Source of the DNA: a virus
Lineage: Duplodnaviria; Heunggongvirae; Uroviricota; Caudoviricetes
DNA: 64,000 nt
Reading direction: 5' to 3' (one strand)
IMG/VR virus record: IMGVR_UViG_2667527592_000002
Translations under genes and position numbers: made by a program
Notes under the pieces: model-generated
The model's input: the letters and a program-made list of their open reading frames with translations, nothing else
The model's database searches: none
Told to the model about the DNA's origin: nothing
Part shown: positions 1-64,000 of the stretch, one piece after another
Position numbering within the stretch: position 1 is the stretch's first letter
How the letters are laid out: each line of letters opens with the position of its first letter

Positions 1-2
1 GC

Positions 3-146
3 TTTGTCATGCTTCCTGAGCTGAAATACGCAATTTCAGACACTTTAAGCACTATCGTTACTTTTGTGTTTTATCTTTACTTTGATTACTTATTGAGCAC
101 TAAAATCAATGAATTATCCGAGGAAATGCAAGGTGGCTGTAAGTGA
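3..146 (+). CDS. 3' fragment of hypothetical membrane protein (start outside window)
   Basis: Frame open from window edge to TGA 144-146; hydrophobic translation; stop overlaps next ATG (TGATG). Confidence 0.25.
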   Translation, partial: FVMLPELKYAISDTLSTIVTFVFYLYFDYLLSTKINELSEEMQGGCK

Positions 147-274
147 TGGATTTTTGGGCGTTTGCCGATAAGAACCCTGGTTGGACATTTTTATTTTTGC
201 TGGTGGTTGCATATGGGGTCGAGCAAGCGGCTAAAGCCTTACGCGGTTCTGGCAAAAAGCGTAAGCGGAATTAA
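146..274 (+). CDS. small hypothetical protein, 42 aa
   Basis: ATG 146 to TAA 272-274; hydrophobic core and basic tail (GKKRKRN); below ORF-track size cutoff. Confidence 0.3.
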   Translation: MDFWAFADKNPGWTFLFLLVVAYGVEQAAKALRGSGKKRKRN

Positions 275-283
275 CAGTAATCT

Positions 284-359
284 GGCCCTTTAGCTCAGTG
301 GTTAGAGCAGGCGACTCATAATCGCACGGTCACCGGTTCAAATCCGGTAGGGGCCACCA
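284..359 (+). tRNA. tRNA with CAU anticodon (Met or Ile2/lysidine type)
   Basis: 76 nt cloverleaf read by hand: acceptor GGCCCTT/AGGGGCC, D-arm GCTC-AGTGGTTA-GAGC, anticodon loop CTCATAA, T-arm ACCGG-TTCAAAT-CCGGT, encoded CCA. Confidence 0.9.
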
Positions 360-813
360 TATTTGGTTGTAACACGGCGTATGGCACATGCGTCGTTAGC
401 GGTCTGGTGTAGCTGTTAGGTACCTTACTAACACTGCATGGGCACATCAGGTAGCCGGAATGTGCAAGTCACCGCTGGAGGGATAGCGGACTCAGGGACT
501 CACCATCCTGGCGATTCGGTGTGACAGCCGGAATAGCACGGCGCACAACAGGAAAAGGCGTTTAATTAACGCGAGCGCCGTTTCCGTTGTGGTAATTGCG
601 GCTATGCGCTCGTGACGAAGCCATTTTCATTCACTACGTTCTGATAAGTGACGTCGCCGGGAGTGGCTAACCTGGCAGGTGGAGGCACCACCGCCACAAC
701 TCCTTTCAATTCATCATATAGCCGCTCAGGCTGTACCCCTTAATTAATACGAAGTTACGACATCACTACCGGTACTTCCGGGGGATAGTCGCGCGTGTAA
801 AAAAGGAGACGTT

Positions 814-1389
814 ATGTTAATGGCGAACGATAACGCATATGCAGAAGAAGATCTCATTTTGAGTGACTTCATAGGGAAGCGGGAACGCTGGACCCAAAAG
901 CGAGAGGAACTTTACGCCTCATTAGTTCGCAAAGGCGTCAATATCGAAACCGCACAAAGCGGCGATATGACAGTGGTAAGCGTTGGATTGCACGGTGTAA
1001 GCGTGTCAGCAATCAATCATGAGCCATACGTTGCGTTATCCGAGTCAATGGTAAGGTTAGTTAAGTTCCTGAAGTACACAGAAGCGAATAATGTAATCAT
1101 TGGCAAAAAGAATATCCCTTTTTCCTCGGCTTTTTACTGGATGATGAAAGGGCTTGATGCCCGGCGGACATCATGGCCTAAAGGGAGCTATATATCGATG
1201 TTCCGTGGCAGCATTGGCAGCAAAGAAAAGCTCTTCGAATTCTTGCCGGAAGAGGCATTCGATATTGTGGAAGGGTGCGATGTGATGGTGATGCCTCGCC
1301 TGGTAATGATGAATGGGGATTTACAGGCGCAGACAGACTGGTTTGCAACTGGTGTGGATATTATCGCGACTGACTGGGAGGCTTTCTGA
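814..1389 (+). CDS. hypothetical protein (191 aa)
   Basis: ORF track; ATG preceded by AAGGAG; no recognisable motif. Confidence 0.55.
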   Translation: MLMANDNAYAEEDLILSDFIGKRERWTQKREELYASLVRKGVNIETAQSGDMTVVSVGLHGVSVSAINHEPYVALSESMVRLVKFLKYTEANNVIIGKKNIPFSSAFYWMMKGLDARRTSWPKGSYISMFRGSIGSKEKLFEFLPEEAFDIVEGCDVMVMPRLVMMNGDLQAQTDWFATGVDIIATDWEAF

Positions 1390-1781
1390 TGTACGGGACT
1401 ACCAAATTAAGCACTCAACAGGCCACCAATATGGAGTGGTCTATCGCTAACTGTAAGATTGTGTCATGCAATGCCACGCGTACTGATGTGGGCCATAAAA
1501 GCACTATAACAGGCTATCTAGTAATGACCACCAGGGGGATGAGGGTTAGATTTCGCTGGAAAGCAGAGCAAGTAACGCCATTCAGAGAGCCATCAATGCC
1601 GCTGCAGGTTGAGCAGGATTATCTATGTTTACCAGAAATAGATGGAGGAATGCTGGTGGAGTCTGATGGTAGTAAGGCTGATTTTGAAGCCAATTTGAAG
1701 CTGGCACAGGCCGTAATCAATAGTTATCGCGGAAAGTGGATCGCAAAAGTGAAACATGTTGTTCGTTTGTCTCGCTGGTAG
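1389..1781 (+). CDS. hypothetical protein (130 aa)
   Basis: ORF track; start overlaps upstream stop (TGATG), translational coupling. Confidence 0.5.
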   Translation: MYGTTKLSTQQATNMEWSIANCKIVSCNATRTDVGHKSTITGYLVMTTRGMRVRFRWKAEQVTPFREPSMPLQVEQDYLCLPEIDGGMLVESDGSKADFEANLKLAQAVINSYRGKWIAKVKHVVRLSRW

Positions 1782-1798
1782 CGTTAGGTATTTAATAT

Positions 1799-1814
1799 TA
1801 GTTTTCTAATATAA
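1799..1814 (+). promoter_or_regulatory. operator-like motif, variant copy (TAGTTTTCTAATATAA)
   Basis: Member of recurring asymmetric motif family; about 80 bp upstream of the 1890 operon. Confidence 0.35.
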
Positions 1815-1889
1815 TCATCTTTTTACCAGTCTATACAGTTTTAACATTCTCATTATCATCCCCTCGGTCATTTCCTGCCCGGGGGATTA

Positions 1890-2282
1890 ATGGAACAAAT
1901 CAGCAGCGCAGAAATTGCGGATATCATGATCAGGGCTGACTGCTATCTGACAGTCACTGAAATTACCACTCTCGCCAAAGAAAAATACCCTCATCTCCAT
2001 GTTTCACGAGTAAGTGTAACTAACATCATTCGTCATTTTGTTCGTTCAAGCAGGGCAATCTGTGAGCTGGATGATCGTGTGTATCCACGAAAATACTGGC
2101 TACATGGTCTGAACGGATATCAGTTCAAGGTGCGCGGGCGCACGCCTGAATACGGTAGCTTACTGGTTAAAAACTGTAGCAGGAAATCAGTCGAACAGGC
2201 GCGAAAAGAGCAACGAGAGCTGGTGGACATGGCGAATAAGCTGTGGAATGCCGCCGTTAAAAAGCGTGGTGTTGCTTTATGA
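1890..2282 (+). CDS. hypothetical protein (130 aa)
   Basis: ORF track; stop overlaps pacA-like start (ATGA). Confidence 0.5.
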   Translation: MEQISSAEIADIMIRADCYLTVTEITTLAKEKYPHLHVSRVSVTNIIRHFVRSSRAICELDDRVYPRKYWLHGLNGYQFKVRGRTPEYGSLLVKNCSRKSVEQARKEQRELVDMANKLWNAAVKKRGVAL

Positions 2283-3643
2283 GTCTGGTTAATTGGGAGG
2301 AGCACCGCGCCCGCTTTATAGCGTTGCGTGAAGAAAAAGGGATCACTGTAAAGGAATACTGTGAGGAGCATGGCCTTAGCTTCAATACAGCCAGAAAGCA
2401 TCTCAATATGAAAAAAAATGAGGTGCGGTCGCAGGTAAAGACAACAAAAAAAAGCACCAAATCACCTGAAAAAAAACGGGCGGGAAGAGCAACAAAAAAG
2501 CTGGAAGAGGGTGCAGAAAAAACAAAATTTACAGAAATTGACAATTCGCAGGGTGCAGGTTCTTTCCGAAGTATGCCAAGAAAGAAAACTTCGGATCATG
2601 AAAGTAATTCCAATAATAACAATGAGATAAAAGAATCTGTCAGGAGATCATTGCGCGAAAAAATGGCGAAAATGATCCCCGAAGAAGATAAAAGCGCCCC
2701 AAAAATTGAGGGATCTTCAGCAATGATCCCTGGCGGTGCTGTGCAACGTGCCACATTGCCCACTACGAATGTGGCTCGCGACATGATGAAGAACGGCGCA
2801 GAAGAACACCTGCGGTTAGCAATTCAAATGGCGCAAGAGCGCGCACTTCAGTATCAAAGCATTGTTGATCAGGAGGCCGAACGTCTACAGGCGGAAATAG
2901 ACGCCTTGGGCGATAAAGAGCCAGAAGGAATGCACCCTGGGCAGCGCCTTCTCGGTCTAATCAGTGACGCGGCCTACTACATGAATGATTTTATCAGTAG
3001 GTTGGCAGCTATATATCAGTCCGAACAAAAGCTGCGACAGGGGGATGAAAAGCTTCGTCAGAGCGCTCGCCAGCAAGCATTCAAAGAGGCTGAGGCCAGA
3101 GAAAAACTCGAATTAGCACGCCTACAGGCCGAACAGCGTGGCAAAGAGATTGAATATCGCATTGGCGCTGACGCACGCGCTGCCAGAGTTATCGCCGCCG
3201 CTATACGTATGCGTGAGCGCGAGGAACTGGATGATATCGGTGTTGCTGAATACATCGAGCGCCAGGGGGTCAGCGTCCCGGCTATCCTCGCGGCGCGCGC
3301 GGCGAAAGCTATCACTCTTCTCGAACCACCTGTTTCTGACGTCAATGATGTTGATGATGAACAGCTGGACAAAGAGGCAAGGGAGTTTGCAACGCTTCAG
3401 GCTAACCATCCGCAATGGCTGGCAGAGCGCCGGGCGGATGTGGCAACCATTGTTGAAGAATTGGGGTGCGGAGATTACGACCGCAATGGCGAGCGTAAAG
3501 CTGGAGAATTCGAGGCCAGCGACGAAGAGCTGGATATTGACCCTTCGGCAACGGCTGAAATTTACGGTGATTATGATGCATCTGATGCAGGGTATGACGC
3601 CGGAGATGATGATATCGCGATAGAACCGCCGGAGGATGATTAA
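2279..3643 (+). CDS. putative terminase small subunit (PacA-like), acidic C-terminus
   Basis: Immediately upstream of and overlapping the large terminase; N-terminal HTH-like segment; internal GATC cluster; assignment by position, not by recognised sequence. Confidence 0.45.
   Translation: MSLVNWEEHRARFIALREEKGITVKEYCEEHGLSFNTARKHLNMKKNEVRSQVKTTKKSTKSPEKKRAGRATKKLEEGAEKTKFTEIDNSQGAGSFRSMPRKKTSDHESNSNNNNEIKESVRRSLREKMAKMIPEEDKSAPKIEGSSAMIPGGAVQRATLPTTNVARDMMKNGAEEHLRLAIQMAQERALQYQSIVDQEAERLQAEIDALGDKEPEGMHPGQRLLGLISDAAYYMNDFISRLAAIYQSEQKLRQGDEKLRQSARQQAFKEAEAREKLELARLQAEQRGKEIEYRIGADARAARVIAAAIRMREREELDDIGVAEYIERQGVSVPAILAARAAKAITLLEPPVSDVNDVDDEQLDKEAREFATLQANHPQWLAERRADVATIVEELGCGDYDRNGERKAGEFEASDEELDIDPSATAEIYGDYDASDAGYDAGDDDIAIEPPEDD
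2594..2728. other. GATC cluster (5 sites in 135 bp), candidate pac-type packaging site
   Basis: GATC at 2594, 2646, 2674, 2712, 2725, mostly as TGATC[CT] hexamers; P1 pac lies within pacA and is built from Dam-methylated TGATC[AG] hexamers. Confidence 0.35.
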
Positions 3644-5151
3644 TGGCTGGCGGGCGCAAGATTAAATGCGTCACCAGCGATCCACGCTGGCGCGATATGG
3701 TAATCAAATACCGCTACAACTTTACCCAGGCTGTTGTCGATATTTTTGGGATGTTCCCCTCCCACCAGCAGCAGCAGATCATTCAGTCAGTGCAGGAAAC
3801 GGGGAGTAGGACGACCGTCACGTCCGGACACGGAACGGGGAAGTCGTCCCTTACCGCGATGTTGCTGTTGATTTTTATGATCCTGTTCCCCGATGCCCGT
3901 GTCATCATTGTTGCTAACAAGATAGGCCAGGTAAAAACAGGCGTATTCAAATACGTTAAACAGTATTGGGCGAATGCAGTTAAGCGTCATGGGTGGTTGC
4001 AGACCTATTTTGTCCTCTCTGACACCATGTTTTATGAGCGCTCCCGTAAGGGGATTTGGGAAGTTCTCTGCAAAGGTTATCGACTCGGCAACGAAGAAGC
4101 GCTGGCGGGGGAACACGCGGCACATTTGCTTCTAATTCTGGACGAAGCATCTGGTATATCTGATAAGGCGATCGGCGTAATGACCGGTGCTCTTACTGAA
4201 GAAGATAACCGGATGTTGATGCTATCCCAGCCAACAAGGCCAAGTGGTTATTTCTACGATTCGCACCATTCTCAAGCAAAAACCCCAGACAACCCGAAAG
4301 GGATCTGGACAGCAATTGTTCTTAACTCGGAAGAATCACCGTTCGTCACACCACAATTCATCAAGCAGAAGCTTCTGGAATATGGCGGGCGCGATTCTAT
4401 TGAGTACATGGTCAAGGTGCTTGGTCAGTTCCCACGAGAAATTAACGGCTATTTGCTTGGTCGTGATGAATGCGATCGCGCTGCTCGCCGCAAGGTGTTG
4501 TTGGAGAAAAACTGGGGATGGGTGGCAACGGCTGACGTTGGTAATGGGCGAGATAAGTCGGTCCTCAACATCTGCAAAGTATCTGGTCACAGGGATAAGC
4601 GGCGCGTTGTTAACTTTAAGGTAATGGAGATGCCTGGCACTATGGACCCATTGGCCTTTGCTGACTTCATATATAACGAATGTACGCCGGAAAAATACCC
4701 GAATATAACAATCGCGGTTGATGCTGATGGTTTTGGTTCTGATACGTGTGCGCAGTTGGTGCGTCGTGGTGCGAACCCGGTACGTATTCGGTGGGGAAAA
4801 CCCATGTTTGCGAACAAAGACAGGGAGCGATTTGTTAATCAGCGTGCCTACGCAAATATTATGGCGCGTGATGCCATAAAGTCAGGGCGTATGCGGATAG
4901 ACAGTGACCCTAAAACGGCAGAGCAAGCGTCAAAAATCCCCTTTTTACTGAATGAAGAAGGGAAAATGGCGATGATGCGCAAAGAGCACATGCGGCAAAA
5001 GCTAAACATCAAATCGCCTGACCGATGGGATACCTACTGCTTCACTATGCTGGTGGACTATGTGCCTGCTAATGAAGATATTGGTGCCGAAATGGCAACT
5101 TTCCGAGATCAGGTTCTGGCGGATATCGAAATGCCGGATCTGGATATATAA
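3643..5151 (+). CDS. terminase large subunit (PacB-like)
   Basis: 502 aa; Walker A SGHGTGKS, Walker B LLLILDEAS, C-terminal acidic nuclease-like region; start overlaps pacA stop. Confidence 0.7.
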   Translation: MAGGRKIKCVTSDPRWRDMVIKYRYNFTQAVVDIFGMFPSHQQQQIIQSVQETGSRTTVTSGHGTGKSSLTAMLLLIFMILFPDARVIIVANKIGQVKTGVFKYVKQYWANAVKRHGWLQTYFVLSDTMFYERSRKGIWEVLCKGYRLGNEEALAGEHAAHLLLILDEASGISDKAIGVMTGALTEEDNRMLMLSQPTRPSGYFYDSHHSQAKTPDNPKGIWTAIVLNSEESPFVTPQFIKQKLLEYGGRDSIEYMVKVLGQFPREINGYLLGRDECDRAARRKVLLEKNWGWVATADVGNGRDKSVLNICKVSGHRDKRRVVNFKVMEMPGTMDPLAFADFIYNECTPEKYPNITIAVDADGFGSDTCAQLVRRGANPVRIRWGKPMFANKDRERFVNQRAYANIMARDAIKSGRMRIDSDPKTAEQASKIPFLLNEEGKMAMMRKEHMRQKLNIKSPDRWDTYCFTMLVDYVPANEDIGAEMATFRDQVLADIEMPDLDI

Positions 5152-5170
5152 AGCCCCGCGATGCGGGGCC
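5152..5170. terminator. hairpin between convergent genes (GCCCCGC-GAT-GCGGGGC)
   Basis: 7-bp GC stem; T/A-rich run follows on the minus strand, so mainly terminates the 5179..6216 transcript. Confidence 0.5.
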
Positions 5171-5178
5171 GGTTGTGA

Positions 5179-6216
5179 TTACCAGAGCTTCGCGGCGTAC
5201 TGCGTTTGGGGGAATGTGTATCCGTAACGTTCTTCGATTGCTTTGCCGTATTTTTTACGAGCTTCATTCAGTTTAATGCCGGTCAGGTCGTCTCCAGAGG
5301 CCATCATTACCTCTAACAATTCCAGATCCATTTTATCCAGCCTTGCCATTGCTTCACGTGATGTACGTATCTTACGCTCAATGATATGGCGAATAGCCGG
5401 ATCGGCATCCTCCAGCATCTTAGCGGATTTCTGCTTAAGGCTTTCATTGCGAATATCGATGTTCCTTAAGATGTACGACTTCGCAACGTAGCTTGGCTGG
5501 TGTTTTTCCAGGTCACGAACACGATATAAGTTAAAATCGCCGAGAAGGCTGCAAGGTACCGATTCGACGCCAGAATAAATTGTAATGCTCCGGCGTTCAC
5601 CAACATTATTGACAACGGGGATCGTTGTCTTCGGTAGTCTTGCGAAAACCAATGCGCCATGTGCGCCAACTCTAAAGCGAGAAAGGGCATTGCTGCCTTC
5701 GATGTTTGTTGTCAGCACAACATCTGTATATGCCTCTTTACGCGCCCGGTAGATCTCGCCTTCAGGCTCAGCTTCAAAGAAGCGCTGTTCTTCTTCAAGA
5801 GCGCCTACGATTTGAGAAAAAACCCTATTTTTCAGGCTTTTCTTTATGATTTTGTCGTATTTTTTGAGCAATTGTTCACGTGTAAATGTACGTGTTGTTG
5901 TAGCGCTTTGCACAACAACATGCGTGCTTTGATTGGTGTCCTCAATGATGAATGGGATCGGAGAATATACAGACTCAACAATGTTCGACGCTTTGCCGTC
6001 GGCATCGCGGCACATGTCAACGAAGGCTTTCCATTCAGCAAGACATTTTTCAGCTTCTTCTAATATGTTTTGGTCATGCGTTAATGCAACATGGCGGAAT
6101 TCCTCGCCAGCATAACTGGTATCATGGAAAACAGAGTTTGCGACCACCAGCTCTTTCCACCGTTCAGCGGTTTGCAGGAACCGTTTGTACTCTTTCTCGA
6201 TCGACTTCTTACTCAT
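5179..6216 (-). CDS. hypothetical protein (345 aa); candidate lysogeny regulator by position
   Basis: ORF track; ATG with AGGA RBS; operator-like motif 16-33 bp upstream; sits between terminase and lox-cre. Confidence 0.55.
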   Translation of the reverse strand: MSKKSIEKEYKRFLQTAERWKELVVANSVFHDTSYAGEEFRHVALTHDQNILEEAEKCLAEWKAFVDMCRDADGKASNIVESVYSPIPFIIEDTNQSTHVVVQSATTTRTFTREQLLKKYDKIIKKSLKNRVFSQIVGALEEEQRFFEAEPEGEIYRARKEAYTDVVLTTNIEGSNALSRFRVGAHGALVFARLPKTTIPVVNNVGERRSITIYSGVESVPCSLLGDFNLYRVRDLEKHQPSYVAKSYILRNIDIRNESLKQKSAKMLEDADPAIRHIIERKIRTSREAMARLDKMDLELLEVMMASGDDLTGIKLNEARKKYGKAIEERYGYTFPQTQYAAKLW

Positions 6217-6231
6217 TATTCCTACTCGATT

Positions 6232-6249
6232 TAGTTTTCTAACATAAAA
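6232..6249 (+). promoter_or_regulatory. operator-like motif (TAGTTTTCTAACATAAAA)
   Basis: Recurring asymmetric motif; overlaps promoter region of 5179..6216. Confidence 0.45.
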
Positions 6250-6425
6250 TTACTATGACAAATTTATGTCGAATAACAGAGTGAGTAAAGGATCGAACTG
6301 TGATTTTTTGTCATCAATTTTAGAAAACCAACCGTAGAAACCACACTTCGCAAATTAAAGACCATGAAGGCAACGTGTTACTGGTCATCATCAATCTATG
6401 ATGGATTTAAAAAAATCGGCATTTT

Positions 6426-6459
6426 ATAACTTTAAATAATTGGCATTATTTAAAGTTAG
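6426..6459. other. lox-like recombination site (13-bp inverted arms, 8-bp spacer)
   Basis: ATAACTTTAAATA-ATTGGCAT-TATTTAAAGTTAG; arms 12/13 complementary and about 10/13 identical to loxP arms; 150 bp upstream of cre-like gene. Confidence 0.7.
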
Positions 6460-6610
6460 GCTATAATCATGTGTAGATGAACAGTGTTGACATCACTGAA
6501 AATACGTGCCTCGAATCAAAGGCTTGTATTTTGAAAATTAACTTATAGCTACCCTGTCATTTTTATATTTTTCGCGTAGCGTCATCTGTATATAGAGGTG
6601 TAATAGTTTC

Positions 6611-7639
6611 ATGGGTGAATTAATTATCTCTGGCAGTTCCGGTGGTTTTCTGCGCAACATTGGCAAAGAGTACCAGGAAGCCGCAGAAAACTTTATGCGG
6701 TTCATGAATGACCAGGGGGCTTATGCGCCGAATACTCTGCGCGACCTCCGGTTGGTGTTTCATTCCTGGGCGCGCTGGTGTCACGCTCGCCAGCTTGCCT
6801 GGTTTCCGATCTCACCAGAAATGGCCCGCGAGTATTTTCTTCAGCTGCATGATGCCGATCTGGCTTCGACCACCATTGATAAGCACTACGCCATGCTGAA
6901 CATGCTGCTTTCGCATTGTGGCCTTCCGCCACTTTCGGATGATAAAAGTGTTTCTCTGGCTATGCGGCGCATCCGGCGCGAAGCAGCAACTGAAAAAGGC
7001 GAACGAACAGGCCAGGCTATACCGCTGCGGTGGGACGATCTGAAACTGCTCGACGTCCTGTTGTCCAGGTCAGAACGGCTGGTGGACCTGCGCAACCGGG
7101 CTTTTCTCTTTGTTGCATACAATACGCTGATGCGTATGTCGGAAATCTCGCGTATTCGTGTAGGAGATCTGGACCAGACAGGTGACACTGTCACGCTACA
7201 TATTTCACACACGAAGACAATAACGACCGCCGCCGGGCTTGATAAGGTGCTTTCCCGTCGCACTACCGCTGTGCTGAATGACTGGCTGGATGTTTCCGGG
7301 CTTCGCGAACATCCTGACGCAGTGCTGTTCCCGCCGATACACCGTAGCAATAAGGCCAGGATCACGACAACGCCCCTTACTGCACCTGCAATGGAGAAAA
7401 TATTCAGCGACGCCTGGGTGTTGCTGAATAAAAGAGATGCTACGCCAAACAAAGGAAGATACCGGACGTGGACCGGGCATAGTGCACGCGTCGGGGCCGC
7501 TATTGATATGGCTGAAAAGCAGGTGTCTATGGTGGAGATCATGCAGGAAGGAACCTGGAAGAAACCGGAAACACTTATGCGGTATCTTCGCCGTGGCGGC
7601 GTGTCTGTGGGGGCTAATAGCCGCCTGATGGATTCGTAA
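6611..7639 (+). CDS. cre: Cre-type tyrosine recombinase
   Basis: 342 aa; long collinear similarity to P1 Cre including GHSARVGAA...W...Y active-site region and NTLMRMSEISRIRVGD block. Confidence 0.9.
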   Translation: MGELIISGSSGGFLRNIGKEYQEAAENFMRFMNDQGAYAPNTLRDLRLVFHSWARWCHARQLAWFPISPEMAREYFLQLHDADLASTTIDKHYAMLNMLLSHCGLPPLSDDKSVSLAMRRIRREAATEKGERTGQAIPLRWDDLKLLDVLLSRSERLVDLRNRAFLFVAYNTLMRMSEISRIRVGDLDQTGDTVTLHISHTKTITTAAGLDKVLSRRTTAVLNDWLDVSGLREHPDAVLFPPIHRSNKARITTTPLTAPAMEKIFSDAWVLLNKRDATPNKGRYRTWTGHSARVGAAIDMAEKQVSMVEIMQEGTWKKPETLMRYLRRGGVSVGANSRLMDS

Positions 7640-7642
7640 ATT

Positions 7643-7658
7643 AAATTTCTAACACATC
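7643..7658 (+). promoter_or_regulatory. operator-like motif (AAATTTCTAACACATC)
   Basis: Recurring motif; just downstream of cre stop, upstream of 7713 operon. Confidence 0.4.
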
Positions 7659-7712
7659 TTTTTAGATTAACGCCTTTGCTGTAAAGTACCCTCGCCTATT
7701 TAGGAGGGTGCT

Positions 7713-8057
7713 TTGCAGAGTCAAATCACGGAATCAAGACGCTTCAAGGTGGATGGTTACACCGTAACCTTCGCCGCTGGTGTTAAGAACAGTCATGCTG
7801 TCGTTGTGTTCGGCATCATGACCGGGCTTGAGGCCGTCCCTGTGTTTACCCTCGAAAAAAACTGGCGAAATCTGGAGGAAGCAGAAAGCTACGTCCGGAA
7901 AGTAACCATCATTGCCGCCGAAAAACTCCTGGCCCACTATCAGGAAAATTATCGCACTATGGTCGAGAAGATTAATCTCGCTTTCACTCGCCCCACTACC
8001 GGCTTTATTGCACCGGATACTAATGCAGGTCGATATCCTGCAAGGGGGCGTCGGTGA
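7713..8057 (+). CDS. hypothetical protein (114 aa)
   Basis: ORF track; TTG start 5 nt after AGGAGG. Confidence 0.45.
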   Translation: MQSQITESRRFKVDGYTVTFAAGVKNSHAVVVFGIMTGLEAVPVFTLEKNWRNLEEAESYVRKVTIIAAEKLLAHYQENYRTMVEKINLAFTRPTTGFIAPDTNAGRYPARGRR

Positions 8058-8530
8058 AAACTTATTACCCATCTCTGAATTGTTACCCGTCTTCCTATCC
8101 AGAATTATCCGGGAAGCTGTTAGCTCTATTAGCTAAAGCACCTACGGAATGGTTTAAGCCAGTCGTTATCAATCCACACTTCCTGGATTACGGATCTGTT
8201 CGCACTCGTAACGAACTCAAAAACCTACTGGCGCATGGATTCATTCGACACCGTGCCGGGAAAGGCTATCAGTTAGCGATTGCGCCAGAAGAGGCCATGC
8301 GGCTATTCGCATATCGTGACAGCCAGACAAAAGCTCGGGTAATAGCTCAAATACTTCATAACGGCAGCACCTATGCCCGCCAGTTTGGCGGCGACACGTC
8401 GCAGTTCTTGCGGGCGGTGCGATCGCTGGAGGAGCAAGGAGTTATTGAAAGTTCCTGTCTTCCTGTTCCTACCGTTCCACATATCAAACGTCGGGTTTAC
8501 ACCTTCACGCAGAGAGCTAAAAAACAATGA
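8054..8530 (+). CDS. hypothetical protein (158 aa)
   Basis: ORF track; GTG start overlapping upstream stop. Confidence 0.45.
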   Translation: MKTYYPSLNCYPSSYPELSGKLLALLAKAPTEWFKPVVINPHFLDYGSVRTRNELKNLLAHGFIRHRAGKGYQLAIAPEEAMRLFAYRDSQTKARVIAQILHNGSTYARQFGGDTSQFLRAVRSLEEQGVIESSCLPVPTVPHIKRRVYTFTQRAKKQ

Positions 8531-9021
8531 TTTACGTAAAAGTGAAACGCCTACATCCGGCAGCAAAACTTCCAGCTTATGCCACCTCCGGATCGGCGGC
8601 GATGGATTTTGAGGCTGTTGAAATAACACCATGCGTCGATAGCAATGGTGAAATTTCCTCAAGCTGGTGGGTGCATACCGGACTGGCTATGGAGATCCCG
8701 CCCGGCTGGTGTCTGAAACTCTATCCGCGATCCGGATTGGGCTGCAAAAAACATACTCGCCTGGCTAACTGCGTAGGAATTATCGACTCCGATTATCGCG
8801 GTGAAATCATGGCAAAACTGATTACTGATCCCGGCGGGGAAGGCGTTTGTCTCAAGCCTGGAATGGCTGTCATGCAAGGCATTTTTGAGCGTGTTGAACA
8901 AGTCTCACTAGTCGAGGTTGAGGAACTCAACGAAACGGAACGTGGTGCTGGTGGCTTTGGTAGCACATCGGAAGGCCACTTTGAAATTAAGCGTTCACCG
9001 CTTCAGTACGAAAAGTTATAA
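8527..9021 (+). CDS. dut: dUTP diphosphatase (dUTPase)
   Basis: 164 aa; motifs GIIDSDYRGE and RG(A)GGFGSTS typical of trimeric dUTPases; ATGA overlap with upstream gene. Confidence 0.85.
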   Translation: MIYVKVKRLHPAAKLPAYATSGSAAMDFEAVEITPCVDSNGEISSSWWVHTGLAMEIPPGWCLKLYPRSGLGCKKHTRLANCVGIIDSDYRGEIMAKLITDPGGEGVCLKPGMAVMQGIFERVEQVSLVEVEELNETERGAGGFGSTSEGHFEIKRSPLQYEKL

Positions 9022-9035
9022 GCAGAGAAAAGACT

Positions 9036-9713
9036 ATGAATAACATGACAACGAAAGAGCTTTTGACGGCACTTCCAAAATACAAAAGCCATAAAACAGT
9101 TCGTGCCTCAAAAATCAAAGATATCGAAATTATCGCCCTAATGGATGTGGTCCTTCTTTGCAACATCGAAGTCGTTGAGCCAGAAGGGGTAAAAGTCCAT
9201 GTTGATAAAATGTTTTTGCAAAAACACCGACCAGAAATTGGCGGATATCTGGTCGCTTATGAGGACGGATCTCTGTCCTATTCACCAGAAAAAACATTTG
9301 AAGAAGGCTTTAGTCGGACTAACGACTTCTTCGAAAATGGGGCATTGCTCAGCATTGAAGGTCACAATGGGGTGACATTCATTACAGCCAGGGACGTAAC
9401 TATTTCTGCTGGCGGTATCGCTACTCTACAAGAAGAAATCGACCTTGAAGCAGCCGACTTTTCTGACGCGCTGATGTGGCTGAAGGATGGCAAGAAAGTT
9501 GCTCGACGCGGGTGGAACGGCGAAAACCAATTCTGCTGGCTGGTTCCTGAAGGACAGTACCCGGCACGAATGGAAGCCATTAAGGGATATTTCCCCGGCG
9601 ACCTCGTTCCGTATGGTGCTTATTTCGCCTTAAAAAATGCACAAGGTGTAGTTGTTCCGTGGGTTCCTTCTGTAGGCGACTTACTGGCATGTGACTGGTT
9701 TGTAGTGGAGTAA
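9036..9713 (+). CDS. DUF2829-domain protein (Tad2-like C-terminal domain) with extra N-terminal domain
   Basis: C-terminal ALMWLKDGKKVARRGWNG ... DLLACDWFVVE matches the DUF2829 hallmark as I recall it; N-terminal 140 aa unassigned. Confidence 0.6.
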   Translation: MNNMTTKELLTALPKYKSHKTVRASKIKDIEIIALMDVVLLCNIEVVEPEGVKVHVDKMFLQKHRPEIGGYLVAYEDGSLSYSPEKTFEEGFSRTNDFFENGALLSIEGHNGVTFITARDVTISAGGIATLQEEIDLEAADFSDALMWLKDGKKVARRGWNGENQFCWLVPEGQYPARMEAIKGYFPGDLVPYGAYFALKNAQGVVVPWVPSVGDLLACDWFVVE

Positions 9714-9719
9714 TTTGAC

Positions 9720-10526
9720 ATGGAAAGCACCAAAACAATTCAATACCGCTTGCGTAATGGCCTGCTGGTGGCTGTTAACGCCGACATGTCACTGCCGTTT
9801 GACACGATTGAACGCACTATCATGACGTATCTCGGCTTTAATGAAGAACTGAATGAAGAGCATGGCGTAGCTATATGGAGTGATGCAGACAGCGGCGTTC
9901 GTCGTTACATCACCGCCAGGGGCAAAGACTACTCTCTGGAAGAACTGTTTGCCCTTGCGCAGTCTTTCGAATGTGTAGCATTAGACCTGTTTAATGATCC
10001 TGCTATAGCGCAACGACTTATACGCGAGCTTGGGCTATCCGTTACACCAATTATCTTTAAAAATGGCAGCCTGACTGGCACATGGCGCGTAGAACGCATC
10101 TCAAACTACCTTCCATATAACCGACAGTTAAATGGAGTAATCTCCGGCGTTAATCAGCCCGTAGCGTGTGAAAATGTAAATCTGGTTGTCGCTGTTTTGG
10201 CAACCGCATGTCGTGTTATCGGTTTGGCTAAACAGGCATTTATTCATTTCCCAAATGGTGCAGAAGGTAGCGCAGAGATTATCGCGTGTGATTTCGAATT
10301 TACCTGGATGCTACGCGAATATCTGGACCAAACAGTGTTCCGCGCCGAAGAACTGGATATGTATATCACGTCAACGATTCCTGATGATGTGCGTGCTGAA
10401 GCAATCGCCACAGCAAGGGCCAAATGCCGTGCGGCGATTGCAGAACAGGCCAAAGAAGAACAGTCCGATGAAGTCGCGGCAGATGTGGAGGCAGAGGTAG
10501 CGGAGGATGCTGATGCTGACGCCTAA
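9720..10526 (+). CDS. hypothetical protein, acidic C-terminus (268 aa)
   Basis: ORF track; GGAG RBS. Confidence 0.5.
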   Translation: MESTKTIQYRLRNGLLVAVNADMSLPFDTIERTIMTYLGFNEELNEEHGVAIWSDADSGVRRYITARGKDYSLEELFALAQSFECVALDLFNDPAIAQRLIRELGLSVTPIIFKNGSLTGTWRVERISNYLPYNRQLNGVISGVNQPVACENVNLVVAVLATACRVIGLAKQAFIHFPNGAEGSAEIIACDFEFTWMLREYLDQTVFRAEELDMYITSTIPDDVRAEAIATARAKCRAAIAEQAKEEQSDEVAADVEAEVAEDADADA

Positions 10527-11613
10527 AAACATCACCGAATTACCAGAGTGGAGAGAGCTGGTAAGCAAATATAGCCATGACTGGGCATTAGCAGCAGAAG
10601 AGTTGATGGGTGTTAAGTTAACCCACCAGCAAAAGCTAATTGTTGAGGCGATTCAACAAAAAGGTTCAGCAGTCAGCGTCACCACTCCTGAAGGGATAGG
10701 CCAAAAGACGGTTATCGCTATAATTAGTATTCTTTATACAATCCTGATGCCTGAGTCTAAAACGGTTATTGTTTCCCCAAAGTTCTATAATTGTCGCAGG
10801 CAAGTTATCCAATACATAAGTACGTATTGGGATAGAGTCAGTAACAGAATCCCATTGCTGGGAGAATATTTTAAAGTCGATGGAAACGGCATCAATCATC
10901 GTTACCGGGAATATTGGGGCTGCGAAATTAAGCCATATCACCGAAATTATGAGGAAGGTTTCGGTGGATATTATGCTGAACATCTTTTAATCATTGTTAC
11001 GGAGGCGGCTCTTGCTGGCGATCGGCTATTCAGCATGTTAAGAGCATCGTTAGTAAGTGACGATTCACGTATACTTTTAATGTCCGCTCCTTCAGAGGAG
11101 GAGCATGGACACTTTTACGATTCCCATCATGGTCGTGCTAAATCAGAAGAAAATCCATGTGGTATTTATACAGCCATCAAGCTGAACGCAGAAGATACCC
11201 CCATTATTTCTCAAGGTTATCTTGATAACATTGCAGAAATATATGGTGGTAAAAACAGCGATTACTACCGTCGTATGGTTCTTGGTGAGTTTCCTGGTAT
11301 TAGGGGGGCTGTTCTTGAATCAGATATGCCGAAGACAATGCGCTTTTCGATGCCTGATGGTAGTGAATGGATAATGCCATTACGAGTGATAGCCCGGCAT
11401 CATGCACAGCACCACGCCAAAAAACATGGCGTTACAACATTGGAGTGGTTGAAATCGCACACCATTCCACTCTTCACTGCAGATCACAATGCTATCGTTG
11501 AGTGGGCAAAAACAATTCCGTGGGAGAATGTTGCTGAATACGCCCACATGCTAAAACCGCCGAAAGACAGGCAAGAAATTAGCTGGCTGACAGCAGAAAA
11601 AATCATTGAGTGA
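10507..11613 (+). CDS. terminase-large-subunit-like ATPase-domain paralogue with degenerate Walker motifs, no nuclease domain
   Basis: 368 aa; collinear blocks shared with 3643..5151 (HLLII.TEA, RILLMS.P, GHFYDSHH, YGG, GEFP); Walker A GIGQKT, Walker B IVTE. Confidence 0.6.
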   Translation: MLMLTPKNITELPEWRELVSKYSHDWALAAEELMGVKLTHQQKLIVEAIQQKGSAVSVTTPEGIGQKTVIAIISILYTILMPESKTVIVSPKFYNCRRQVIQYISTYWDRVSNRIPLLGEYFKVDGNGINHRYREYWGCEIKPYHRNYEEGFGGYYAEHLLIIVTEAALAGDRLFSMLRASLVSDDSRILLMSAPSEEEHGHFYDSHHGRAKSEENPCGIYTAIKLNAEDTPIISQGYLDNIAEIYGGKNSDYYRRMVLGEFPGIRGAVLESDMPKTMRFSMPDGSEWIMPLRVIARHHAQHHAKKHGVTTLEWLKSHTIPLFTADHNAIVEWAKTIPWENVAEYAHMLKPPKDRQEISWLTAEKIIE

Positions 11614-11648
11614 TAGTAGGAAGCCCGCCTGGTTGAGCGGGCTTCTTT

Positions 11649-12029
11649 TCAAATATTGGAACCATATAGTTCACGTAGTTTTTCCGCTACTGAAGATACG
11701 GGGATTTCACCAGTTGCAGCCCCCACCGCAAGTTCCACCAGCACGGGAGAATCATATACCTGTATACCGTTACGGCGTAGAAATAGCAGCGCACTGTTTA
11801 GCGCGGTACGCTTATTGGCATCATTGAATATATGCCCTCTCGCAGTAGCCACCAGGTAGGTTGCGGAGACTTCGAAAAGGTCGGTGATCTCTTCGTAGGC
11901 AACTCTGGCCTGAACTCTCCCGATAATGGCCTCTGCCCTACCCGGATCTGACATTCCCGGCAGGCCGCCGTAGCGGCTTATATTCGCATCATGAAGCGCA
12001 ATAAGTTCTTCCGGTGATATATGCCTCAT
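11649..12029 (-). CDS. doc: Doc toxin (Fic-family kinase), phd-doc addiction module
   Basis: 126 aa, near-identical to P1 Doc as I recall it ([22 protein letters not shown]... [11 protein letters not shown]). Confidence 0.95.
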
Positions 12030-12250
12030 TATCGGTTAACCAGTTCCTTGTTGGTGGAGTCCAGGGTGTCAAACAGGGATGCAAATTCAGCATCCAGCGC
12101 CGCCTTTTTGTAGGCTTCGAAAGTAGCCTTGCTGACAATTACTGCTGGTTCACGGCCTCTGCGGGTGATTTCAACCTCTTCCCCGGCTTCAACATTGTTG
12201 AGCAATTCAGAAAGGTTGCCGCGCGCGGTACGGAAGTTAATGGACTGCAT
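12029..12250 (-). CDS. phd: Phd antitoxin
   Basis: 73 aa from ATG 12250 ([15 protein letters not shown]...), matches P1 Phd; the track's GTG at 12256 is a 2-codon extension; overlaps doc start. Confidence 0.9.
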
Positions 12251-12322
12251 AAACACCTCGTGTACTCGTTATGTGTACACAATCATAAACTTCACAGGCA
12301 TAAAGCACCAGCACTTTGCAGC

Positions 12323-12712
12323 TTAAATGACCGGACAATCATCAAACTCCCCACTTCGGGCATCATTGATGACATGAGTGATCACACCAAAAACAGCATT
12401 ACTACCCGTGTAACCATCGTCATCTACTGGTAACGCCTCTTTCTTCCCGGTGCTTAAATCCTCCAGGTGCTGGCGCGGATACTTTCGGTATCTCTTTATG
12501 CGATATTCACCCTCCATAGCGCACACAAGCAGCGAACCATCAACTGGAGTAAGCGAAGAATCAACCACCAGCAAAGCACCCTGCAATATTCCCTCACGGT
12601 GATGGCTGTCTGCCGCCCGCATGAAGTATGTCGCTGATGGATGCCTGATTAGTTGCTGATCAAGAGAAATTCTGCTTTCAACATAGTCCGCCGCAGGAGA
12701 AGGGAAGCCCAT
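12323..12712 (-). CDS. humD: UmuD'-like protein (HumD-like, peptidase S24 fold)
   Basis: FPSPAADYVESRISLDQQLIRHPSATYF resembles UmuD; directly upstream of phd-doc as in P1. Confidence 0.8.
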   Translation of the reverse strand: MGFPSPAADYVESRISLDQQLIRHPSATYFMRAADSHHREGILQGALLVVDSSLTPVDGSLLVCAMEGEYRIKRYRKYPRQHLEDLSTGKKEALPVDDDGYTGSNAVFGVITHVINDARSGEFDDCPVI

Positions 12713-12799
12713 AGCGTTTTCACCTCAATAATACTGTTCATTTATACAGTATACATTAAAGAGACACCTTTGGTGCAAACGCGTTATCGCCGGTCATCA

Positions 12800-13084
12800 T
12801 TAACTCCTACATTCAGGGCAAGAGTTCCCTTCCGCAAAATAGGGGAAACTGCTATCAAGCTCATCACACCATCTGCGATGGTCGTAGCACCAAAACGCCT
12901 CCCACGGTGCACGGAAATACTTCATCCACCAGGACACTCGATCAGGTATATCTGCTGGTGGCAGCTCTTCTGGCAATAATTTGCCTGATAATTCCCTTTC
13001 CGCCCGCGCCAGCATTCCTTTTAGACTCGCATTCTCTTTTTCAAGAATCTCTATGCGCGCCTGTAACTCAGCTTTCGTTGGCAT
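12800..13084 (-). CDS. hypothetical protein (about 94 aa, coiled-coil N-terminus)
   Basis: ORF track frame; start placed at ATG 13084 after GAGG RBS rather than the longer overlapping extension. Confidence 0.4.
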   Translation of the reverse strand: MPTKAELQARIEILEKENASLKGMLARAERELSGKLLPEELPPADIPDRVSWWMKYFRAPWEAFWCYDHRRWCDELDSSFPYFAEGNSCPECRS

Positions 13085-13835
13085 GGTCCGCCTCATGTTT
13101 ATCAGCCACCAGCGGCAATAAAGCCTTCGCCATTTCATGAACCAACATGGCATCAATGACGCCTAGCGTATGGCCCGGCTTAATCTTTAATGCGGCCTCA
13201 AGATAGCCTCTTTCCAGAGTGGTTTTTACGCTTTTCCTGGGCGCTTGTTGGGAACTATCCGGAAAATCCGGATGGTTCCCAGCCTCATAAGCTACCCGCA
13301 ACCAGTGCATGAATGTTTCCGCAGACACACAACCGCAGTCCACATCGATTTTCCCGCGTTGCTGTTCCAGCCATTGCTCAAAATCTAACTTGTAAGCCTT
13401 ACTTTCAGACTTAACTTTCTGAGACGCTATGCGAGCTGCTTCATACTGTTCACGAGTGACAACCGATGTAAACGCACTGCGATCAAGGTCACTGATATCG
13501 CAAATAATGCCATCAATGGAATAATTCTTTGATGATTGGTAATTTTTATGGCGCGTACCAAAAAGAACCGTAGCGCGACTACTACCTGGCATCGTAATGG
13601 ATAGATGGCAAAAATCTTTTCCATCAGGCCATCCACGCCCCTTAGATAATTCCTTCACTAACAAGTCAATCAGTGTCATAGCTTTACCATCCTTGCAAGG
13701 CGCTAAAGCTATTTTGGCAAGCTCCAATACTTCATCTGCTGTGTATCCAGCACCGTGACCATACATTTCGATACGGGAAATAATATCTGAAATACGCTCT
13801 TTAGTGATTCTTGTCATAGTTTTATTTCCTTGCAT
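13068..13835 (-). CDS. hypothetical protein (255 aa)
   Basis: ORF track. Confidence 0.5.
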   Translation of the reverse strand: MQGNKTMTRITKERISDIISRIEMYGHGAGYTADEVLELAKIALAPCKDGKAMTLIDLLVKELSKGRGWPDGKDFCHLSITMPGSSRATVLFGTRHKNYQSSKNYSIDGIICDISDLDRSAFTSVVTREQYEAARIASQKVKSESKAYKLDFEQWLEQQRGKIDVDCGCVSAETFMHWLRVAYEAGNHPDFPDSSQQAPRKSVKTTLERGYLEAALKIKPGHTLGVIDAMLVHEMAKALLPLVADKHEADHANES

Positions 13836-14023
13836 GGTTCGCCTTTACGGCAAACAGCTACACGGTCATTTCTTACATTAACCACAGTCACCGTTCCGTC
13901 ATCGCATTGAATAACGATGAAAGAGTGTTCATTCTCTTTTGTGCAATGTTGCTGTTCCCCTGCTGTAACAGTGAGGGGAATTAATAAAATAATAATTACT
14001 GCGAATTTACTAAATGTTGCCAT
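13814..14023 (-). CDS. small secreted protein with signal peptide and 4 Cys (69 aa)
   Basis: N-terminal hydrophobic signal-like segment; ORF track. Confidence 0.4.
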   Translation of the reverse strand: MATFSKFAVIIILLIPLTVTAGEQQHCTKENEHSFIVIQCDDGTVTVVNVRNDRVAVCRKGEPCKEIKL

Positions 14024-14047
14024 AGCAATCTTTCTTTCTGTTTTTCA

Positions 14048-14341
14048 TTATGGTTGAATCCAGTTATCTTCAATAGCAATGCTCAATCTTTGTAACCATT
14101 CTGCTAATTTCAGCATTGCTTCTCTTTCGCTTAAACCACGAGGAAAATCATCAAGCGATATTGTTGGCTTGAAGTTTCCCAAATTATCCATTTCAACGGT
14201 CAGATTTTGCTCCAGCACGGTATTCCTTACGCGGCTATTGTGCCGAAGCAAATATACTGAACGTGATTTATTGGTTTTGTGGTCGAACGTATATTCGGTA
14301 AGTATCATCTGGCTTCCGCCATGATTATTACCGCGCCACAT
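14048..14341 (-). CDS. hypothetical protein (97 aa)
   Basis: ORF track. Confidence 0.4.
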   Translation of the reverse strand: MWRGNNHGGSQMILTEYTFDHKTNKSRSVYLLRHNSRVRNTVLEQNLTVEMDNLGNFKPTISLDDFPRGLSEREAMLKLAEWLQRLSIAIEDNWIQP

Positions 14342-14648
14342 AATTACTCCGTGTTAATTTTACCTTTATCGCGAACACCTTTACCGGTTTATCGCCGAAG
14401 TGCGGGTGTGTGATTATCTTGATTTCATAGCCGTCATACGGAACATCAATTCTGCGGCTGGAATCGTCGCGCTTCGGATATCCCTTTGTGATAATCAGGC
14501 GGTCATACTTACGGTTAACGAGGCGCTTATTCCAGTAGTCATTACACAGGCGATACTCTTCCGTTTTCTCCCCGCGAATCATGGCATCGAAGTATTCACC
14601 TTTAACGGCAAGTTGCAGGTTAGCCATTACCTCACCTCCAGTCTCCAT
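14328..14648 (-). CDS. hypothetical protein, possible ASCH/PUA-like fold (106 aa)
   Basis: ORF track; weak resemblance only. Confidence 0.45.
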   Translation of the reverse strand: METGGEVMANLQLAVKGEYFDAMIRGEKTEEYRLCNDYWNKRLVNRKYDRLIITKGYPKRDDSSRRIDVPYDGYEIKIITHPHFGDKPVKVFAIKVKLTRSNYVAR

Positions 14649-14887
14649 ACCGCCTGACCAATCCGGCTGGCATGGGTATCTTTGGATACTGTTCCGTCTT
14701 TAGCCAGCTCCATAAGAATTTTGCGCAAATCTGCCGAACGCCATTCTTCATCAGGAAATTCCTTCTCCATTGCCAACCGCAGATTCCAGGTTGCCATCCT
14801 GAATGGATATTCCCCGCCGAGAGCTTTATCTTGCAGGGCAGCCCGGGAACGCATCACCTGCAAAACCTTCTCTTTTACATCCATCAT
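14627..14887 (-). CDS. hypothetical protein (86 aa)
   Basis: ORF track. Confidence 0.4.
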   Translation of the reverse strand: MMDVKEKVLQVMRSRAALQDKALGGEYPFRMATWNLRLAMEKEFPDEEWRSADLRKILMELAKDGTVSKDTHASRIGQAVWRLEVR

Positions 14888-15897
14888 TTCGCCTCCTGCG
14901 GCGGTTCTGGTAGCGGCATCCAGTGAGTTACTTTCGATGCCGGTTCTTCCCCATCGTCAGTAACTGCCCACCATTTGTTTCTCGACCAATCGTAATACCC
15001 TTCGAAGGTATTGCACTCAGTCCAGCCGTAAGACTTACCCCAACACCAAACATACTGTTTATCGTTCGGCATTCGCTCACTACAGCTTATCCAACTATCC
15101 GGAATGACCGGAGAGTTGCCAGTCAGTCTACGCAAAATAGCCTTAACAGCCTCAATACGGTCATCATCGCAACTTTCCAGCGTATCTATGCGATCGAGCA
15201 TGATGATGGCGTTATCAATATCAGGATTGCCGGTCCACTCATTACCGCGATTGGATTCGGCAGTCTGGTTGCCGCGTACTGGTTGATTCTCGGCTTTACC
15301 CTGTCTGTCGTTGCTGCATGAATGCCCTTCCAGCCAGGCCAATGCTTGTCGCATGAAATACGCAATATGTTTGCCGTGGTAATCGTCTTCATTGATGTGA
15401 AAAGCGATACTGCGGATGTATTCAATTGCGTTTTCAATGGCCTCCGGCGTTATCGGCGCTGACATATTTTGATTTTGGAGTGCCAAGACGCGGCTGGCAT
15501 CCTCAACACCTTTAACGGCATCTGCGCAGTAGTTATAGCGATTGCATTCCACTAACTTTTGCTTTAGGTTTTCAATTGCTTGCGCGACATCAGCCTGTAT
15601 TACCGGCGCTGGCGGTGCGGTATAAAACTTCGTCCCCAACGGCAACAACTTCATCGCTTTTTCTCCCTTAATGATGCGATAAGTTGATTTCCCGCCAAGG
15701 TCTACCGTTCCATCCATAACAAGGCCATATCGCTTCTCTGAAACTTCACCAATAGGCTCTGCTTCCAGCGATGCCAGTGCGATACGAAACACATTGGCAA
15801 GCAGGCTGTCTGAAGATTGGTTATCGTGCGCCGGGTCGCTCAGGAAACCAGTGATGAATGATTTAATCTCCGCGTTTTCTCTGGTAATAGTGATCAT
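14884..15897 (-). CDS. hypothetical protein with DUF551-like C-terminus (337 aa)
   Basis: C-terminal W-rich segment ending THWMPLPEPP typical of phage DUF551 proteins. Confidence 0.55.
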   Translation of the reverse strand: MITITRENAEIKSFITGFLSDPAHDNQSSDSLLANVFRIALASLEAEPIGEVSEKRYGLVMDGTVDLGGKSTYRIIKGEKAMKLLPLGTKFYTAPPAPVIQADVAQAIENLKQKLVECNRYNYCADAVKGVEDASRVLALQNQNMSAPITPEAIENAIEYIRSIAFHINEDDYHGKHIAYFMRQALAWLEGHSCSNDRQGKAENQPVRGNQTAESNRGNEWTGNPDIDNAIIMLDRIDTLESCDDDRIEAVKAILRRLTGNSPVIPDSWISCSERMPNDKQYVWCWGKSYGWTECNTFEGYYDWSRNKWWAVTDDGEEPASKVTHWMPLPEPPQEAK

Positions 15898-16103
15898 TTG
15901 TTAATCCTTAAAACTTTATGCCCTGGCGCAAAAGCACGTGTTTTGTCTTTGCTTATTCGCCACCCGTCTTTACGGGCCTCTTTTGCACAACCAGACCATG
16001 ACGTACCGATATACTCACCGAAGTCTGGCACTGGATATACACCTTCCGTACACTGGCGGCAGTCACAATAGAGATGCATGGTGTAACTTGCGGCAATAGC
16101 CAT
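15894..16103 (-). CDS. small Cys-rich hypothetical protein (69 aa)
   Basis: ORF track; ATGA overlap with upstream gene. Confidence 0.4.
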   Translation of the reverse strand: MAIAASYTMHLYCDCRQCTEGVYPVPDFGEYIGTSWSGCAKEARKDGWRISKDKTRAFAPGHKVLRINK

Positions 16104-16104
16104 A

Positions 16105-16296
16105 TCAGTCTCCTTTAGTGCGCAGGTGGTTTTTCCAGCGGTTTTGCGCCGCGCTGCGCTTATCTTTTACTCCCTCTCTGGCAATTCCAGAATATAAGTA
16201 CAACACCACACGGCGATTGCTAACTCTCAACCACTGGCTGGGATAGCAACGTCTGTATACACGGGAAATAAGCATCTTTGCTTTACGGTTTTTCAT
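16105..16296 (-). CDS. small basic protein, tandem paralogue 2 (63 aa)
   Basis: Starts MKNRKAK; about 20 nt at the 5' end identical to neighbouring paralogue. Confidence 0.4.
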   Translation of the reverse strand: MKNRKAKMLISRVYRRCYPSQWLRVSNRRVVLYLYSGIAREGVKDKRSAAQNRWKNHLRTKGD

Positions 16297-16469
16297 CTTA
16301 CTGCGTACCCTTTCTTCCGCCTGTTCTGTGACGCGCTAGGCTTACGCTTTGCGGCAAAAGCCACCTGACCAAATGGATGGAGTACCGCTATCTTATGGTT
16401 GCTGATAACCAGCTCCACCACACGCACAGGTCGCTGTAAAAAAAGTCGTTTTGCTTTACGGTTTTTCAT
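16293..16469 (-). CDS. small basic protein, tandem paralogue 1 (58 aa)
   Basis: Hand-translated: MKNRKAKRLFLQRPVRVVELV...; stop overlaps next ATG (ATGA); below track cutoff. Confidence 0.35.
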   Translation of the reverse strand: MKNRKAKRLFLQRPVRVVELVISNHKIAVLHPFGQVAFAAKRKPSASQNRRKKGYAVR

Positions 16470-16641
16470 CGTTTTGCTCTCCTGCGTTTCTTTGCTGCTC
16501 GTCGTGCCGCCGCAATACCTGTATGGCGGCGCTTTGGTGCCGGGATGATGTTGTCAGCCATCAGGACATGCGGCTTTGTAATTAGCGCAGAAGCCCAAAA
16601 ACGAGTCGGATACGGTAACAAGCCGATACATGCCACACGCA

Positions 16642-17121
16642 TTACTCACCTTCTTTGATGCGAATGCCTGCGGCGCGTGGCACATTAACTTCCACGATGC
16701 GCACTGTTGGTTTGTACATCTCAATCGCTGTCAGCCAGTCAGCGCCGGTCATACGCTTTTCTGCATCGCCATTAGTCCACTTAACCGGTACACCAATAGC
16801 CTTCATCGCAATTTCTATTTCCCCGGCAATGGCGCTTTTCCCGCAACCAGTAAAACCAGATACAACGACAAGAACTTCGCCTTTTGCTGGTTTTATTTCC
16901 CGCGCCTCCACCTCTGCAATTCGGCACATAGCATCGATATTTGTGTCTTCCTGGCGTTTAACTTCATCCAATAATGCCAACGCGATATCTGGCGAAAAGT
17001 GCTTCATAAAATCGTTAAGCGCATTAATTCGCTGATCGAAAGGCATTACAGGCGCTTCACCAGCAATTTTTGTTTTTTCAGCAATTTCACGAAGCTTTTG
17101 ATAGTCAATTTTGTTTGTCAT
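16642..17121 (-). CDS. P-loop NTPase-like protein (159 aa)
   Basis: Walker A-like VVVSGFTGCGKSA; start overlaps stop of PAPS-reductase-like gene. Confidence 0.5.
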   Translation of the reverse strand: MTNKIDYQKLREIAEKTKIAGEAPVMPFDQRINALNDFMKHFSPDIALALLDEVKRQEDTNIDAMCRIAEVEAREIKPAKGEVLVVVSGFTGCGKSAIAGEIEIAMKAIGVPVKWTNGDAEKRMTGADWLTAIEMYKPTVRIVEVNVPRAAGIRIKEGE

Positions 17122-17996
17122 GCCACTACCTCTTCGAATTTCAACTCCAATTGGTCACCCCAGATTTCACATGATTCGGAACACGAACCAGTATCAAACC
17201 GCTTGGCCTGCACCATCGCCTGATACAAATTTCTGTAGTCGCTGTCGGCATACATTCTGGCAATCCCGTCAAGCGTCAGGTGACCACGGTACATAACGTC
17301 TTTACCTGTTCTGCGATGACCATCCCTGACGTGTTTGCCTGTAACCAGTTCATTAAAAACCCGCATCAGACCTGGTTCGTCTTTACATGCAAGCCCCAGC
17401 TTTTGCGTTGACTTTTTGATGCAAAAAACACAGTTCCCGAGGTGCTCCGGGATTTGCAAATCAAAAGGTTGTTTTCGCCACCACCGGATAACATCCGACT
17501 TATCAAAATCTGACAGCTCGGCAAGATACCGGACGCCCGGTTTCGGTTTCAGCCTACGGGGTTCGTCCGCACGAATACCCAGCCATGTGATGTAATTCCC
17601 TCGCCCAAAATGGTCATCGCAATATTTCGTGAAAGGGGTGAGTTTTAGCCTGTCAGTACAGAACGCGCCGCCGATGTATGGCGTACCGTACTTTTTAACC
17701 ATGTCCATAAACGGTTTAAGCACCGGCATTCGCGTCTGAATATCCTTTGGTTCCCATTCCGTATAACCATTTGGCTGCCCAAGTTCTGGATTTATATCGA
17801 CCTGCAACACCGTTAGCGGTACATTCCAGAACTTCACAACCTCACGAATAAAGCGATACGTCAGAGGATGTTCACAGCCGGTATCCATAAAAATGAAATG
17901 GACGCTAGCGCCAGCTTTTCGCTGTGCTTCCATCAGATGAACGAGATAAGCCGATGTTCGTCCACCTGAAAAGCTGACGACTTGATGCATACTCAC
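17118..17996 (-). CDS. PAPS reductase-family protein (PP-loop ATP pyrophosphatase fold)
   Basis: VVSFSGGRTSAYL ... IFMDTGCEHPLTYRFI parallels the CysH N-terminal region. Confidence 0.8.
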   Translation of the reverse strand: MSMHQVVSFSGGRTSAYLVHLMEAQRKAGASVHFIFMDTGCEHPLTYRFIREVVKFWNVPLTVLQVDINPELGQPNGYTEWEPKDIQTRMPVLKPFMDMVKKYGTPYIGGAFCTDRLKLTPFTKYCDDHFGRGNYITWLGIRADEPRRLKPKPGVRYLAELSDFDKSDVIRWWRKQPFDLQIPEHLGNCVFCIKKSTQKLGLACKDEPGLMRVFNELVTGKHVRDGHRRTGKDVMYRGHLTLDGIARMYADSDYRNLYQAMVQAKRFDTGSCSESCEIWGDQLELKFEEVVA

Positions 17997-17999
17997 GGT

Positions 18000-18692
18000 T
18001 TATTCCTGAACGCGCTTAAACTCGATTACCCATACCCACGGGTTAGATAGCCAGTTATCCTGCCCGTAAATACTGCGCCAGATATCACCAAAACCAACGC
18101 GATAAACAGCTTCCGGCGGCGTAATTTTGTACATCGCCGGAGATGCGCCTTCTGCTTTAGCATCTGCCTCGCTCATATCACGCAGCCGTTCCACACGCAC
18201 GTCGGTAATTTCCAGCAAAATGCGCGATGCCCAGCGCGGCATGTGAATTGATGGACGCCACCCGCCATCAAATTTTTCATTCACAGTGTGAGGTTTCCAG
18301 TCGGCATCATCGGGTATCGACCACAAGCCGTAATCACCCGGCTTTTGCTCACAACTGGCCCGATAAATCCTTGCTGCGTTCTTCTCATCGCCACGACAAA
18401 GGTTGTCGTTCCAGTCCACACTGCAACCATCCTCATTGCCTAATATCGCCCACGCCTCACGGACCCATATGCGATCACCAACGTTACCGAACGGGCATAA
18501 ACCATGTTCAGGTGCATCCATAACGTGGGTATAGACACCATTGCGTTTCTTGGTCGGTTTACGGATAACCAGGCAGTTATCGGCCCTGACATTTTTTACA
18601 GGTCGGCGAGTCTGCGTCTTCCTTCCTTCGAGGATGGCCCTGACCATCTCATCGTTAAAAATCATCCCGCGTTCTTTCATTTTTTGATCCAC
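18000..18692 (-). CDS. hypothetical protein (230 aa)
   Basis: ORF track; N-terminal MIFNDEMVRAILEGRKTQTRR motif common in phage proteins. Confidence 0.5.
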   Translation of the reverse strand: MDQKMKERGMIFNDEMVRAILEGRKTQTRRPVKNVRADNCLVIRKPTKKRNGVYTHVMDAPEHGLCPFGNVGDRIWVREAWAILGNEDGCSVDWNDNLCRGDEKNAARIYRASCEQKPGDYGLWSIPDDADWKPHTVNEKFDGGWRPSIHMPRWASRILLEITDVRVERLRDMSEADAKAEGASPAMYKITPPEAVYRVGFGDIWRSIYGQDNWLSNPWVWVIEFKRVQE

Positions 18693-18696
18693 CTCA

Positions 18697-19692
18697 TCAG
18701 TTATTGAACGTGATCACTCCGCGCTCGATGGCGAAGTCGAAAAGCTGGTTAGCTGCTACGTAAAGGCGTATGCCATGTGCTTTTTCCCATGCCCGGACAT
18801 CGTTTTCTGCGCTTCTGGCGCAGTCATCGCAAAGAGGAACAGCCCAGCGGTCGTGTTCGTTTAACGAGCGGGCGCGGTACATGAATGGGTGATTAACCTT
18901 GCCGCCGCAGCCTACACACGGGCGAGACACCACAAACCGGAGATAAGCCGGGCTTTTTCCGAGTAAGGTTTTTGGACGGCGCATATATAGGAGGCCAGAA
19001 TCTTCATCGACGGACAGATTGACGATCTGCTCTGCGGAAATATCCACCAGCTCGCGGGTACTATGCTCCCAGGTAATATCCGACTCTTTCAGAGTGCCGG
19101 TAGGGATTTCAGTTTTTGGCTGACAAAATGCAATGCGACCAGCTTCATCAGGCAGTTCGTCTTTAAGATTCCGGCGAATGGCCCAAAAGGTGAGTTCAAC
19201 CATGCTCAGATCGCGATCTGGCGGAAGTTTTAACTCGCTGGCAGCCCAGTTCATAATCCAGTTGGCGCGATTCAGTGACAGTTGGTCTTCCAGCTTGCCG
19301 TATCCCTTCATCATGTATTCCGCATCATGCTTCCAGCACAGGCGAACGGCAGAACCGTTATAGAAATGGGTGGTTAACTGGTGGCTGCAATCGCGCTTAT
19401 CATGCGCCTGGCAATCGTGAATGTTGGTGCTAACCCAGTGAACGAGAGAATCCTCACCACCTAACGCGTTAAATACGCGCTCACTTTGAAAAAAGGGTGC
19501 CAGTGACTGGTTGGTAACCAGTGAATAATTCAGGTCAACGACACCATCAGGGGTGTTTTCAGCCTGTTCACGCGGCAATGGGGATATAAGAAAACGACGT
19601 CCTGCGCCGATGTAATTGCTGGTGGGCTTATCTACAGGAAAGACAGCCACACCAGTTTCATTTACGACATATGGGGTGATTATTGCACTCAT
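18697..19692 (-). CDS. hypothetical protein with C-terminal Cys-rich zinc-ribbon-like motif (331 aa)
   Basis: ORF track; CVGCGG ... CDDCA. Confidence 0.5.
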   Translation of the reverse strand: MSAIITPYVVNETGVAVFPVDKPTSNYIGAGRRFLISPLPREQAENTPDGVVDLNYSLVTNQSLAPFFQSERVFNALGGEDSLVHWVSTNIHDCQAHDKRDCSHQLTTHFYNGSAVRLCWKHDAEYMMKGYGKLEDQLSLNRANWIMNWAASELKLPPDRDLSMVELTFWAIRRNLKDELPDEAGRIAFCQPKTEIPTGTLKESDITWEHSTRELVDISAEQIVNLSVDEDSGLLYMRRPKTLLGKSPAYLRFVVSRPCVGCGGKVNHPFMYRARSLNEHDRWAVPLCDDCARSAENDVRAWEKAHGIRLYVAANQLFDFAIERGVITFNN

Positions 19693-19731
19693 AATGCATA
19701 CCGACTCTGTTTTGTTCCGAGTGGTAAAATA

Positions 19732-19750
19732 ATATGTTAGAAAACTAAAA
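19732..19750 (-). promoter_or_regulatory. operator-like motif (minus strand TTTTAGTTTTCTAACATAT)
   Basis: Recurring motif 40-58 bp upstream of 18697..19692 operon. Confidence 0.45.
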
Positions 19751-19789
19751 TCAATGTTCTAACGCATTTTGAGTGCGTAAATGATTTGA

Positions 19790-20482
19790 TCAGACTTTAA
19801 GCTGCCCTCCCTTCACATGCATTAGCGTCAGATTTCCGCAAAAAACCGCGCCCGTGTCTATGTAGTGCTGATTCCAGTATGCTTTTGGTCTTCGTACCGG
19901 TGTGTGCCCAAAGATAAAGCGATCTGCGCCTGTGATTTCTCCACCAATGCCATCTATCGAATCACCGACGCGACTGCGCGACCAGACAACATCAAAAAGC
20001 GACACATCCTTACCGAACTGGTACTCTCCACCTGGATAGTCGGCATGGGCTATAACGATAGTTTCATGCCCGGTGTTCAACTCAATGATATAGGGCAGAC
20101 GTCTTACCAGCTCCACCAGCGCCCTGGCTAATATTTCCCGATCAGCGTCCAGCATGAAGAACCATTGACCACCATTCATTAGCCAGTTATTCACGTTGCC
20201 TGCGGGACTTAACGCATCGATCATTAATCGCTCGTGGTTTCCCATAACCGACCGAAACCAGGGCATCTGCAATAGCTCCAGGCATTCAACATTTTCGGTG
20301 CCGCGATCGATAAGGTCGCCAACCGATATCAGTAAATCCTGCGCCGGGTCAAAATCCACACGATGGAGTTCGGACATCAGTCTGGTGTAGCAACCATGCA
20401 GATCACCAACAACCCATATGTTTCTGTAGCCAGAACCATCAATACGGCTATATAAATTCACTTCATGCATAGCCTGGATCAT
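19790..20482 (-). CDS. Ser/Thr protein phosphatase (lambda PPase family)
   Basis: [29 protein letters not shown] metallophosphatase motifs; start set at ATG overlapping upstream stop. Confidence 0.85.
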
Positions 20483-20790
20483 GCGGCAACCTTCTCCCGC
20501 AGCCAGATACAAACTGGACCATCTTCAGTGTCATGGATAGAGCCAACAAACCAGCCTTCACCCTCTGGTCGCTCCGGTTCCCAGGCGGCAATATCGGGTC
20601 CATCTGCGTCCAGATCAAAATCATCTTCATCCATACTGCGAATAGTCCACTGAAGATTATTTTCCTTCATCCAGGCGTCAAATTCCTCAGTGGAAATATA
20701 TTCACGACCTGCGCAAAACTTCTCATACTCCGGATGTGTCCAGCAGCCATATTCATCACGTTCTACCGGCATTTTTTTAATGATGCTCAC
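20479..20790 (-). CDS. hypothetical acidic protein (103 aa)
   Basis: ORF track. Confidence 0.45.
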
Positions 20791-21011
20791 TCTTCATCCT
20801 CCAAGTCGGCAACGGCCTCCATCACATCAGAACCGCGAATAACCTCAAAAGCACGGCAGGCCATTTCAAACACCTGTTGTTCTTGCGGATGCGGTGACTC
20901 CCAATACTTAAAACCAGGTCGATGCTCGTAACCCATCATGGAATAAAAATCGCCAGCAAGTTCAATCGCGGCATCAACAAGTTCGCGATTTGTCATCGTC
21001 TGTTCTGTCAT
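20787..21011 (-). CDS. hypothetical protein (74 aa)
   Basis: ORF track. Confidence 0.4.
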   Translation of the reverse strand: MTEQTMTNRELVDAAIELAGDFYSMMGYEHRPGFKYWESPHPQEQQVFEMACRAFEVIRGSDVMEAVADLEDEE

Positions 21012-21283
21012 TTGGTTTTCTCCTGTCTGAACATCACTATCATCAGGTCGCCTTTTGTCGCTATCCTGGCTGTTGTGCCTGGTTCAATGCGGCTAAGTTC
21101 AAATGCGTCATAGAACGCTTCTAATGCCTTCTGGCGTAGTTCCTGTTTGCGCCGTTTTTTCCACTCTTTTAGGAAAATGGAACCCAGCCATCGCCAGGTA
21201 CGGGACATGATGTAAAGCCAACCGAAAAGTGCCAGACCGGTATTTAGGGCCGTATCGATTGTTATCGTGGTGTCGATATTCAC
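21008..21283 (-). CDS. small membrane protein (91 aa)
   Basis: ORF track; hydrophobic segment LALFGWLYIM. Confidence 0.4.
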   Translation of the reverse strand: MNIDTTITIDTALNTGLALFGWLYIMSRTWRWLGSIFLKEWKKRRKQELRQKALEAFYDAFELSRIEPGTTARIATKGDLMIVMFRQEKTK

Positions 21284-21528
21284 TGTGGTGGCTCCTGCTT
21301 TTCTGCCTTCAATACCATGCGCGAACCATCATCCAGCTCCCAATTAATTTCACCGCCTTCAGCCATGACTAGATGCCAAACGAGTTGTGCGGCCTCGTTG
21401 GTTACATCACGACCGCGATCATTGCCGACACGACGTTTTGTTCCATCCCCTAAGTCACGCATTTTTGCCAACACGATGGTTTTTGATAGCGGTGAAAAAC
21501 CAAGCTGTAGTCGTGCGGTATTACTCAC
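21280..21528 (-). CDS. hypothetical protein (82 aa)
   Basis: ORF track. Confidence 0.4.
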   Translation of the reverse strand: MSNTARLQLGFSPLSKTIVLAKMRDLGDGTKRRVGNDRGRDVTNEAAQLVWHLVMAEGGEINWELDDGSRMVLKAEKQEPPQ

Positions 21529-22322
21529 TGTTTACCTCCTTTTCGAAGCTGTTCGGCGATATCTTCGAGAACGCCATCAGAGAATGAGCGGTCAAAATCG
21601 CCTTCCCGCGCATTAGCCATAAACTCAGTAGAGGTAAGAATCATCCGGGCAATATCCGCGGCGTTCTTCGCAGTATCATCAATAAAACCAGCTTCCCAAG
21701 CAGCCAGCATCCTGTTCGCCACAAAGTAAGCGCCCTCCTTGCGTGCTTCAGTCTTCACTTCATCCAGGAAAGTGTCGGTCGCAGGAGTGGTTTTTTGTGG
21801 TGATAGGGCGATACGAATTGTTTCAAGAGCTGGATCTATTTCCACTGTTGGCACCTTGATAAAACCAAGCTGCACGCCATTCATAATGAACGTGCGGCGA
21901 TCCTCACATATCGCCTTCAGTCTCGCATTCTCCGCAGCCAGCGCCGCGCGATTACCCTCCAGCTCTGCAATGCGCTGTTTTGCGGCATCAAGTTCAATCG
22001 ATAATTTTTCCAACTGCTCTTTATGCTTCTTGTATTCCTGATATGCGTGCCAAGACTGACCTTTGCGCACACTATCAGTAATATCAGTAATCTGTTCTGG
22101 TGTTAGCGTGGTCAGTGGCTGTGCTGGGAAAATCAGCACTTTCCCGGAATCCCAATCAAAACCAGCGTGAATTGACTGAACCTCAACTGAGGGTGTTGAA
22201 CCAATGCTGCCAGGCGAATGAACAACGATCGTTACATCCATATCGCGACGATGGCTGTGGTTATTGGACAAAATACGATTCACCAACTCAGAAAATTTGG
22301 AGAATTTCATGCGGAGCCTCAA
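21525..22322 (-). CDS. coiled-coil protein; C-terminal domain paralogous to 22726..23229
   Basis: Shared block AAENARLK / AAENALARK and similar C-terminal halves. Confidence 0.5.
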   Translation of the reverse strand: MRLRMKFSKFSELVNRILSNNHSHRRDMDVTIVVHSPGSIGSTPSVEVQSIHAGFDWDSGKVLIFPAQPLTTLTPEQITDITDSVRKGQSWHAYQEYKKHKEQLEKLSIELDAAKQRIAELEGNRAALAAENARLKAICEDRRTFIMNGVQLGFIKVPTVEIDPALETIRIALSPQKTTPATDTFLDEVKTEARKEGAYFVANRMLAAWEAGFIDDTAKNAADIARMILTSTEFMANAREGDFDRSFSDGVLEDIAEQLRKGGKQ

Positions 22323-22729
22323 TATGCAAAATAGACAGTTGCCACACCGTTATAGTGATCAAACGATACGGCGTTTACTTCATAGCTGGCAGGAAGCTTC
22401 GAGCCGAGAACGTATCCGGGCCACGTTTTCCATGGAATTTCTCTACTCTCACTATCCCCATATACCGTACATCCAAGCGAACCTACAGCCTCGTCAGAAC
22501 GTTTGCCGCATGTTATGAAACCTATATTTTTCTTGCTGGCCTTAATGGCGATTGGGTGAACACTGGCTGATGCATTGGCAGCACGCTGTGACTGTTGGTT
22601 TGCGATATTCGCAGAGTTCGCAGCAGCTACAGCAGCCGTGGTCGCGGCGGTAGATGCCACAATAACTGCTGAAGCCTGCGCCTGTTGGGTAATGGTCAGC
22701 AATGCCGCCACAAAAATCATCTTCTTCAC
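22319..22729 (-). CDS. secreted protein with signal peptide, C-terminal aromatic residues (136 aa)
   Basis: MKKMIFVAALLTITQQAQA signal-like N-terminus; ends VYFAY. Confidence 0.5.
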   Translation of the reverse strand: MKKMIFVAALLTITQQAQASAVIVASTAATTAAVAAANSANIANQQSQRAANASASVHPIAIKASKKNIGFITCGKRSDEAVGSLGCTVYGDSESREIPWKTWPGYVLGSKLPASYEVNAVSFDHYNGVATVYFAY

Positions 22730-23229
22730 TTGTCAGCTCCTTTGCGAATCTGTTCCGCCCATTCTTCAAGGGATTTCTCCGCATATTCACCGGACAGGCC
22801 ATCAATCGGGTGCGATTCATTAGCCAACTCTTCTTTCGCTGACAGAATCATGCGCGTAACGTCGAAAACTTCACGTAAAGACTTATTGATAAATCCGTGG
22901 TTGAAAGCAGCAGCAAGACGGCTTGCGGTATAGTTAATCCCCTCGTTGCGAGCCTCCGCACGAATTTCAGCCAGGAAAGCATCGGTGACTGGCATATTTC
23001 CTGTTGCCTTCATGGCCTCCAAAATAACCAGAACGCCATCTCTCCCTACCACCTCGCAGATAACCTCGGTGTTGTCGCCAACAACATCGCAGAATGCCTG
23101 AACTGCTTTACGAGCAAGTGCATTCTCCGCCGCTAGCGCAGCACACGCTTTCTCAAGTCGGGAAATTTCCGTTACATACTCAGCGTTACGCTCTGCCAGT
23201 TGCGCGGGCGTTAAACCTTCAGACTTCAT
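22726..23229 (-). CDS. coiled-coil protein, paralogue of 21525..22322 C-terminal domain (167 aa)
   Basis: ORF track; paralogy seen by eye. Confidence 0.5.
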   Translation of the reverse strand: MKSEGLTPAQLAERNAEYVTEISRLEKACAALAAENALARKAVQAFCDVVGDNTEVICEVVGRDGVLVILEAMKATGNMPVTDAFLAEIRAEARNEGINYTASRLAAAFNHGFINKSLREVFDVTRMILSAKEELANESHPIDGLSGEYAEKSLEEWAEQIRKGADK

Positions 23230-23536
23230 ACACTCTCCTTTCGAAATAAACGTACTGATTAATCATGCCCAGGGGCATTTCGAGTTTTTCCGCGATCTCA
23301 CGGCGGGGAACGCCACACTGATGAAGCTGCCGCGCCAGCTCTATATCGCTCTGCCGGTATTTGGCTGACTGGTGAAAGTCACCTTTCAGAATCATGCTGA
23401 TCCCAAGCTCTCGCGCTTTAGTCCTGACGGCATCACCGGTACGACCGATCAGCTTCCCAATACTCTCGACCGTCATAGTTCCGGCGCACTGGCGGAGTAT
23501 CATGACTTCTGCCCTTCCCCATCCCCGCCAGCTCAC
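23219..23536 (-). CDS. HTH DNA-binding protein (105 aa)
   Basis: Two HTH-like segments (IGKLIGRTGDAVRTKARELGI; REIAEKLEMPLG). Confidence 0.5.
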   Translation of the reverse strand: MSWRGWGRAEVMILRQCAGTMTVESIGKLIGRTGDAVRTKARELGISMILKGDFHQSAKYRQSDIELARQLHQCGVPRREIAEKLEMPLGMINQYVYFERRVYEV

Positions 23537-24144
23537 GCAGAACTCCTTCTAACCAAAAGAACGCCATCTTCAGAAACAACGTTGCAGGACTTCAGGTAAT
23601 TCATTGCCTCTTTCGGTAATGGATTCTTTGGATCGGCGTTTGCCAGGGATTTCGATAACCTCATGATAAATTTGATCATTACCTTCTGGCGGAGCTTGTG
23701 CTCATGAGATAAAGAAAGGTAATAGGAAATGGTATGGGCTAAACGCTCACGAAGCTGTTCTGTGCCGTGATATACAGCAGCGATATCACGCAGTGCATTG
23801 ACCAGTTCCCGGTAAATATGTGGAGCAACCTGGCATTCAATGTTGGTTGGTGACTCATAAATTACAGTCAGCCCCAGCTTTTCAGCCAGCGCGTGCTCTG
23901 CACGAGCACCAACCGATTCTTCCCATCGATTGAGCAAATAGATCGCATCAGCAGAACGCACCATTGCCAGGCAAATATCCATGTATTCACTCTGGCAAAG
24001 GCCACCAGGTAACACCGCTGGATTCAGAACGATATGCCCTTCAGCCATCAGCTCGCTCGCTTTCGCATTAAACGCCGCACGGTTGTAATCTGGATAACCA
24101 GTCATCGGCCCCGCGATGTAAATTTTCAAAACACGTTTCACCAT
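23533..24144 (-). CDS. DUF4406-like protein (nucleoside 2-deoxyribosyltransferase-like fold), C-terminal extension
   Basis: N-terminal KIYIAGPMTGYPDYN ... NPA ... WEES.GA motifs; start at ATG 24144, not the longer track extension. Confidence 0.55.
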   Translation of the reverse strand: MVKRVLKIYIAGPMTGYPDYNRAAFNAKASELMAEGHIVLNPAVLPGGLCQSEYMDICLAMVRSADAIYLLNRWEESVGARAEHALAEKLGLTVIYESPTNIECQVAPHIYRELVNALRDIAAVYHGTEQLRERLAHTISYYLSLSHEHKLRQKVMIKFIMRLSKSLANADPKNPLPKEAMNYLKSCNVVSEDGVLLVRRSSA

Positions 24145-24299
24145 CAAAATTTCCCCAAAATCGTGACGCAAAACATAAGCACTGCGAAAAGCTCAATACC
24201 AAGCTCAAGTAGCGCCAACGCCCCGAAAAACAACACATAGAACAGGCCAATCTCATTCACAGATGGCTGGTGGATCGCACTTAAAGCTATAAGCATCAT
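24144..24299 (-). CDS. small membrane protein (51 aa)
   Basis: Hand-translated MMLIALSAIHQ...IGLFYVLFFGALALLELGIELFAVLMFCVTILGKF; stop overlaps next start (ATGA); below track cutoff. Confidence 0.4.
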   Translation of the reverse strand: MMLIALSAIHQPSVNEIGLFYVLFFGALALLELGIELFAVLMFCVTILGKF

Positions 24300-24332
24300 G
24301 TCCTCCAAACAGTTATCAGGAATGATATTAAT

Positions 24333-24350
24333 GTTTTGTGTTAGAAAATC
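24333..24350 (-). promoter_or_regulatory. operator-like motif (minus strand GATTTTCTAACACAAAAC)
   Basis: In divergent promoter region between 24299 operon and ref-like gene. Confidence 0.45.
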
Positions 24351-24416
24351 AATTTTGAATATCTAACTATTTTGATCAATCATAGAAAAATCGCTGAAAA
24401 GTAAGAGGCAGCCATC

Positions 24417-24995
24417 ATGCAGAAACAGAGCTATTGGGAGAAACAGAGACAAAAAGCCATGCAAAAATTGGCTGACCCGGCCTGGCGAGAGGAACAAAGG
24501 GCAAAGCGCCTTCAACAAGCTCAACGCCAGCAGCAGCGAGCGAGAGAAAAAGCCGCATCGCCTGAATATCGGCAAAAAAAAATTGAAAAAGCAAAGCAAT
24601 ATGACCAGCGGAGAAAAGAGAAAGCTGTATCCGCTCCGTCCAAAAAAACACGCACGTCACGCGGCCTGAAGGGCAGATCACTCACAGCCGATGAGCGCCG
24701 GATACAGACCGCTATCGGTACTCTCCCCTGCATTGCCTGCCATATTCACGGGCAACATAGCCCAGTAGTATCCCTGCACCATATCTTCGGGAGAACGGCA
24801 GAGAACGCGCATAAATATGTCCTCCCTTTGTGTAAATGGCACCACCAGTACGCAGCGCCAGCCGAGGTCCGAGAACAATATCCCTGGCTGGTCCCTGTTC
24901 ATGCTGATGGAAAAATAGGCGGAAAAGCAGATTTCATACGGCACAATGCCGATGAAATGGCGTTGTATCAGATGGCAATTGAATTGATAAATTAG
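24417..24995 (+). CDS. Ref-like HNH-motif protein with basic disordered N-terminus
   Basis: 192 aa; K/R/Q-rich N-terminal half, C-terminal CIACHIHGQH ... HHIFG ... CKWHH; resembles P1 Ref architecture. Confidence 0.5.
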   Translation: MQKQSYWEKQRQKAMQKLADPAWREEQRAKRLQQAQRQQQRAREKAASPEYRQKKIEKAKQYDQRRKEKAVSAPSKKTRTSRGLKGRSLTADERRIQTAIGTLPCIACHIHGQHSPVVSLHHIFGRTAENAHKYVLPLCKWHHQYAAPAEVREQYPWLVPVHADGKIGGKADFIRHNADEMALYQMAIELIN

Positions 24996-25010
24996 TTTTC
25001 TAACATTTTA
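24993..25010 (+). promoter_or_regulatory. operator-like motif (TAGTTTTCTAACATTTTA)
   Basis: Overlaps stop codon of ref-like gene. Confidence 0.45.
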
Positions 25011-25326
25011 AGTTGAATTGAAAATTTCTCCGATGTACATTCACTACCGATTGGCACACCGGTCAACTTTTTGAGACAAACTATTTAGTTTTTCGTATTA
25101 TTGCCGCCGCCATACCTATGGCGGTGCAATATAGGTGGCTGAAAAGCCCCCGTTGACTCACGGTGTTCCAGCCTTTATTGCGCCGCCACCAGACCGTGGA
25201 ACAGTCGATGGCGGCTCCGAAAGCAAGGAGTCACTACACTATGAACAACTACAGTCTTTTCCCATCACTCGTCGTCCACCACTCACGCGATAATCTGCAT
25301 TCTTTACTCGCGCTGGGGGTGTCAAA

Positions 25327-25494
25327 ATGACTGTTCGCTACCTCAACTTTCAAATCAAGAACATTACTGGCGGTTGCTATGACTGGTTTGTCACTCTCGG
25401 AAAAGAAGTGATCACCGGGAAGCTGGATGAAGTGAAAGCTAAAGCAATGGCCTACGCCTGCAAGCAAGCCCGGAAAAAATCCGCCAAAGCATAA
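25327..25494 (+). CDS. small hypothetical protein (55 aa)
   Basis: Hand-translated MTVRYLNFQIKNITGGCYDWF...; followed by terminator; below track cutoff. Confidence 0.35.
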   Translation: MTVRYLNFQIKNITGGCYDWFVTLGKEVITGKLDEVKAKAMAYACKQARKKSAKA

Positions 25495-25597
25495 AATACT
25501 GACTGTTGCGCCCTGGCATTATCGTGGGGTATATTTCTACGGCACCTTAGAAAAACGGGTGCCGGGATTGGAACCCCGGATAATGCAAAAGGCGACA

Positions 25598-25622
25598 CAG
25601 ACGCCGAAAGCGTCTTTTTTTG
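25598..25622 (+). terminator. rho-independent terminator (GACGC-CGAAA-GCGTC then T7)
   Basis: 5-bp GC-rich stem, 5-nt loop, seven T. Confidence 0.6.
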
Positions 25623-25806
25623 TGTCATGCCATCGCACAGCCATACGTAGCGTTTAGCTCAGAGATCAATGGTAGTGCTGGCTGGGCTGCCGAAAGGCAG
25701 GCCGGTTCCCTTTTGCGCCGGTAGTTCCAACCCAGTCAGTGCTACCGCCATTGAGATTGGAACCTCACGCGGTAGCTCCTTAAATTAGCAAAAGGAGGCT
25801 GCCAAT
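25623..25806 (+). ncRNA. candidate structured regulatory RNA (immI/c4-like position)
   Basis: GAAA-tetraloop hairpin CTGCC-GAAA-GGCAG; repeats CGGTAGTTCC / CGGTAGCTCC; inverted GTTCCAA / TTGGAAC; immediately upstream of icd-like RBS. Confidence 0.25.
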
Positions 25807-26022
25807 ATGGCTACTATCCCTACCCCAACTCATTCTGAATTTATCTGGCGTTTCTATTCCTGCCAAAAACACCTGTATATCTGCGTAATGGCTGCTACCG
25901 AAGCAGAAGCTCGTTCATACCTTCCTGAAGAACCCTGCATTTTTGCCGCACGCTTCACTCTTGATGCGATGGAGATCCTCAATTACTGGAATCTGCCGAT
26001 GAACTGCGTGGAGGTGCACTGA
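25807..26022 (+). CDS. small protein overlapping antirepressor start (Icd-like position, 71 aa)
   Basis: Strong RBS AAGGAGG; stop overlaps next start (TGATG). Confidence 0.45.
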   Translation: MATIPTPTHSEFIWRFYSCQKHLYICVMAATEAEARSYLPEEPCIFAARFTLDAMEILNYWNLPMNCVEVH

Positions 26023-26963
26023 TGAATCTGCCCATCTCTCGCAAAGCGACAATGACCAGTATTGAGATCGCGAAACTGGTGGGAAGTCGTCACTCTGATG
26101 TTAAACGCAGCATCGAAAGACTTGTTGCTAAAGGTGTTATCCAACATACGCCATTGGCTACAGTTGAGAATAATCAATCACTTAGCCCTAATAAATACAC
26201 AAAAGCCTATGTCTTCGAAGGCGAACAAGGCAAACGAGACAGTATCATTGTCGTCGCACAGCTCTCTCCGGAATTCACCGCCCGGCTGGTGGACCGCTGG
26301 CGCGAACTGGAGAATGCCAGGGGACCGTTAAAATCAAAAGCCGAAATCCTGGCTGAAATGGCGCAAATGCATCTTGAGCATGAACGCCGGATCAACGCCG
26401 TAAATGCCCAGGTAGCCGAGGTATCAGCACAAGTATCGATGGTTGCTGAAACACTCGAGCAAATAAAGAAAGGCAATATTCCGGAAGGCTACATTGGCTA
26501 CCGCCAGCTGGCGGCGAAATGCGGCCTGACTGAAGCCAAATGCCGAAACCTGGTCAACGCTTACCGGATTCCCACCGATACGCATGAGTTTTTAACTCCA
26601 GATGGTTTGCTTGCGCGACGCTCCATTGTGGCCCTGGCCCCCTTCCGGAAAGCCTTTAAGCAGGTGATGTCGGAGGCAGAACCACGCAATAAACGCTGGT
26701 ATCATCCAAAGATGGGGATGTTTCAGGCAATCCACCATCCTGTGCCTGAAAGCCCAAAGGATAATCTGTCACTACATACCGCCAGAGAGAAGATCAGGAC
26801 TGGATACGCAACAGTGTGTCGTCGTTCTTCCTGGCCTGAAGGTGTATGGGTATGGCCCGAAGGTGGATCACGAAAGCACTGGCGCACCATCCGGGACGGA
26901 AAAATCCATGCTATTGATTTAGCTCCAAAGGATGTTATTGCTATGGACTGGATTGTTAGTTAA
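26022..26963 (+). CDS. Rha-family phage regulatory protein / antirepressor-like
   Basis: N-terminal TSIEIAKLVGSRHSDVKRSIERL matches Rha-domain pattern; 313 aa. Confidence 0.7.
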   Translation: MNLPISRKATMTSIEIAKLVGSRHSDVKRSIERLVAKGVIQHTPLATVENNQSLSPNKYTKAYVFEGEQGKRDSIIVVAQLSPEFTARLVDRWRELENARGPLKSKAEILAEMAQMHLEHERRINAVNAQVAEVSAQVSMVAETLEQIKKGNIPEGYIGYRQLAAKCGLTEAKCRNLVNAYRIPTDTHEFLTPDGLLARRSIVALAPFRKAFKQVMSEAEPRNKRWYHPKMGMFQAIHHPVPESPKDNLSLHTAREKIRTGYATVCRRSSWPEGVWVWPEGGSRKHWRTIRDGKIHAIDLAPKDVIAMDWIVS

Positions 26964-27022
26964 ATGCTGCATCCCCGGCGACTCCGGGGATTTAACTGCC
27001 AAATAATCGGATTATCCGCACG

Positions 27023-27334
27023 ATGAAAAAAATAGATTTCACTTATTCTGCCGCCACAATCCAGCGACGTTTCAGTCTCATAAGGGAAGTGGAACTATCA
27101 AAAAACTTGTATCAAATTCTACTGGATGAAGAGTTTTCACTGATGGTTATAGCAGAAAAATTAGCTATGCCGAACGACCGGCACAAGGTCATAGCCAGCC
27201 TCGATCTGGTGACAAACAGATACTGGGAGAAAGAGGAACTACATGAGGCGGGAGTAATTCGTGACCTGATGGAGAATTCCGTTCCCCGCCGCTATCGTGC
27301 AGGGAACGGCATCTCCGTGGTTAAAGGTGTTTAA
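27023..27334 (+). CDS. hypothetical protein (103 aa)
   Basis: ORF track. Confidence 0.4.
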   Translation: MKKIDFTYSAATIQRRFSLIREVELSKNLYQILLDEEFSLMVIAEKLAMPNDRHKVIASLDLVTNRYWEKEELHEAGVIRDLMENSVPRRYRAGNGISVVKGV

Positions 27335-27723
27335 AGCTCACCTGCGCGCTGTTTTTCAAGCACAGATTTAACATTTGGCGCTTTCCCTTTAAAAGAATGG
27401 AAAGTGCCACATTTTTCTGTTTTAACCTCGCGCAGAGCTTCGCCATCGGCGTTCTGCCATTGATGGGATAATGTCATATCACCGCGAGAAGGAACATCCA
27501 GCGAGTACAGCGTGTAAGTTCCCCCCATCTCCGCATACTCCTGGAACACATAGCTCATTACGTCAGATTCAGTTTTTCGGTGTGCGTTATCAACCTTATT
27601 CCCATTCAGAAATATGGCATCTGGATAGATTTTTATATCAAACCGACCGCACTTAACTTGTAAATTTCCGGCGCTCGCGATCAAAGGGAAAGACGCCAGT
27701 AAAGCAATAGCCAATCTTTTCAA
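27331..27723 (-). CDS. secreted protein with signal peptide (130 aa)
   Basis: MKRLAIALLASFPLIASA signal-like N-terminus. Confidence 0.5.
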   Translation of the reverse strand: MKRLAIALLASFPLIASAGNLQVKCGRFDIKIYPDAIFLNGNKVDNAHRKTESDVMSYVFQEYAEMGGTYTLYSLDVPSRGDMTLSHQWQNADGEALREVKTEKCGTFHSFKGKAPNVKSVLEKQRAGEL

Positions 27724-27743
27724 TTCTGCCTCCGCTGCGTAAC

Positions 27744-28367
27744 TTATTGCCCGTATTTTTTACACCATTGCTCTGCCATTTGTTTGGCTAAAGGCCCGGC
27801 TACTGCACTGTATTCTGCTGTTTTACTTTGCACACATGAAGCAGATGGTTTTTTATTTCGCTGCTCGGTTAGTTTGCGCTCATAAGCCATCATGCTATCG
27901 AACCCGGCAATATCACTTTGGCGAAGCATTCCCTTTTTAACCAAAAATTGCTGCCCCTCTGGCACCAACGCAAGCATAAAAAGTGGTTGCAATAACTCAC
28001 CTAATCCTTGCTGGCGATACACTTCGAATTGCTGCCATCCCTGACTTAATCTGGAAAGAGTATCTTTGGTTGAATAACCTGTTTTTGTTATAGCTTTGTC
28101 CGTCAGATATGCTGTATATGCAAAAACGCAAAAGTCAGTTTTACCAATAAACTGAGTTCCAACAGGCCGTAATGGAATGCCCTCCCTCTTGCAAAAGTCC
28201 ATAATTGCCGCTTGTGAATGATCCCCACCAGCGTTATTCATAACCTGCTGCCCTGCCCTGAATTGTGCAGGTAACGCAGTTGCATTGGCAGTATTAACAG
28301 ATACGCATCCCAACATAGCCGCGAGCGCGGCCCCTAAAACCCTTAACTTCACTACACCATCCTTCAT
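27744..28367 (-). CDS. secreted/periplasmic protein with signal peptide (207 aa)
   Basis: Hydrophobic N-terminus ending ANA; ORF track. Confidence 0.5.
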   Translation of the reverse strand: MKDGVVKLRVLGAALAAMLGCVSVNTANATALPAQFRAGQQVMNNAGGDHSQAAIMDFCKREGIPLRPVGTQFIGKTDFCVFAYTAYLTDKAITKTGYSTKDTLSRLSQGWQQFEVYRQQGLGELLQPLFMLALVPEGQQFLVKKGMLRQSDIAGFDSMMAYERKLTEQRNKKPSASCVQSKTAEYSAVAGPLAKQMAEQWCKKYGQ

Positions 28368-28582
28368 GTAAACAAAATGAAGTTTTATGTTATAAAAACA
28401 ATTAACTACATCAACATGATTTAGGCCAAATTTCGGTCAAAAAATAAAATCCACAAAAAGTGGTTGACACTATTTTGGAAATCACAAACTACACATAATC
28501 CATCGCGCTAACGGCTCCCGTTGAAGGTTCTTTTGACGATTAACTTTCAGCCGAAGCGCGGTAGGGAGTCATAACGCCAAAG

Positions 28583-28609
28583 CAGGCCGCCATGTGCGGC
28601 CTTTTTTTG
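28583..28609 (+). terminator. rho-independent terminator-like hairpin directly upstream of a gene
   Basis: GGCCGC-CATGT-GCGGCC followed by TTTTTTT; start codon of next gene 27 nt downstream. Confidence 0.55.
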
Positions 28610-28635
28610 TATCCGTCATCCGTGAAGGAAGGACA

Positions 28636-29289
28636 ATGGAAAAGATCGCAATATTCAGCCTGACCACCAGCAAGCCTCAAATGCTCACTGCAATACTGAA
28701 AGACGGTGCTCTCATTATTAACGAAGTAAAACCCCTTCCCGCGTCAGCATTGGAGCAAAAGCAAAAAATTCCTCCAGCTATAGCAGCCCTGCGGAAAAGC
28801 AAATTTAAGGTACTGGTAGACGAAATTACGCCAACGATCTCCGCTGGCACCGGAGCAAGCCAGGTGACTCTCAAGACCCGTCATGCCGATGGCAGAGCAG
28901 CAATCATCGTCGGGATGGAAAGATACAGAGAGTTAAAACTCCAGAAGCTATTATCCCTGCCGCAAAATAACAAAGGTGCTTTCGAAATCCCCGACTCTAT
29001 CGTTGATACCGAATACAACGGTAACGGAGAAGAAGTCTACAGGGTGAACTGGCAGGATATCAGGCCGGAGCATATTCTGATGATCCTGTGTTGCTACGCG
29101 ACCGTATACCAAAACGTTGCCAGTGCAGATTACGTAGAGCAGATGACCGGGACAGTCGAGAAAGAGCAAAAAACAAGCATACTCGCTTCGTTCCTTTCCA
29201 TTATTGGGCATGAAAAAGTTAAAGCAGGCACCTCCCAGCCAAAGTCACTGGCTGGGAAAGAAGTTGATGAAGATACCGTGATACTTTGA
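28636..29289 (+). CDS. hypothetical protein (217 aa)
   Basis: ATG 28636 after GAAGGAAGG RBS; the track's GTG 28594 start lies inside the terminator hairpin. Confidence 0.55.
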   Translation: MEKIAIFSLTTSKPQMLTAILKDGALIINEVKPLPASALEQKQKIPPAIAALRKSKFKVLVDEITPTISAGTGASQVTLKTRHADGRAAIIVGMERYRELKLQKLLSLPQNNKGAFEIPDSIVDTEYNGNGEEVYRVNWQDIRPEHILMILCCYATVYQNVASADYVEQMTGTVEKEQKTSILASFLSIIGHEKVKAGTSQPKSLAGKEVDEDTVIL

Positions 29290-29424
29290 TCACATTAGTA
29301 GCTTTGTTAACTCCCTCAATACCAGGTAGAAGAGTAACAAAAATATTGACGCGAGTATTTGAGTGGTCAATGAAGCGTTCATAAACAGATCAATTAGCAT
29401 TAATAATTCGAAGATAACATCCAT
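29290..29424 (-). CDS. small hydrophobic protein (44 aa), type-I-toxin-like
   Basis: Hand-translated MDVIFELLMLIDLFMNASLTTQILASIFLLLFYLVLRELTKLLM; GGAG 8 nt upstream; abuts stop of convergent gene. Confidence 0.35.
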   Translation of the reverse strand: MDVIFELLMLIDLFMNASLTTQILASIFLLLFYLVLRELTKLLM

Positions 29425-29617
29425 GTCATTCACTCCGTTTAATTTTTAATCTAATGCCAGCAAAGGAAGCTGGCCCCCGCATAAAGATTAATGAAAGTCA
29501 CTTGTCACCAGTGAGGGGATTTATGAACCACATCCCCCTGAACTGGTGGCCTGTCTGTTTCTCGCATTTCACACCCTGCATACAGTTTCCCCCAGGTTAT
29601 GACTGAGAGGCTTTGTT

Positions 29618-29947
29618 ATGGGCTATAGCAGACTCGACGATAGGTACATTGAAGACGATATTTTTCGTGCGCTGTTTCACCAGGAAATGATTAAGCGGGT
29701 ATCGGAGTATCACTCTGATAATTTCCAGTACACGATAAAGATTGATGAAGTATATCGTTCAGACCTTGCAGCCTACAGGGCGTATGGCAATGCAGATTTG
29801 CGCTGGGTATTCCGGGTGCTGGTGGGCCATGAGTCAGAAATGGAAGAAATGCCCGCCGGGACCACGTTAACTCTTCCTGATGTGGCATGGCTGAGGAACA
29901 AGATCCGTGATTACGCGAGCGCGGAACCGGAGATAGAAAATGCCTGA
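29618..29947 (+). CDS. hypothetical protein (109 aa)
   Basis: ORF track. Confidence 0.45.
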   Translation: MGYSRLDDRYIEDDIFRALFHQEMIKRVSEYHSDNFQYTIKIDEVYRSDLAAYRAYGNADLRWVFRVLVGHESEMEEMPAGTTLTLPDVAWLRNKIRDYASAEPEIENA

Positions 29948-31133
29948 TTTCCTGAAAAACCAGGACGGGCGCTATATCACTGACGGCCTGTCCTCTAAGG
30001 ACTTCACGCGTTTATTCGACCTTATCAGGAAAGAACAAACCCGTAAGCGCCGACAAGCTCACCGGACGCTGACGCCAGGCAGACTTAGGAACAAATCCGC
30101 CGAAGATATTCTCAAGTTAGGGAAGAAAAAAGGCGGCACGTTCTTCACGCGAGACGACCTGAAAGGTTTCGAAAAGCTACGGAGTAAAACGCGCGAAAAA
30201 TATGACAGCAAGACGGCTGGCATCACATACGCCCAGCTGGTGGCATCCAGCCAGGCAATCGATATTAAGCGTGCAAATAACGCCGTGGATGACGGATCTG
30301 GTATCAAAAGAGCTACACCCGTATCTCTTCGCCACAATGTGATTAATATCCGCGTAGAAGCATCGGATATATCCGTCCACCAGCACCATATCGTCCGGAT
30401 ACGCTTTGAAGAATGGGATCAGATGGTTGATGACATCGCAGAAGACGATAAATCAGCTCTCAAAATAACTAAATCACTGTGCGCCGGGCGAGTGTCTTTC
30501 GATTGTGACTGTGGTCGCCATCAATACTGGTATCGCTACATCGCCACTGCGGGTAACTTTGCCCTGGCACCGCCAAAAGAATACGCCTATCCAAAAGTTC
30601 GCAACCCTAAGCTGCAAGGTGTCGCCTGTAAACACGTGATTCACGCAATGACGCGGTTACAGTCCGCCAGTTGGCAAATGAGTATTGCTCGTGCGCTACA
30701 AAAGGCTGCAACGCAAATTGCATTTGGTGACGATCGCCGCCGTACAACCAAACACTTCTCAAAAGAAGACGAGAAGGAGTTTAATCGCAATCGTAGCAGT
30801 AAAACGAACGTTGAAGCCGCCAAACGCGAATGGAGGCTCTATCAGAAGCGCCAGGCAGCTTTAAGTACAAAACTGGCAAAGGACAACGGCAAGATCGACA
30901 AACTACGTGACCAATTGACCAAGGCCAGAAAGTTGTCAGACGCACAGAAAAAACGGGCGGCAGCAAAAGAAGCGGCCTTGCAACGTGAGAAACAGAAAAA
31001 CAAGGAGCTTCAGCAACGCCTTGCCGATCAGTTCGCACTGAAGAAGCAGGCGTTCATTGATGCGCTTGTCATGGCTGGAACACCACCAGCACAAGCTGAA
31101 AAAATGTTCATGGAGTATGTAAAAAAAGCATAA
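29940..31133 (+). CDS. hypothetical protein with SWIM-type zinc-finger-like motif and basic coiled-coil C-terminus
   Basis: FDCDCGRHQ ... ACKHVIHA (CxCx(n)CxH pattern); 397 aa. Confidence 0.5.
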   Translation: MPDFLKNQDGRYITDGLSSKDFTRLFDLIRKEQTRKRRQAHRTLTPGRLRNKSAEDILKLGKKKGGTFFTRDDLKGFEKLRSKTREKYDSKTAGITYAQLVASSQAIDIKRANNAVDDGSGIKRATPVSLRHNVINIRVEASDISVHQHHIVRIRFEEWDQMVDDIAEDDKSALKITKSLCAGRVSFDCDCGRHQYWYRYIATAGNFALAPPKEYAYPKVRNPKLQGVACKHVIHAMTRLQSASWQMSIARALQKAATQIAFGDDRRRTTKHFSKEDEKEFNRNRSSKTNVEAAKREWRLYQKRQAALSTKLAKDNGKIDKLRDQLTKARKLSDAQKKRAAAKEAALQREKQKNKELQQRLADQFALKKQAFIDALVMAGTPPAQAEKMFMEYVKKA

Positions 31134-31142
31134 ACCACACAT

Positions 31143-31176
31143 AGCCTAGCTGCCTAGGCTAGGCTTTCATCTTTTT
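31143..31176 (+). terminator. hairpin AGCCTAGC-TGCCTAG-GCTAGGCT followed by T-rich run
   Basis: 8-bp stem; T-tract overlaps stop codon of convergent AT-rich gene. Confidence 0.5.
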
Positions 31177-31895
31177 GAAAAATCAATTTCCGTTTTATCA
31201 AATAAATTTGAAATATCAGCAACCAATTTATTAAAATCATGATCGCCATTATAAAGCGAAGTCTTCTTTATTGCCATTACAAAATCATATAACTTTTCTG
31301 GGGAGTCAATACCAACCCCTCTACTTTTAAAAAGCTCAATGATAACTCCAACATCATCATATAATAACTTTATTGCCGCTATAATCTCTTTTTGCTGCCT
31401 AAGAAATCTCTCAAGTTCATTTTTATTTTCATCCATAATTCTTTTGTTGAATTGTGTATCATTAATACTTTTTATTATTTCAGTCTCTTTTATTTGCAAC
31501 GCCTTTCTTTTATTTTGATCCATGTCGGCATCCAAATACCTTATCTCTGTATATATTTTACTTGTTAGCTTTGATACGCAAAGAGTGACAATCGGAGCTG
31601 CAATTGATGCAATAATTCCAAAAATAAATGGCAAGCCAAAATGATAAAACCAAGGAGACAAAACGCCTTCATAAACTAGAGGAATCTTACCTCCAACAAA
31701 TGTTACAGATAAAGTATATAGGATATCATCCTTTGACTTCATCAATATTAGTATATCTTTCCAATTAATAATTAAAAAAGAAATGAATATATATGCAAAC
31801 ACTTTATTAAAAAGCTTGTCTTTTATGGCATCTCCAAAAGATACTTTGATTAGATCATTTTCAGTCAATTTTTCTGTTGATGAATCTGTATTCAT
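31167..31895 (-). CDS. AT-rich two-TM membrane protein with cytoplasmic coiled-coil domain (242 aa); candidate exclusion/abortive-infection protein
   Basis: Locus visibly far more AT-rich than flanks; TM segments VFAYIFISFLIINW and FGLPFIFGIIASIAAPIVTLCV; K/E/I/N-rich coiled-coil C-terminus. Confidence 0.6.
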   Translation of the reverse strand: MNTDSSTEKLTENDLIKVSFGDAIKDKLFNKVFAYIFISFLIINWKDILILMKSKDDILYTLSVTFVGGKIPLVYEGVLSPWFYHFGLPFIFGIIASIAAPIVTLCVSKLTSKIYTEIRYLDADMDQNKRKALQIKETEIIKSINDTQFNKRIMDENKNELERFLRQQKEIIAAIKLLYDDVGVIIELFKSRGVGIDSPEKLYDFVMAIKKTSLYNGDHDFNKLVADISNLFDKTEIDFSKR

Positions 31896-31957
31896 ATAAA
31901 CTACCGGGATTACTAATATCTATTTTATGAAAATAGCGGTCATCCAGACCGCCAAAC

Positions 31958-32317
31958 TCAAATACCAACCAAGCTTTCAAGAGGAATGCCAAACTGGGAA
32001 TGTAAACGGCGAATCATAGGTAACGTCAAATTTCGTGTCCCATTTAGCACTTCGTAAACACGATTTGACTTACCAATCGCCGGTTCCAGATCCTTCACGG
32101 TCAGCCCTTGCTGTTCCATACGGAATTTAATGGCCTCAATAGGTGATGGTGGCTCAATTGGGTAATGTTTTTTCTCGTACTCCTCAATGAGAAGACACAT
32201 GACCTCAAAGAAATCACCTTCCGGGGTGTTCATTTCCGGTTCGTTATCGAACATCGGTTCGACCGCACGCAGTGCGGCCTCATAATCTTGTTCTGTACGG
32301 ATAGGTTTAATGTTCAT
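31958..32317 (-). CDS. higA: HigA-family antitoxin (HTH)
   Basis: C-terminal GKSNRVYEVLNGTRNLTLPMIRRLHSQFGIP matches HigA HTH region; downstream of higB. Confidence 0.8.
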   Translation of the reverse strand: MNIKPIRTEQDYEAALRAVEPMFDNEPEMNTPEGDFFEVMCLLIEEYEKKHYPIEPPSPIEAIKFRMEQQGLTVKDLEPAIGKSNRVYEVLNGTRNLTLPMIRRLHSQFGIPLESLVGI

Positions 32318-32320
32318 GAT

Positions 32321-32623
32321 TTACTCCAGTTCTATTGTATCCGCGTCAATGGCATCGTATTCCTTGTGTGTTCCAATAAATTTAACGAACATCCATCCTC
32401 GCTGATAAGCAATTGCGACAATTAACCTGTAATCATTTCCCTTAATATTGAACACCACGCGCCTGTTTTTAAGGATGCTGGCTGTCCGGTACTGTTCTTT
32501 GATCTCAGCCGGATTTTTCCAGTCAGCCTTTGTTGCTTCATCAACCCATGCCTTTAATGGCTGTTCTGCATCGGGATTCTTCGCCCAGAAATCCCTTAGT
32601 GTCTTTACCGAAATTATTTTCAT
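32321..32623 (-). CDS. higB: HigB-family toxin (RelE/ParE fold)
   Basis: FNIKGNDYRLIV ... KFIGTHKEYD parallels E. coli HigB; ATG 32623 after GAAGGA RBS. Confidence 0.8.
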   Translation of the reverse strand: MKIISVKTLRDFWAKNPDAEQPLKAWVDEATKADWKNPAEIKEQYRTASILKNRRVVFNIKGNDYRLIVAIAYQRGWMFVKFIGTHKEYDAIDADTIELE

Positions 32624-32653
32624 CACAGATTCCTTCTTTCTGAAAGTATAGTA

Positions 32654-32699
32654 GTCCCAATATGGGACAATGTAAAGTACTTTAGTCCCATGCTGGGAT
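32654..32699. promoter_or_regulatory. two palindromic operator-like sites in higB promoter
   Basis: TAGTCCCA-ATA-TGGGACA (32654-32668) and TAGTCCCA-TGC-TGGGATA (32685-32699), 31 bp apart. Confidence 0.45.
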
Positions 32700-32726
32700 A
32701 TGAATTGAAATCACAATCTCCAGACA

Positions 32727-33560
32727 ATGCACCCTCGATACCTGATAAATCGACCTTTGAGGATGCTTATGGGCCGTTTTGACGAATGGTTTGCTGACGA
32801 TGCAAACCTGGCAAGTAAGGAGTCAGAACATGACAGCACGCAGAGAGAAACGCCAGCGGCGGTTGAAGCGGATGCAGGAAGCGCGCCGGAACATGGCAAT
32901 GCCGGACCGGATTCATTCAGCATTCTGGAAGAGCAATCCACCGCCGAAGCTGATAGCCATGATAATTTTGCTGATAGCAACGGTGGCCTTACTCCGGACG
33001 CTGGCGAATCAAATATAGCCATACTTCCACCTTCCCTGGCTGGCAGAGAACCGACTCCACAGCTAAAAGCACGCTATAACGGGCATAAAGCCTTTAACGA
33101 CCAAATCCGCGCAGACTGGATGCTGATTATTGAATCCAGCCCAGACGCGTTTCAGGCTCTCTTATATCGACCAGATGTTGGCACATATGGGGTAGTCAGC
33201 GACGAAACAGGAGAAGAGTCATTCACTGAACTGGATAACAACCAACGCGAACTGACTTACCAGGAACCTGAAATCGTTTATGTGCTGGATAACCCGGACG
33301 GGCGTGACTCTTTCCATGCGATTGACGCAGACGGTGAGCAGGATGGCTTAACCGATGATGTTCTGATTCTGCGTATTGCAGCAAATAACGTCCCCGTCGG
33401 ATCAATTCTTGAATGGAATGAAGAGATGGTAAACGGCGTAGCCCGCCGCTGGTTGTACGTGCACCGTATTTTTAGCTACGGCACACAGCATGTTGGTTCG
33501 CTTTACTACTGCATACCGGCCAGGAATTTTGATACGACTCAAAACGGAGTGATCGAATGA
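32727..33560 (+). CDS. hypothetical protein, acidic N-terminus (possible virion protein)
   Basis: ORF track; alternative start ATG 32769 has the better RBS. Confidence 0.45.
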   Translation: MHPRYLINRPLRMLMGRFDEWFADDANLASKESEHDSTQRETPAAVEADAGSAPEHGNAGPDSFSILEEQSTAEADSHDNFADSNGGLTPDAGESNIAILPPSLAGREPTPQLKARYNGHKAFNDQIRADWMLIIESSPDAFQALLYRPDVGTYGVVSDETGEESFTELDNNQRELTYQEPEIVYVLDNPDGRDSFHAIDADGEQDGLTDDVLILRIAANNVPVGSILEWNEEMVNGVARRWLYVHRIFSYGTQHVGSLYYCIPARNFDTTQNGVIE

Positions 33561-34324
33561 CTTCAAATAAAACCCTCCTGGCGCGAACAGGTGAATGGCA
33601 AACCTCACGCACAGGAAAATTCCAGACCACGGGCTTTGAAAGCGTGGATAACGCGTTTGCTACGCTAATCAGCAATATCTTTTCTGATATCTTACTGGTG
33701 GCCCCCGCGCCGGAAGAAAAACGCTTTGCGTCATTCCTGAATCGTCCACCAGCAGAGCGTGTCTATGTGGCCCGTTTCGACAATGCGATCGAGTTTCTTA
33801 AAGCAGTTCGTCGCGCAAATGCCGGGCAAGGGAGAAAACCTGAAAACCAGAACATTAACCGGGATGCTCTCCCCCTGGTCAATATCTCACGCACTATGGA
33901 TATCAATTATATCAACGATGATCAGCAGATTGACCGCAAAAAAGTAGCCAGTTTTTGCGAACCGGATACCGGAATGCCTTTAGCAGAACTGGAATACACC
34001 CAGGCCATTCTGACGTATGACGTTACGTTAATGGCAACTGATAAAGCGACCATGAGTCTGATGTGTAATTCGCTGGGCGCACGGCTTCGCCTGATGACAG
34101 GTACACAATTTGAAGCAACCACTCACCTTGTTCGTGTCCCGGTCCCGCTGATTTGCTCGATACAGGATGCCAAAGAAGTCGGCTTTACGGATGTTTCAGC
34201 ACCAATTGGAGAAGAGCGTATTTATGCCACACAAGCGCCGATAAGTGTGATTGCAGACGTGATCACAGCATGGGAGTTGGACGCAAAACGTATTATTACC
34301 GAAACCTCGATATCTATGGGGTGA
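33557..34324 (+). CDS. hypothetical protein (possible baseplate component)
   Basis: ORF track; ATGA overlap; upstream of spike gene. Confidence 0.45.
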   Translation: MTSNKTLLARTGEWQTSRTGKFQTTGFESVDNAFATLISNIFSDILLVAPAPEEKRFASFLNRPPAERVYVARFDNAIEFLKAVRRANAGQGRKPENQNINRDALPLVNISRTMDINYINDDQQIDRKKVASFCEPDTGMPLAELEYTQAILTYDVTLMATDKATMSLMCNSLGARLRLMTGTQFEATTHLVRVPVPLICSIQDAKEVGFTDVSAPIGEERIYATQAPISVIADVITAWELDAKRIITETSISMG

Positions 34325-34327
34325 TAA

Positions 34328-35308
34328 GTGGCCCAGGAGTTACAACAATATTTTCTACAGTCAGTGCTCATTAACGATAACAAAGTGCCACGAGACTGGA
34401 TTTTTACCGCAGTATATGTAGAAAAAACCAGCCTCAAAGCCCCTTTGCTAAAACTGGAAATTCATGACGCTACCGGCACCGTAATTGATGACTGGAAAGC
34501 CAAATACGGTGCATCGCTGGTGGCTGAAATGGGCGATCCAAACGGTAATGCAGGCACTTTTAAAACAGATTTCTTTGTTACGTCTGCAATGCTGGCTGGT
34601 GATGTTGTTACCGTTATTGCTGTCAGTGAAGACGTGCGCAGGTTTAAGATCCCCTCCCCGCGCACAAATTTACATACCAACAAAACACCAGACGCTATAT
34701 TCAAGGCATATTCCGGCAAGCTTAAAATTACCAGCAGCGTGCTAAAACGCGCAGTTACATATCATCTGAATGCTGGTGACAAACCGTCAAAAATGCTTTC
34801 GGAGATAGCGCGAGACAAAGGTGCATTGTGTTGGGTATGTCGGGGGGAATTTAACTTTTACACCCTGGCTGATCTGATGAAGCAAACGCCATCATTTACC
34901 TACGAGGGGAATAACCCTAAAGCAGAATACACTTTGTCAAAAATGCGCCTACTCCAACAGGAACATGCGTCAACAGCAAAGAATCAATATCGTTTTGTTG
35001 GGTATTCCATGACCGATGGCTACGTCGAATATGGCGATAGCTCACTCCCAGTGCGTTATATATCCGACTCTGATATGGAAACTCTTCGCAATATGCAGCT
35101 GTCTCTCGTCCCCAAAATGGATATAGAAGTCGCAGGCAATCCTGATATAAAACCGGGGATGGTAATAGAGATTATCGTATACCGCTATGACCAGGAAAAC
35201 CGCATTGATGAATCAATGCCCCGTAAGCTGATAGTAAAAAATGTTGCGCACTTTGAGGACCGCGTAGGCTACACAACACGAATGATATTGGGAGTGCCGA
35301 ACAAATGA
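34328..35308 (+). CDS. hypothetical protein (possible baseplate hub component)
   Basis: ORF track; immediately upstream of spike gene. Confidence 0.45.
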   Translation: MAQELQQYFLQSVLINDNKVPRDWIFTAVYVEKTSLKAPLLKLEIHDATGTVIDDWKAKYGASLVAEMGDPNGNAGTFKTDFFVTSAMLAGDVVTVIAVSEDVRRFKIPSPRTNLHTNKTPDAIFKAYSGKLKITSSVLKRAVTYHLNAGDKPSKMLSEIARDKGALCWVCRGEFNFYTLADLMKQTPSFTYEGNNPKAEYTLSKMRLLQQEHASTAKNQYRFVGYSMTDGYVEYGDSSLPVRYISDSDMETLRNMQLSLVPKMDIEVAGNPDIKPGMVIEIIVYRYDQENRIDESMPRKLIVKNVAHFEDRVGYTTRMILGVPNK

Positions 35309-35958
35309 AGCGTAGAGCGCAAATTGTTGGAACTGTGCACCCGGCAGGGCTTATGCGTGCTCAAGTCCGTGTTTTACCTGACTGGAATGGCGTTCCTGAT
35401 GACGATCTCCCATGGGCAGAATACCTGTTACCCATAGGTAACGCGTTTGTACCTACAGTAAAAGGCGACCTAGTATGGGTAGAGTTTCCTTATCTGGATG
35501 TTAATGGTCGAATTGATACCAGACGCCCAATGATAGTTGGCGCGGCTCAGGATGCGCCAGGCGGAATTCCAAACGTTGCACCAGAAGCATCTGGCAAAGG
35601 CAACGGCTGGACGCCGCCGGAAGTAGATGGAGCACCTCCCCGCCCCCAAATCTCAGCAACGAAAGACTTCGTTATTCACCGCAACAATATTCTTGAAGTA
35701 CGAACTGCTGGTGGCGGCTATGAAATTGCCAATACGGCAGCTGGCTCAAGGATTGGCATGAATGAGTCCGGGCAGATATATATCATTGGTCCGGCTGATG
35801 TAATCGTGAATGCAGGAGGGAGTGTTAACGTCAAATCAGCCAACAACATCAATGTTAATGGGGAAAATATAGCTGTCACCGCTAACGGGGACATAGCTTT
35901 CAAGGCAGGAGGAACCTTTCAGGCCACTGCTGGCAACTTCGATTTCAAGAAAGGATAG
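35305..35958 (+). CDS. baseplate spike protein (gpV-like OB domain plus beta-helix repeats)
   Basis: N-terminal VGTVHP ... DLPWAEYLLPIG ... GDLVWVEFPYLD; Gly/Asn/Val-rich C-terminal repeats. Confidence 0.55.
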   Translation: MKRRAQIVGTVHPAGLMRAQVRVLPDWNGVPDDDLPWAEYLLPIGNAFVPTVKGDLVWVEFPYLDVNGRIDTRRPMIVGAAQDAPGGIPNVAPEASGKGNGWTPPEVDGAPPRPQISATKDFVIHRNNILEVRTAGGGYEIANTAAGSRIGMNESGQIYIIGPADVIVNAGGSVNVKSANNINVNGENIAVTANGDIAFKAGGTFQATAGNFDFKKG

Positions 35959-35968
35959 AAAACGCACC

Positions 35969-36010
35969 CATTTGTGTTAGATAATTAACATGCATTTTCT
36001 AACACAAATG
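35969..36010. promoter_or_regulatory. inverted pair of operator-like motifs (13-bp perfect arms CATTTGTGTTAGA / TCTAACACAAATG)
   Basis: Arms 16 bp apart; right arm ends 8 bp before rdgC start. Confidence 0.5.
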
Positions 36011-36017
36011 GTGAGAC

Positions 36018-36923
36018 ATGAGATCAGTCGCTTTCAAAAATATCTTCATCTATCGTCTTTCACGCGAAGTTAACTGGGATACCGCAGAAGTAAATGCTGC
36101 CCTTAGCAAGTTTGTGTTTACCCCATGCGGTTCTCAGGATATTGCTAAAGCTGGTTGGACCCCCGTCCTTGGCGACAACCTCACCCATGAATACAAGGGT
36201 TTTCTTCTGATACAGCATAAACGAGAGGAAAAAATCCTACCTTCTCAAGTGCTCAAAGAAGAGCTACAGAAAAAAATCCTGAAACTTGAAGAAGAACAAG
36301 ACAGAAAGCTGAAGAAGACCGAAAAAGATTCGCTGAAGGATGAAGTGCTTCACTCTCTTCTTCCTCGTGCTTTCACGAGAAAATCAGTCGCTAAAATCCT
36401 GATAGACCGAAGCAATCATCTGGTTTTTGTCGAGGCGAGCAGTGCTAAAAAAGCAGAGGATCAGCTGGCTTTGTTACGGAAATCTCTTGGCAGCTTGCCC
36501 GTTGTCCCCTTCTCTCCGAAAGACCCATTAGAACTGACCATCACTGGCTGGATTAAAAATGGCTTCCCGAACGGTTTCCGTGCCGGTGAGGAAGCGACCT
36601 TAAAAGCATTGCTTGATGATGGCGGCGCGGTCCGCTGCAAAAAAGTGGACCTGCTATCCGACGAGATCATGAGTCATATAGAAGCTGGTAAGGTTGCAAC
36701 CACAGTTGCGGTTAACTGGCAAGACCGTGCATTTTTCAGACTGAATGACGATATGAGTATCAAGGCTTTGTCGTTCAGCGACGAATTGTACGACCAGAAC
36801 GACGATATTGATCGAGAGGATGTTGCTCAACGATTTGACGCTGACTTTATCCTGTTTACTGCTGAATTATCAGCGATGTTCACTTCGCTGGTGGAGGCCG
36901 TTGGTGGTGAAGCAGAACGTTAA
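36018..36923 (+). CDS. rdgC: recombination-associated protein RdgC
   Basis: Collinear with E. coli RdgC as I recall it: [45 protein letters not shown]. Confidence 0.85.
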
Positions 36924-36936
36924 CAATAGACCTCTT

Positions 36937-37587
36937 ATGGTGAGTCTTTGTGATTTCACGGGGAAAATGGTCGCCCCCTGGCTGGAGCATGGTATAGATG
37001 CTGTTATCGTCGATCCACAACACGCAAAGACCACAGATGAGCTGATGCAATCAGGCGCAGTTCTGACACGTATCAGTGCGATTATCGATAGTGATGAAGT
37101 TTATGCTTTTCTCCGAAATAATTTACAACGTATTGTGTTTTTAGCTGGTTTTCCGCCGTGCACGGACCTTGCTGTTTCCGGTGCGCGCTGGTTTGCACAT
37201 AAGGCTGACAAAGATCCGGTTTTCCAGTTCAAAGCGATGCAAGTCGTCTGGCAGTGTTACGACATTGCAAAGATGATTGGTTGCCCGTACATGATTGAAA
37301 ACCCGGTCAGCCAAATATCGACATTCTGGCGTAAACCTGATCACATCTTCCATCCTTACCACTTCACTGCATATTGCAAGGAAGACAATTACACCAAAAA
37401 AACATGCCTCTGGAGCGGGCAGGGCTTTGTCATGCCTGATGCCCTAATGGACGAATCATTAGGCAAGCCAGATAACAGAATCCATACCGCGCCACCTGGG
37501 CCTGAAAGGGCTAATTTTCGAAGTGCTACTCCGAATGGATTCGCAAAAGCAGTTTTCGAAGCAAATAAGGGGGTGCTCTATGAGTAA
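36937..37587 (+). CDS. short DNA (cytosine-5) methyltransferase-like protein
   Basis: GFPPC (PC catalytic motif), MIENPV (ENV motif); only 217 aa, no obvious target-recognition domain. Confidence 0.45.
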   Translation: MVSLCDFTGKMVAPWLEHGIDAVIVDPQHAKTTDELMQSGAVLTRISAIIDSDEVYAFLRNNLQRIVFLAGFPPCTDLAVSGARWFAHKADKDPVFQFKAMQVVWQCYDIAKMIGCPYMIENPVSQISTFWRKPDHIFHPYHFTAYCKEDNYTKKTCLWSGQGFVMPDALMDESLGKPDNRIHTAPPGPERANFRSATPNGFAKAVFEANKGVLYE

Positions 37588-38485
37588 ATCTCTAGTAAGC
37601 ACAGCCATAGAAAGACATGATTCGATGGCGGAAATTAGCTATATGCGCACCATTCGGACTCCGGATGAATACGAGCGTCCGATCTTCAAATGGGTAGGCG
37701 GTAAATTTTCAGAGTTGCCTATAGTGCTTGAGCATCTACCACACGGTAAGCGGTTAATAGAACCATTCGTTGGTGGCGGTTCCGTATTTACGAATGCAGG
37801 ATTTCGCCACAACCTGCTTAATGATATTAACGGTGACTTGATTAACTTCTATCAGACATTGCAGCGAGAAAGACATTCTCTAGTCACGCTGTCATATAGT
37901 TTTTTCCAAAATTACAACAACGCTGACGCTTACCTCGAAGTGCGTGAGGCATTTAACAGAGGAAAGTATGACCAACTACATCATGCTGCTGCCTTTTTGT
38001 ACCTTAATCGGCACTGTTTTAATGGCGTAACACGGTACAACCAAAATGGCGAGTTCAACGTAGGGTATGGTAAATACAAAGCGCCCTACTTCCCACATGC
38101 AGAGATGGAGGCATTTTTGGCTGATGACGTACTCAAAAACACTTCCTTTGTATCAGGTGACTTTGCTGGCGTCATCGAGGCGGCTGGTGAAGGCGATGTG
38201 ATTTTTTGCGATCCGCCGTATGAACCGCTGCCGGATACAGAAGGGTTTACCAGTTATTCAGGAAATAGCTTCCGTTTCGACGAACAGAAACGGCTGGTAT
38301 CTCTATTGGTGGAAGCCCACCAGCGCGGCGCTAAGGTAGTGATTACAAATAGTGGTGCTCCAAACATCCGTGAACTATATGAAGGAAACGGGTTTAAAGT
38401 ACATCATATGGCAGCCAGACGGTCGGTTTCCTGCAAGGCGTCAACACGTGTAGTTGCTAACGATATAATTGCAATAATGAAGTAA
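37580..38485 (+). CDS. Dam-family DNA adenine methyltransferase
   Basis: KWVGGK, EPFVGGGSVF and DPPY motifs; start overlaps upstream stop. Confidence 0.85.
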   Translation: MSKSLVSTAIERHDSMAEISYMRTIRTPDEYERPIFKWVGGKFSELPIVLEHLPHGKRLIEPFVGGGSVFTNAGFRHNLLNDINGDLINFYQTLQRERHSLVTLSYSFFQNYNNADAYLEVREAFNRGKYDQLHHAAAFLYLNRHCFNGVTRYNQNGEFNVGYGKYKAPYFPHAEMEAFLADDVLKNTSFVSGDFAGVIEAAGEGDVIFCDPPYEPLPDTEGFTSYSGNSFRFDEQKRLVSLLVEAHQRGAKVVITNSGAPNIRELYEGNGFKVHHMAARRSVSCKASTRVVANDIIAIMK

Positions 38486-38486
38486 A

Positions 38487-38516
38487 AAACGCCGCAGTAG
38501 CGGCGTTTACTTTTTC
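38487..38516. terminator. bidirectional rho-independent terminator between dam-like and glnS
   Basis: AAACGCCGC-AGTA-GCGGCGTTT with T-runs on both strands. Confidence 0.6.
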
Positions 38517-38533
38517 ATGTGGCGAAATACCTA

Positions 38534-40195
38534 TTAACCTAACTTCGCCCAGGTATCACGCAGCCCAACGGTGCGGTTAAATACCGGTTTTTCCGCCGTA
38601 GAATGGCGGCTGTCGAGGCAGAAATAACCTTCACGCTCAAACTGGAATGCTTTACCCGCTACCGCTTCTTTCAGCGACGGTTCAGCAAAGCCTTGTTTGA
38701 TCACCAGCGATTCCGGGTTAATCACCGACAGGAAATCATCCGCAGCACCTGGGTTCGGTACACTGAACAGACGGTCGTACAGGCGAATTTCAACCGGCAG
38801 CGCATGTGCCGCGCTCACCCAGTGAATAACGCCTTTCACTTTACGACCATCTGCCGGATCTTTGCTTAAGGTGTCGGCGTCATAAGTACAGAAGATGGTG
38901 GTGATATTGCCTTCGGCATCTTTCTCCACGCGTTCAGCCTTAATGACGTAAGCATTACGCAGACGCACTTCTTTACCCAGCACCAGACGTTTGTACTGCT
39001 TGTTAGCTTCTTCGCGGAAATCGGCGCGGTCGATCCAAATCTCACCGCTAAACGGCACCTGACGGCTACCCATTTCCGGTTTGTTTGGATGGTTCGGCAT
39101 GGTGACCATTTCGCCTTCGCCCTGGTAGTTTTCGATAACCAGTTTCACCGGATCGATAACCGCCATTGCGCGCGGGGCATTTTCGTTGAGATCTTCACGG
39201 ATGCAGGATTCCAGCGACGCCATCTCAATGGTGTTGTCCTGCTTGGTCACGCCGATGCGTTTGCAGAACTCACGAATAGAAGCCGCAGTGTAACCACGAC
39301 GACGCAGACCGGAAATGGTCGGCATACGCGGGTCATCCCAGCCTTCAACGTGCTTGTCGGTCACCAGCAGGTTCAGCTTACGCTTGGACATCACGGTGTA
39401 TTCCAGATTCAGGCGCGAGAATTCGTACTGGCGCGGGTGAACAGGAATGGTGATGTTGTCCAGTACCCAGTCATACAGACGACGGTTGTCCTGGAACTCA
39501 AGCGTACACAGAGAGTGCGTAATACCTTCCAGCGCATCGCTGATGCAGTGGGTGAAGTCGTACATCGGGTAGATGCACCACTTGTTGCCAGTCTGGTGGT
39601 GTTCAGCAAACTTAATACGGTACAGCACCGGGTCGCGCATCACGATAAACGGCGAAGCCATGTCGATTTTCGCACGCAGGCAGGCTTTACCTTCTTCAAA
39701 ACCACCGGCACGCATTTTTTCGAACAGCGCCAGGTTCTCTTCAACGCTGCGGTCGCGGTACGGGCTGTTTTTACCCGGCTGCGTCAGGGTGCCGCGGTAT
39801 TCGCGGATCTGTTCCGGCGTCAGTTCGTCAACATACGCCAGGCCTTTGTTGATCAGTTCAACAGCATAGGCATGGAGTTTGTCAAAATAATCGGAGGAGT
39901 AACGGATGTTGCCAGACCAGTGAAAACCTAACCATTCAACGTCGTTTTTAATCGACTCAACGTACTCGATATCTTCTTTTACCGGGTTAGTGTCGTCGAA
40001 ACGCAGGTTGCACTGGCCTTTATAGTCCTGGGCGATCCCGAAGTTCAGGCAGATAGATTTCGCATGACCAATATGCAGATAGCCATTCGGTTCCGGCGGG
40101 AAACGGGTATGTACTGTGGTGTGCTTACCACTGGCCAGATCTTCATCGATGATCTGACGAATAAAGTTAGTCGGGCGGGCTTCTGCCTCACTCAT
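38534..40195 (-). CDS. glnS: glutaminyl-tRNA synthetase
   Basis: 553 aa; near-identical to E. coli GlnRS from memory ([17 protein letters not shown]...; HIGH in YLHIGHAKS; MSK in VMSKRKL). Confidence 0.95.
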
Positions 40196-40369
40196 TGTGG
40201 ATTCCTCAAAGCGTAAACAACGTATAACAGCGTATGATCTTATAAGCCGAATAGGCTGACAACCACTAGTTGATTAGAAATTGCTTTCTATCGTTATTTC
40301 AATAATGAGCTTTTTCATGAAGCCCACTTTTGCGCATAAGTAAATTAATGATAAATGGTACACAATCGG

Positions 40370-40428
40370 AACCAAAAAGGATGTAAAGGTGCACCAAATT
40401 AGTGGTGTATTGGTACACCTTTGGTTCA
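40370..40428. promoter_or_regulatory. long imperfect palindrome (GGTGCACC / GGTGTA..TACACC), candidate centromere or terminator
   Basis: AAAGGTGCACC ... GGTACACCTTT inverted arms with outer GAACCAAA / TTTGGTTC. Confidence 0.3.
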
Positions 40429-40463
40429 AGACTTTTTAAGTTCTAAAACCAACCTGAAAGACT

Positions 40464-40751
40464 TTATTTTGCTTCCTCAGACTCCGCTAACATGAGGATA
40501 GCATGGCGGATCATATTCAATTTGCTGCGATTATGCTTTTTACTTAACGCATCAAGTACTTGGTACTCGTATTCATTGAAACCAACACGAATAGATTTAA
40601 AATCACGTGGAGCGTCCTTATCGAGCACTTTGTTGTCTTCTGGTTGCTCACCCGGCACCAAATCAGCCTTACTGGCAAAATCCTCAATTCGGCGTTCAAG
40701 ATCGGGGTCTTTTACTTCGGGGGCTTTTACCGATTTACGAGGCTTAATCAC
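40464..40751 (-). CDS. ribbon-helix-helix centromere-binding protein (ParG-like)
   Basis: 95 aa; C-terminal RHH-like RVGFNEYEYQVLDALSKKHNRSKLNMIRHAIL; overlaps parA stop. Confidence 0.6.
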   Translation of the reverse strand: MIKPRKSVKAPEVKDPDLERRIEDFASKADLVPGEQPEDNKVLDKDAPRDFKSIRVGFNEYEYQVLDALSKKHNRSKLNMIRHAILMLAESEEAK

Positions 40752-41385
40752 TTAATAACTCCTTAACCAACATCTGGATTTCACCTTTAGCTTTCCCGTT
40801 GTCCATCTCAACAACGCCCTTCCCTTCAGCCATGCAATCGCGGTAAACCTTACGATCACGAATGATGGTTTTCAGCAACTTCAGTTGCGGATATTCAGCC
40901 AGGTACTCTTTGGCCTCATTAGTTTCATTCACAACCGGATTGGATGGGGCCATTGTTAAGACTGCGAACGCCTTAATGCTAGGATTAGGCATCAGGTCCA
41001 AAGCCTCTTCAAACACTTCAACAAAGTGTGCCAGCGTGTCTAAATCTGGTTGAGATGGTCTGAATGGGACCAACACAATATCTGCAGCGGTTATGCCTGT
41101 ACGCATCTCTTTGCTATCGCGCCCGGCTGTATCAACAACTACAAATTCATAACGCTTATCCAGATCGAGAAGTGTTTCTCGAATATTACCAAACTTCTGG
41201 ACACAATGAATTACAGGAGAAACCTCTGCCGTGTTACGGTCAGCTGCCCAGCGGGCAGCTGTTCCTTGCTTGTCTGCATCTAGTAACACTACATCCTTAT
41301 TTGCGCGGGCAAGCTCCGCACAGATGTTTACGCTTGTGGTTGATTTTCCACAGCCACCTTTTTGGCTGACTACCAATATAATCAT
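40744..41385 (-). CDS. parA: ParA-family partition ATPase (small type Ib, ParF-like)
   Basis: Deviant Walker A SQKGGCGKST, VVVDTAG Walker B; ATG 41385 after GAGGAA RBS. Confidence 0.85.
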   Translation of the reverse strand: MIILVVSQKGGCGKSTTSVNICAELARANKDVVLLDADKQGTAARWAADRNTAEVSPVIHCVQKFGNIRETLLDLDKRYEFVVVDTAGRDSKEMRTGITAADIVLVPFRPSQPDLDTLAHFVEVFEEALDLMPNPSIKAFAVLTMAPSNPVVNETNEAKEYLAEYPQLKLLKTIIRDRKVYRDCMAEGKGVVEMDNGKAKGEIQMLVKELLSD

Positions 41386-41625
41386 ATCCGTTCCTCGGTG
41401 TGATTTTGGTATCAAAACGGTTCCAGATAAGAGCCTTTTTGATGCGGGACAGGCTCTATAATGGAGTCATGAATGTTTGGCAAAGTATAACATCAATCAG
41501 ACCAAATACACCTTATATTGCATCCTATTTAACACGAAATCAGCCCTAAATTGGAACCAGATACAAAATTGCACCATAACAGCACCTAACTGGTGCCAGA
41601 TTAACACTAATTAGACACCATTAAG

Positions 41626-41654
41626 GCATAAAAAAGGCTGCAATTTGCAGCCTT
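41626..41654 (-). terminator. rho-independent terminator downstream of parR
   Basis: AAGGCTGCA-ATT-TGCAGCCTT perfect 9-bp stem; T5 follows on minus strand. Confidence 0.6.
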
Positions 41655-41672
41655 ACACCAGCACATCTTCTG

Positions 41673-42017
41673 TCAATCAGGTAGAGAGTCAGCCAGATTG
41701 CGCGCCGACGCGCTTTTGGCAACAACTTGCTCCTTCACTGGCTCAATGGAGGCAGGGCGCTCCTCAACCGCAGCTGGTAGTTCCAGGAAGGATGCCAGCA
41801 TTTTTCGGATCAGCTCCGGGTTGTTGTCTTCGGTCAGCAGGGAAGCCAGTAATCCTGGAAGCCTGCTATCGACTTCTCCCAGCGCAAGCCCTGCCAACAA
41901 TGCGGTTCTTGCCATATCGCTATGTTTTTTTATCTTCTCGCTCGCCGCCTTTTCATTGGCATAAGCCTCTGGGCGAAGATAAATCATCACTTTCTTACGT
42001 TCCTGAGACATGGACAT
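41673..42017 (-). CDS. parR: ParR-like adaptor (type II partition)
   Basis: 114 aa directly downstream of parM; ARTALLAGLALG resembles ParR N-terminal region. Confidence 0.6.
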   Translation of the reverse strand: MSMSQERKKVMIYLRPEAYANEKAASEKIKKHSDMARTALLAGLALGEVDSRLPGLLASLLTEDNNPELIRKMLASFLELPAAVEERPASIEPVKEQVVAKSASARNLADSLPD

Positions 42018-42024
42018 TACCTCG

Positions 42025-42981
42025 TTAACCGATTGCTTTCAGGCCATGAACAAGAGCAAGTTGCGGGTCATCCGCCACGAAGAAACGGTCATCACGAATA
42101 TTAACTTGCTCGCGAATTGCATCTGCCACCAGCGGTGCGCCACCACCGATCACCATGACATGCGTATATCCTTTAAAGTCGCCAATCACATCAAGAACTC
42201 GGGTACGCAGACGGTCAATGCTTGCGGCAATGGCCTTTTTCACATCACCAATCGCTGATGGGTCATTGATATTGTCGTTCAGATAATCTTCATCGTGGCG
42301 GTTAATAATGAGCTGATCAACATTGTAATTTGACGTTTCGGTATTGGCCCTTGCAAGTGCTTGCCTTACTTCCCTGGTGACCAGTGATACACCAAGATTC
42401 GAATCGCCAAAAACACGGGAAACTGCCGTCATTTGCCCGGCGACCATTGAAACATCAAGGGTAGTTCCACCCAAATCGACGATAAGAACAGAATGGGCAG
42501 GGTTCAGATTGTCGCACAGGCCAATTCCTGCCGGAATAGACTCCGGTCGTACCGTAACTTTCTTAATCGTGAACACATTGCCTTTATTCAGCGTGACGGG
42601 GCGCATAAGGCTGGCTTTCTTGCGCTCGATGTTATCGAGATTGTATTGCGCGTCGTCGTCGTAAAACTCCGCCAGAGGCAGCGTGACCACAATTTCTACT
42701 TCCTGCGGCTCAATACCGCTTGTCAGCAGGGCATGGTGAACAGCCAGGACGTTAAGCGGGCTGTATTGCCATTCCACGTTATTCGTCGGCAGAACATCTG
42801 GCGAGATCAAATCATACGAATACTTCTCGTCGTCAATGACATAGTTAAACGGCTTGCCAGCACCAAATGTTGCTGACCATCCGCGCTTAAAGCTGTTAGG
42901 ACTGATGTGAGTGCGAGTTTCCCCGTCGTGCTCCCACAGCATTTTGATATTGGTTGAACCATCATCGATAAAAATGCGCAT
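42025..42981 (-). CDS. parM: ParM/StbA actin-like segregation ATPase
   Basis: MRIFIDDGSTNIK ... HISPNSFKRGW ... VLAVHHALLTSG collinear with R1 ParM; ATG 42981 after GGAG. Confidence 0.85.
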   Translation of the reverse strand: MRIFIDDGSTNIKMLWEHDGETRTHISPNSFKRGWSATFGAGKPFNYVIDDEKYSYDLISPDVLPTNNVEWQYSPLNVLAVHHALLTSGIEPQEVEIVVTLPLAEFYDDDAQYNLDNIERKKASLMRPVTLNKGNVFTIKKVTVRPESIPAGIGLCDNLNPAHSVLIVDLGGTTLDVSMVAGQMTAVSRVFGDSNLGVSLVTREVRQALARANTETSNYNVDQLIINRHDEDYLNDNINDPSAIGDVKKAIAASIDRLRTRVLDVIGDFKGYTHVMVIGGGAPLVADAIREQVNIRDDRFFVADDPQLALVHGLKAIG

Positions 42982-43007
42982 CTTCTTGCTCCACTTCTGA
43001 GACACAT

Positions 43008-43162
43008 TTGAGAATCAAAATGTAATTTTAAAAGAGAAGCACCCAAAAATCCACACCAAACGAGACAAAAAAGAGCGCTTGTTGAGTTTATTTTGAGAAT
43101 ATCTTAATCACCCACTGAATGATGGCCTGATAGTGAGATTTATTTGAGAATGAATTGAGAAT
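43008..43162. repeat. parC-like centromere repeats (TTGAGAAT x4 plus degenerate copies)
   Basis: TTGAGAAT at 43008, 43093, 43144, 43155; variants TTGAGTTT (43082), GTGAGATT (43132); upstream of parM. Confidence 0.45.
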
Positions 43163-43248
43163 ACAAAAAATATTCCGAAATTTAACTCTCCGTTTGAATG
43201 ACGAAATAACAAAGTGATGACAATAGGAGGATAACCAGGAGGTGAAGA

Positions 43249-43533
43249 ATGAGCGCAATAGCCACCAGCGACACCCTTTGTTCTGGTCACGGAGGATTTC
43301 CGCCGCGACTGGTAGCTGAAACCGTTCCCTGGTTCACCGTTAACGGTAAGCCAGTTGTTGTAGATGGTGCCATGTTTCCCAGTCACACTGACGGTAACAG
43401 TGCACACCCAGGGGCAGCTGTATCGACGCGAGTATGGTTTTCGATAGGTGGAAAGGGAGTTGTCTGTGTAGGCGATCCGCTTTCTTGTGGTTCTGTTATC
43501 GCCAACGGCGAGGATATTTTTCAGGTTGCATAA
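43249..43533 (+). CDS. PAAR-motif spike-tip protein
   Basis: 94 aa; CSGHGGFPP ... PSHT ... GSVIANG pattern; AGGAGG RBS. Confidence 0.6.
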   Translation: MSAIATSDTLCSGHGGFPPRLVAETVPWFTVNGKPVVVDGAMFPSHTDGNSAHPGAAVSTRVWFSIGGKGVVCVGDPLSCGSVIANGEDIFQVA

Positions 43534-44339
43534 TGCTTGATTCAATAGGTGAAGTTAAAGCCTTCAAAATTCTGTCAGATGCCGGTATCTCTACACCAGA
43601 ATCTATAACCATAAGCCGGGCAGCTTCTGTAAAAGCCTCATCGCTCGCCAGCGCCATACAGGGAATAGTTCACGCCGATAAAACCTATCCTGATTCTGTT
43701 TCGGCCTGGGCTACTCAATTGCTTGGCTTTTCTGAACAGCTCAATGAGGCCAGCAAAGCGTCTTCATTACTGGCTGATTCTCTTTCCCCATACACCAAGC
43801 CATCAGAGCTGTTACAGATGAAGATTGGCTGGGAATGCTACGCAAAAGGTAACGAGCTGCCCCTCATACCTGCTTTCGCCCTTGTTGAGGGAATGGGTAA
43901 TGTTTCCATTCCGCAATCTCTAACGGACGCATTGACGGCGCTAAAACTTGATGCTCTGAAAACCGCCATGAACGCCATTAACGCAAAAATTGAAGCTGCC
44001 GGAAGTGCTGGTGGTGGTGATAGCAATGGTGGACAGGGTGGTGCTGGGGGCGCTCAGGCTCCAGTCATTACTCAGGATGAAATTGATGCTTTACGGGAAG
44101 CAGTGACAGCCGCCGAAGCTTTACTCTCCGAAATTAACTCAGCAAGTGAGAGTGTCGTAGCCCTTACAGGTCGCATTAAAACGTCAACCACTCAGGCAAC
44201 CAAAGGTTTAGAGAACGCTGTCGCCATCACGTTAACTGGTTCTCTACTGGATGATGCAGTAATGAGTCCGGCAATCAGTTTAATCATGCCACAAGGCGTT
44301 ATCGATGCACTCCAAAAGAACACCAAAAAGGAACCATAG
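43533..44339 (+). CDS. hypothetical protein, Gly-rich central linker (268 aa)
   Basis: ATG overlaps PAAR stop (TAATG); track's longer 43434 start is an out-of-context extension. Confidence 0.45.
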   Translation: MLDSIGEVKAFKILSDAGISTPESITISRAASVKASSLASAIQGIVHADKTYPDSVSAWATQLLGFSEQLNEASKASSLLADSLSPYTKPSELLQMKIGWECYAKGNELPLIPAFALVEGMGNVSIPQSLTDALTALKLDALKTAMNAINAKIEAAGSAGGGDSNGGQGGAGGAQAPVITQDEIDALREAVTAAEALLSEINSASESVVALTGRIKTSTTQATKGLENAVAITLTGSLLDDAVMSPAISLIMPQGVIDALQKNTKKEP

Positions 44340-44394
44340 CAACACCACTTAGGAACACAAAAGGATGTGAATTGGTACATGTTTAACACCAAAA

Positions 44395-44868
44395 ATGAAC
44401 CTGAAGAGGATGGTTTTGAAAAAGATAATTTTGATTGTAATTGCGCTTTTAGCCATTTCTGGAATTTACCGAACAACGACGGCAGTTATCGAACACATCA
44501 GGTATGTCCGATCGCTTGAAGACTCAAAATCACAACTGGAAAGCACGAACAACACGCTTTCTACCGCATTACAGTTAAGTGAGAACGCTCGCTCAGCCAT
44601 GCTGACCGAAAACGAAAGAATTAAAGCACTGGAAAAGGAGTACCAGCGCAAAACAGCAGAACTGAATGCCAACCTAATCAAACAACGGGAGGAAAGCCAG
44701 AATGAAATCACTCGCCTTGAAAATGCGTTACGCCGTGCTGGGATTAACGATGTGCGTGTGCCTGATGACGTTATCAGGATGCAGCGGGAACGGGCAAAAG
44801 CCATCAACCAGCGTGCCAGTGAAAATTACCGTAGAAGCCACCAGCAAGCCGCAGGCAAATCTGATTGA
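44395..44868 (+). CDS. Rz-like inner-membrane spanin (i-spanin)
   Basis: N-terminal TM (IILIVIALLAISGIY) then coiled coil; alternative start ATG 44410 has better RBS. Confidence 0.55.
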   Translation: MNLKRMVLKKIILIVIALLAISGIYRTTTAVIEHIRYVRSLEDSKSQLESTNNTLSTALQLSENARSAMLTENERIKALEKEYQRKTAELNANLIKQREESQNEITRLENALRRAGINDVRVPDDVIRMQRERAKAINQRASENYRRSHQQAAGKSD

Positions 44869-45034
44869 TTACTCCCCTTGTTTAGTGCCAGAAGACACGC
44901 CAGTGCTGTTAAACAAGTATCCGACATACGCTGAACAGTTATTCAGCACGATCGACGAATGCAACCAACGAAACGCACTGAATAACCAAAGAAACAGGGA
45001 GATTTGGGAAGGGAAGGGGGATCAAGGCTCCTGA
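44702..45034 (+). CDS. Rz1-like outer-membrane lipoprotein spanin (o-spanin), overlapping Rz in +1 frame
   Basis: Lipobox LMTLSGC after short signal; Pro-rich; starts inside Rz and extends past its stop. Confidence 0.5.
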   Translation: MKSLALKMRYAVLGLTMCVCLMTLSGCSGNGQKPSTSVPVKITVEATSKPQANLIDYSPCLVPEDTPVLLNKYPTYAEQLFSTIDECNQRNALNNQRNREIWEGKGDQGS

Positions 45035-45480
45035 AGCCAGATGTCCTGGCTGTCAGCTTCTTCGAAACCGTGACAGACGTTAAAGTCACTCAAACGATAC
45101 TGACGCTGACGGCCCCTATTTCGCTCATGCCAATGCATATATCCACCAGCAAATGCCAGCGGACAATCGCTATAGTCTATGTAACCAATACCATTCCCCA
45201 AACGTGCTTCGCGCGCACCAGCTTTCCAGGACAGTAGAAAAGAGTCACGATCCGCCAGCATAACAACAAAATCGTCCGGATCTCCGATACAGTGAAGAAT
45301 ACCTGCCTTACATAACTGCTTGAGCGCTTTTGACTGGCTCAGGATGTCTTCTCCGTAATACTGAAAACAATCATCAACAACAGCGGGATAGCCTGCCGGG
45401 GGATTCAGGCTGGTTGGTATAGCTGACGCGATCGCCAGCATTAAGCGATATTGTGTTTTTGATGGGTTAACGTGACTCAT
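45022..45480 (-). CDS. hypothetical protein (152 aa)
   Basis: ORF track. Confidence 0.45.
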   Translation of the reverse strand: MSHVNPSKTQYRLMLAIASAIPTSLNPPAGYPAVVDDCFQYYGEDILSQSKALKQLCKAGILHCIGDPDDFVVMLADRDSFLLSWKAGAREARLGNGIGYIDYSDCPLAFAGGYMHWHERNRGRQRQYRLSDFNVCHGFEEADSQDIWLQEP

Positions 45481-45496
45481 TTTGTCCCTTGTTTAC

Positions 45497-45889
45497 TCAT
45501 TGTCGCCATGCATTTTTTAACTCAGGAATATCTGCCATTTCAATTAACTTGCGAAGTCCAGCACTGACTTTCCCATTGCCAACCATAGCAAGCCAATCTC
45601 TTACAGCTTTCGGCATGTAGAGCGTTGCAGTTACCGGCTCTTCAACCCTGGCAGGACATCCGCATACAGGCCATTTAATTGATTCCATAACTTCGGATGC
45701 CGGGGTGAGGGCGGGGACATTGAGTATATCTCTACCAGAAAACTGGATAACGATCCGTTCAGCGAGCGAGAGTATCTCACTTTCGGCAAGAATTGATGCC
45801 AACTGCGCCTCAACAAGAAAGCGACTTGTTGTGTTCAGAGAGTGGCTCTTAGCGCCATTTTTATACGAAACAAAGATTCGATACGCCAT
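45497..45889 (-). CDS. hypothetical protein (130 aa)
   Basis: ORF track; operator-like motif 12-31 bp upstream. Confidence 0.45.
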   Translation of the reverse strand: MAYRIFVSYKNGAKSHSLNTTSRFLVEAQLASILAESEILSLAERIVIQFSGRDILNVPALTPASEVMESIKWPVCGCPARVEEPVTATLYMPKAVRDWLAMVGNGKVSAGLRKLIEMADIPELKNAWRQ

Positions 45890-45900
45890 AACTCTAATGA

Positions 45901-45920
45901 TTTGTGTTAGAAAACTAAAA
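45901..45920 (-). promoter_or_regulatory. operator-like motif (minus strand TTTTAGTTTTCTAACACAAA)
   Basis: Recurring motif between divergent 45889 and 46048 genes. Confidence 0.45.
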
Positions 45921-46047
45921 TTAAATCACATAACAACATGCGTGTTAATAGATTTTATTTTACTAAACCTATTGACTAAATCACAAAGTAGGTATTGTTA
46001 GCCCGTCAAAAGAACCTTCACGCCGCGCCCGAATTTAGGGCTTAACC

Positions 46048-47745
46048 GTGAATAAAAACATTCAGCCAGCTCGTGATCGCGAGCGCGAGATTATGAATCG
46101 GGCGGCAAGCGTCATGGCTATGACCGTCGATCCGACCACCGATGCAGCAGGCAACATGATTGCTGACCAGGCAGTAATGATGGAAAACCTGGATAAAGCA
46201 ATCCAGAAAGTGCCTATGTTTGAAGGCGTAAATCCAGAGGTCGCTCGTCAGATCACTGGTGGGTGGGCTATGTCTCTGCATGAGTATAAACGTCAACATG
46301 GTCATTACCCGGCAAGTGACATCCTGGCGAACGCACACATGGCTCTTGAACGCCTGATGACTGAATGTGCCAGTGATACCCATGAAGGCACGGGTAAGGC
46401 AATGTTTGAGTCTGTCGCGCAATCAATGCGTAGCTCTGACGGCGTAATGAAAGTTGCTCAATATGCTGCTCTAATTCTGCCTGCCTCTCTGGGCGCTGCT
46501 ACCAGTGATGCCTGTACTTTTGTTCCTTGTGATCGTGACGAGTCAAATATTTATGAACTGGTCAACGTAGCAGGCACAAAATTCGGCACCTTCAAACAAG
46601 GTGACGAACTGAATATGCAGTCAGCTGGTGTTTATTCTCAAATGAAGCGCCTGTATACCCTTTCCACTAAAGGGGATGGCAGCACCAAAACCTTCCAGTT
46701 CGACATCCAAAATTTTGAGGGACAATCCTGCCCGCTTCGCGCTGGTTATAACAAACTGCTGATCAACCGCAAACCGTCCAAAGTTGACGACGGCGATGGC
46801 AACCTTTATTTCAATGCTAAAGACAGCAAAGGCAATGCTTTCTCAGCGACTGCCAAAGTTGCCTATGACACTGGTGTCATTGACATTACATTTACCCAGG
46901 CTCCGCCAGAAGGTACTGAAATTGCTGTTCAGGTCGAAATTAACATCGAGCGCAATCCAAGCCTGATTCCTGTGATCAACCAGGCTATGCGTAAGTACGA
47001 AGTTCGTCCGTCCCAGTACGTAATTGCTTCCGAACACACGGTAATGTCCGCATCCGATTTAAGCCGTGAGCACGGCCTTGAATTAGCGGCACTTCAGTTC
47101 TCCGCGATGCGTAACTGGATCTCCCATGAAACCGACATCATGCGTCTGCGCACCCTGGTATTCCATACCGTTTATGGTCGTGAATTTGATGTGGCTCTGC
47201 CGGAAGCTCAAAACTATGAGTCCTGGGTCGGCCTCCTGCGTCACGTAGTAAACGCTCTGTCTCAAGAAATGGCAAATCGTACCCTGACAACGGGTATTCG
47301 TGGCGGCTTTGCTGGTGGTGACGCCGCGAACTTCCTGCGCTCTCTGCCTCCACAGCACTTCCAGATCGCACCAGGTTACGTTCAGTCGCCGTATGTACAG
47401 TACATCGGCACCCTGTTTGGCACGATTCGTATTTACGAAGTGCCGCAACCTGTCTGTGAGCAATTCCAGGCACAGGGATATGACTTCGGGCTGGATGACA
47501 TCTTCTTCTATGGGCGTGGCGAAGGCATCGGTAAAGCCGGTCTGATTGCTGGTGATGCAGTCCCTGCAATCCCTTACGTGCATGAAACCAATCCGTCTCT
47601 CGTTAACCGTACCACTCTCTGGGGCAGTGCCATCAACGAAGTACATCCTCGCAACGGTGAAAACTACTTCACCCGCCTGCGTCTGACTCGTGCCAAAGAA
47701 GGCGCTATCGACATGCTGTCAGGCAAGGTTAACGAAAAAAAGTGA
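46048..47745 (+). CDS. putative major head (capsid) protein
   Basis: 565 aa; first large ORF of virion block, followed by Ig-like ORF; by size and position only; GTG start uncertain. Confidence 0.4.
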   Translation: MNKNIQPARDREREIMNRAASVMAMTVDPTTDAAGNMIADQAVMMENLDKAIQKVPMFEGVNPEVARQITGGWAMSLHEYKRQHGHYPASDILANAHMALERLMTECASDTHEGTGKAMFESVAQSMRSSDGVMKVAQYAALILPASLGAATSDACTFVPCDRDESNIYELVNVAGTKFGTFKQGDELNMQSAGVYSQMKRLYTLSTKGDGSTKTFQFDIQNFEGQSCPLRAGYNKLLINRKPSKVDDGDGNLYFNAKDSKGNAFSATAKVAYDTGVIDITFTQAPPEGTEIAVQVEINIERNPSLIPVINQAMRKYEVRPSQYVIASEHTVMSASDLSREHGLELAALQFSAMRNWISHETDIMRLRTLVFHTVYGREFDVALPEAQNYESWVGLLRHVVNALSQEMANRTLTTGIRGGFAGGDAANFLRSLPPQHFQIAPGYVQSPYVQYIGTLFGTIRIYEVPQPVCEQFQAQGYDFGLDDIFFYGRGEGIGKAGLIAGDAVPAIPYVHETNPSLVNRTTLWGSAINEVHPRNGENYFTRLRLTRAKEGAIDMLSGKVNEKK

Positions 47746-47892
47746 TGGTGGCGAACGTGTCGGTATCACCAACGTCACTTGACGTAGATGAAGGTGAAAC
47801 TATCGCCGCGAACACTTCAAAGGCACAGAAAAAAACAAAGCAGAAGTAAGGCAAAAACACGCCCCTGAATAAGGGGCGTTCAGGAGAAAAGA

Positions 47893-48171
47893 ATGGCAAA
47901 CATTCAAGTAACTATCTCGCCATCTGACGCAACAGACAAATCTTTCACTGTTGAGTCCGATCACCCTGAAATTGTCCAGGTTGATGGCACTACATGTACC
48001 GCTCTTAAGGCCGGGCAGGCAGTGCTGACAATCAAAACCAATGACGGCAATAAAACCGCACAGTGCACAGTCACTGTTAGGGAGGCACCTAAAAGCGTAA
48101 GCGCCGTCAGTGTTGAACCAACTACGAAAGAAGTAACCGTAGGCGACAACTTCACGGTAAGCGAATCCTGA
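47893..48171 (+). CDS. bacterial Ig-like (Big_2-type) domain protein
   Basis: 92 aa; TISPSDAT ... VTVREAPKSVSAVSV pattern. Confidence 0.5.
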   Translation: MANIQVTISPSDATDKSFTVESDHPEIVQVDGTTCTALKAGQAVLTIKTNDGNKTAQCTVTVREAPKSVSAVSVEPTTKEVTVGDNFTVSES

Positions 48172-48238
48172 TCAGAGGCTGCCCATTAACCGTGGGTAGC
48201 CTTGCCTCGTTCTCTCGCTTTAGAGGATAAGAACCAGC

Positions 48239-49897
48239 ATGAATAAGATTAGTTTTTCGGTAGGGCAGGCAGCTGGCGTTGCTGTAATGTCAGTAAATGC
48301 TGACGCTACCCTCACCAATACCAGCGGTGGCGCTTCCGTCTTTGCTGGGCTTGTAATATCGCGTCGTGGCGCACCGGGTAAGGTACTGAAAGTTGACGAT
48401 ACGACTTATCAAAGCGTATTAGGTTCACCGATTCACCCTCGCCTGGGCGCGGCATTTGAACCATACCGCCACGTGGAGCGTGCAGTAAAAGGCGGTTCTG
48501 GATATGTCGTTCGAGTTTGCGCTAAAGACATGAAGGTACCGGGTATTTCTGTTTCCGTTGTGGGCAGAGCAAAAGCGGCAAAGGCGAGTAAAGAACTTTC
48601 CGTTGAACCAACTGAAACCACAGTAAATCCAGGTGACACATTAAGCGTTGGTGTTGCTTCAACAGCAACGACTCAATCAGTGGTCTTCACACCAAAAGAG
48701 ACGCCTCAGATAAAAGGTGATGAGAAAGCATTATTCTTCATCAAAGATGGTGATGCATCTCAAAATCGCACGTTATCACTAACCCGCGATAATGAAGAAA
48801 GCGAACTCTTTACGCTGACGCTGAAAGAAAAACAAACTGATGGGTCCATTGAGGTACTGGAAAGCCACCAGGTGTCCTTCAATCCAGAAGGCACTAACGA
48901 CATGGGCCAACCTGCATGGATTCCGACACTGCTTGAAAGCCAGTCCACTCGCATTGGTGCCGTGCTGGCAGATGATGCAGAAGCATCTGCTGCTCAACTC
49001 ATTTTTGAGGATGTAGCTTTTGAAGGTGGTACTGATGGCGATCTGTCCACAATTAACACTGAAGACTATCTGGAAGCATTAAAGGTTCTCGAAGCTTCAG
49101 AGGTTAATTACACCGCATTGCTGTCACTGGGTTGTTATGACGCATCCGCCTTAGCCGCAATCAAAAAGCTGGCTGAAGATGTTCGCGTAGACATGTTCTA
49201 TGACCTGAAGGGTAACCAGACACCTGAAAACGCTATTTCAGAAGCGAAAAGCCATAGTTTTGGCGGCTCACATCAACCAAGCCGTTACTACTTCCCGCTT
49301 TCCTGCCGAGATACCTTCACTGGGATGAATGTCGTCTATGGCATTAGTTGCGACGCATTCGTAGCGAAAGCAAAAGGAGTTGCGCTGGTACCGGATGTTG
49401 GTGGTTGGCATTACGCACCCGCAGGTATATCACGCGCGATTATTGATCGACAGAACATTGCCCGAATTCCAAATATCGGTGCGGTTGATCGTGAAGCGTT
49501 CGTTCTTGCGCGCATTAATCCAGTTTCAGTTGCTGCTGACGGGTCCGTTTACATTGACGACTCTTTAACAACTTACAGCAAAAACAACTATCTGCGATTC
49601 CAGCATGTGTCTTCCTTGATGAACGCCATCGCCAGAAATTTCTATGACGTAGCTCAGGCGATTAAGCACGAACCGGATGGCATTACCAAAGAAACGCTCA
49701 TGAAAGCAATGACTGAATTGCTTGACCGTTACGTTGCAGCCGGTGCGCTGGTTACTCCACGTGACAAATCCCAGGGCGAAGATCCATATGTTGTTCAGGT
49801 TGTCCAAAAGGACATCGATCTGTGGGAAGTGTCCTGGTCTGTTTGTCCGACCGGTACAGCTCGCCGAATCGTCGGTAAGCCAATTCTGATGCGCTGA
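48239..49897 (+). CDS. putative tail sheath protein
   Basis: 552 aa; AGAGG RBS; by size and position in a contractile-tail gene set only. Confidence 0.4.
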   Translation: MNKISFSVGQAAGVAVMSVNADATLTNTSGGASVFAGLVISRRGAPGKVLKVDDTTYQSVLGSPIHPRLGAAFEPYRHVERAVKGGSGYVVRVCAKDMKVPGISVSVVGRAKAAKASKELSVEPTETTVNPGDTLSVGVASTATTQSVVFTPKETPQIKGDEKALFFIKDGDASQNRTLSLTRDNEESELFTLTLKEKQTDGSIEVLESHQVSFNPEGTNDMGQPAWIPTLLESQSTRIGAVLADDAEASAAQLIFEDVAFEGGTDGDLSTINTEDYLEALKVLEASEVNYTALLSLGCYDASALAAIKKLAEDVRVDMFYDLKGNQTPENAISEAKSHSFGGSHQPSRYYFPLSCRDTFTGMNVVYGISCDAFVAKAKGVALVPDVGGWHYAPAGISRAIIDRQNIARIPNIGAVDREAFVLARINPVSVAADGSVYIDDSLTTYSKNNYLRFQHVSSLMNAIARNFYDVAQAIKHEPDGITKETLMKAMTELLDRYVAAGALVTPRDKSQGEDPYVVQVVQKDIDLWEVSWSVCPTGTARRIVGKPILMR

Positions 49898-49941
49898 TTT
49901 ATAACCCCCCGCTAAATGATGCGGGGGAAAGAGGTTTGAAT

Positions 49942-50676
49942 ATGAAAAATTATACTGCTGATCCTTTTATGCGTGCGATTTTCGGTTCTGGCTGCTTTGA
50001 AAGCGGTGATAAATCCACGCAGGACAATAATGATAACGCCATGCTGGAAAGCGCAGGACAGAAAGGGAAGGACACTCAACCAAAGCCCAAAGACGACATT
50101 GAAACCGCAATGATGGAAGCGGTTGAATCCCGTGCACAAGGTGATATGCGCAGCCTGGCAGCTTCCATGCTTGCTGGTTGGGTTGAAGATGGTGATCCGG
50201 AGGCTGACTCATTTGATGCATTAGCAATCACTATGGCTGGTCTGGCTGATATCGATGAAGACACCGATTTCACCGATGAGCAAATCGATGCTTATAACGA
50301 TGCTCTCGCAGCTCTTGCTGATGCAGCTGTTGCGCTTGGCGCTGATCAGGACGATGTAACCGAAATGATCGACGATGAAGATGACTCAGCTGCCGAACGT
50401 GTTTATGACGCTCTTTCCGAAAGCGACACCGACATGATGGAAACAGCTATTGCCATTTACACCGTTGCTGGTGGTGATAGCGCAATGCTGGAAGCGGTAC
50501 GTAAAAAAGTGGTTCGTGATGGCAAGGTTACCATCATCCGTAAACGCCCGCGTCCTCGCCGCATGACGTCATTGCAAAAACAGGCGCTGAAAAAAGCACG
50601 CCGCAAAGCACATACATCCGTAGCGAATATCAACCGCAAAAAATCAATGCGCATTCGCAAAAAACGCGGTTTGTAA
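49942..50676 (+). CDS. highly acidic protein with strongly basic C-terminal tail
   Basis: ATG 49942 after GAGG; long D/E-rich segment then RKRPRPRR...RKKSMRIRKKRGL. Confidence 0.5.
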   Translation: MKNYTADPFMRAIFGSGCFESGDKSTQDNNDNAMLESAGQKGKDTQPKPKDDIETAMMEAVESRAQGDMRSLAASMLAGWVEDGDPEADSFDALAITMAGLADIDEDTDFTDEQIDAYNDALAALADAAVALGADQDDVTEMIDDEDDSAAERVYDALSESDTDMMETAIAIYTVAGGDSAMLEAVRKKVVRDGKVTIIRKRPRPRRMTSLQKQALKKARRKAHTSVANINRKKSMRIRKKRGL

Positions 50677-50725
50677 GTGACATAGGCCGCCTGCAAAGGT
50701 GGCCTCTACCTGGGAGAAATAGCGT

Positions 50726-51316
50726 TTGATTTGCGGCGCGATAATGCCTGACGGAATAAGTCCGTTAATGAAGGTTTATATCCTCTCTTCAGAGGATATG
50801 GTCGTCGGTTATATCGGTGAAGGATCTACCGCAGAACTGTCATCAATGTGGCAATCACCATTTGAAAACCAGTCAGTAGGAGGTTTGCTTGGCGGTATTA
50901 GCGCTGCGGCTGGCTCTCTTGCAGATACGCTTCAGACCGCAACCGGCGTAACAACAAAAACCCTCTTCAACTCAATGCTTGTTTGGGAAGGTCAGCAACC
51001 GCCTGAATTTAATCTGGTAATTGATTTCATGGCGACAACGAACGCGCAACTTGAAGTGAACGCAGCCATTACAGCATTGCTGAAGATGGAATCGCCGGAA
51101 CTGAACAATGTAGCGCCATTCGGTCGTCGCCCTGAGACAGTAACGTTAAACATAGGTAGGAACATAGCCCTTACCGACGTTGTTATCAAAAGCGTGAGTT
51201 ACCAACTGGACGCCCCACGCACACCGGAAGGCTATTTCACTCATAACACGGTAACCCTGCAATGCAGCGGAAACACCTCGATTAACCGTAGCAACATATC
51301 ATCTGTTTTTGTGTAG
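50726..51316 (+). CDS. hypothetical virion protein (196 aa)
   Basis: ORF track; start uncertain. Confidence 0.4.
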   Translation: MICGAIMPDGISPLMKVYILSSEDMVVGYIGEGSTAELSSMWQSPFENQSVGGLLGGISAAAGSLADTLQTATGVTTKTLFNSMLVWEGQQPPEFNLVIDFMATTNAQLEVNAAITALLKMESPELNNVAPFGRRPETVTLNIGRNIALTDVVIKSVSYQLDAPRTPEGYFTHNTVTLQCSGNTSINRSNISSVFV

Positions 51317-51324
51317 GAGTATTT

Positions 51325-51816
51325 ATGTCCGGTTTTGCAAATACAAAAGCCGATATCGCTTTTCTGAAATCCCGGTTGAACAAAAACCTGGCAGCGGGCG
51401 AAAAACTTATTGGTTCAGAATTCTGGATGACTATTAAAGGTTACGAAAAACTATCTGTACTTGTTCGTACCACTCAGTTGCCGGAAATGACACGCGAAGA
51501 CGTGGAAGACTATGGTCCTGGCGGCATGAAGATCAACCAGCACGGGCCATTGCGTAACTCAGGTGAATTCCAGGTCACCTGCTCTGAAACCATCGAAGGG
51601 GATGTTCTGGCAGCCGTAAAACAAATGGTATATGGCAAAGAATATCTGGAAATTACCTTACAGGCAGCGGCTGAATCCAATAGCGGTAACCATAAAGGTC
51701 TGATCCGCACATATTATCACTGCAAAGTGTATTCCGACGCAGTGGACTTCTCCACCGAAGACGTAACAGCAGTCGTTAAGCCTTCCCTGCGTATTGTTTA
51801 CAACTGGGTAGAGTGA
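51325..51816 (+). CDS. putative tail tube protein
   Basis: 163 aa; size and position only. Confidence 0.4.
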   Translation: MSGFANTKADIAFLKSRLNKNLAAGEKLIGSEFWMTIKGYEKLSVLVRTTQLPEMTREDVEDYGPGGMKINQHGPLRNSGEFQVTCSETIEGDVLAAVKQMVYGKEYLEITLQAAAESNSGNHKGLIRTYYHCKVYSDAVDFSTEDVTAVVKPSLRIVYNWVE

Positions 51817-51868
51817 TCTCTTTCCCGCCCTTGTGGCGGGAACTCCTTGTATTTGAGTTGTAGGTACG

Positions 51869-52420
51869 ATGACACCAACCGAATTATTAGAAAGCGTTAA
51901 AGCACGATTTAATCCACTGCTTGTGCGTGAAGAAGAAACGCTGAAAGCCTTCTTGATCAAAGCTCTGACCACGTATCAAGACAGGGCAGGGGTAGTGAAA
52001 ACGTTAAAACTTGAAAGAGCTGGTGGTACTGCAATCCCGTTGCCAGAAGATTATCTCTCTCTGGTTCATGTTACCGACAACAACGGCCTGTTGGTCTATT
52101 CGGATGAATTATCCGGCTTTATTGAATTAGAGCTAACAGGTTCAGAACGCTGGCCTTTTCGAATGCTGTATCTGGTTAATCTACGCGACAGAAAGCTGGA
52201 TGAATGGCAAGTGCCTCCTGCAATCATTGGAATGCTGGAGGAATATCTGGAGGCGCTTATCAATGTAAGAAATGTCGCCCGGCAGCGTAGAGCGTCCATC
52301 GACGGGAAATTTGACTACTCCGATCTTCCCGATGAAGCCACGCTATATGCCCGCGTGCAGGAGATTGAGGAAAAAATGTCCTCAAACCGGGCCATTATTC
52401 CGGGGGCTACCATTTTTTAA
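51869..52420 (+). CDS. hypothetical tail protein (183 aa)
   Basis: ORF track. Confidence 0.45.
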   Translation: MTPTELLESVKARFNPLLVREEETLKAFLIKALTTYQDRAGVVKTLKLERAGGTAIPLPEDYLSLVHVTDNNGLLVYSDELSGFIELELTGSERWPFRMLYLVNLRDRKLDEWQVPPAIIGMLEEYLEALINVRNVARQRRASIDGKFDYSDLPDEATLYARVQEIEEKMSSNRAIIPGATIF

Positions 52421-52435
52421 CGCTGGAGGCGCAGA

Positions 52436-53143
52436 GTGAGTATTTTCAGCAGCGTTGGTAGAACGTTGACCACCGCATTGTCATTCAACACGAAATCATT
52501 CACCAGCAACCTCATTAGCGACATTCTTGATAAAGCCATATCAGGCGGCGGGGTAAGCGGGAATTACAGTAGCGATATTGTCTACGGAAAAAATATTGTT
52601 GCTGCCGCTATGCGTATCCGTTACGCCCAGGGGTGGCAGTGGACCGTTGAAGTGGATGGTCTGAACGGCTTCGATATGTTCGTGAAGGATATCACCTACA
52701 GCAGTGGGAACATCGAGACAGAAAGCAAGGTGATCGGCAGCGTAGAATTCAGCAAGCCAACCTATGTTAGCGCCGGACCGGTCACTATGACCGTGAGGGA
52801 TACCGAAGATGGCAAGATCATGGACTGGTTCAAAGAGCGTCGTTCTCGTGTAACAAATCCTGATGGAACAATAAACCTTCCTCCGGAATATCTGATGAAA
52901 ATCCGTGTCTACCGGGTAACTCAGGACGGCGGAAAAGAACTGGAAGAAGAAATGCGCGTATTTCCTACACAACTTGGGGAAATCACTCGCTCACGTGATC
53001 AGGTGTCAGAGTTCTTGTCATACCCAATCACTTTCCAGAAATACACATCCGCAGGCTCAGGTGTTTCTGCTTTGGTCAACGGTGCCGCTGGAATGGCTAC
53101 AAGTGCGTTAAAGGGGGCTGTGAGTGGAGTGATCAAATTCTGA
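52436..53143 (+). CDS. hypothetical tail protein (235 aa)
   Basis: ORF track. Confidence 0.45.
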   Translation: MSIFSSVGRTLTTALSFNTKSFTSNLISDILDKAISGGGVSGNYSSDIVYGKNIVAAAMRIRYAQGWQWTVEVDGLNGFDMFVKDITYSSGNIETESKVIGSVEFSKPTYVSAGPVTMTVRDTEDGKIMDWFKERRSRVTNPDGTINLPPEYLMKIRVYRVTQDGGKELEEEMRVFPTQLGEITRSRDQVSEFLSYPITFQKYTSAGSGVSALVNGAAGMATSALKGAVSGVIKF

Positions 53144-53233
53144 ATAGCTTTAATTATGTGTGCTGGAGGGTTGCTCATTTCCCGTCAGCACCCACGCCCT
53201 CAACGATAGCGGGTAGGGAAGGAAGCGCAATTT

Positions 53234-53528
53234 TGAGGGCATTTTTTACATCATCAATCCATCTGTAATGAAGGCATTCTTTACACATTTCAATAATATC
53301 AATCAGTTAACACCGTGAATGATAATGAAAAAGCACAATAAGAATGCCAGAAACACACGATATTGGTTGAGGGCAATTTTTACATAAACCTTAAATATCA
53401 ATAGGTTATATAAAAACACAACTTGCTAATAACAAGATACATGCAATTAAGATGTAAAAATTGCCCTCAATTGCCGATCGTTAAGGGCAAATTCTACACC
53501 TTGAGAGGGGTGTAAAAATTGCCCTTAA
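53234..53528. repeat. incA-like iteron array downstream of repA (about 6 copies, both orientations)
   Basis: 19-bp units TGAGGGCA(A/T)TTTTTACA(T/C)C at about 53234, 53270, 53367, 53451(rev), 53482, 53509(rev); last overlaps repA stop. Confidence 0.6.
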
Positions 53529-54280
53529 GACTGCTGATAGGTAAATTTTATCCTGGTAACTTTGCCGCCTTCCGTCACCTCTGAGAAGACTATTTTCATT
53601 TTTGTATTTTTTTCAATCTCTGCTACAGCCTTCGTTAAAAAACTTCTCTTAAATTCGGCATACCGCTGATAGCTTTTTGGTAACCCATAACGCTCCCGCA
53701 TCCATTCGACGCCAAGTATGGCAAAGCCGCTTCCATCATCCTTCCTGTACTGGCATAAGGACTCATAAAGCCGCATAGAATAAGGATTTGTAAGGCGAGA
53801 CACTTCGGTAAAATTCAGCCTTGTGAATCTCTTATCAAGCAGAGTAAAAAACGGCATGAGATATGGATTAAGATGAATAATGTAAGTCCCGCGCCGTGGT
53901 GAATAGGCATCCTTAATCATCCAAGGATAAGACTCATAACTATCTTCTGATTCGGTCGATTCATCAGGGTTATATATCGTAACTTTCTTCTCGCTAAGCC
54001 CTGAAATGGCCTTACGAATATCCTTGCTGGCTTCAGCAGAGGGCAAATTATACATCTCTGCATATTCGTTGACCGTCAACTCACAGGCACCTGAACCAAG
54101 AACGCCATCCTTAGAAGCATAGCGAAGTCTTCCCACCACAATAAACAACAGTCGCTTTTGGTCGCGAGTCAGGTGATAAGCAGCCTCCGTGATCTCATTG
54201 GCTTGTGCCAAACTACGACTAATAGGTGTCGCTGACTCAATCAGGCTGACGGCTTTTGCTGTTAATTCCGCTCTGTTCAT
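53525..54280 (-). CDS. repA: iteron-binding replication initiator RepA (Rep_3 family)
   Basis: C-terminal MRERYGLPKSYQRYAEFKRSFLTKAVAEIEKNT ... KVTRIKF typical of Rep_3 initiators; flanked by iterons; ATG 54280. Confidence 0.85.
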   Translation of the reverse strand: MNRAELTAKAVSLIESATPISRSLAQANEITEAAYHLTRDQKRLLFIVVGRLRYASKDGVLGSGACELTVNEYAEMYNLPSAEASKDIRKAISGLSEKKVTIYNPDESTESEDSYESYPWMIKDAYSPRRGTYIIHLNPYLMPFFTLLDKRFTRLNFTEVSRLTNPYSMRLYESLCQYRKDDGSGFAILGVEWMRERYGLPKSYQRYAEFKRSFLTKAVAEIEKNTKMKIVFSEVTEGGKVTRIKFTYQQS

Positions 54281-54304
54281 AACCCTGTGTGATCCTTCAA
54301 ATGG

Positions 54305-54421
54305 TGAGGGCAATTTTTACATCACTTTGAGGGCAATTACTACACCTTTTGAGGGCAAATCTTACACCTTTTGAGGGCAAATCTTACACCGATCGTATTT
54401 AATTGAGGGCAAATCTTACAC
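54305..54421. repeat. oriR-like iteron array: five direct 19-bp iterons
   Basis: TGAGGGCAA(T/A)T(T/A)(T/C)TACA(T/C)C at 54305, 54327, 54349, 54371 (22-bp register), 54403; inverted copy at 54545-54564. Confidence 0.7.
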
Positions 54422-54517
54422 CAGTCTCCTCTACAGCCCGCGCCACTACTGGCTCCAGCGACGCCTAAAAAGGATCTAAAAAGGATTAAAAATGGAAAAA
54501 GGTTTATAAAAATACTC

Positions 54518-54526
54518 TGTGGATAT
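54518..54526 (-). promoter_or_regulatory. DnaA-box-like 9-mer (ATATCCACA)
   Basis: 8/9 match to TTATCCACA in AT-rich stretch between iterons. Confidence 0.35.
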
Positions 54527-54668
54527 GTGAGTAGCGTCACTTAAGGTGTAAAAATCACCCTCAATAATCGCTTCACGACCGGCAAAGATCTTCATTCAAT
54601 CCCCATCGCAAATCACACACTCCCTATCCTCTGGAAAATGAACAGATACCTGCTTTTCGGAGGAATAA

Positions 54669-55490
54669 TTGAACATTCCAAAATTCCCATTGCCTTCCCG
54701 TCCTGAGACAGAAATTCAGTTCCACGCCCCTACCGTGAAGGATGCGCTGAAATATTCTGACCTGAACCCGGCAGAAGATGAGGCAACTACTACAGAGTAC
54801 CTTAACTCTATGCAGGATGGTGAAATTAACGACAGTGCTAACTGGACAGTTCAGGATCGCAGAACTGCTCTTTGGTGGATATTTGTTAATTCGCGCCCCG
54901 ATGCAGTAATGACTTACTCCTATGAGTGCAGTCACTGCGGTAATACGCATCACGCCGATATAAACCTGGGCGATCTGGCTCAAACAGTAGAGATACTCAC
55001 TGTACCGCCTTACGTAAAAACCAACGTACCGGTAAACGGTGTACCAACTGACTGGATACTTAAACCATTAACCGGGAAAGGCGCGGAACTCCTTGAACGT
55101 ATGCGTGCGTCACTTCCTGATATGAAAAGCCCTGAATACAGTGCAGGCGTGGCCCGTATGCGCATTGCAGAACTCGCTTTATGCACGGCACTGGACGACG
55201 ATCCGGAAGACTTCACTCAAGCAGCTAACCGACGCTTCGACATCATTGAAAGCATGGCGCTTGAAACCGAGTTTACACCGCTTGTGGCTCGCATACAGCT
55301 TATGCAAAAAGACCTACGCCACGGCCTGAAAATGTCTATTGAGAGAGGCACAAGCCGACTGATCCTGCCTCCGCAACATTGCAAAAACGCTAAGGAGGGT
55401 GCAGATGTGACAACCACACTGTACGTCCCCTTTCTCAATAGAGAGTTTATCCCATCAATTAGATCTGAATGGATGGCTAACCATTATTAA
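54669..55490 (+). CDS. hypothetical protein (273 aa)
   Basis: ORF track. Confidence 0.5.
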   Translation: MNIPKFPLPSRPETEIQFHAPTVKDALKYSDLNPAEDEATTTEYLNSMQDGEINDSANWTVQDRRTALWWIFVNSRPDAVMTYSYECSHCGNTHHADINLGDLAQTVEILTVPPYVKTNVPVNGVPTDWILKPLTGKGAELLERMRASLPDMKSPEYSAGVARMRIAELALCTALDDDPEDFTQAANRRFDIIESMALETEFTPLVARIQLMQKDLRHGLKMSIERGTSRLILPPQHCKNAKEGADVTTTLYVPFLNREFIPSIRSEWMANHY

Positions 55491-55504
55491 CAACCTGACT
55501 CTAT

Positions 55505-58500
55505 ATGGATATCAGCCCGTTAGCGACGTTGAACAATTACCGCAATGGCGAGCACTCCATATGTCAAAAGCCCTGGAAGAAAAATACAAAGCTCAAGCCG
55601 GGAAACGTTGATCGCGCTGGTAAAAGAGAGGTTATTTTGAAAGAAAATAAAGACCGTATCGCAATAATTGACGCTATTCAGGAAGCGAGCACAAACGAAC
55701 TTAAAGCTCTTGCTGAGGTAAAAGACGCCATTCTTTCTGGGGCAAGCACCATAACTCAACAGGACGAAAGGCAAGGCAGAGTTAGCAACAGACTATCACG
55801 CAGGCGTAAAGACTACGAGCAAAGTACATCTGATAGCGTTAGAGATGTCCAAACTAACCCATATAAAAAACGTCTCCCTGCTAAAAAGGAGAGGGCACCG
55901 ATAAACCAAACCGTGGACCGCTCTATCGTTGCAACGAACACACCAGAAAGTGTTCGTTCTGTGCAATCACGTCAGAACATCCGAAAATCGGACGGTTCTA
56001 TACCGGTAGCTGCTAATTCAACTCCTCTTGAACCACAATCCCCCCAAAGTCTAAAAGGCCCGCTGCGGGATAGTAATGGACGTTTTGTATCCCAGAAAAG
56101 CAATGAGGATGTAGCCAGAAAAAAAGAACTGCAGAACGCACGTAAAGCCGACGCAAAATTACAAGCTGGCTTTCTCAGAAAGCTGGGTTCCATTATGGGG
56201 GTAGATGGCAATCAGTCTTCCAGTGAAGAGTCTTTAACAAATGCAGCTGGTGTCGGTGCTGGTGGGCCGTTATGGATGGCAGCTCGTGGCATGTACGACA
56301 TAACTAAAGAGATCACAGGTAAAGCAGAATCTCTTAAAGAATGGGTAGAAAAGGGGAAAAAAGAAACATCAACCTCGAAAGCGATATCACCAGTAATTAC
56401 TTATCCGGCGGCGGTGAATTCTCAAAAAGCAACATCTGCAAAAGCGTTCAATAACGCTGTTGAGACAAAATCCGCACAAGCAGTAGAAGAGCAAACCAAA
56501 ATCCTTCAGACCAATGACAACAAAATAATTGATGGTCTGGAAAATGTTTCTGACGAGATAGTTAAGCTTCGGAAATCAGTGTCTTCTGGAAATAAGTTCG
56601 GCTTAAGTGATCTCTGGAAAAATCGAGCAAGCAGAAGAAATAAAATCAATATTGGTGATCAGACGGGAAAAAATAAACGGAACAAATCGAAAAGGAAAGG
56701 CCGCAATCTTGGGAAAAAAGCACTCTCCGCTGGCGAAAAAGTTGCTGCCGGTAGCGCTGCGGCTGGCACTGGTGTCGGAGCAGCAAAAGTAGTTAAAAAT
56801 AAGATCAGCAAACCCAAAGATGTAAGCACTATCAGCGATACATCAAAGGGGATTGCAAAGGAAACAAAAAATACTGCTAAGGCCGTGAAGTCAGCTGGTG
56901 TTGTGGCTGAAGATGCCACCATTAAAACCGGCGAAGCCATTGCAAAGAAAAAAACTGAATCTGTAGCCCTCAAAAGTGCAGCAAAAATAGGTGTTAAATC
57001 AGCAGCATCCACAGCGGCAAGAGCGGTCCCTATCATCGGTTCGCTGGCAATGGCTGGATATGACGCCATAGATGGTTACACAGATACAGAGGCGCAAAAG
57101 GCAGCCTTTGGTTTAAGTGACGATGATGCTGTATCCGAACAGAAAAAAACGGCTTACGCAACAGCTAATGTGCTCGATATGGGGGGCTTGGTGTCGGGCG
57201 CAACGAACTTGATAGGAAAAGGAATTTCTGCGCTAGGATTTGAAAGAGCAGGTGAAAAACTTCAGAATTTTGATACCGGAGATATTGCTCGTGGTGTTAA
57301 CGGCGCGGTAGATATCACCAAATCTGTTTTTGGTAGCCTTAAGGATACATTTTTATCCACTGACGAAAACACGAAACAAGTAAAAAAAGCTGTTGAAGAC
57401 GGCACCAAAAAAACTGTCGATGCGATTCATTCTCTAGGTGAACAATTACAAGGTGGGCGTAATGGCGAGGATGGAGTTGGTGAGCACGGATATACTTCTC
57501 CAACTGAATTTAGTGCACCTGCCAACAACACCATTGCAGCGGATCTGAATATTGGCGGCAGCAACGCTAAAAACCGCAATTACCGAAATAATAATCTCGG
57601 CAATCTTGTTTTTGCCAACCAGGAAGGGGCGACGCTGGAATCGCCAAATGCAAAAGGGGAACAACGTTTTGCGCGATTTAACACACCTGAAGAAGGGATC
57701 AGGGCACTGGCAAACCAGGTTTCCAGCTATTACAACGGCACCAGTGCCGCAGCGGGATATCAGAAGTTACAGACGGTATCCAGCATCATTTCAAAATGGG
57801 CACCGCCAAATGAGAACAATACTAACCAATATATTGATAACGTCAGTAAATATCTTGGTGTATCGCCTAATGAAAAAATAGATGTCAGCAACCCAGAGGT
57901 TATGACGCAATTAGTTCGTGCAATTGCGACGAAAGAAGGCGGAAATCCGGCAGTTAATAATGAGTTCATTAAGAATGCACTTGGAGCATTTAACACAAAC
58001 ACTGGTCGATGGGAGGGACAATTCTCTGACGAAACATTGGCGCGGATTAATAAAATTCAGAAAGAAAATGGTGGTCAGCTAATTGCCCGCGATTCGCAAT
58101 ATAGTGTTGGTCGCAAGGTAAAATATGCTAATGGAAAATCTCCAGCTCAACCAGTTTTGAATGCCGTTCCGACAGCAACACAACAGCCAATTGAGGTTGC
58201 ACAACATGCCCAGGCAGTCAAAAAGCCACAAAAAACAGGCAATCAATCGCAACCGATTAATCCAGAGAATGTTGATGTTAATACTGGCTCGCCATCAAGT
58301 CTGCTTGAGAGATTAATCGCTATAAATGACAGCGGGGTAGGTAATTTATTTGGAGGTGCGGCTACCAGCCTTGCTGGTACAAGCCTTGGCCTGATTAAGG
58401 ATTTTGCGTCGGCGACTTCGTTTGGTTCTATATCTTCGCTTTCCGAAAAAGCGAAAGGAATGGATCAGGCTCTTACTGAAAAGATATCCAGCTTAACCGG

Positions 58501-59287
58501 TAAATCTTTTGGATTTCAAAAAGCAAGCCAGGTAACTGATATAAGAGACGCTTTACAAAAAAGACCAAAAGCTGAACGCGATATGCCTTCAGTGGATCTT
58601 CTTTCCGGTGTTTCTTCGGCAAGTGAGAGTGAAAAAATCTCTGTAAACTCAAGGGGGATTCCAGTTTATGACAATGGATACAAGGTAATTGATGGTGAAG
58701 ATAAGGGGGTACTTGGCTCTTTGTTTGACTCGTCATTAACAGGTCTGAAACGTATTAGCTCTGCTGTGTTACCTGCAATTGGCGATAACGTTTCACGACT
58801 TATTGGTGGGGTAGATGGCACTGGCATTGTTAATGATTTGGTTTATCAGGCTACTGGGCAGAACTCAACAATTGCCAGGGCTATTAGCCCGCTTACCAGG
58901 AGCGCCGGTAGTTGGCTGAATAATGGTATTCAACAAACCGCAGATAGCATTAGAGGTATATCAAACGAAGCCAATAATGCCATATTTGGCTCTGCGTCAG
59001 CCGTGCAAGAACCTTTTCTTGCTATGCCACCACAGCTTCCTACTGTAACAGATCTCGCACGAAGCGGAATAAGACAACCATTAACTACTGACACTATAAA
59101 TAACGATCCTGCTATGTTGAAGGCGCTGGATAACATCTGCTCTATCCTGAACGACCTTCTGAATGTGAACAAGAACAATACAAAAGGCGATCCGGATAAG
59201 GTTGTCAAAACATCGCAGCCGCAACCGCGACCACGTGCTAGCACAACTATTAATGACCCGTCGCTGGATGCTCTGCTTGAGGATTAA
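55505..59287 (+). CDS. tail tape-measure-like protein (Sit-like), possible cell-wall hydrolase region
   Basis: 1260 aa, largest ORF, just upstream of baseplate genes; Ala/Gly/Lys-rich repeats; central NRNYRNNNLGNLVF... block. Confidence 0.55.
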   Translation: MDISPLATLNNYRNGEHSICQKPWKKNTKLKPGNVDRAGKREVILKENKDRIAIIDAIQEASTNELKALAEVKDAILSGASTITQQDERQGRVSNRLSRRRKDYEQSTSDSVRDVQTNPYKKRLPAKKERAPINQTVDRSIVATNTPESVRSVQSRQNIRKSDGSIPVAANSTPLEPQSPQSLKGPLRDSNGRFVSQKSNEDVARKKELQNARKADAKLQAGFLRKLGSIMGVDGNQSSSEESLTNAAGVGAGGPLWMAARGMYDITKEITGKAESLKEWVEKGKKETSTSKAISPVITYPAAVNSQKATSAKAFNNAVETKSAQAVEEQTKILQTNDNKIIDGLENVSDEIVKLRKSVSSGNKFGLSDLWKNRASRRNKINIGDQTGKNKRNKSKRKGRNLGKKALSAGEKVAAGSAAAGTGVGAAKVVKNKISKPKDVSTISDTSKGIAKETKNTAKAVKSAGVVAEDATIKTGEAIAKKKTESVALKSAAKIGVKSAASTAARAVPIIGSLAMAGYDAIDGYTDTEAQKAAFGLSDDDAVSEQKKTAYATANVLDMGGLVSGATNLIGKGISALGFERAGEKLQNFDTGDIARGVNGAVDITKSVFGSLKDTFLSTDENTKQVKKAVEDGTKKTVDAIHSLGEQLQGGRNGEDGVGEHGYTSPTEFSAPANNTIAADLNIGGSNAKNRNYRNNNLGNLVFANQEGATLESPNAKGEQRFARFNTPEEGIRALANQVSSYYNGTSAAAGYQKLQTVSSIISKWAPPNENNTNQYIDNVSKYLGVSPNEKIDVSNPEVMTQLVRAIATKEGGNPAVNNEFIKNALGAFNTNTGRWEGQFSDETLARINKIQKENGGQLIARDSQYSVGRKVKYANGKSPAQPVLNAVPTATQQPIEVAQHAQAVKKPQKTGNQSQPINPENVDVNTGSPSSLLERLIAINDSGVGNLFGGAATSLAGTSLGLIKDFASATSFGSISSLSEKAKGMDQALTEKISSLTGKSFGFQKASQVTDIRDALQKRPKAERDMPSVDLLSGVSSASESEKISVNSRGIPVYDNGYKVIDGEDKGVLGSLFDSSLTGLKRISSAVLPAIGDNVSRLIGGVDGTGIVNDLVYQATGQNSTIARAISPLTRSAGSWLNNGIQQTADSIRGISNEANNAIFGSASAVQEPFLAMPPQLPTVTDLARSGIRQPLTTDTINNDPAMLKALDNICSILNDLLNVNKNNTKGDPDKVVKTSQPQPRPRASTTINDPSLDALLED

Positions 59288-59292
59288 TACAG

Positions 59293-59667
59293 ATGCTTTA
59301 TGAAATAGACGCAAGACTTCAAACGAATGAGAGCGGTGTCATTATTGCAGAAGGAAGTACCGCAGCATGGATGGCCCGACTTGACGAGTGGCTACGAACC
59401 CCTGAAGGGAGTGTTTATGGTTTACCCTCTTGGGGGAATCCAATGGAAGAATTTAAGCATGAACCATTCGGCTCTGAAACTTCGCACATAGTTGAAGTGG
59501 CTATTGAAGGGAGAATGATGAAAAAACTACGACAAGACTTGCCAGGTTTGGATGTGCAGGGGATTCGTTGCACATCAATTTCTGAAGATTCTTTATTAAT
59601 TAGTTTTTATGCGAAAGGTGGGAGCATGGATATTGTTATGCAGAAATCAAGTGGGGTGGGCGCGTGA
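59293..59667 (+). CDS. putative baseplate wedge protein (gpW/gp25-like by size and position)
   Basis: 124 aa; ORF track. Confidence 0.4.
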   Translation: MLYEIDARLQTNESGVIIAEGSTAAWMARLDEWLRTPEGSVYGLPSWGNPMEEFKHEPFGSETSHIVEVAIEGRMMKKLRQDLPGLDVQGIRCTSISEDSLLISFYAKGGSMDIVMQKSSGVGA

Positions 59668-61094
59668 CGATTACAGAATTACTGGACAAATTTAACGCCA
59701 AGTTAAATGAAAACACATGGTGGTCACGATTTGTAAATAGTCAGTTTGTGCAGATGCACGCGATATTCGGATCACAGCTTATTTATATTGCCCGTACATT
59801 TGCAAGCCGCGGCCTCACTGAGGGACTTATTTCAACGGCTACGCGCCGCTCAAGTATTTTAGCGGTTGCTGAAGACCGTAGCTACGTAGGGCGATTTGTT
59901 AGTGCTTCATACGGAACAACGTCTATAACCAATAAAACTGATCGGGATATTACGTTACCAGCCGGGGCTGAATTGCTTGCCAATGACCAAACACCTTTGG
60001 CAATTATTAACAGTGTTGTAATTCCTGCTGGAGGAACTGTTTCTGGCGTAGAAACTAAACAGCATGAAGCTGTTAGCGTTACATTTGATATTGAGAAGGA
60101 AACTTTATTTCTGACATTGTTGCTTTCCAGAGAGTTAACAAAAGAAGTCTCTAGCCTGGATGTTTATGTTATTACAGATGGCGTAGAAGAAAAATGGACA
60201 TATAACCCATTATTTAGAATGTCCAGAGACAAGAGTAAGCACTATTCATTGGCATATAAACCTACAGAACAACTTGGAGTCAAGTTTGGTGATGGTTCTA
60301 TGGGTATGATGCCTCCAGCAGGCTGTCAGGTTCGAATCGATGTTATGGCTAGCCTTGGCGACTATACTTTGGCTGAAGGACAAAAGTTAGAACCGGCTGG
60401 AAATATCGCTCAATATGTGGAGTCACTAGAGTTTAAAACTGATTCGATCATTACCGGTGGTAGTGGTATGGAAACTACAGAAGAAACTCGAAATCGTGCT
60501 CAGTATTATGTTGCATACGATGAACAAGTGGTATGGGGCGGTGATTATCGCCAATTCATTCAGAATGTTGTTCATGGAACTTCATGGTTGAACGTTTGGG
60601 GCGAAGCGTTACAAGAGAAAATAACTGGGTTTGACGTTCGAAACATCAACAAGATTTTCTTTTGCGGACATAAGCCAGGTGTAAGCCAGGCTCAGCTAAA
60701 ATCAGAAATACTGAAAGCTCTAGAGAATGTTCCAAATGAGTTGAACAAGCGGTTTGAGTATGTAGATACAAATGAACAACCATTTACTATAAAATTTACA
60801 GGTATTGCACGTAAAAATGTTCTGATAGACGACGCTCAAAATGCTATTAAAGCAGCGTTGGAAGATAATTTTGGTCGTGATTCGTCATCATTCAGTTTAT
60901 TACTACAGAGTGATGATGATTCTCAGCAATGTTATGCACAGGTAAAAGTTAAAGATATTTGGCGAGTAATAGAGTCGCTGGATATGTTTCTCTCTTATGA
61001 CATAACAATACAAAATATGAAAGATGCAGTTTACTTTAATGACTTCATTTATCTTGACGTGAAATCTTCAACGTTCAGTATTTCTTACCCGTAA
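59664..61094 (+). CDS. putative baseplate protein (gpJ-like by position)
   Basis: 476 aa; ATGA overlap. Confidence 0.45.
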   Translation: MTITELLDKFNAKLNENTWWSRFVNSQFVQMHAIFGSQLIYIARTFASRGLTEGLISTATRRSSILAVAEDRSYVGRFVSASYGTTSITNKTDRDITLPAGAELLANDQTPLAIINSVVIPAGGTVSGVETKQHEAVSVTFDIEKETLFLTLLLSRELTKEVSSLDVYVITDGVEEKWTYNPLFRMSRDKSKHYSLAYKPTEQLGVKFGDGSMGMMPPAGCQVRIDVMASLGDYTLAEGQKLEPAGNIAQYVESLEFKTDSIITGGSGMETTEETRNRAQYYVAYDEQVVWGGDYRQFIQNVVHGTSWLNVWGEALQEKITGFDVRNINKIFFCGHKPGVSQAQLKSEILKALENVPNELNKRFEYVDTNEQPFTIKFTGIARKNVLIDDAQNAIKAALEDNFGRDSSSFSLLLQSDDDSQQCYAQVKVKDIWRVIESLDMFLSYDITIQNMKDAVYFNDFIYLDVKSSTFSISYP

Positions 61095-61104
61095 TGAGGT
61101 TAGC

Positions 61105-61950
61105 ATGAAAGATAATTGGCTTAAGGAACGATTAACTAAAGTAAAACAGGATTCACATCTCTGGAGTGCATTTATAGACGCTTTACAGGATGTCTGGAAT
61201 GAGGCAGTAGAACCAATATTAACAAGAATAAGTAACAGAAAATCCTTCTTCACTATGGACAGTGAGGATATGGATGCCCGCATTGCTGAATACGGGCGTT
61301 TTTTCGTTATCACTGAAAAAGATAAGGCTCGTAGGCCAATGCTGCTGGCACAACGTTTAGATGAAGTGCACTTTAAAGGCACTATCTTGCCAATTGAGCA
61401 GACATTCTGGCGTGAATTCGGTTGTATTCCTGTTAGTTGGGAACCGCTGTATGCACCTGTAAATATAGAAAAACACCCCTATGGTTCATATTTTGCGACC
61501 GAAATAGAAATACCTACGGCACAGGCTCAATTCGGTGAGTTCTTCCTGACATCAAGGGGGCTGGTCGTTGTTGATCAGAACAAGCTATATCGCTCATATG
61601 GAGAGCAGGATAAAGAAGCCGCTGTACAGAAATTGTTATCTGACTTCGAAACAGTAATAGCCCCTTTATTGCCATTGCATATTGTTTTTGATGGCGTCTC
61701 GTTTCGGCTTAGTGCTGTATTCCCTGAAGTGGCAGAAATACTAAATTGCTTGTCTACGGATGTTTCGGTAATTGAAGGTGTTTATGTTACTGAGAGTATG
61801 GCTGATATGCTATCCCGTAGTGATACCTCCTGCCAGGTAGACAATATTTCTCTTAACGCCATACCGAACCGAACGGCAGAAAAGCAATTACATCTTGATG
61901 TAACCCCACTCGATGCGTGGCCTTTGGATTACCACCTTCAACCTGTTTAA
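61105..61950 (+). CDS. putative baseplate/tail protein
   Basis: 281 aa; ORF track. Confidence 0.45.
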   Translation: MKDNWLKERLTKVKQDSHLWSAFIDALQDVWNEAVEPILTRISNRKSFFTMDSEDMDARIAEYGRFFVITEKDKARRPMLLAQRLDEVHFKGTILPIEQTFWREFGCIPVSWEPLYAPVNIEKHPYGSYFATEIEIPTAQAQFGEFFLTSRGLVVVDQNKLYRSYGEQDKEAAVQKLLSDFETVIAPLLPLHIVFDGVSFRLSAVFPEVAEILNCLSTDVSVIEGVYVTESMADMLSRSDTSCQVDNISLNAIPNRTAEKQLHLDVTPLDAWPLDYHLQPV

Positions 61951-62044
61951 TAATTCTTCCCCCGCATTTGGGGGAAGAACAACGGAAATCACAAACTGAG
62001 CATACTCTCCTTTGGTTCATTGCTTATGAAGGAGCTATGTTCGT

Positions 62045-62491
62045 ATGGCTGAAAATTTAAAGGCAAGAGATGGTAACCGCCTGTATAAGGCGCAATTGCT
62101 TTCCTACTATTATTCACGCCGCGCAGAGTCGGCGATCGGCAAAGGTGCGCGTTTTGTTATCTCTAAGGCGTATTGGTGCAAATCTAGTCTGGTAACTGCT
62201 AATGGTGCAGGAGGCTGGAATATAGCGGACATTCCACTCGATTTTAAATTGAGTGACGCTCAACAGTTTGCCGTGTCCGATCTGATATTATCCAGCGTGG
62301 ATGGGATTATCACTATCAATGCAGCCTTCCCTCAAGAAAGAATGCCGGATAACACGCCTTACGACTTTAACACGCTTGTGCTTGTTGATGCTGAGGAACA
62401 GGCTTTTGGTGTGCTTTGCACCCAGCAAGATACCCTCTATAAAGGTAAACGTTACAGTATTCTCATGACAATCGAGCAAGTTGAGGGTTGA
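62045..62491 (+). CDS. hypothetical tail protein (148 aa)
   Basis: ORF track; directly upstream of tail fibre. Confidence 0.45.
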   Translation: MAENLKARDGNRLYKAQLLSYYYSRRAESAIGKGARFVISKAYWCKSSLVTANGAGGWNIADIPLDFKLSDAQQFAVSDLILSSVDGIITINAAFPQERMPDNTPYDFNTLVLVDAEEQAFGVLCTQQDTLYKGKRYSILMTIEQVEG

Positions 62492-62493
62492 TT

Positions 62494-64000
62494 ATGGGGG
62501 CTGATAAAACGAACAACATAATGACACTATCCTCTGGTGTCTCACAGCCTTTGCTTGCTGATGTTCAATATTTCGAACTCTATAGTAGTTCGGCTCTTAA
62601 CAGAAAACTAAAAAATATTGTTTTGCCTGGCTTTTACTGTGGATTTGAACCAGTTCCCGGCACAGGGTTGAGCGTCCGTATAACTTCTGAAAATTCAGAA
62701 GGTAAAGGGGCTGCTTCAGTAGATGTAAATAATGTTCAGATATCCGTTCAGCAAATAGAAGATGTGACTGTCTCGGTAAAGGCAGGGGCTACCAACATTA
62801 TTGTGCTGGAAGCCAATTTTGAACATGGTGTAAAAACGACACAGGTAGATAGCACATCTTCTGTCAGTGCTGCAAGAATTTACGCGCGTACGGACAATAC
62901 TATTGGGCAGAATCAAATTGAATTATGTCGAGTTATCGTGCCTAGCGGCGCAACGGCTGTGACTAAAGAAATGATTGTGCTTAAATACCGGGTTAACCGT
63001 GCTGTTGGTGTCGAATTCTCTAATGAAATAAGCAGTACAGAAGAAAGAAAAGCGGCTACACCTCTGGCTGTCAAAACTCTCCATGATTTGGTTGATACAA
63101 AAGCTCCGCTCGATAGTCCGCATCTGTCAGGTACGCCGACTTCGCCAACACCTGAACCCGGTACAAAAAACACACAGATCGCAAATGCGGCCTTTGTCTA
63201 TGCAGCTATAAATGCGCTTATCAATGGTGCTCCGGGAACGATGGACACGCTGAAAGAAATTGCAGCAGCCATCAATAACGACCCAAAATTCAGCGAAACT
63301 ATCAATAACGCACTGGCTCTTAAAGCTCCTTTGGCAAGCCCTGCATTAACGGGTGTCCCTACTGCGCCGACCGCCGCACAGGGCACAAATAATACGCAGA
63401 TTGCTACGACCGCTTATGTAAGAGCTGCCATTTCCGCATTGGTTGGTTCATCACCAGAAGCTCTTGATACCCTGAATGAGCTTGCCGCAGCACTTGGCAA
63501 TGACCCGAACTTTGCGACAACAATGACAAATGCGCTGGCAGGCAAACAGCCTCTGGATGCAACTTTAACCGCGCTTGCTGCCCTTGCGACTGGTGCAAAC
63601 AAACTGCCTTATTTCACCGGTAAGGATACGGTAGCGCAGACTGATTTAACGTCAGTCGGTCGCGATATTCTGGCTAAAACAAGCACACTGGCCGTTATCC
63701 AATACCTTGGTTTAAGAGAACTCGGTACCAGCGGTGAAAAGATCCCCCTGTTGAGCACGGCTAACACATGGAGTGCGCGCCAGACTTTCAACGGCGGGAT
63801 CACCGGGGCGCTGACAGGGAACGCCGATACCGCGACGAAATTGAAAACAGCCAGAAACATTAATGGCGTCAGGTTCGATGGTTCGGCTGACATTAATATC
63901 AATACTCTGGTATCACGCGGTCGAGTAACTGCTCTGGCGTCGAATGCGCAGGGGACATCCGGGATTCAGCTGTATGAGGCATACAACAATGGCTACCCTT
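62494..64000 (+). CDS. tail fibre protein, 3' end beyond window
   Basis: Open from ATG 62494 to window end; repeated NTQIA..A(F/Y)V...AP(L)xSPxLTG.PTAPT motifs typical of P1/Mu/P2 tail fibres. Confidence 0.7.
   Translation, partial: MGADKTNNIMTLSSGVSQPLLADVQYFELYSSSALNRKLKNIVLPGFYCGFEPVPGTGLSVRITSENSEGKGAASVDVNNVQISVQQIEDVTVSVKAGATNIIVLEANFEHGVKTTQVDSTSSVSAARIYARTDNTIGQNQIELCRVIVPSGATAVTKEMIVLKYRVNRAVGVEFSNEISSTEERKAATPLAVKTLHDLVDTKAPLDSPHLSGTPTSPTPEPGTKNTQIANAAFVYAAINALINGAPGTMDTLKEIAAAINNDPKFSETINNALALKAPLASPALTGVPTAPTAAQGTNNTQIATTAYVRAAISALVGSSPEALDTLNELAAALGNDPNFATTMTNALAGKQPLDATLTALAALATGANKLPYFTGKDTVAQTDLTSVGRDILAKTSTLAVIQYLGLRELGTSGEKIPLLSTANTWSARQTFNGGITGALTGNADTATKLKTARNINGVRFDGSADININTLVSRGRVTALASNAQGTSGIQLYEAYNNGYP

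Follow-up and report, generated by a model that had tools for sequence, protein, structure and literature searches.

A host-type glutaminyl-tRNA synthetase gene and its transcription signals in a D6-type phage-plasmid

We analysed a stretch of 64,000 nucleotides of viral DNA (IMG/VR record IMGVR_UViG_2667527592_000002; Caudoviricetes), referred to here as the window, in which a gene for glutaminyl-tRNA synthetase (GlnRS), glnS, lies between a Dam-family methylase gene and two genes that are codirectional with and upstream of it, orf61 and a ParA-type gene (Table 1). The methylase gene is convergent with glnS, and in alignments its final three codons differ from those of relatives in which the site is empty. 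The initial annotation had placed glnS between a Dam-like methylase and parG–parA; the methylase and the ParA-type ATPase are borne out by Pfam, but ParG is not. The label was dropped since the 95-residue product of orf61 has no Pfam match even at E <= 10. The spacer between glnS and orf61 could be the centromere or operator of the orf61–ParA pair, and a terminator scan found no canonical terminator on its minus strand.

Table 1. Features at and around glnS in the window
Feature	Position	Strand	Basis
D12-class N6-adenine methyltransferase (Dam-family), D6 orf63 homologue	37580..38485 (alternative start 37523)	+	Pfam PF02086, D6 annotation
Native glnS Rho-independent terminator	38481..38508	-	Terminator scan of both strands, RNA fold, chromosome comparison
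Short 3' UTR without REP elements	38509..38533	-	Chromosome comparison
glnS CDS, GlnRS of 553 residues	38534..40195	-	ORF list, Pfam, structure match, K-12 comparison
Captured 5' leader and promoter region	40196..40283	-	Alignment to chromosomal glnS upstream DNA
Native glnS sigma-70 promoter, TTGTCA-17 nt-GATCAT	40234..40262	-	Promoter scan and chromosome alignment
Element-specific spacer with inverted repeats	40284..40463	.	Alignments; not chromosomal
orf61 (95 residues)	40464-40751	-	ORF list; D6 orf61
ParA-type ATPase	40744-41415	-	Pfam; D6 orf60

The wider setting is that of a phage-plasmid. Positions 32708–64000 form a single 31.3 kb block aligned to phage D6 at 97.3%, 54.7 of the 64 kb of the window align to this phage, and P1-type tail, baseplate and head genes are present on both sides of glnS. 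The element is collinear with D6, including the P1-type structural, partition and immunity modules, and is assigned to the D6 type on this basis; the related PLSDB plasmids examined are typed as rep_cluster_1704. Two toxin–antitoxin systems, phd-doc and higBA, are carried by the D6-type element. The earlier proposal that glnS lies inside the phage-plasmid and not in chromosomal DNA is upheld by the D6 block and by the phage genes to either side, the flanks being phage-plasmid sequence rather than nagE/chiP.

The product of glnS is a full-length class I Glu/Gln-tRNA synthetase. PF00749, the catalytic Rossmann-fold domain, covers residues 28–337 (E = 6e-130), and PF03950 and PF20974 are also present, giving the two C-terminal beta-barrel anticodon-binding domains; the HIGH (LHIGHAKS) and MSK (VMSKRK) motifs are both intact in the translation. 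The closest PDB structures, aligned end to end, are those of E. coli GlnRS (1gtr, 1qtq and 1o0b), whereas GluRS chains score far below them, in line with specificity for Gln rather than Glu. Compared with the K-12 enzyme, it contains four substitutions (V97I, Q106K, I112V and D510E), with 549 of 553 aligned residues identical, and terminates in AKLG* instead of AKVGE*, so that the last three residues differ. The two genes are 96.5% identical in nucleotide sequence and the proteins ~99.3%; the initial description of a full-length enzyme nearly identical to that of E. coli is therefore confirmed. Given ~99.3% identity to a characterized enzyme, the element GlnRS should charge host tRNA-Gln.

The chromosomal likeness extends beyond the coding region. 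The promoter hexamers are the same in K-12, E. ruysiae and all plasmid glnS alleles, and a Dam site (GATC, 40236–40239) lies within the -10 hexamer of the element promoter. Derepression of glnS in dam mutants is reported by Plumbridge & Soll (1987), cited in PMC12369378, and is seen by RNA-seq in the latter. Upstream of the gene, chromosomal homology stops at ~40283 (+/-5), ~88 bp before the ATG. On the downstream side, the terminator consists of the stem AAACGCCGC-TACT-GCGGCGTTT plus a T-run, folds as a hairpin with a 9 bp stem (38487–38508) and directly abuts the stop codon of the methylase gene. The same hairpin is found 3' of chromosomal glnS in Salmonella, Citrobacter, Enterobacter, Pseudescherichia and E. 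coli; the distance from stop codon to hairpin is 25–30 nt in the chromosomes of Salmonella, Citrobacter and Enterobacter, but 69–201 nt, with REP elements, in those of E. coli. In the element this distance, counted from the first base of the stop codon, is 28 nt, versus 69–201 nt with REP elements in the chromosomes of E. coli and E. ruysiae. Chromosomal homology ends immediately past the T-run, which marks the 3' end of the captured segment. The hairpin scores as a terminator on both the plus and minus strands; the bidirectional terminator that the initial annotation took to be shared with the Dam-like gene is indeed bidirectional, but by origin it is the native terminator of glnS and arrived with the gene. 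The GC content is 0.53 over positions 39001–40000 versus ~0.44–0.49 in the adjacent kilobases. The insert, at ~38481–40283 (~1.8 kb), is evidently the whole chromosomal glnS transcription unit, comprising promoter, leader, coding sequence and terminator, and its boundaries are demonstrated here by alignment.

The same junctions recur well beyond the window. They are present in the genome of phage D6, which derives from virions and was reportedly described by Gilcrease & Casjens in Virology in 2018, and glnS with these junctions is carried by ~96 complete PLSDB plasmids from E. coli, Salmonella, Shigella and E. fergusonii, as well as by 70 complete E. coli plasmid records. The plasmids nearest to the window element (99.9–100%) include NZ_CP027309.1. 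In an index of public assemblies, 2,047 blocks contain the exact protein; all contexts displayed are of the D6 type, and no chromosomal donor appears among them. The recurrence of the flanks and junctions in other phage-plasmids, a comparison that the initial annotation had proposed, also establishes that glnS at this site is not an assembly chimera. There are also relatives in which this site is empty: in NZ_AP027678, NZ_CP115379 and NZ_LR890273 a different terminator stands between the Dam gene and orf61. The empty junction is spanned by 13 PLSDB plasmids, and the empty-site D6-type relatives number at least 13–18. By this comparison, glnS is evidently an accessory gene of the D6-type group. 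Its capture was evidently a single event in the D6 lineage, because D6, the window and an E. fergusonii plasmid with flanking genes of just 73–90% identity have the same upstream junction and terminator.

Carriage of the element gene goes together with retention of the chromosomal one. Chromosomal glnS was found in 5,425 of 5,426 complete E. coli genomes, at 5,428 chromosomal places, and 81 plasmid copies occur across the same set (~1.5%). Strain AR_0128 has an intact chromosomal glnS alongside the plasmid copy; hosts keep chromosomal glnS beside the element copy.

The plasmid alleles are mosaic. They have a common, plasmid-specific 5' third (~500 nt), whereas their 3' parts match differing E. 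coli chromosomal alleles (best-breakpoint Fisher test p = 8.9e-9; 4e-6 after correction). The 5' haplotype was not detected on E. coli chromosomes, being at least ~4% divergent from essentially all of the 5,426, and the 3' half of the window allele is closer to a KTa008-like chromosomal allele, whereas that of D6 is K-12/O157-like. This pattern indicates recurrent chromosome-to-plasmid gene conversion at glnS. In the donor comparison, E. ruysiae was the only Escherichia species among the matches listed; E. albertii, E. fergusonii, E. marmotae and the cryptic clades lay outside it. The full ORF is present in eight of eight good-quality plasmid alleles, and dN/dS between plasmid alleles is 0.017–0.027 at dS of up to 0.24. 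This ratio is not taken as proof of selection on the plasmid gene, because chromosomal conversion confounds it: a low value could arise by conversion from a selected chromosomal copy without selection on plasmid glnS. Apparent pseudogenes in NZ_CP031917.1 and NZ_MK356558.1 were rejected as assembly errors on account of their scattered single-base indels and unannotated neighbours. The glnS of CP088384.1 has a single +1 insertion at nt 1608, a frameshift that may be real. At the level of direction, the recombination evidence at glnS runs from chromosome to plasmid.

We consider it probable that an Escherichia-type glnS unit was captured once and now acts as a moron, supplying the lysogen with a second GlnRS. 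Its promoter and terminator are its own, both being of chromosomal origin, and the gene, unrelated to phage functions, is missing from collinear relatives and distinct in GC content. An ancestor of the D6 lineage would have taken up the unit between the Dam-type methylase gene and orf61–parA, displacing the original intergenic terminator, and every lysogen would then gain a second source of an essential enzyme from an autonomously expressed gene. The element gene is predicted to be expressed and active. It would be transcribed from its own promoter, with the Dam site in the -10 hexamer, and read-through from the par operon may supplement its expression. Because this promoter would be derepressed when unmethylated (~twofold on the chromosome), output is predicted to rise with the transient undermethylation of lytic replication, and also with the copy number of the element. 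The position of glnS beside a Dam gene may be coincidental. The element copy recombines repeatedly with chromosomal glnS. What the selected benefit might be is a more tentative matter; we favour only cautiously the possibility that it lies in additional or reserve GlnRS capacity, serving the lysogen or the synthesis of phage proteins. As 13 to ~18 relatives thrive without glnS, any benefit must be conditional.

A neutral passenger, that is, a gene acquired by illegitimate recombination that hitch-hikes while chromosomal conversion refreshes its ORF, would account for the demonstrable conversion tracts and for synonymous divergence that, in the most divergent comparison, is 3–5 times below the level in neighbouring genes; the minority of relatives without glnS also show no obvious defect. 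We nevertheless regard this account as unlikely. Refreshment does not readily explain the ~500 nt plasmid-specific 5' third, which has escaped replacement by E. coli alleles and is free of disabling mutations in the good-quality alleles, nor the fact that even the E. fergusonii plasmid has kept the promoter hexamers, ribosome-binding site and terminator. The allele of pYU39_89 resides in a Salmonella host but remains of the E. coli/D6 type, intact and 99.9% identical to D6, evidently with no refreshment from the Salmonella chromosome. Moreover, a packaging-limited phage would not be expected to keep a useless 1.8 kb over dS of ~0.1–0.24.

Host dependence offers another explanation, in which the element GlnRS makes chromosomal glnS dispensable or down-regulated and loss of the element is penalized, so that the gene would serve as a device for plasmid maintenance. 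It has a precedent in the cysS gene of plasmid pBT1 in S. Typhimurium D23580 (PMC6333337), the same idea is put forward for D6-like glnS in PMC6799933, and glnS adjoins the partition modules. Against such addiction, full-length chromosomal glnS is present in essentially all E. coli genomes, carriers included; allele flow from chromosome to plasmid implies that both copies persist together; the element already has phd-doc and higBA; and empty-site relatives are maintained. At the sequence level, chromosomal glnS is intact in AR_0128; in the pBT1 case the chromosomal sequence is likewise unchanged, expression alone differing. On balance, we judge this explanation to be rather improbable.

We give little credence to the broader proposal that plasmid glnS goes beyond spare capacity and is a selected element–chromosome interface, either a Dam-gated dependency module of the pBT1 cysS type or a 1.7 kb homology anchor for allele exchange and reversible integration. 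In the dependency variant, the Dam-gated -10 hexamer would tie GlnRS output to the replication and methylation state of the element. If the homology-anchor variant were true, D6-type elements would be vehicles for the transfer of glnS alleles between Escherichia lineages.

Immunity to a GlnRS-targeting inhibitor or toxin, which the initial annotation had listed among the possible roles, is disfavoured and in our view highly unlikely. Its model would be a resistant synthetase paralogue such as the plasmid-borne mupirocin-resistant IleRS. I97, K106 and V112 do cluster in all E. coli-type plasmid alleles, within the 5' segment that resists conversion, and a doubled glnS dosage could give modest tolerance. 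However, the element GlnRS is ~99.3% identical to the host enzyme, with four substitutions and unchanged catalytic motifs; two of the three characteristic residues, I97 and V112, are native in Salmonella or Citrobacter GlnRS; the E. fergusonii plasmid allele has neither I97 nor K106, and pl_91H1 lacks K106. To our knowledge, enterobacteria are not known to have a natural toxin specific for GlnRS. Finally, an assembly artefact or mis-joined chromosomal DNA, for which nothing speaks beyond the normal location of glnS between nagE and chiP, is effectively refuted by the identical junctions in D6, ~96 complete plasmids and thousands of assemblies, by the phage genes on both sides and by a 5' haplotype distinct from the E. 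coli chromosomes examined.

Housekeeping aminoacyl-tRNA synthetase genes are rare cargo of temperate phages and plasmids, yet this one is carried by an element found in ~1.5% of complete E. coli genomes and also in Salmonella and Shigella. If glnS raises fitness, stabilizes the element or creates dependence, it would be a second maintenance strategy based on an essential translation gene, after pBT1 cysS, and would bear on how phage-plasmids persist, among them some that carry resistance genes. The presence of glnS on a D6-type element is itself already known, being annotated in MF356679 and discussed in PMC6799933, and adds little as a finding because it is in GenBank and the literature. What the present analysis adds is the exact anatomy, namely a whole transcription unit whose -10 hexamer contains a Dam site and which is devoid of REP elements, together with evidence of recurrent chromosome-to-plasmid conversion and a set of empty-site relatives usable as natural controls.

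The closest known counterpart is orf62 of Escherichia phage D6, annotated in MF356679/NC_050154 as 'glutaminyl-tRNA synthetase, similar to E. coli GlnS'. Gene, position, junctions, promoter and terminator all agree with those in the window, at 98.0% nucleotide and 99.6% amino-acid identity (95.8% over the surrounding 6 kb); the alleles differ in the origin of their 3' halves. The same cassette is found in pYU39_89, a D6-like plasmid prophage of Salmonella Typhimurium ST213, for which PMC6799933 terms glnS a moron, suggests a role in fitness or maintenance and states that the gene is present 'in all D6-like genomes'; as far as searched, the paper contains no description of cassette boundaries, terminator origin or mosaicism. 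Read in this form, the statement does not hold for the wider rep_cluster_1704 group, in which at least 13 empty sites evidently occur. Chromosomal E. coli glnS (b0680) has in common with the element copy the promoter hexamers, Dam site, ribosome-binding site, 549 of 553 residues and terminator stem. Nevertheless, the element copy differs in lacking the nagE/chiP context and the REP elements, in its C-terminal tripeptide and in its divergent 5' haplotype.

Two further systems place a synthetase gene on a mobile element. Like element glnS, pBT1 cysS encodes a housekeeping class I synthetase and is borne by a large plasmid in cells that also have the gene on the chromosome. In the pBT1 case the plasmid copy is the required one, the chromosomal cysS being barely expressed though unchanged in sequence, and a maintenance function has been suggested for it (PMC6333337). 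The requirement for the pBT1 copy was established by experiment, whereas element glnS is known here from sequence. Furthermore, pBT1 CysS is 89% identical in amino-acid and 79% in nucleotide sequence to its chromosomal counterpart, while element glnS is ~97% identical in nucleotide sequence and exchanges sequence with the chromosome. The GlnRS proteins of mega phages and of uncultured gut phage contigs are phage-borne too, but they are only 50–57% identical in amino-acid sequence to the element enzyme, and for this reason are independent, ancient acquisitions rather than host-identical cassettes with a host promoter.

The captured glutaminyl-tRNA synthetase gene (glnS) encodes a protein with the full class I Glu/Gln tRNA synthetase architecture (PF00749 at residues 28–337, E = 6e-130; PF03950; PF20974), and both the HIGH and MSK motifs are found in its translation. 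Its top matches among solved structures are those of E. coli GlnRS (1gtr, 1qtq and 1o0b), which align end to end. Relative to K-12 GlnRS, it carries four substitutions (V97I, Q106K, I112V and D510E) and ends in AKLG* rather than AKVGE*; it is ~99.3% identical to the host enzyme. The coordinates and the near-identity to E. coli GlnRS given in the initial annotation are correct.

Features of the glnS insert and its flanks
Feature	Position	Strand	Basis
D12-class N6-adenine methyltransferase (Dam), left of glnS	ends 38485	+	Pfam
Native glnS terminator hairpin, AAACGCCGC-loop-GCGGCGTTTTTT	38487-38508	-	chromosome comparison
glnS ORF, 553 codons	38534..40195	-	ORF list, Pfam, solved-structure match
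Native glnS promoter, TTGTCA-17 nt-GATCAT	40262..40234	-	promoter scan, chromosomal homology
orf61 (95 aa, no Pfam match), ParA-type ATPase, then StbB and ParM	right of glnS	- (same as glnS)	Pfam

The insert is an entire chromosomal transcription unit of ~1.8 kb without REP elements. The region was aligned to the K-12 chromosome and to phage D6, and the sequences up- and downstream of glnS were compared across several chromosomes. The upstream limit of chromosomal homology is at ~40283, ~88 bp before the glnS ATG, and the captured segment takes in the native promoter and ribosome-binding site; a Dam site (GATC, 40236–40239) sits within the -10 hexamer. At the other end, similarity to the chromosome stops exactly after the terminator T-run, which abuts the Dam stop codon. 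A boundary a few codons short of the glnS stop was rejected, since similarity runs through this T-run. Dam and glnS had been described as sharing a bidirectional terminator; a hairpin does lie between them, but it is the native glnS terminator and was therefore imported with the gene. In Salmonella, Citrobacter, Enterobacter and Pseudescherichia, the terminator follows the stop codon by 25–30 nt; E. coli and E. ruysiae have it 69–201 nt downstream, with at least one REP element in between; in the element copy it is 28 nt past the stop, without REP elements. The GC content of the insert is 0.53 versus ~0.44–0.49 in the surrounding kilobases. The number of REP elements in this gap differs among E. 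coli lineages and is zero in other genera; KTa008, AR_0128 and an APEC B2 strain have a gap of ~70 nt, compared with ~200 nt in K-12, O157 and E. ruysiae.

An element-specific spacer (40284–40463) separates the captured promoter from the orf61 stop codon. It contains inverted repeats (AAAGGTGCACCAA / TTGGTACACCTTT) along with TGGTACAC, itself repeated, its folding exceeds that of shuffled controls (z = -2.3), and it could be a centromere or operator of the orf61-ParA pair. Relatives that lack glnS between the Dam gene and orf61 (empty sites) have a different spacer that is unalignable to it. A terminator scan found no canonical minus-strand terminator in the spacer, so transcription of the orf61-parA operon may read through into glnS. 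As for the parG-parA pair of the initial annotation, Pfam supports the ParA-type ATPase; the name ParG is unsupported, because the 95-aa ORF (40464–40751, minus strand) matches no Pfam family even at E ≤ 10. The C-terminal third of this ORF, which lies downstream of parA, could by eye be a ribbon-helix-helix.

The whole window is a D6-type phage-plasmid. Phage D6 aligns to 54.7 of the 64 kb, with 32708–64000 forming a single block (97.3%) in which glnS is flanked on one side by P1-type genes for tail and baseplate and on the other by genes for partition, capsid and sheath; neither nagE nor chiP, the chromosomal neighbours of glnS, occurs in the window. The proposed location of glnS inside the phage-plasmid is thus borne out. 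The 6 kb around glnS are 99.9–100% identical to ~90-kb plasmids such as NZ_CP027309.1, and 138 PLSDB plasmids match this region, 96 of them over ≥ 80% of its length; they come from E. coli, Salmonella and Shigella, with one E. fergusonii plasmid at lower identity. The exact window GlnRS is found in 2,047 blocks of public assemblies, with a D6-type neighbourhood in 10 of the 10 contexts listed. Comparison of the junctions with other phage-plasmids, as initially suggested, revealed the same neighbourhood in D6 and the PLSDB plasmids, and a chimera or other assembly artefact is excluded. A 699,698-bp (~700-kb) contig (UASF01000009.1) and a 216-kb plasmid of AR_0128 (CP021720.1) each enclose a D6-type region that encodes the exact window GlnRS; these could reflect chromosomal integration, a cointegrate or misassembly, and bear on the idea that glnS homology could mediate integration.

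The backbone is strongly modular, as seen when window 36018–43005 is compared with relatives. Identity between the window and D6 is only 84% for rdgC and 97–99.7% for dam, orf61, parA, stbB and parM; in plasmid pZ1323HEC0010-2, orf61-parA is ~75% identical and the adjoining stbB-parM 98–99%. The par cassette occurs in two types, either of which is found both with and without glnS. Two forms also exist of the methylase region (36808–38485): in the window and D6, Dam and an orf64-like protein are separate; at this position plasmid p702_18_3 encodes a Dam-family protein of 762 aa, and two assemblies encode fused proteins of 718 and 757 aa that, like P1 Dmt, combine a C5-methylase with a D12 domain according to Pfam. 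All forms lie directly upstream of the identical glnS terminator. Stretches without a D6 counterpart (10484–11691, 13203–15092, 17114–18694, 21286–23119 and 27247–28315) are presumably variable cargo, and a GC dip to 0.333 at 31001–32000 (~0.45–0.50 around it) falls by collinearity near D6 higA/orf73. The sole tRNA in the 64-kb window is tRNA-Met (CAT; 284–359, plus strand), and no tRNA-Gln partnering GlnRS is present. D6 has no annotated tRNA at the collinear position, with Ser, Thr and Asn tRNAs nearby outside the window span; a Met tRNA is reported for the D6-like plasmid prophage pYU39_89 in PMC6799933.

Several rep_cluster_1704 plasmids matched both flanks over a span ~1.85 kb shorter. 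The order at the empty sites of NZ_AP027678.1, NZ_CP115379.1 and NZ_LR890273.1 is Dam gene, a different terminator (GCCCCGCCTGGGGC), a ~100-bp spacer and an orf61 homologue, with no trace of a glnS remnant. Thirteen PLSDB plasmids, four of them from Shigella dysenteriae, span the empty junction, and a few others, of greater divergence, align to just half of that junction; we estimate that roughly 85% of D6-type plasmids are filled. The statement in PMC6799933 that glnS occurs in 'all D6-like genomes' is therefore true of the D6 clade proper and does not extend to the wider group. The E. fergusonii plasmid NZ_CP099330.1 has the upstream junction and terminator in common with the window even though its flanking genes are only 73–90% identical, which argues for a single capture followed by spread and divergence.

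The glnS alleles themselves form a mosaic in the variable-site table. Identity is 96.4–99.9% among plasmid alleles (E. fergusonii plasmid, ~95%), 95.2–97.7% between these and the chromosomal alleles of E. coli, and 97.4–98.8% within the latter. Nucleotides ~60–500 carry a plasmid-specific haplotype, including I97, K106 and V112, common to all E. coli-type plasmid alleles. The 3' half follows the K-12/O157 pattern in D6 and pYU39_89 and resembles the KTa008 chromosomal allele in the window type, and pZ1323HEC0010-2 shares A163T and L276Q with E. ruysiae. For D6 (5' window-like, 3' K-12-like), the best breakpoint gave a Fisher p = 8.9e-9, or 4e-6 once corrected for about 450 breakpoints. Gene conversion from chromosome to plasmid is recurrent. 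Among 5,426 complete E. coli genomes, the 5' 496 nt are matched at ≥ 99% in only 35 records, fewer than the 77 plasmid copies, and the first chromosome among the evenly spaced matches listed (~rank 92) stands at 96.0%; the haplotype is therefore plasmid-specific in this sample. Since I97 and V112 are native in Salmonella or Citrobacter GlnRS and the 3' UTR lacks REP elements, a donor just outside sampled E. coli is suggested. In the most divergent comparison, dS was 0.24 in glnS and 0.58–1.17 or saturated in its neighbours (3–5 times lower in glnS), a difference compatible with homogenisation by host alleles, with strong codon constraint or with both.

A lysogen would transcribe the cassette from its own promoter. 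The chromosomal glnS promoter is derepressed on Dam loss, according to β-galactosidase fusions and site mutants (Plumbridge & Soll, 1987, as described in PMC12369378), and glnS rises by 1.08 log2 in Δdam RNA-seq (PMC12369378). Owing to this sensitivity and the Dam site in the -10 hexamer, output from the element is expected to scale with copy number and to rise transiently in under-methylated DNA, e.g. during rapid lytic replication. The product would simply add GlnRS activity, and our preferred, still tentative, reading is that it is selected for the additional or back-up charging capacity that it offers to the lysogen or to phage protein synthesis.

That glnS is a neutral passenger seems unlikely. 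In all comparisons its dN/dS is 0.017–0.027, a value that by itself is no proof of selection acting on the plasmid copy, because conversion imports chromosomally filtered variation. Function is better argued from the intact unconverted 5' third, from the conservation, extending to the E. fergusonii plasmid, of promoter, ribosome-binding site and terminator, and from the retention of 1.8 kb by a packaging-limited phage. The ORF is full-length in 8 of 8 good-quality plasmid alleles; glnS is unannotated in three plasmid records, two being error-ridden assemblies and the third (CP088384.1) carrying one +1 insertion, at nt 1608, which could be genuine or spurious. Addiction of the kind known for pBT1, the S. 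Typhimurium D23580 plasmid with its own cysS (PMC6333337), is rather less probable. PMC6799933 suggests, by analogy with that gene, a role of D6-like glnS in host fitness or plasmid maintenance; no later papers testing this were found in the literature. Hosts retain their own glnS: 5,425 of the 5,426 E. coli genomes have the gene, in 5,428 chromosomal places and 81 plasmid copies, and in AR_0128 the chromosomal gene is intact and the plasmid copy encodes exactly the window protein. Immunity to an inhibitor is highly improbable, because the enzyme is so close to the host's (~99.3%) and the residues that set it apart are ordinary natural variation.

A phage-plasmid glnS is itself already known: orf62 of D6, recorded in GenBank as 'glutaminyl-tRNA synthetase, similar to E. 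coli GlnS', and glnS of pYU39_89 are the same gene as that of the window. The increments here are its anatomy (a whole transcription unit, free of REP elements, whose -10 hexamer holds a Dam site), the relatives with an empty site and the recurrent gene conversion from chromosome to plasmid; they are useful for experimental design and unsurprising to a specialist. Structurally, the gene qualifies as a prophage moron: it brings its own promoter and terminator, differs in composition from its surroundings and is missing from the empty-site relatives. It is like pBT1 cysS in kind and unlike it in degree of divergence. Other phage-borne GlnRS, from very large phages and from contigs of uncultured gut phages, share just 50–57% identity with the window enzyme and are independent acquisitions.

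Follow-up and report, generated by a model that had tools for sequence, protein, structure and literature searches.

A tandem double partition locus with two apparently independently regulated cassettes in a D6-like plasmid prophage

Introduction

The prototype of an adjacent pair of unrelated partition systems is the classical "double par locus" of pB171, an EPEC virulence plasmid of the IncFIB type. As described, its par1 is a type II ParMRC system and its par2 is a type Ib ParABC system with two sites, parC1 and parC2, and the two operons are reported to be divergent and to share one common regulatory region. On pINV, both partition systems are described as functional. On SCP1, just one of the two systems is reported to matter under laboratory conditions. 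The preliminary description of the locus studied here held that dual partition loci are uncommon. That view is contradicted by the pB171 precedent and by a 2026 survey of PLSDB, which reports multiple partition systems in ∼19% of the plasmids that have any and the exact pairing of an RHH type I system with a type II system in 971 accessions (PMC13245405).

Three further systems are useful for comparison. ParMRC of R1 carries an 11-bp repeat unit with repeats on both sides of its promoter. ParF-ParG-parH of TP228 is the prototype of type Ib, and its small partner protein ParG combines a flexible basic N-terminus with a C-terminal ribbon-helix-helix (RHH) fold. Finally, the closest parM-parR genes outside the D6 group belong to Proteus mirabilis pPm60 and related Providencia plasmids; pPm60 is conjugative, and its uncharacterised locus has no adjacent ParA+RHH cassette.

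The DNA analyzed here, referred to as the window, is a stretch of 64,000 nucleotides (IMG/VR record IMGVR_UViG_2667527592_000002). It represents a D6-like (P1 subgroup 2) phage-plasmid, a plasmid-form prophage, and is 98.5% identical to phage D6 across the partition locus. The D6 record labels orf58 StbA, orf59 StbB, orf60 "possible ParA partitioning function," and orf61 hypothetical, and a paper on a D6-like plasmid names "cop, parA, stbB and parM" as the partition system (PMC6799933). Plasmid prophages of the D6 and pYU39_89 type share this locus, and their existing annotations give neither a division into two systems, nor a fold for orf61, nor centromeres.

Results

The locus comprises four open reading frames, all on the minus strand (Table 1). 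Transcription proceeds from the parC-like iterons through parM, parR, and an intrinsic terminator to parA and the gene of a 95-aa protein. As the preliminary description proposed, two unrelated partition cassettes lie side by side, a type II ParMRC cassette and a type Ib ParA/RHH cassette; the protein matches and a structure model of the 95-aa protein agree on this. It had placed type Ib before type II, however, and although the adjacency holds, transcription reaches the type II cassette first. The two cassettes adjoin directly, with 287 nt from the parR stop to the parA start, and parM and parR are 13 nt apart. The start codons of parM (42981), parR (42011), and parA (41385) were corrected to the ATG codons given in the D6 and RefSeq annotations, and the alignment with R1 ParM begins at residue 1 of the corrected ParM. 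In the list of open reading frames before this correction, ParM, ParR, and ParA measured 326, 114, and 223 aa.

Table 1. Features of the partition locus in order of transcription (positions in the window)
Feature	Position	Strand	Description
parC-like candidate centromere/operator, type II	42995–43163	−	seven 11-bp CTCA-core iterons
distal iteron cluster	43131–43163		three iterons
middle iteron cluster	43080–43101		two iterons
proximal iteron cluster	42995–43016		two iterons
weak −35 of parM-parR promoter	43048–43053	−	TGGATT
putative −10 of parM-parR promoter	43025–43030	−	TAAAAT
parM (stbA)	42025–42981	−	actin-like segregation ATPase, 318 aa
parR (stbB)	41673–42011	−	RHH adaptor, predicted parC binder, 112 aa
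intrinsic terminator between cassettes	41626–41654	−	AAGGCTGCAAATTGCAGCCTT then T-run; scanner call
upstream control region, candidate centromere/operator, type Ib	41395–41625	−	extended −10 and GGTRC/GYACC motifs
extended −10 of parA	41484–41492	−	TGTTATACT
parA, small, type Ib	40744–41385	−	213 aa, deviant Walker A KGGCGKST, without N-terminal HTH domain
95-aa candidate centromere-binding protein	40464–40751	−	GTG start overlapping the parA stop by 8 nt
candidate second centromere, downstream of type Ib	40340–40430	.	GGTGTACC, GGTGCACC, GGTTCC, and GTGTACC motifs

P1-type ParAB is absent from the whole D6-family genome, and D6 has no partition system besides these two cassettes. We also asked whether phage P1 encodes a homologue of the ParA of this locus, which would amount to a second, hidden system in P1; P1 was absent among the 40 phage matches listed of 352. 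The Rep_3 replicon of D6 is 10.5 kb distant. Its iterons are unrelated to the partition repeats and do not resemble them.

By homology, the first two reading frames are the ParM and ParR of a type II ParMRC pair. ParM matches the Pfam families StbA_N (1.8e-69) and ParM_N (3.5e-55), aligns over its full length with R1 ParM structures (E = 1e-111), and conserves the Asp equivalent to D170 within a DLGGTTLD motif. It is 70% identical to pPm60 ParM, 54% to R1-type ParM, and 42.5% to the ParM of a pB171-type locus (L005). ParR matches Pfam PF10784 (Plasmid_stab_B, 3.5e-11), PDB chain 2jd3 ("StbB protein," 1.6e-6), and PHROG 8671 ("partition protein"), and its identity to the ParR proteins of pPm60, L005, and the R1-type locus is 40%, 32%, and 31%.

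At the sequence level, a direct-repeat array of the parC type lies upstream of parM and overlaps its promoter. The four copies of TTGAGAAT in the preliminary description, two of them 11 bp apart, are confirmed by counting: they lie at 43008, 43093, 43144, and 43155, and since parM starts at 42981, all four are upstream of the gene. The window holds nine copies against 3.06 expected, a number reached in none of 100 shuffles, and the shuffle rate predicts ∼0.007 copies for the 155 bp in question. These copies are the visible part of an array built from 11-bp iterons, each with a minus-strand CTCA core and with the consensus ATTCTCAAAnn. Seven such cores, all on a single strand, follow one another with gaps of 11, 11, 40, 11, 74, and 11 bp, and none of 20,000 shuffles gave seven. 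In an alignment of eight lineages, the cores are conserved amid diverging flanks, and in one lineage an exact 11-bp insertion creates an eighth iteron. The assignment of the TTGAGAAT repeats to a parC-like iteron array is supported.

The hexamer TAAAAT, conserved in all eight lineages, is on these grounds the probable −10 element of the parM-parR promoter. Its weak −35 partner is nearly conserved, with TGGAT invariant. A consensus promoter scanner missed this pair, given the weak −35, and its matches were no more numerous than in shuffled sequence. The proximal iterons sit between the TAAAAT hexamer and the Shine-Dalgarno sequence, in the parM leader. The array shares with R1 both the unit length and the placement of repeats on either side of the promoter. 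It differs from R1 in having a CTCA core in place of the A/C-rich AAACCCAAAAA-like units of the R1-type locus and in having seven iterons grouped 3+2+2, against the ten in two blocks of five reported for R1. The pPm60 locus is more similar: it likewise has one-stranded CTCA iterons in an 11-bp register and a gap of ∼73 bp that holds the promoter, with core gaps of 11, 29, 11, 73, 11, 22, 31, and 22 bp.

The ParA of the second cassette has the Pfam matches AAA_31, CbiA, and MipZ and aligns with ParF of TP228 essentially throughout (E = 1e-18, residues 3–211). It also matches the NCBIfam model ParA_partition (NF041546) over its full length (E = 8.5e-48), at 162.6 bits against an equivalog cut-off of 180. 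It shares 43% identity with pB171-type ParA (L005) and 44.5% with an IncK "ParA family plasmid-partitioning ATPase"; a plasmid ParA encoded beside RepB is closer, at 67%.

The 95-aa protein is predicted to adopt an RHH fold. A word-indexed homologue search with this protein returned close relatives only, and the fold was resolved only by exhaustive profile search together with a structure model. Sequence searches of Pfam, NCBIfam, and PDB with the protein itself were uninformative; the weak sequence signals are CopG (E = 0.4), RHH Pfam families among its relatives, and an Arc-like PHROG. In its AlphaFold model (mean pLDDT 85), two helices come after an extended segment; the model as a whole has, from the N-terminus, a basic tail, a helix (residues 15–28), and an RHH domain (about residues 50–93) at the C-terminus. 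About 45 of the best 50 Foldseek matches in the PDB are RHH proteins (CopA antitoxin, ParG 1p94, TacA1, CopG, and Arc), the best having RMSDs of 1.0–1.6 Å over 40–43 residues. The tail includes Lys3 and Arg5, two residues conserved across the D6-like set and also present in the family consensus MxKxR. The architecture thus resembles that of TP228 ParG, whose structure is among the top matches. Judged by sequence, however, the protein falls outside the curated centromere-binding families: Pfam ParG was not among the top 24 families listed for its relatives (72 relatives scanned), and the comparison with pB171-type ParB gave a nonsignificant E of 0.39.

Upstream of parA, the extended −10 motif TGnTATACT is conserved in all lineages, although the scanner did not call it. 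A parA promoter of the form TTGCCA-17-TATAGA at 41454–41482 was rejected in its favor, being unconserved between lineages. The region also carries GGTRC motifs, which we regard as candidate centromeres of the type Ib cassette together with those downstream of the operon; TP228, in comparison, has parH. The type Ib motif is enriched 7- to 13-fold and TGGTAC 33-fold. On both flanks in all eight lineages, the GGTRC counts per lineage exceed those of dinucleotide shuffles (0–2 of 1,000 reach the observed number), the motif having been derived from the same sequences. The commonest spacings, 10–11 and 21 bp, are helical. Of the lineages, that of the window shows the least enrichment (7 sites; 1.2 expected). 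A unit of ∼30 bp is common to the downstream region and to 41549–41576 upstream (repeat families D4 and D12, inverted repeat I4), and the downstream motifs are present in all lineages, even in unalignable ones without glnS. In plasmid CP045667, which carries the 67%-identical ParA pair, GGTRC is not clearly enriched; the upstream region there is full of RepB iterons, and few sites lie downstream. The two cassettes of the window each have a separate repeat motif, and neither recurs in the control region of the other: no CTCA core occurs upstream of parA, and upstream of parM there is only a single unconserved GGTGC.

The stem of the intrinsic terminator that insulates the cassettes is paired in all eight lineages, with one loop base differing in one of them, within flanking sequence that can barely be aligned. 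Between D6-like lineages, parM and parR retain 82–99% nucleotide identity, whereas parA and the gene of the 95-aa protein fall as low as 70–75%, and the megablast breakpoint between lineages, at ∼41611, adjoins the terminator. The modular replacement suggested in the preliminary description fits this pattern, with the type Ib cassette apparently exchanged as a unit at the terminator boundary.

The comparison with related phage-plasmids that the preliminary description had called for found both cassettes in all ∼125 D6-like plasmids identified, from E. coli, Salmonella, Shigella, E. fergusonii, and E. marmotae. Strong purifying selection acts on the four genes of the locus. They are all intact in eight lineages, which speaks against a pseudogene, and dN/dS is 0.00–0.14 even where dS exceeds 1 (up to saturation): 0.00–0.04 for parM, 0.00–0.11 for parR, 0.03–0.14 for parA, and ∼0.07 for the 95-aa gene. 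Defects are sporadic: parM is frameshifted in NZ_CP115379, and the AAA ATPase, parA, is unannotated in NZ_CP031917. CP042620 was rejected as a case of parM decay, since frameshifts affect its neighboring genes as well, a sign of a poor assembly with sequencing errors. Finally, glnS is missing from several lineages that retain the type Ib cassette.

Discussion

[quoted passage not shown] These cassettes are apparently regulated independently. In the type II cassette, ParR dimers would bind cooperatively to the CTCA-core iterons, which surround the parM promoter and continue past it, thereby repressing the operon and assembling the partition complex. Two such complexes would next be captured by ParM-ATP filaments, which would drive the sister plasmids apart. 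The type Ib cassette, beyond the conserved terminator, would be driven by its own extended −10. Its RHH protein may bind the upstream GGTRC arrays, and probably the downstream ones as well. Through its basic N-terminal tail, this protein would stimulate the small ParA ATPase on the nucleoid, which would position plasmids by a ParA-gradient (diffusion-ratchet) mechanism. We infer DNA binding, autoregulation, and a contribution of both cassettes to prophage stability from these features.

A different and rather unlikely possibility is that ParMRC alone segregates the prophage, while the ParA+RHH pair serves in incompatibility with, or exclusion of, competing plasmids, in control of neighbors such as glnS, or in positioning a non-plasmid cargo. 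The type Ib cassette does offer openings for such a reading: its RHH protein belongs to no curated partition family, its ParA scores below the NCBIfam cut-off, its centromeres are candidates, and it is far more diverged between lineages than its neighbor and is exchanged as a unit. However, the cassette has the layout of a type Ib operon, in which a small RHH gene starts just before the stop of a small parA, and it combines its own promoter and repeat arrays on both flanks with strong purifying selection. Moreover, its homologues are plasmid partition genes, namely the pB171-type ParA and the ParA+RHH pair beside RepB, and control of glnS sits poorly with the several lineages that lack glnS and keep the cassette.

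Decay of one system, as a nonfunctional remnant of past recombination between plasmids, is very unlikely. The two sporadic defects and the reported SCP1 precedent would agree with decay, but four intact genes in eight diverged lineages, with dN/dS at or below 0.14 at dS up to saturation, conserved Walker A and ParM Asp170-equivalent motifs, and the retention of both cassettes in the ∼125 plasmids argue the opposite, and the CP042620 frameshifts look like a sequencing artifact. Equally improbable is that the TTGAGAAT repeats, instead of forming a ParR centromere, serve the divergent PAAR (upfC) operon as operator or promoter: a plus-strand promoter-like TTGAGA-16-AAAAAT at 43144–43171 does overlap with the distal repeats and is directed toward the PAAR gene, but pPm60 parM has the same CTCA layout, including the 73- to 74-bp promoter gap, next to a different neighbor gene, the proximal iteron pair lies within the parM leader, the 11-bp unit matches repeats described as ParR-bound, and the two roles are not mutually exclusive.

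Taken as a tandem double partition locus, the arrangement is best contrasted with that of pB171. Both pair the same system types directly adjacent to each other, with homologous proteins, and the parC1 and parC2 sites of par2 may be paralleled by the candidate arrays that flank the type Ib operon of the window. The operons of pB171, and likewise those of L005, are divergent, whereas those of the window run in tandem, in the same orientation, with a conserved terminator between them. The RHH protein of the window also has no detectable sequence relation to pB171-type ParB, and the host replicon is a P1-like phage-plasmid. Three points are new here: the tandem layout with a terminator as insulator, the assignment of an RHH fold to the 95-aa protein, and the mosaic exchange by which lineages have swapped the type Ib cassette at its boundary with the terminator. 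The arrangement is real and conserved, yet it is well known and fairly common in enterobacterial plasmids, and in that sense ordinary. No concept is changed, the type pairing and its logic being established, as described, from pB171, R27, and pINV.

The locus may nonetheless be relevant in several ways, as D6-like phage-plasmids are common in E. coli, Salmonella, and Shigella. First, their use of tandem ParMRC and type Ib cassettes instead of P1 ParAB aids the prediction of incompatibility with resident plasmids. Second, reliance on this pair explains the separation of partition and replication genes in P1 subgroup 2. Third, the locus supplies defined centromere candidates for mini-replicons or curing. 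Finally, though we think it improbable, the two cassettes could divide the labor, with the conserved ParMRC providing routine segregation and the hypervariable type Ib cassette with its flanking arrays acting as a swappable determinant of partition incompatibility. If so, related D6-like phage-plasmids could coexist with or displace each other, and resident plasmids with a similar ParA.

Gene content and integrity of the two cassettes

As the preliminary description had observed, two unrelated partition systems lie side by side in this locus, and the pairing is clearly non-random: the ParM and ParR genes of a type II cassette are followed by the genes of a type Ib cassette, a small ParA and a 95-aa protein, with all four on the minus strand. 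Sequence, structure prediction, and comparative data all give good support to reading them as two complete partition cassettes. ParM in its 318-aa form pairs with R1 ParM from residue 1 onward (E = 1e-111) and retains the DLGGTTLD motif holding Asp170, which PMC6519299 describes as essential. The PDB chain matched by ParR is identical, within the aligned stretch, to the ParR of a pB171-type locus (L005). The small ParA matches the Pfam families AAA_31, CbiA, and MipZ, aligns over its full length with ParF of TP228 (E = 1e-18), and covers the full NCBIfam ParA_partition model (E = 8.5e-48) at 162.6 bits, below the 180-bit equivalog cut-off.

Features of the partition locus and its surroundings
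Feature	Position	Strand	Remarks
glnS (glutaminyl-tRNA synthetase)	38534-40195	-	full-length; directly downstream of type Ib; junction near 40263-40283
parA	ATG at 41385	-	223-aa ORF, 213 aa from annotated ATG; deviant Walker A KGGCGKST
Extended -10 TGnTATACT	41484-41492		downstream of terminator; conserved in all lineages
Terminator	41634-41654 (hairpin)	-	hairpin and T-run, after parR
parR		-	112 aa; Pfam Plasmid_stab_B; PDB chain 2jd3 ("StbB protein"), E = 1.6e-6
parM	ATG at 42981	-	326-aa ORF, 318 aa from ATG; Pfam StbA_N, 1.8e-69
TTGAGAAT copies	43008, 43093, 43144, 43155		all upstream of true parM start
TAAAAT hexamer	43025-43030		invariant in eight-lineage alignment
Promoter-like match TTGAGA-16-AAAAAT	43144-43171	+	overlaps distal parC iterons; faces PAAR gene
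PAAR-domain gene (P1 upfC-like)	43249-43533	+	divergent from parM
Rep_3 initiator	53525-54313	-	within plasmid replicon 53229-54565

Sequence searches with the 95-aa protein against Pfam, NCBIfam, and PDB returned zero matches. An exhaustive profile search yielded a small-protein family of 124 representatives; its relatives matched ribbon-helix-helix (RHH) families weakly (NikA-like in 21 of 72, RHH_1 in 14 of 72, DUF6290 in 11 of 72), and the family profile gave a weak match to CopG at residues 47-87. An AlphaFold2 model built from a 72-sequence alignment (mean pLDDT 85) predicts one helix at residues 15-28 and, beyond an extended segment, two more at 59-72 and 76-93. Of the 50 matches listed by Foldseek against PDB, about 45 were RHH proteins, including the CopA antitoxin, ParG (1p94), TacA1, CopG, and Arc; the best matches had target-normalised TM-scores of 0.7-0.83 and RMSDs of 1.0-1.6 Å across 40-43 residues. 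The predicted model and these matches thus support an RHH fold. The earlier designation "RHH protein" therefore holds for the fold, and sequence comparison found no support for membership in the ParG or pB171-ParB families. A conserved N-terminal MxKxR motif is consistent with an ATPase-stimulating basic tail, such as work on ParG describes for type I centromere-binding proteins.

The comparative data argue against one system being a pseudogene. All four genes are intact in eight lineages, with dN/dS relative to the window of 0.00-0.04 (parM), 0.00-0.11 (parR), 0.03-0.14 (parA), and ~0.07 (95-aa gene); in these comparisons dS of the type Ib genes reaches saturation. Comparison with related phage-plasmids bears out the pairing as well, both cassettes being present in every D6-like plasmid recovered (~125 records, five species). 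The exceptions are sporadic: a frameshifted parM in the otherwise intact D6-like plasmid NZ_CP115379 (L013 3147-4103) and an ATPase (ParA) gene lacking annotation in NZ_CP031917.1, either of which may reflect inactivation or sequencing error. A further record, CP042620, is rich in frameshifts and was rejected, as it reads as a poor-quality assembly.

The type II control region

The preliminary description had reported four copies of TTGAGAAT upstream of parM. These copies are confirmed, and the whole window contains nine against 3.06 expected. Reverse-complemented, the repeat gives the best-conserved portion of an 11-bp unit, ATTCTCAAAnn. Read on the coding (minus) strand, the 267 bp separating parM from the PAAR gene contain exactly seven CTCA tetramers, a number reached by none of 20,000 shuffles, and zero TGAG. 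Successive tetramers show gaps of 11, 11, 40, 11, 74, and 11 bp. When eight D6-like lineages are aligned, the CTCA cores are kept while flanking sequence has diverged. In one D6-like plasmid (NZ_CP149812, L010 ~4130-4160), an exact 11-bp insertion, TTGTTCTCAAA, aligns to window ~43153 and adds one iteron, thereby showing natural variation in the copy number of the centromere repeat.

In the R1 model, parC repeats lie on both sides of the promoter. Here, the proximal iteron pair sits between the TAAAAT hexamer and the Shine-Dalgarno sequence, so by analogy with R1, ParR bound at this pair would be expected to repress the parM-parR operon. Since a plus-strand promoter-like match overlaps the distal iterons, ParR on parC might also repress the divergent PAAR operon.

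The type Ib cassette as an exchangeable module

The preliminary description had raised modular replacement, and the comparisons argue for it. In the less divergent lineages, represented by phage D6 and three D6-like loci (L007, L008, and L009), the type II cassette hardly varies (parM 98%-99%, parR 96%-99% identity), whereas type Ib identity falls as low as 74% for parA and 72% for the 95-aa gene. For example, plasmid NZ_CP074704 encodes ParM and ParR proteins identical to those of the window, with ParA at 84% and the 95-aa protein at 76% identity. A megablast breakpoint falls at window ~41611, adjoining the terminator. Given this uniformity, divergence, and breakpoint, the type Ib cassette and its control region appear to have been swapped as a unit between lineages. 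The terminator stem is paired in all lineages, with a single loop-base difference in one D6-like locus (L011), and neighboring sequence is barely alignable.

Up- and downstream of the type Ib operon, GGTAC and GGTGC (together GGTRC) are enriched 13-fold and 7.5-fold across all lineages, as is the 6-mer TGGTAC (33-fold). Each lineage has 7-17 GGTRC sites against 1.2-2.1 expected, and 0-2 of 1000 dinucleotide shuffles reach the observed number, for a motif derived from the same sequences in which it was counted. The most frequent spacings are 10-11 and 21 bp, and in the window a ~30-bp unit is common to 41549-41576 and 40364-40396. Enrichment is lowest in the window's own lineage, and sequence surrounding the 67%-identical ParA-RHH pair of plasmid CP045667 lacks clear enrichment. 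These arrays, on either side of the operon, are candidate sites for centromere and operator function, comparable with the pB171 par2 sites parC1 and parC2. Elsewhere in the window, a single 150-nt stretch, within 49331-49530, has four GGTRC/GYACC sites, matching the density downstream of type Ib; it lies where structural genes are expected and is probably due to chance.

In nucleotide sequence, the adjoining glnS shares ~96% identity with its chromosomal E. coli counterpart, a match that extends over 70-90 bp of upstream region; it is thus a recent chromosomal capture. Complete E. coli genomes carry the gene at 81 plasmid places; several D6-like lineages lack it and have a terminator in that place.

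Relation to known systems

It is useful to contrast this locus with the double par locus of pB171, which pairs the same system types; the window's ParM, ParR, and ParA are 42.5%, 32%, and 43% identical to those of a pB171-type locus (L005). According to PMC6519299, the two pB171 operons diverge from a single shared regulatory region. In the window, by contrast, the cassettes are in tandem and insulated by a terminator, and each cassette's motif is absent from the other's control region: upstream of parA there is no CTCA core, and upstream of parM GGTRC is limited to one unconserved GGTGC. Outside the D6 group, the closest ParM is encoded by Proteus plasmid pPm60 (70% identity); as in the window, it is accompanied by one-stranded CTCA iterons in 11-bp register with a 73-bp gap containing the promoter. 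The 11-bp iterons of an R1-type locus are A/C-rich and differ from these CTCA units.

A distance of ~10.5 kb separates the Rep_3 initiator from the partition locus, which agrees with the published separation of replication and partition genes in P1 subgroup 2 (PMC7969092). Within the replicon, at least 10 iterons of ~19 bp (TGAGGGCAAATCTTACACC) are spread over the two flanks of the initiator and are unlike both partition repeat motifs.

The rarity that the preliminary description suggested for dual partition loci is not borne out: ~19% of PLSDB plasmids with any partition system have more than one, and 971 accessions combine an RHH type I with a type II system (PMC13245405). In Shigella pINV, both systems function, with differing responses to temperature (PMC6519299). 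Plasmid CP045667.1 of Enterobacteriaceae bacterium Kacie_13 (L003 704-5890), typed non-mobilizable, likewise carries two partition systems; its ParA (67%) and RHH (45% identical) pair adjoins RepB, and it also has a ParA-ParB pair of type Ia together with a toxin-antitoxin module of Phd/YoeB type.

Over positions 40200-43300 (3.1 kb), the window shares 98.5% identity with the P1-like plasmid prophage Escherichia phage D6 (MF356679) and 99.8% with many ~90-kb E. coli and Salmonella plasmids typed non-mobilizable. A search for a P1-type ParAB across the D6 genome found none. The partition genes were already annotated in D6 before our work, as orf58 ("StbA type plasmid stability protein"), orf59 ("StbB type plasmid stability protein"), orf60 ("possible ParA partitioning function"), and orf61 ("hypothetical protein"), and the partition system of a D6-like Salmonella plasmid has been given jointly as "cop, parA, stbB and parM" (PMC6799933). 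Our analysis adds an RHH assignment for orf61, a description of parC as an iteron array, candidate centromeres flanking the type Ib cassette on both sides, and a tandem, insulated, and apparently modular organization of the locus.

Follow-up and report, generated by a model that had tools for sequence, protein, structure and literature searches.

The locus at 44395–45034 of the 64,000-nucleotide stretch of DNA analysed here (the window) very probably encodes a two-component spanin of the 'overlapped' architecture, carried by a D6-like, P1-related phage-plasmid. An earlier note had described the same pair, an i-spanin with an N-terminal transmembrane (TM) segment and a coiled coil accompanied by a +1-frame lipoprotein ORF with an LSGC lipobox that runs past the i-spanin stop, and this description is borne out by matches to PHROG spanin profiles, by topology and structure predictions, by conservation in 22 of 22 related loci, by purifying selection on the lipoprotein ORF and by correspondence to the ppfA and mlp genes of phage P1. 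The element that carries the pair is closely related to Escherichia phage D6 (MF356679.1), a relative of P1 whose prophage is a plasmid; the 4-kb stretch around the pair shares 99.1% DNA identity with D6, and the window as a whole is 97–99% identical to this coliphage. A BLAST comparison of the whole window gives a collinear match that runs from approximately D6 position 6164 backwards through the record origin to approximately 36117, with a few segments replaced, and it therefore represents about two thirds of a D6-like phage-plasmid, the portion equivalent to D6 ~6.2–36.1 kb being left out.

The candidate i-spanin gene (ORF1, corresponding to D6 orf55, with which it shares a 100% identical product) spans 44395–44868 on the plus strand when its longest frame is taken from ATG 44395, yielding a protein of 157 residues. 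This is the ORF put forward in the earlier note, and it is present as described, but its conserved start is probably TTG 44416 (150 residues), as judged from comparison with related loci drawn from public assemblies and IMG/VR (22 in all, including three lineages, L005, L007 and L028, with i-spanin identities of 45–48%). ATG 44395 is without a Shine-Dalgarno sequence; L021 has AAA and L025 has CAA in its place, and the ORF1 frame of L028 is broken by a stop codon shortly before the conserved start. TTG 44416 follows the Shine-Dalgarno sequence AAGAGG (44404–44409, plus strand) at a distance of 6 nt, and the succession of AAGAGG or AAGGAGG, 6 nt and a TTG or GTG codon at the 44416 position is conserved in L021, L025 and L028. 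The D6 annotators chose the start at 44416 as well, while the PGAP choice, ATG 44410, is also possible; the topology prediction is identical for all three starts.

ORF1 contains a single segment of strong hydrophobicity near its N-terminus (about residues 7–25; the Kyte-Doolittle maximum over 19 residues, 2.48, falls on residues 6–24), whose core IILIVIALLAISGIY (44425–44469, plus strand) is flanked by KK and R and is short, at about 15 residues. Lysine and arginine residues lie on the N-terminal side of this segment, and the protein has no cysteine anywhere; its predicted topology is N-in/C-out (type II). An AlphaFold2 model, computed from a 10-sequence alignment and reaching a mean pLDDT of 86.8, consists of a helix over residues 2–114, a break at residues 115–123 and a second helix over residues 124–153, with the TM segment continuous with the long first helix. 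The linker between the two helices (AGINDVRVP, residues 115–123, 44737–44763, plus strand, as delimited by the secondary structure of the model) coincides with an AG...P.D..R motif that is invariant among relatives and is found in P1 PpfA as well. Searches of PDB sequences with both proteins of the pair returned coiled-coil matches only, all of them non-significant.

The candidate o-spanin gene (ORF2, D6 orf54 with a corrected start; 44702–45034, plus strand) encodes 110 residues, 84 of them in the predicted mature protein, in the +1 frame of ORF1. The two genes share a dual-coding stretch of 167 nt (44702–44868, plus strand), after which ORF2 continues for 166 nt beyond the ORF1 stop. A Shine-Dalgarno sequence of its own, GGGAGG (44687–44692, plus strand), is embedded in the i-spanin coding sequence 9 nt before ATG 44702, and purine-rich equivalents are present in L005 and L007. 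The N-terminus of the product, MKSLALKMRYAVLGLTMCVCLMTLSGC, is composed of a basic N-region (K2, K7, R9), a hydrophobic core and the lipobox L24-S25-G26-C27 (44771–44782, plus strand), recognised by regular expression and composition and followed by serine at the +2 position. Cys27 is thus the predicted lipidated residue, and the serine at +2 predicts sorting to the outer membrane. The AlphaFold2 model of this protein (mean pLDDT 66.6) shows a signal helix, a disordered segment at residues 26–48 (pLDDT below 50) and helices within residues 66–102 (pLDDT 85–89). Periplasmic cysteines are confined to the o-spanin, with none in the i-spanin and two (C60 and C87) in the mature lipoprotein.

Sequence comparison and randomisation mark ORF2 as a real gene and exclude a chance origin. 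When the codon order of ORF1 is shuffled, a +1 ORF of at least 55 codons that begins with ATG and stays open to the end is kept in 85 of 20,000 shuffles, and a signal-peptidase-II-like N-terminus arises in 0 of the 20,000; among the 258 ORFs of at least 60 residues in the six frames of the whole window, ORF2 alone passes the lipoprotein filter. The overlapped +1 ORF, together with its LSGC lipobox and Cys27, recurs in all 22 related loci (14 distinct sequences), and every relative, like P1 Mlp, has an unaltered LSGCS. When the window, L005 and L007 are compared with one another, the non-overlapping half of ORF2 has a pN of 0.13–0.26 against a pS of 0.74–0.98, indicating strong purifying selection. 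Concomitantly, synonymous sites of the ORF1 frame diverge less within the overlap (0.46–0.63) than outside it (0.72–0.77), the reduction expected of dual coding.

Profile searches place both products among spanins. ORF1 matches three PHROG families labelled as Rz-like spanins (phrog_214, E=7.6e-16; phrog_89, E=1.8e-7; phrog_2466, E=2.5e-4), and ORF2 matches three o-spanin families bearing the same label (phrog_456, E=1.2e-5; phrog_30284, E=6.7e-4; phrog_4306, E=0.012). The best PHROG matches are families of unknown function, phrog_17671 for residues 69–157 of ORF1 only and phrog_17138 for residues 40–110 of ORF2 only. Spanin models of Pfam stay below threshold (O_Spanin_T7, E=0.01 and 16.3 bits with a cut-off of 25; LysC, 11.6 bits with a cut-off of 27), no lambda-type Rz or Rz1 Pfam family appears among the matches at E<=1, and no spanin model of NCBIfam rises above threshold (P2_Rz1, 12.9 bits with a cut-off of 27). 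The sub-threshold scores of the Pfam and NCBIfam models are probably the reason that the i-spanin is labelled 'hypothetical protein' in RefSeq. A tblastn search with both proteins against 50,697 phage records (E<=1e-3) found D6 only, so that the link to P1 required pairwise comparison and synteny, and a collection of 5.8 billion proteins held only close relatives of the two.

This link is provided first by gene order. Upstream of the pair, on the same strand, lie upfC, encoding a PAAR protein (43249–43533; PAAR_motif of Pfam, E=4.5e-6; phrog_281), and a upfB homologue (43533–44339; phrog_1559, E=3e-109; D6 orf56, 'similar to P1 upfB'), the product of which has a further weak scaffold-like match (E=0.046). 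The order upfC-upfB-ORF1-ORF2 is that of upfC (PAAR)-upfB-ppfA-mlp in P1 (NC_005856), and it is found in L005 and L007 too; upfC and upfB precede the spanin pair in every case, be it P1, D6 or these two distant relatives. The ppfA/mlp overlap of P1 (63520–63686) is likewise 167 nt long and in the +1 frame. ORF2 and P1 Mlp, both of 110 residues, are 31% identical (E=1e-8, pairwise) and have in common the LTLSGCSG context of the lipobox and one periplasmic cysteine, although the D6-type o-spanin has two such cysteines and Mlp has one. ORF1 resembles P1 PpfA weakly (21% identity, E=0.039 in a single pairwise comparison), and the two share a C-terminal motif, AG..(R/V).P.D..R..RE. Order and similarity together identify ORF1 as the positional orthologue of ppfA and ORF2 as the orthologue of mlp, and the pair as the D6-lineage counterpart of the PpfA/Mlp overlapped spanins.

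Beyond these four genes the two phages differ. Downstream of the pair P1 has upfA, oriR/repA and parAB. The corresponding place here is taken by two convergent genes without assigned function (phrog_8101 and phrog_7830), followed by the major capsid gene; farther upstream, on the opposite strand, a partition system of StbB and StbA/ParM is encoded, unlike the arrangement in P1. The gene at 45497–45889 on the minus strand was considered as a counterpart of UpfA, with which its product shares a length of 130 residues, but there is no similarity between the two.

SpaninDB lists P1 gp064 (PpfA) as the i-spanin of an overlapped pair whose partner is Mlp (gp063), and ppfA and mlp have been described as the spanin genes of this phage, partially overlapping and forming an operon unlinked to other lysis genes (Bednarek et al. 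2022, PMC9025707). The assignment goes back to predicted features, for which Summer et al. 2007 is cited, and in the words of Bednarek et al. it 'has not been verified experimentally' (PMC9025707); the text of that study exchanges the i- and o- labels of the two proteins, Mlp being the lipoprotein.

As in lambda Rz/Rz1, the prototype of two-component spanins, a type II helical protein of the inner membrane is combined with an outer-membrane lipoprotein whose gene uses the +1 frame, although lambda Rz1 is wholly embedded in Rz while the genes here are overlapped, and the periplasmic cysteines are distributed differently (two in Rz and one in Rz1, against none in the i-spanin and two in the o-spanin here). 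In this last respect the pair is akin to T4 PseT.3/PseT.2, where the i-spanin is also devoid of cysteine and the o-spanin has two; the T4 o-spanin resembles ORF2 in its larger size and predicted C-terminal helix as well, although the T4 genes are separated rather than overlapped and there is no significant sequence similarity. The combination of no i-spanin and two o-spanin cysteines is the commonest in SpaninDB, and both cysteines of the T4 o-spanin are needed (Kongari et al., PMC6139136); at least one periplasmic cysteine in either subunit is found in 507 of 528 known spanin pairs (Kongari 2018, PMC6139136). The locus thus displays the features of two-component spanins, namely TM topology, a predicted helix-linker-helix fold, a lipobox without aspartate at +2, overlapped genes with a separate ribosome-binding site for the second, and periplasmic cysteine. 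Location in or beside a lysis cassette, which is typical of spanins but not obligatory, is absent, and the same exception is documented for P1 (PMC9025707).

Indeed, while lambda Rz/Rz1 reside in the S-R-Rz lysis cassette, the present pair is unlinked from both holin and endolysin, as is ppfA/mlp in P1. The earlier note had remarked that neither gene adjoins the pair and had proposed that lysis genes are dispersed as in P1; the former holds for the flanks and extends to the entire 64-kb window, in which no holin or endolysin was found, and the latter is supported by the layout of D6, with which the window is collinear. There, a LydA-type holin (orf30, phrog_1527, E=8e-39) and LydB (orf29, phrog_1898, E=3e-69) are encoded at 30.7–31.5 kb, a putative peptidoglycan hydrolase of the TIGR02594 type (orf16) at 19.3–19.8 kb, and the spanins at 55.1–55.7 kb. 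These positions place the spanins about 24 kb from lydA/lydB and about 36 kb from orf16, both of which lie in regions outside the window; consistent with this, the D6 LydA, LydB and orf16 proteins have no tblastn match in it, and none of ten ORFs in its non-D6 segments belongs to a PHROG of the lysis category. The product of 55505–59287 (1260 residues), a Sit-like tail transglycosylase, was considered as an endolysin and rejected as a virion protein; it is the sole lytic-enzyme homologue annotated in the matching region of D6. A report on D6-like Salmonella plasmids (PMC6799933) gives the lysis modules as the hydrolase and LydA/LydB, and spanins go unmentioned in it.

The upfC and upfB genes probably belong to the same transcription unit as the pair, for which they are context rather than spanin components, and co-transcription with a gene for a PAAR tail-tip protein suggests late expression. 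A consensus derived from the annotated P1 promoters LPsit, LP23, LP26, LPpmgL and LPhot was searched for in the window and revealed no P1-type late promoter upstream of upfC or ORF1. A generic scan for sigma-70 promoters and terminators over 42900–46100 gave fewer hits than shuffled sequences. The best window match to the P1 late-promoter consensus (-22 box and -10), CAAGTGACTTTCATTAATCT, lies at 29485–29504 on the minus strand with 2 mismatches, upstream of the gene 26 region, a position resembling that of LP26/LPpmgL in P1; two matches at this 2-mismatch stringency are at about chance level (30 of 100 shuffles). At the other end of the pair, the last 13 nt of the o-spanin gene (45022–45034) are shared with the 3' end of the convergent gene 45022–45480 on the minus strand, leaving no intergenic room for a terminator between the converging transcription units.

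In such a spanin the i-spanin would begin with a short basic tail in the cytoplasm and a single TM helix; about 90 residues of periplasmic helix would follow, then a short linker and another helix of about 30 residues. The o-spanin would be translated in the +1 frame from its own ribosome-binding site. After export and lipidation on Cys27, signal peptidase II would cleave it, and the serine at +2 would direct it to the outer membrane, in whose inner leaflet it would sit, tethered by a flexible segment. With lambda Rz/Rz1 and T4 PseT.3/PseT.2 as models, the two proteins would bind each other across the periplasm through their C-terminal parts. Once the endolysin has degraded the murein, the spanin complexes may move laterally and collapse, and the collapsed complex would disrupt the outer membrane or fuse it with the inner one, completing lysis. 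Of this course of events, lipidation of the o-spanin, formation of the complex, the timing of expression and outer-membrane disruption are steps that we infer.

That two proteins of spanin-like architecture should serve another envelope function, with no disruption of the outer membrane at lysis, is unlikely, but the idea has some arguments on its side. They might, for instance, act in superinfection exclusion as a prophage-expressed lipoprotein with a membrane partner, in the manner of the lipoproteins Cor and Llp, or be accessory to the co-transcribed PAAR tail-tip protein and UpfB in DNA entry. Such a role would accord with the upfC(PAAR)-upfB-ppfA-mlp linkage, kept between P1 and the D6 lineage despite protein identities of 21–31%, and with the position of the locus beside the plasmid-maintenance genes stbA/stbB instead of in a lysis cassette. 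The spanin role of the P1 pair rests, moreover, on predicted features (PMC9025707), and CRISPRi knock-down of P1 ppfA or mlp causes no plating defect, both genes having been scored as non-essential for plating in a genome-wide screen (EOP ~0.2 for mlp and ~1.2 for ppfA; PMC10695390). However, spanins are dispensable for lysis in shaken laboratory cultures (introduction of PMC9025707), so that the CRISPRi result is weak evidence against a spanin function. Furthermore, each protein has matches to several spanin PHROGs that are independent of one another and to no family of exclusion proteins, the locus offers the full two-component set of a helical TM protein, a lipoprotein, a +1 overlap, a ribosome-binding site and the cysteine pattern, and no alternative candidate for the spanin turned up in the window or the D6 annotation.

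In a broader variant, lysis is not the role of the pair, or not its sole one, and the two proteins work as a membrane-fusion module with PAAR/UpfB in entry, exclusion or conditional release of virions. This variant is prompted by the persistence of the PAAR/upfB linkage across the deep P1/D6 divergence and by the absence of a plating defect when the P1 genes are knocked down; we consider it very improbable.

The spanin pair that we favour is poorly served by existing records. In GenBank both D6 orf55 and orf54, whose protein sequences are 100% identical to those of the present pair, are deposited as 'hypothetical protein', and the start given to orf54 corresponds to window position 44813, downstream of the lipobox, with the result that the signal peptide and lipobox are lost from the annotation. 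In the one D6-like RefSeq plasmid inspected (NZ_CP122910.1, region 55218–55372) PGAP has left ORF2 unannotated. Overlapped o-spanins are routinely missed in this manner, gene callers being biased against overlapping genes and start codons being misplaced (Kongari et al., PMC6139136). The contention that only ORF1 is real, encoding a coiled-coil membrane protein, and that ORF2 is an untranslated alternative-frame ORF and the 'pair' an artefact of ORF listing could appeal to the missing PGAP call, to a D6 annotation covering the 3' part only and to the roughly 20 member sequences held by the protein database for full-length ORF2 against 445 for ORF1, but it is scarcely credible in view of the known blindness of gene callers to such genes (PMC6139136), the strong Shine-Dalgarno sequence, an open frame with invariant LSGCS in 22 of 22 loci and P1, a non-overlapping half with low pN (0.13–0.26) against saturated pS, the failure of any of 20,000 shuffles to yield such an ORF, and the matches to spanin PHROGs and to P1 Mlp (E=1e-8).

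The 1.9-kb locus is present in 121 plasmids of PLSDB (98 from Escherichia, 17 from Salmonella and 6 from Shigella) and in 101 of 5,426 complete E. coli genomes, where it is plasmid-borne in every case. Those records that were checked call the i-spanin hypothetical and either omit or truncate the o-spanin. The D6-lineage pair is unannotated in public records, while the overlapped P1-type class of spanins to which it belongs is already known, and the main value of the assignment is to correct annotation, the pair having what is very probably an ordinary lysis function in an unusual layout that is already documented. Naming it completes the lysis set of D6, consisting of the holin LydA, LydB, the peptidoglycan hydrolase orf16 and the spanins, and indicates that the dispersed layout of lysis genes seen in P1 is ancestral to the wider P1/D6 group; a spanin pair in the D6 lineage raises no new biological question.

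A few further features of the window touch upon its relation to D6 and P1. Four segments (13200–15100, 17100–18700, 21300–23100 and 27250–28300) have no megablast match to D6 and look like mosaic replacements relative to it; their genes include a PAPS-reductase-like one (17118–17996; phrog_424, E=5e-93) as well as several whose function is unknown. ARAGORN detects a tRNA with anticodon CAT at 284–359 (plus strand), which maps to D6 ~6083–6158, a stretch immediately beyond tciA/tciB that bears no feature in GenBank. Its P1 counterpart is trnI (tRNA-Ile2, CAT), which follows tciC in the corresponding position, and the tRNA found here is probably an unannotated tRNA-Ile2-type gene of D6-like elements. 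Finally, a full-length glutaminyl-tRNA synthetase homologue of 553 residues is encoded at 38534–40195 on the minus strand, corresponding to D6 orf62 ('similar to E. coli GlnS').

Follow-up and report, generated by a model that had tools for sequence, protein, structure and literature searches.

Capsid-type cleavage motifs point to the P1 gene 21 product as a predicted prohead component and substrate of the maturation protease

Gene 21 of phage P1 and its relatives raises the question of whether a protein that is filed in the databases as part of the tail is instead made for the inside of the head. One copy of this gene lies in the window analysed here, a stretch of 64,000 nucleotides from the IMG/VR record IMGVR_UViG_2667527592_000002, whose segment 46000-53200 shows 97.8% nucleotide identity to the phage-plasmid D6. 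Its product is 100% identical to that of D6 orf47 (YP_009914724), shares 41-44% identity with gp21 of P1 and P7, and matches phrog_1053, a family of unknown function, over residues 1-244 (E = 3.4e-85), while a Pfam search of the protein returned no family, DarA_N and DarA_C included. Database labels within the family are "baseplate or tail tube", "putative baseplate protein" and "tail tube protein". A literature search found neither a prior head role for the family nor a cleavage consensus. The gene family is thus known but misannotated, and its function is unrecognised in the accessible literature. P1 is a classic model phage, and its two latest structural and proteomic studies know no separate scaffold or core and omit gene 21.

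The open reading frame is intact from ATG to stop and is preceded, about 8 nt upstream, by the ribosome-binding site AAAGAGG. The whole protein has a pI of 4.7, and its charge is very unevenly distributed: D/E make up 27% of residues 61-190 (net charge -29) and K/R make up 41% of residues 191-244 (net charge +21). These counts bear out the first-pass annotation, which had described an acidic region followed by a strongly basic C-terminus in a 244-aa product, and both strings that it singled out, RKRPRPRR and RKKSMRIRKKRGL, are found in the protein. The location that it gave, between sheath-like and tube-like genes, is likewise confirmed by the flanking phrog_1036 sheath gene, the PmgG-like gene and the tube-like BplB gene (Table 1). 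In D6 the genes follow in the order 23 (capsid), a small ORF, an Ig-domain protein, 22 (sheath), 21, pmgG, bplB, pmgC, tub, [repA], pmgB and sit; in P1, gene 21 stands two genes after the capsid gene. Between the capsid gene and tub, neither promoter nor terminator signals were found on the plus strand of the window. Apart from the capsid gene upstream in the operon, the surroundings of gene 21 consist of tail genes.

Table 1. Features of the gene 21 locus, with nucleotide positions in the window; a vertical bar within a motif marks the mapped or predicted cut, and masses, pI values and net charges are those of the predicted products
Feature	Position	Strand	Remarks
Gene 21 homologue (= D6 orf47; phrog_1053)	49942..50676	+	complete, 244 aa
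Residues 1-36, candidate propeptide/targeting segment ending at site 1	49942..50049	+	weakly conserved, predicted disordered; 4.0 kDa as predicted N-terminal propeptide
Site 1, AMLE|S, residues 33-37	50038..50052	+	family alignment
Residues 37-59, predicted short spacer			2.5 kDa
Site 2, AMME|A, residues 56-60	50107..50121	+	start of first long helix; alignment, AF2
Acidic helical domain, residues 60-184	50119..50493	+	13.1 kDa, pI 4.05, net -32
Site 3, AMLE|A, residues 181-185	50482..50496	+	acid/base junction, low-confidence linker
Residues 185-244, beta-hairpin and long basic helix	50494..50673	+	7.1 kDa, pI 12, net +24
Major capsid protein (gene 23 homologue)	46048..47745	+	reference substrate
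Capsid site AMFE|S, residues 118-122	46399..46413		aligned with the mapped P1 cut E120|S121
Tail sheath gene (gene 22 homologue, phrog_1036)	48239..49897	+	upstream neighbour; without cleavage-type motif
PmgG homologue	50744..51316	+	downstream neighbour; without motif
BplB homologue, tube-like	51325..51816	+	same operon; without motif
GC-rich hairpin, 7 bp stem, -17 kcal/mol, no T-run	49906..49927	+	between the sheath stop codon and the gene 21 ribosome-binding site

The alternation of charge corresponds to a modular predicted structure. In the AF2 model (mean pLDDT 75.8), residues 1-47 are disordered and contain site 1, residues 50-176 form a helical domain (pLDDT about 90 for residues 70-160) with site 2 near its N-terminal end, residues 177-186 form the low-confidence linker that contains site 3, residues 187-200 fold as a beta-hairpin, and residues 210-241 make up the long basic helix. 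Sites 1 and 3 thus sit in low-pLDDT linkers and site 2 where a predicted helix begins. The predicted fold, helical with a single hairpin, shows no similarity to tube or baseplate folds; in particular, neither a tube beta-sandwich of the T4 gp19 type nor a match to a tube profile was found in the protein. A profile search of PDB sequences with the family gave only a spurious match to PKS13 (E = 0.32), although the PDB copy searched contained P1 PmgG (9ay5, 9vzk) and Gp23 (9ukm, 9vl4), and no chain in it matched the gp21 family. Among viral models compared with Foldseek, the homologue from SP-15 was the only match.

The family itself is large and coherent. A profile search of 1.8 billion representatives, with matches grouped at 50% identity, yielded 491 clusters, of which 267 scored at E of 1e-10 or better. 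Nearly all members are 215-260 aa long with the architecture described above, and the charge layout is kept over the 491 clusters (median body -29, last 55 residues +20). Residues W80, G133, E36, E184, R192, G194, K201 and Q212 are invariant. A chance low-complexity ORF, or an artefact of composition only, was ruled out by this sequence-specific conservation and by the shuffle test described below. The gene order sheath-21-pmgG-bplB is kept in P1, D6, Xenorhabdus, Plesiomonas and Xanthomonas phages, and in the Xenorhabdus and Plesiomonas relatives the motif discussed below occurs within 20 kb only in the capsid protein and the gp21 homologue. The most divergent homologue (locus L009) has four strict sites, and its gene comes after the terminase genes. 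Members of phrog_1053 are also carried by the Bacillus phages HSE3 and SP-15, where an acidic run is followed by the hairpin-plus-basic-helix module, with L-x-E sites on both flanks of the module. The HSE3 member is located in the head module (protease-capsid-neck), adjoining a prohead protease of the Peptidase_S77 (T4 gp21) type. Within the family, the hairpin with the basic helix is the module conserved most widely.

Three short islands of conservation, first visible in an alignment of 30 sequences and then in one of 78, provide the key to the protein. They conform to A-M-[LFM]-E-[SA] and read NAMLE|S (residues 33-37), TAMME|A (56-60) and SAMLE|A (181-185); E36 is conserved in 78/78 sequences, E59 in 73/78 and E184 in 78/78, and the flanks are variable. 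The maturation cut of the P1 capsid protein gp23, determined by Edman sequencing, is NKAMLE|SVAA, between E120 and S121 (Gonzales 2022), and the capsid protein of the window has KAMFE|SVAQ at the aligned column. As judged from the sequence, the gene 21 product holds three copies of the capsid maturation-site signature. The motif is short. Among 200,000 shuffles of the protein none carried three motifs, and the Poisson probability is about 7e-9.

The specificity of the motif was determined on six-frame ORFs of at least 80 aa, both in the window (33,913 aa) and in the complete D6 genome (48,515 aa). The strict form has four matches in the window, one in the capsid protein and three in the gene 21 product, and eight in the D6 genome, confined to four genes: the capsid gene (one), gene 21 (three), the darA homologue (one) and the pro homologue (three). 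No tail gene with the motif was found in the window or in the loci of relatives that were scanned. In P1, where gp21 has looser versions (LME|S, ILE|A and MLTE|A), a relaxed scan gave matches in gp23, in Pro (two) and in one antisense ORF. With a broad motif, P1 Pro has 2.1 sites per 100 aa, gp21 1.9, gp23 0.5 and DarA 0.3; DarB, Hdf, Ulx and DdrA have 0. All broad-motif sites of gp23 lie inside the removed N-terminal 120 residues, and both of those of DarA lie inside its removed N-terminus. The D6 DarA site (AMFE|S, E65|S66) aligns with LLE|A (E68|A69) of P1 DarA. According to the P1 cryo-EM study, residues 1-69 of DarA are missing and Pro removes a fragment of about 9 kDa; the position of the LLE|A site agrees with cryo-EM density that starts at residue 70. 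In the P1 literature Pro is a predicted protease, and it has been reported to resemble HK97 gp4 and not T4 gp21.

Further evidence that these islands act as protease sites comes from their covariation with the capsid site. In some lineages the acid/base junction carries Asp in place of Glu ([LF]D|A[VT]YKK), and the N-terminal sites are also of the Asp type. From 140 IMG/VR loci, in which the ORFs of the gp21-like and capsid proteins were located by HMMs, 124 with both genes were retained, and the capsid column of P1 E120 was compared with the column of E184 at the acid/base junction. Both proteins have Asp at 70 of all 124 loci (53 of 97 non-redundant pairs) and both have Glu at 44 of 124 (34 of 97). 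Two rarer states are also shared: alanine at locus L105, with LMLA| in both proteins (1 of 124; 1 of 97), and serine at locus L094, with MLLS| in both (1 of 124; 1 of 97). Only locus L140 is discordant, with Asp in the capsid protein and Glu in the gp21 homologue (1 of 124; 1 of 97), and the opposite combination occurs at 0 of 124 loci and in 0 of 97 pairs. A neighbour-joining capsid tree was built from the 90 non-redundant pairs in which both proteins show one of the four states E/D/S/A; 89/90 tips agree, and each character has undergone at least six independent changes. The possibility that the E/D pattern reflects a single split between clades was ruled out by this tree-based count. Even within one close sublineage, MLE|S capsids occur with MMLE|A junctions and MLD|S capsids with MMMD|A.

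The candidate protease follows the same pattern. Pro homologues of the D-type phages contain 1-5 sites of the Asp type and mostly none of the Glu type, and Pro of P1 and D6 contains 4-7 Glu-type sites; the portal protein, taken as a control, does not follow the Asp/Glu switch of capsid and Pro. In T4, Asp in place of Glu at the P1 position of the cleavage site blocks processing, and for this reason the concerted switches point to a common protease with changed specificity. Switching among E, D, S and A in the capsid protein, in Pro and in the gp21 homologue would be explained most simply by the specificity of one enzyme. The computations made here show the identity of the motif, how specific it is across the genome, how well it is conserved and how it covaries with capsid and protease sites. 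Because the motif is common to the capsid protein and covaries with the capsid and protease sites, the gene 21 product is placed, by prediction, inside the prohead. It is probably a prohead component and a substrate of the maturation protease, and not a baseplate or tail-tube protein. The suggestion of the first-pass annotation that the protein might be a packaged internal or scaffold protein is accordingly upheld as regards a prohead location, through three capsid-type motifs that covary with the sites of capsid and protease.

A possible course of events can be proposed on this basis. The protein would be synthesised as an acid-base pro-protein whose charges neutralise each other, and would enter the interior of the shell as the capsid assembles. 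There Pro, which also trims the capsid protein and DarA, would cut it after E36, E59 and E184. The cuts would remove an N-terminal propeptide and separate the folded 13 kDa acidic helical domain from the 7 kDa hairpin-plus-helix basic peptide (Table 1). The acidic domain may then serve as a core- or scaffold-like filler that is expelled by the incoming DNA, as the core proteins of T4 are, and the basic peptide may remain as an "internal peptide" on the packaged DNA or on the inside of the capsid, where it would act as a counter-ion or condensing agent. By analogy with T4, cleavage at several sites together with an acidic helical body suggests a core- or scaffold-like role, and an N-terminal segment bounded by a site recalls the propeptides that target proteins to the capsid. 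It had also been suggested that the basic tail could tether the protein to DNA; a predicted cut exactly where the acidic and basic parts meet would be consistent with a basic tail that ends up on DNA.

The absence of gp21 from published P1 particles must be read in the light of its composition. Among the 23 proteins of the P1 virion proteome obtained by LC-MS/MS are the products of both flanking genes, but gp21 was not detected (Gonzales 2022); the supplement of that study does not mention it. In silico, P1 gp21 yields five tryptic peptides of 7-30 aa, of which three cross predicted cut sites, and its basic fragment falls into tryptic pieces of at most 7 aa. Since so few tryptic peptides are detectable and most of them span predicted cuts, the missing signal weighs only weakly against a retained fragment. 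The P1 cryo-EM study never mentions gp21, which is not among the modelled capsid, neck, tail and baseplate proteins, and it describes a low-resolution, unassigned mass of density beside DarA and the DNA. No scaffolding protein has been identified in the P1 literature (Gonzales 2022; also the P1 cryo-EM study). That gp21 is seen neither by virion MS nor by cryo-EM would fit its removal during maturation, although it is hard to detect. This "missing" scaffold or core component could be the gene 21 product, which could alternatively account for part of the unassigned density in the head.

The traditional assignment to the tail stems from classical genetics. Amber mutants in P1 gene 21 are said to have been classed by Walker and Walker in 1983 as baseplate/tube defective, and it is from this classical phenotype that the GenBank note "baseplate or tail tube" originates. 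If the protein helped to assemble the tail or baseplate, for example as a chaperone of tube or baseplate, or were a minor structural component of either, the motif matches would be irrelevant to its function. This reading would agree with that phenotype, with the GenBank notes on P1 and D6 ("baseplate or tail tube", "putative baseplate protein") and with the conserved sheath-21-pmgG-bplB order, and a chaperone would also fit the absence from the virion proteome. Such a role is nevertheless unlikely. gp21 is not among the P1 baseplate, tube-initiator, neck and capsid chains resolved by cryo-EM, its predicted fold is unlike those of tube and baseplate proteins, the other tail genes lack the motif, and at least six switches covarying with capsid and protease sites are unexpected for a tail factor. 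The classical phenotype may instead be explained by polarity of the amber mutations on pmgG and bplB, or by mutations that lie in these genes. Polarity is possible because the GenBank annotation of P1 places the sole late promoter of the block upstream of gene 23, with none between 23 and bplB, and because deletion of pmgG abolishes tails. In P1 cryo-EM, PmgG is the tube-linking protein at the baseplate-tube junction. Neither pmgG nor bplB, where the "21" mutations may actually lie, ever received a classical gene number. As for a tape-measure tail assembly chaperone, this candidate was rejected: the P1 authors propose PmgB for that function, and gene 21 has no frameshift architecture.

Two further readings were considered. 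The first-pass annotation had raised the idea of an injected anti-restriction effector, whose acidic domain would mimic DNA and block host restriction enzymes. The charge of the acidic fragment, -32 over 125 aa, is within the range of charge density of known mimics such as Ocr and ArdA; injection would require a location inside the head, as predicted here; P1 and D6 package the anti-restriction Dar proteins; and in many related loci DarA-like genes are found about 8 kb further downstream. This idea, which received no positive support and is very unlikely, is opposed by the fold, the distribution and the pattern of conservation. The predicted structure resembles no known mimic. The gene belongs to the core set kept in synteny across a very broad phage lineage, unlike an accessory gene with a patchy distribution, and the family also occurs in Bacillus phages beside a T4-type prohead protease. 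The Dar anti-restriction genes of D6 lie elsewhere in its genome, outside the window, and no homology was found between the gene 21 product and DarA, DarB, Hdf, DdrA, DdrB or Ulx, whereas DarA_N and DarA_C do match DarA and Hdf of D6. The protein might also act in head completion, in association with the neck or in binding DNA ends, with its basic module on the last-packaged DNA or the portal and the motif used for docking to head components. This is similarly improbable: the P1 portal-adaptor-stopper complex has been modelled without gp21, the motif has been proven to be a site of cleavage, not of docking, in the capsid protein, and the coordinated E/D/S/A switching is explained most simply as the specificity of one protease.

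As a predicted prohead substrate of Pro, the gene 21 product can be compared with several known systems, including the head-internal proteins of T4. The T4 proteins gp22, gp67, gp68, IPI-III and Alt are processed by the T4 gp21 protease at a Glu-ending motif, L/I-X-E, that they have in common with the capsid protein. Cleavage divides the core proteins into several fragments, most of which leave the head, and the retained proteins lose an N-terminal targeting propeptide. Like them, the P1-family protein has capsid-type motifs and an N-terminal segment ending in a site, with an acidic helical body, but there is no detectable homology of sequence or fold. Unlike the T4 core proteins, it fuses acidic and basic functions in one polypeptide with a site between them, and its gene lies in a capsid-sheath-tube operon and not beside the protease.

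Within P1 itself, DarA and the gp23 propeptide, the known substrates of Pro, provide another comparison, as they belong to the same phage family and carry the same motif. DarA is found inside the head, where the gene 21 product is likewise predicted to be. The two differ in that DarA has one or two N-terminal sites and remains bound to the capsid as a large protein, has the Pfam domains DarA_N and DarA_C, both absent from the gene 21 product, and was detected by MS and cryo-EM, neither of which detected gp21. Scaffolds of the P22 gp8 type are helical proteins whose basic C-terminal element binds the coat protein electrostatically. The gene 21 product is also helical with a basic C-terminus and is a candidate scaffold, since no separate scaffold of P1 has been identified. 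The P22 scaffold, however, is uncleaved and recycled and has no homology to it, and with +24 over 60 aa the tail of the gene 21 product greatly exceeds a coat-binding helix-turn-helix in basic charge.

For the proposed fate of residues 185-244, the closest analogy is found in adenovirus, where the viral protease frees small, highly basic DNA-condensing peptides from the core precursors pVII and pX (Mu) inside the capsid. Adenovirus is a eukaryotic virus whose protease and sequences are unrelated, and retention of the peptide on DNA in the P1 family is a proposal. T7 Ocr and ArdA, in turn, resemble the gene 21 product in their very high negative charge density; they differ from it in that it has no match to their fold and has a conserved basic module, protease-type sites and the synteny and distribution of a core gene. 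A broader generalisation, offered tentatively and perhaps not correct, is that the at least 491 clusters, which would extend beyond P1-like phages to a much wider set of myophages and reach Bacillus phages with T4-type proteases, constitute an unrecognised class of head-maturation substrates: acid-base pro-proteins split by the prohead protease, from which a histone-like polybasic peptide of about 60 residues is kept on the DNA while the acidic domain forms a core or scaffold that can be expelled, a phage counterpart of pVII/Mu.

The analysis has several consequences for P1 and related phages. A gene long misannotated as "baseplate or tail tube" would be re-assigned to the head. A consensus is defined for the maturation protease of the P1 family, [A]-M-[LFM]-E|[SA], with lineage-specific variants in D, S and A, and from it the exact processing sites of DarA and Pro are predicted. 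A concrete reason is offered for the escape of gp21 from trypsin-based proteomics, and labels that have been propagating can be corrected, namely "tail tube protein" for the gene 21 family and "tail fiber protein" for Pro. The large conserved family defined here includes a basic peptide that could influence how DNA is condensed, how densely it is packaged or how it is ejected. The N-terminal segment and the sites of the protein might also serve to load cargo into P1 heads, as the signal of DarB did. At the locus itself, the hairpin that precedes the gene (Table 1) may act in the processing or stability of the mRNA, or as an attenuator.

Basic modules, each composed of a beta-hairpin and a long basic helix, occur in two tandem copies after a long acidic region in P0193, a gp21-like family member of 408 aa found in the search of representative sequences. 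This arrangement is consistent with the module being the functional unit. Two distant phrog_1053 members from large Bacillus myophages, HSE3 gp066 and SP15_037, carry an additional acidic C-terminal domain of ~90 aa behind the basic module, which is flanked on each side by L-x-E sites. Cutting at both flanks would excise a basic peptide. The protease adjoining HSE3 gp066 is of the T4 gp21 type (Peptidase_S77). In two IMG/VR contigs, the motif at the cut is the same in the capsid and gp21-like proteins: LMLA| in L105 and MLLS| in L094. Judging from these motifs, the residue preceding the cut appears to be non-acidic in both lineages, and this hints at maturation proteases of unusual specificity.

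The head-maturation protease Pro contains 4-7 cleavage-type motifs in D6 and P1, and those of D6 are confined to the C-terminal half (residues ~170-295). This suggests that Pro processes itself, and possibly that it is a protease-scaffold fusion. PHROG (phrog_1801) and the RefSeq product field both name Pro a 'tail fiber protein', a label that is wrong. The exact DarA cut is predicted at E65|S66 in D6 (AMFE|S) and at E68|A69 in P1 (LLE|A), with a second, conserved predicted site upstream (IFE|A at E39 in D6, MTE|S at E42 in P1); Edman sequencing of the DarA N-terminus gave no clear result (Gonzales 2022). Cryo-EM of P1 revealed a body of density at low resolution beside DarA and DNA (PMC12810830). 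Several candidates for its source exist, a retained gp21 fragment being one of them; other Dar proteins are equally possible.

Coordinates of the features discussed
Feature	Location	Strand	Details
GC-rich hairpin	window 49906-49927		CCCCCGC stem arm, 8-nt loop, GCGGGGG; -17.4 kcal/mol, z = -3.2
Big_2 Ig-domain protein, 92 aa	window 47893-48171		Pfam E = 2e-7; phrog_215 'structural protein with Ig domain'
Gene for a plasmid RepA-like replication initiator	window 53525-54313	-	between tub and pmgB
Glutaminyl-tRNA synthetase (GlnS-like) gene	window ~38400-40100 (D6 record 59925-61586)		D6 annotation
D6 darA	L004:28166-30103
P1 darA	L003:27904-29823
D6 pro	L004:22494-23492
P1 pro	L003:19014-20033
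HSE3 gp066	L091:5452-6381
SP-15 SP15_037	L092:5350-6366

The hairpin sits immediately 3' of the sheath stop codon and just 5' of the ribosome-binding site of the gp21-like gene; the P1 spacer at the matching position between sheath and gene 21 is only 9 nt. The window sequence lacks a T-run at this hairpin, which may play a part in the stability or processing of the mRNA, or act as an attenuator setting the sheath-to-downstream expression ratio.

The Ig-domain gene lies between the capsid and sheath genes. The corresponding stretch is empty of genes in P1, which reportedly lacks a decoration protein, so the product could be a decoration of the head or tail specific to D6. The RepA-like gene splits a run of tail genes; P1 and the Xenorhabdus and Plesiomonas relatives carry that run unbroken. 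A phage-encoded GlnS-like gene is unusual given the size of this phage-plasmid.
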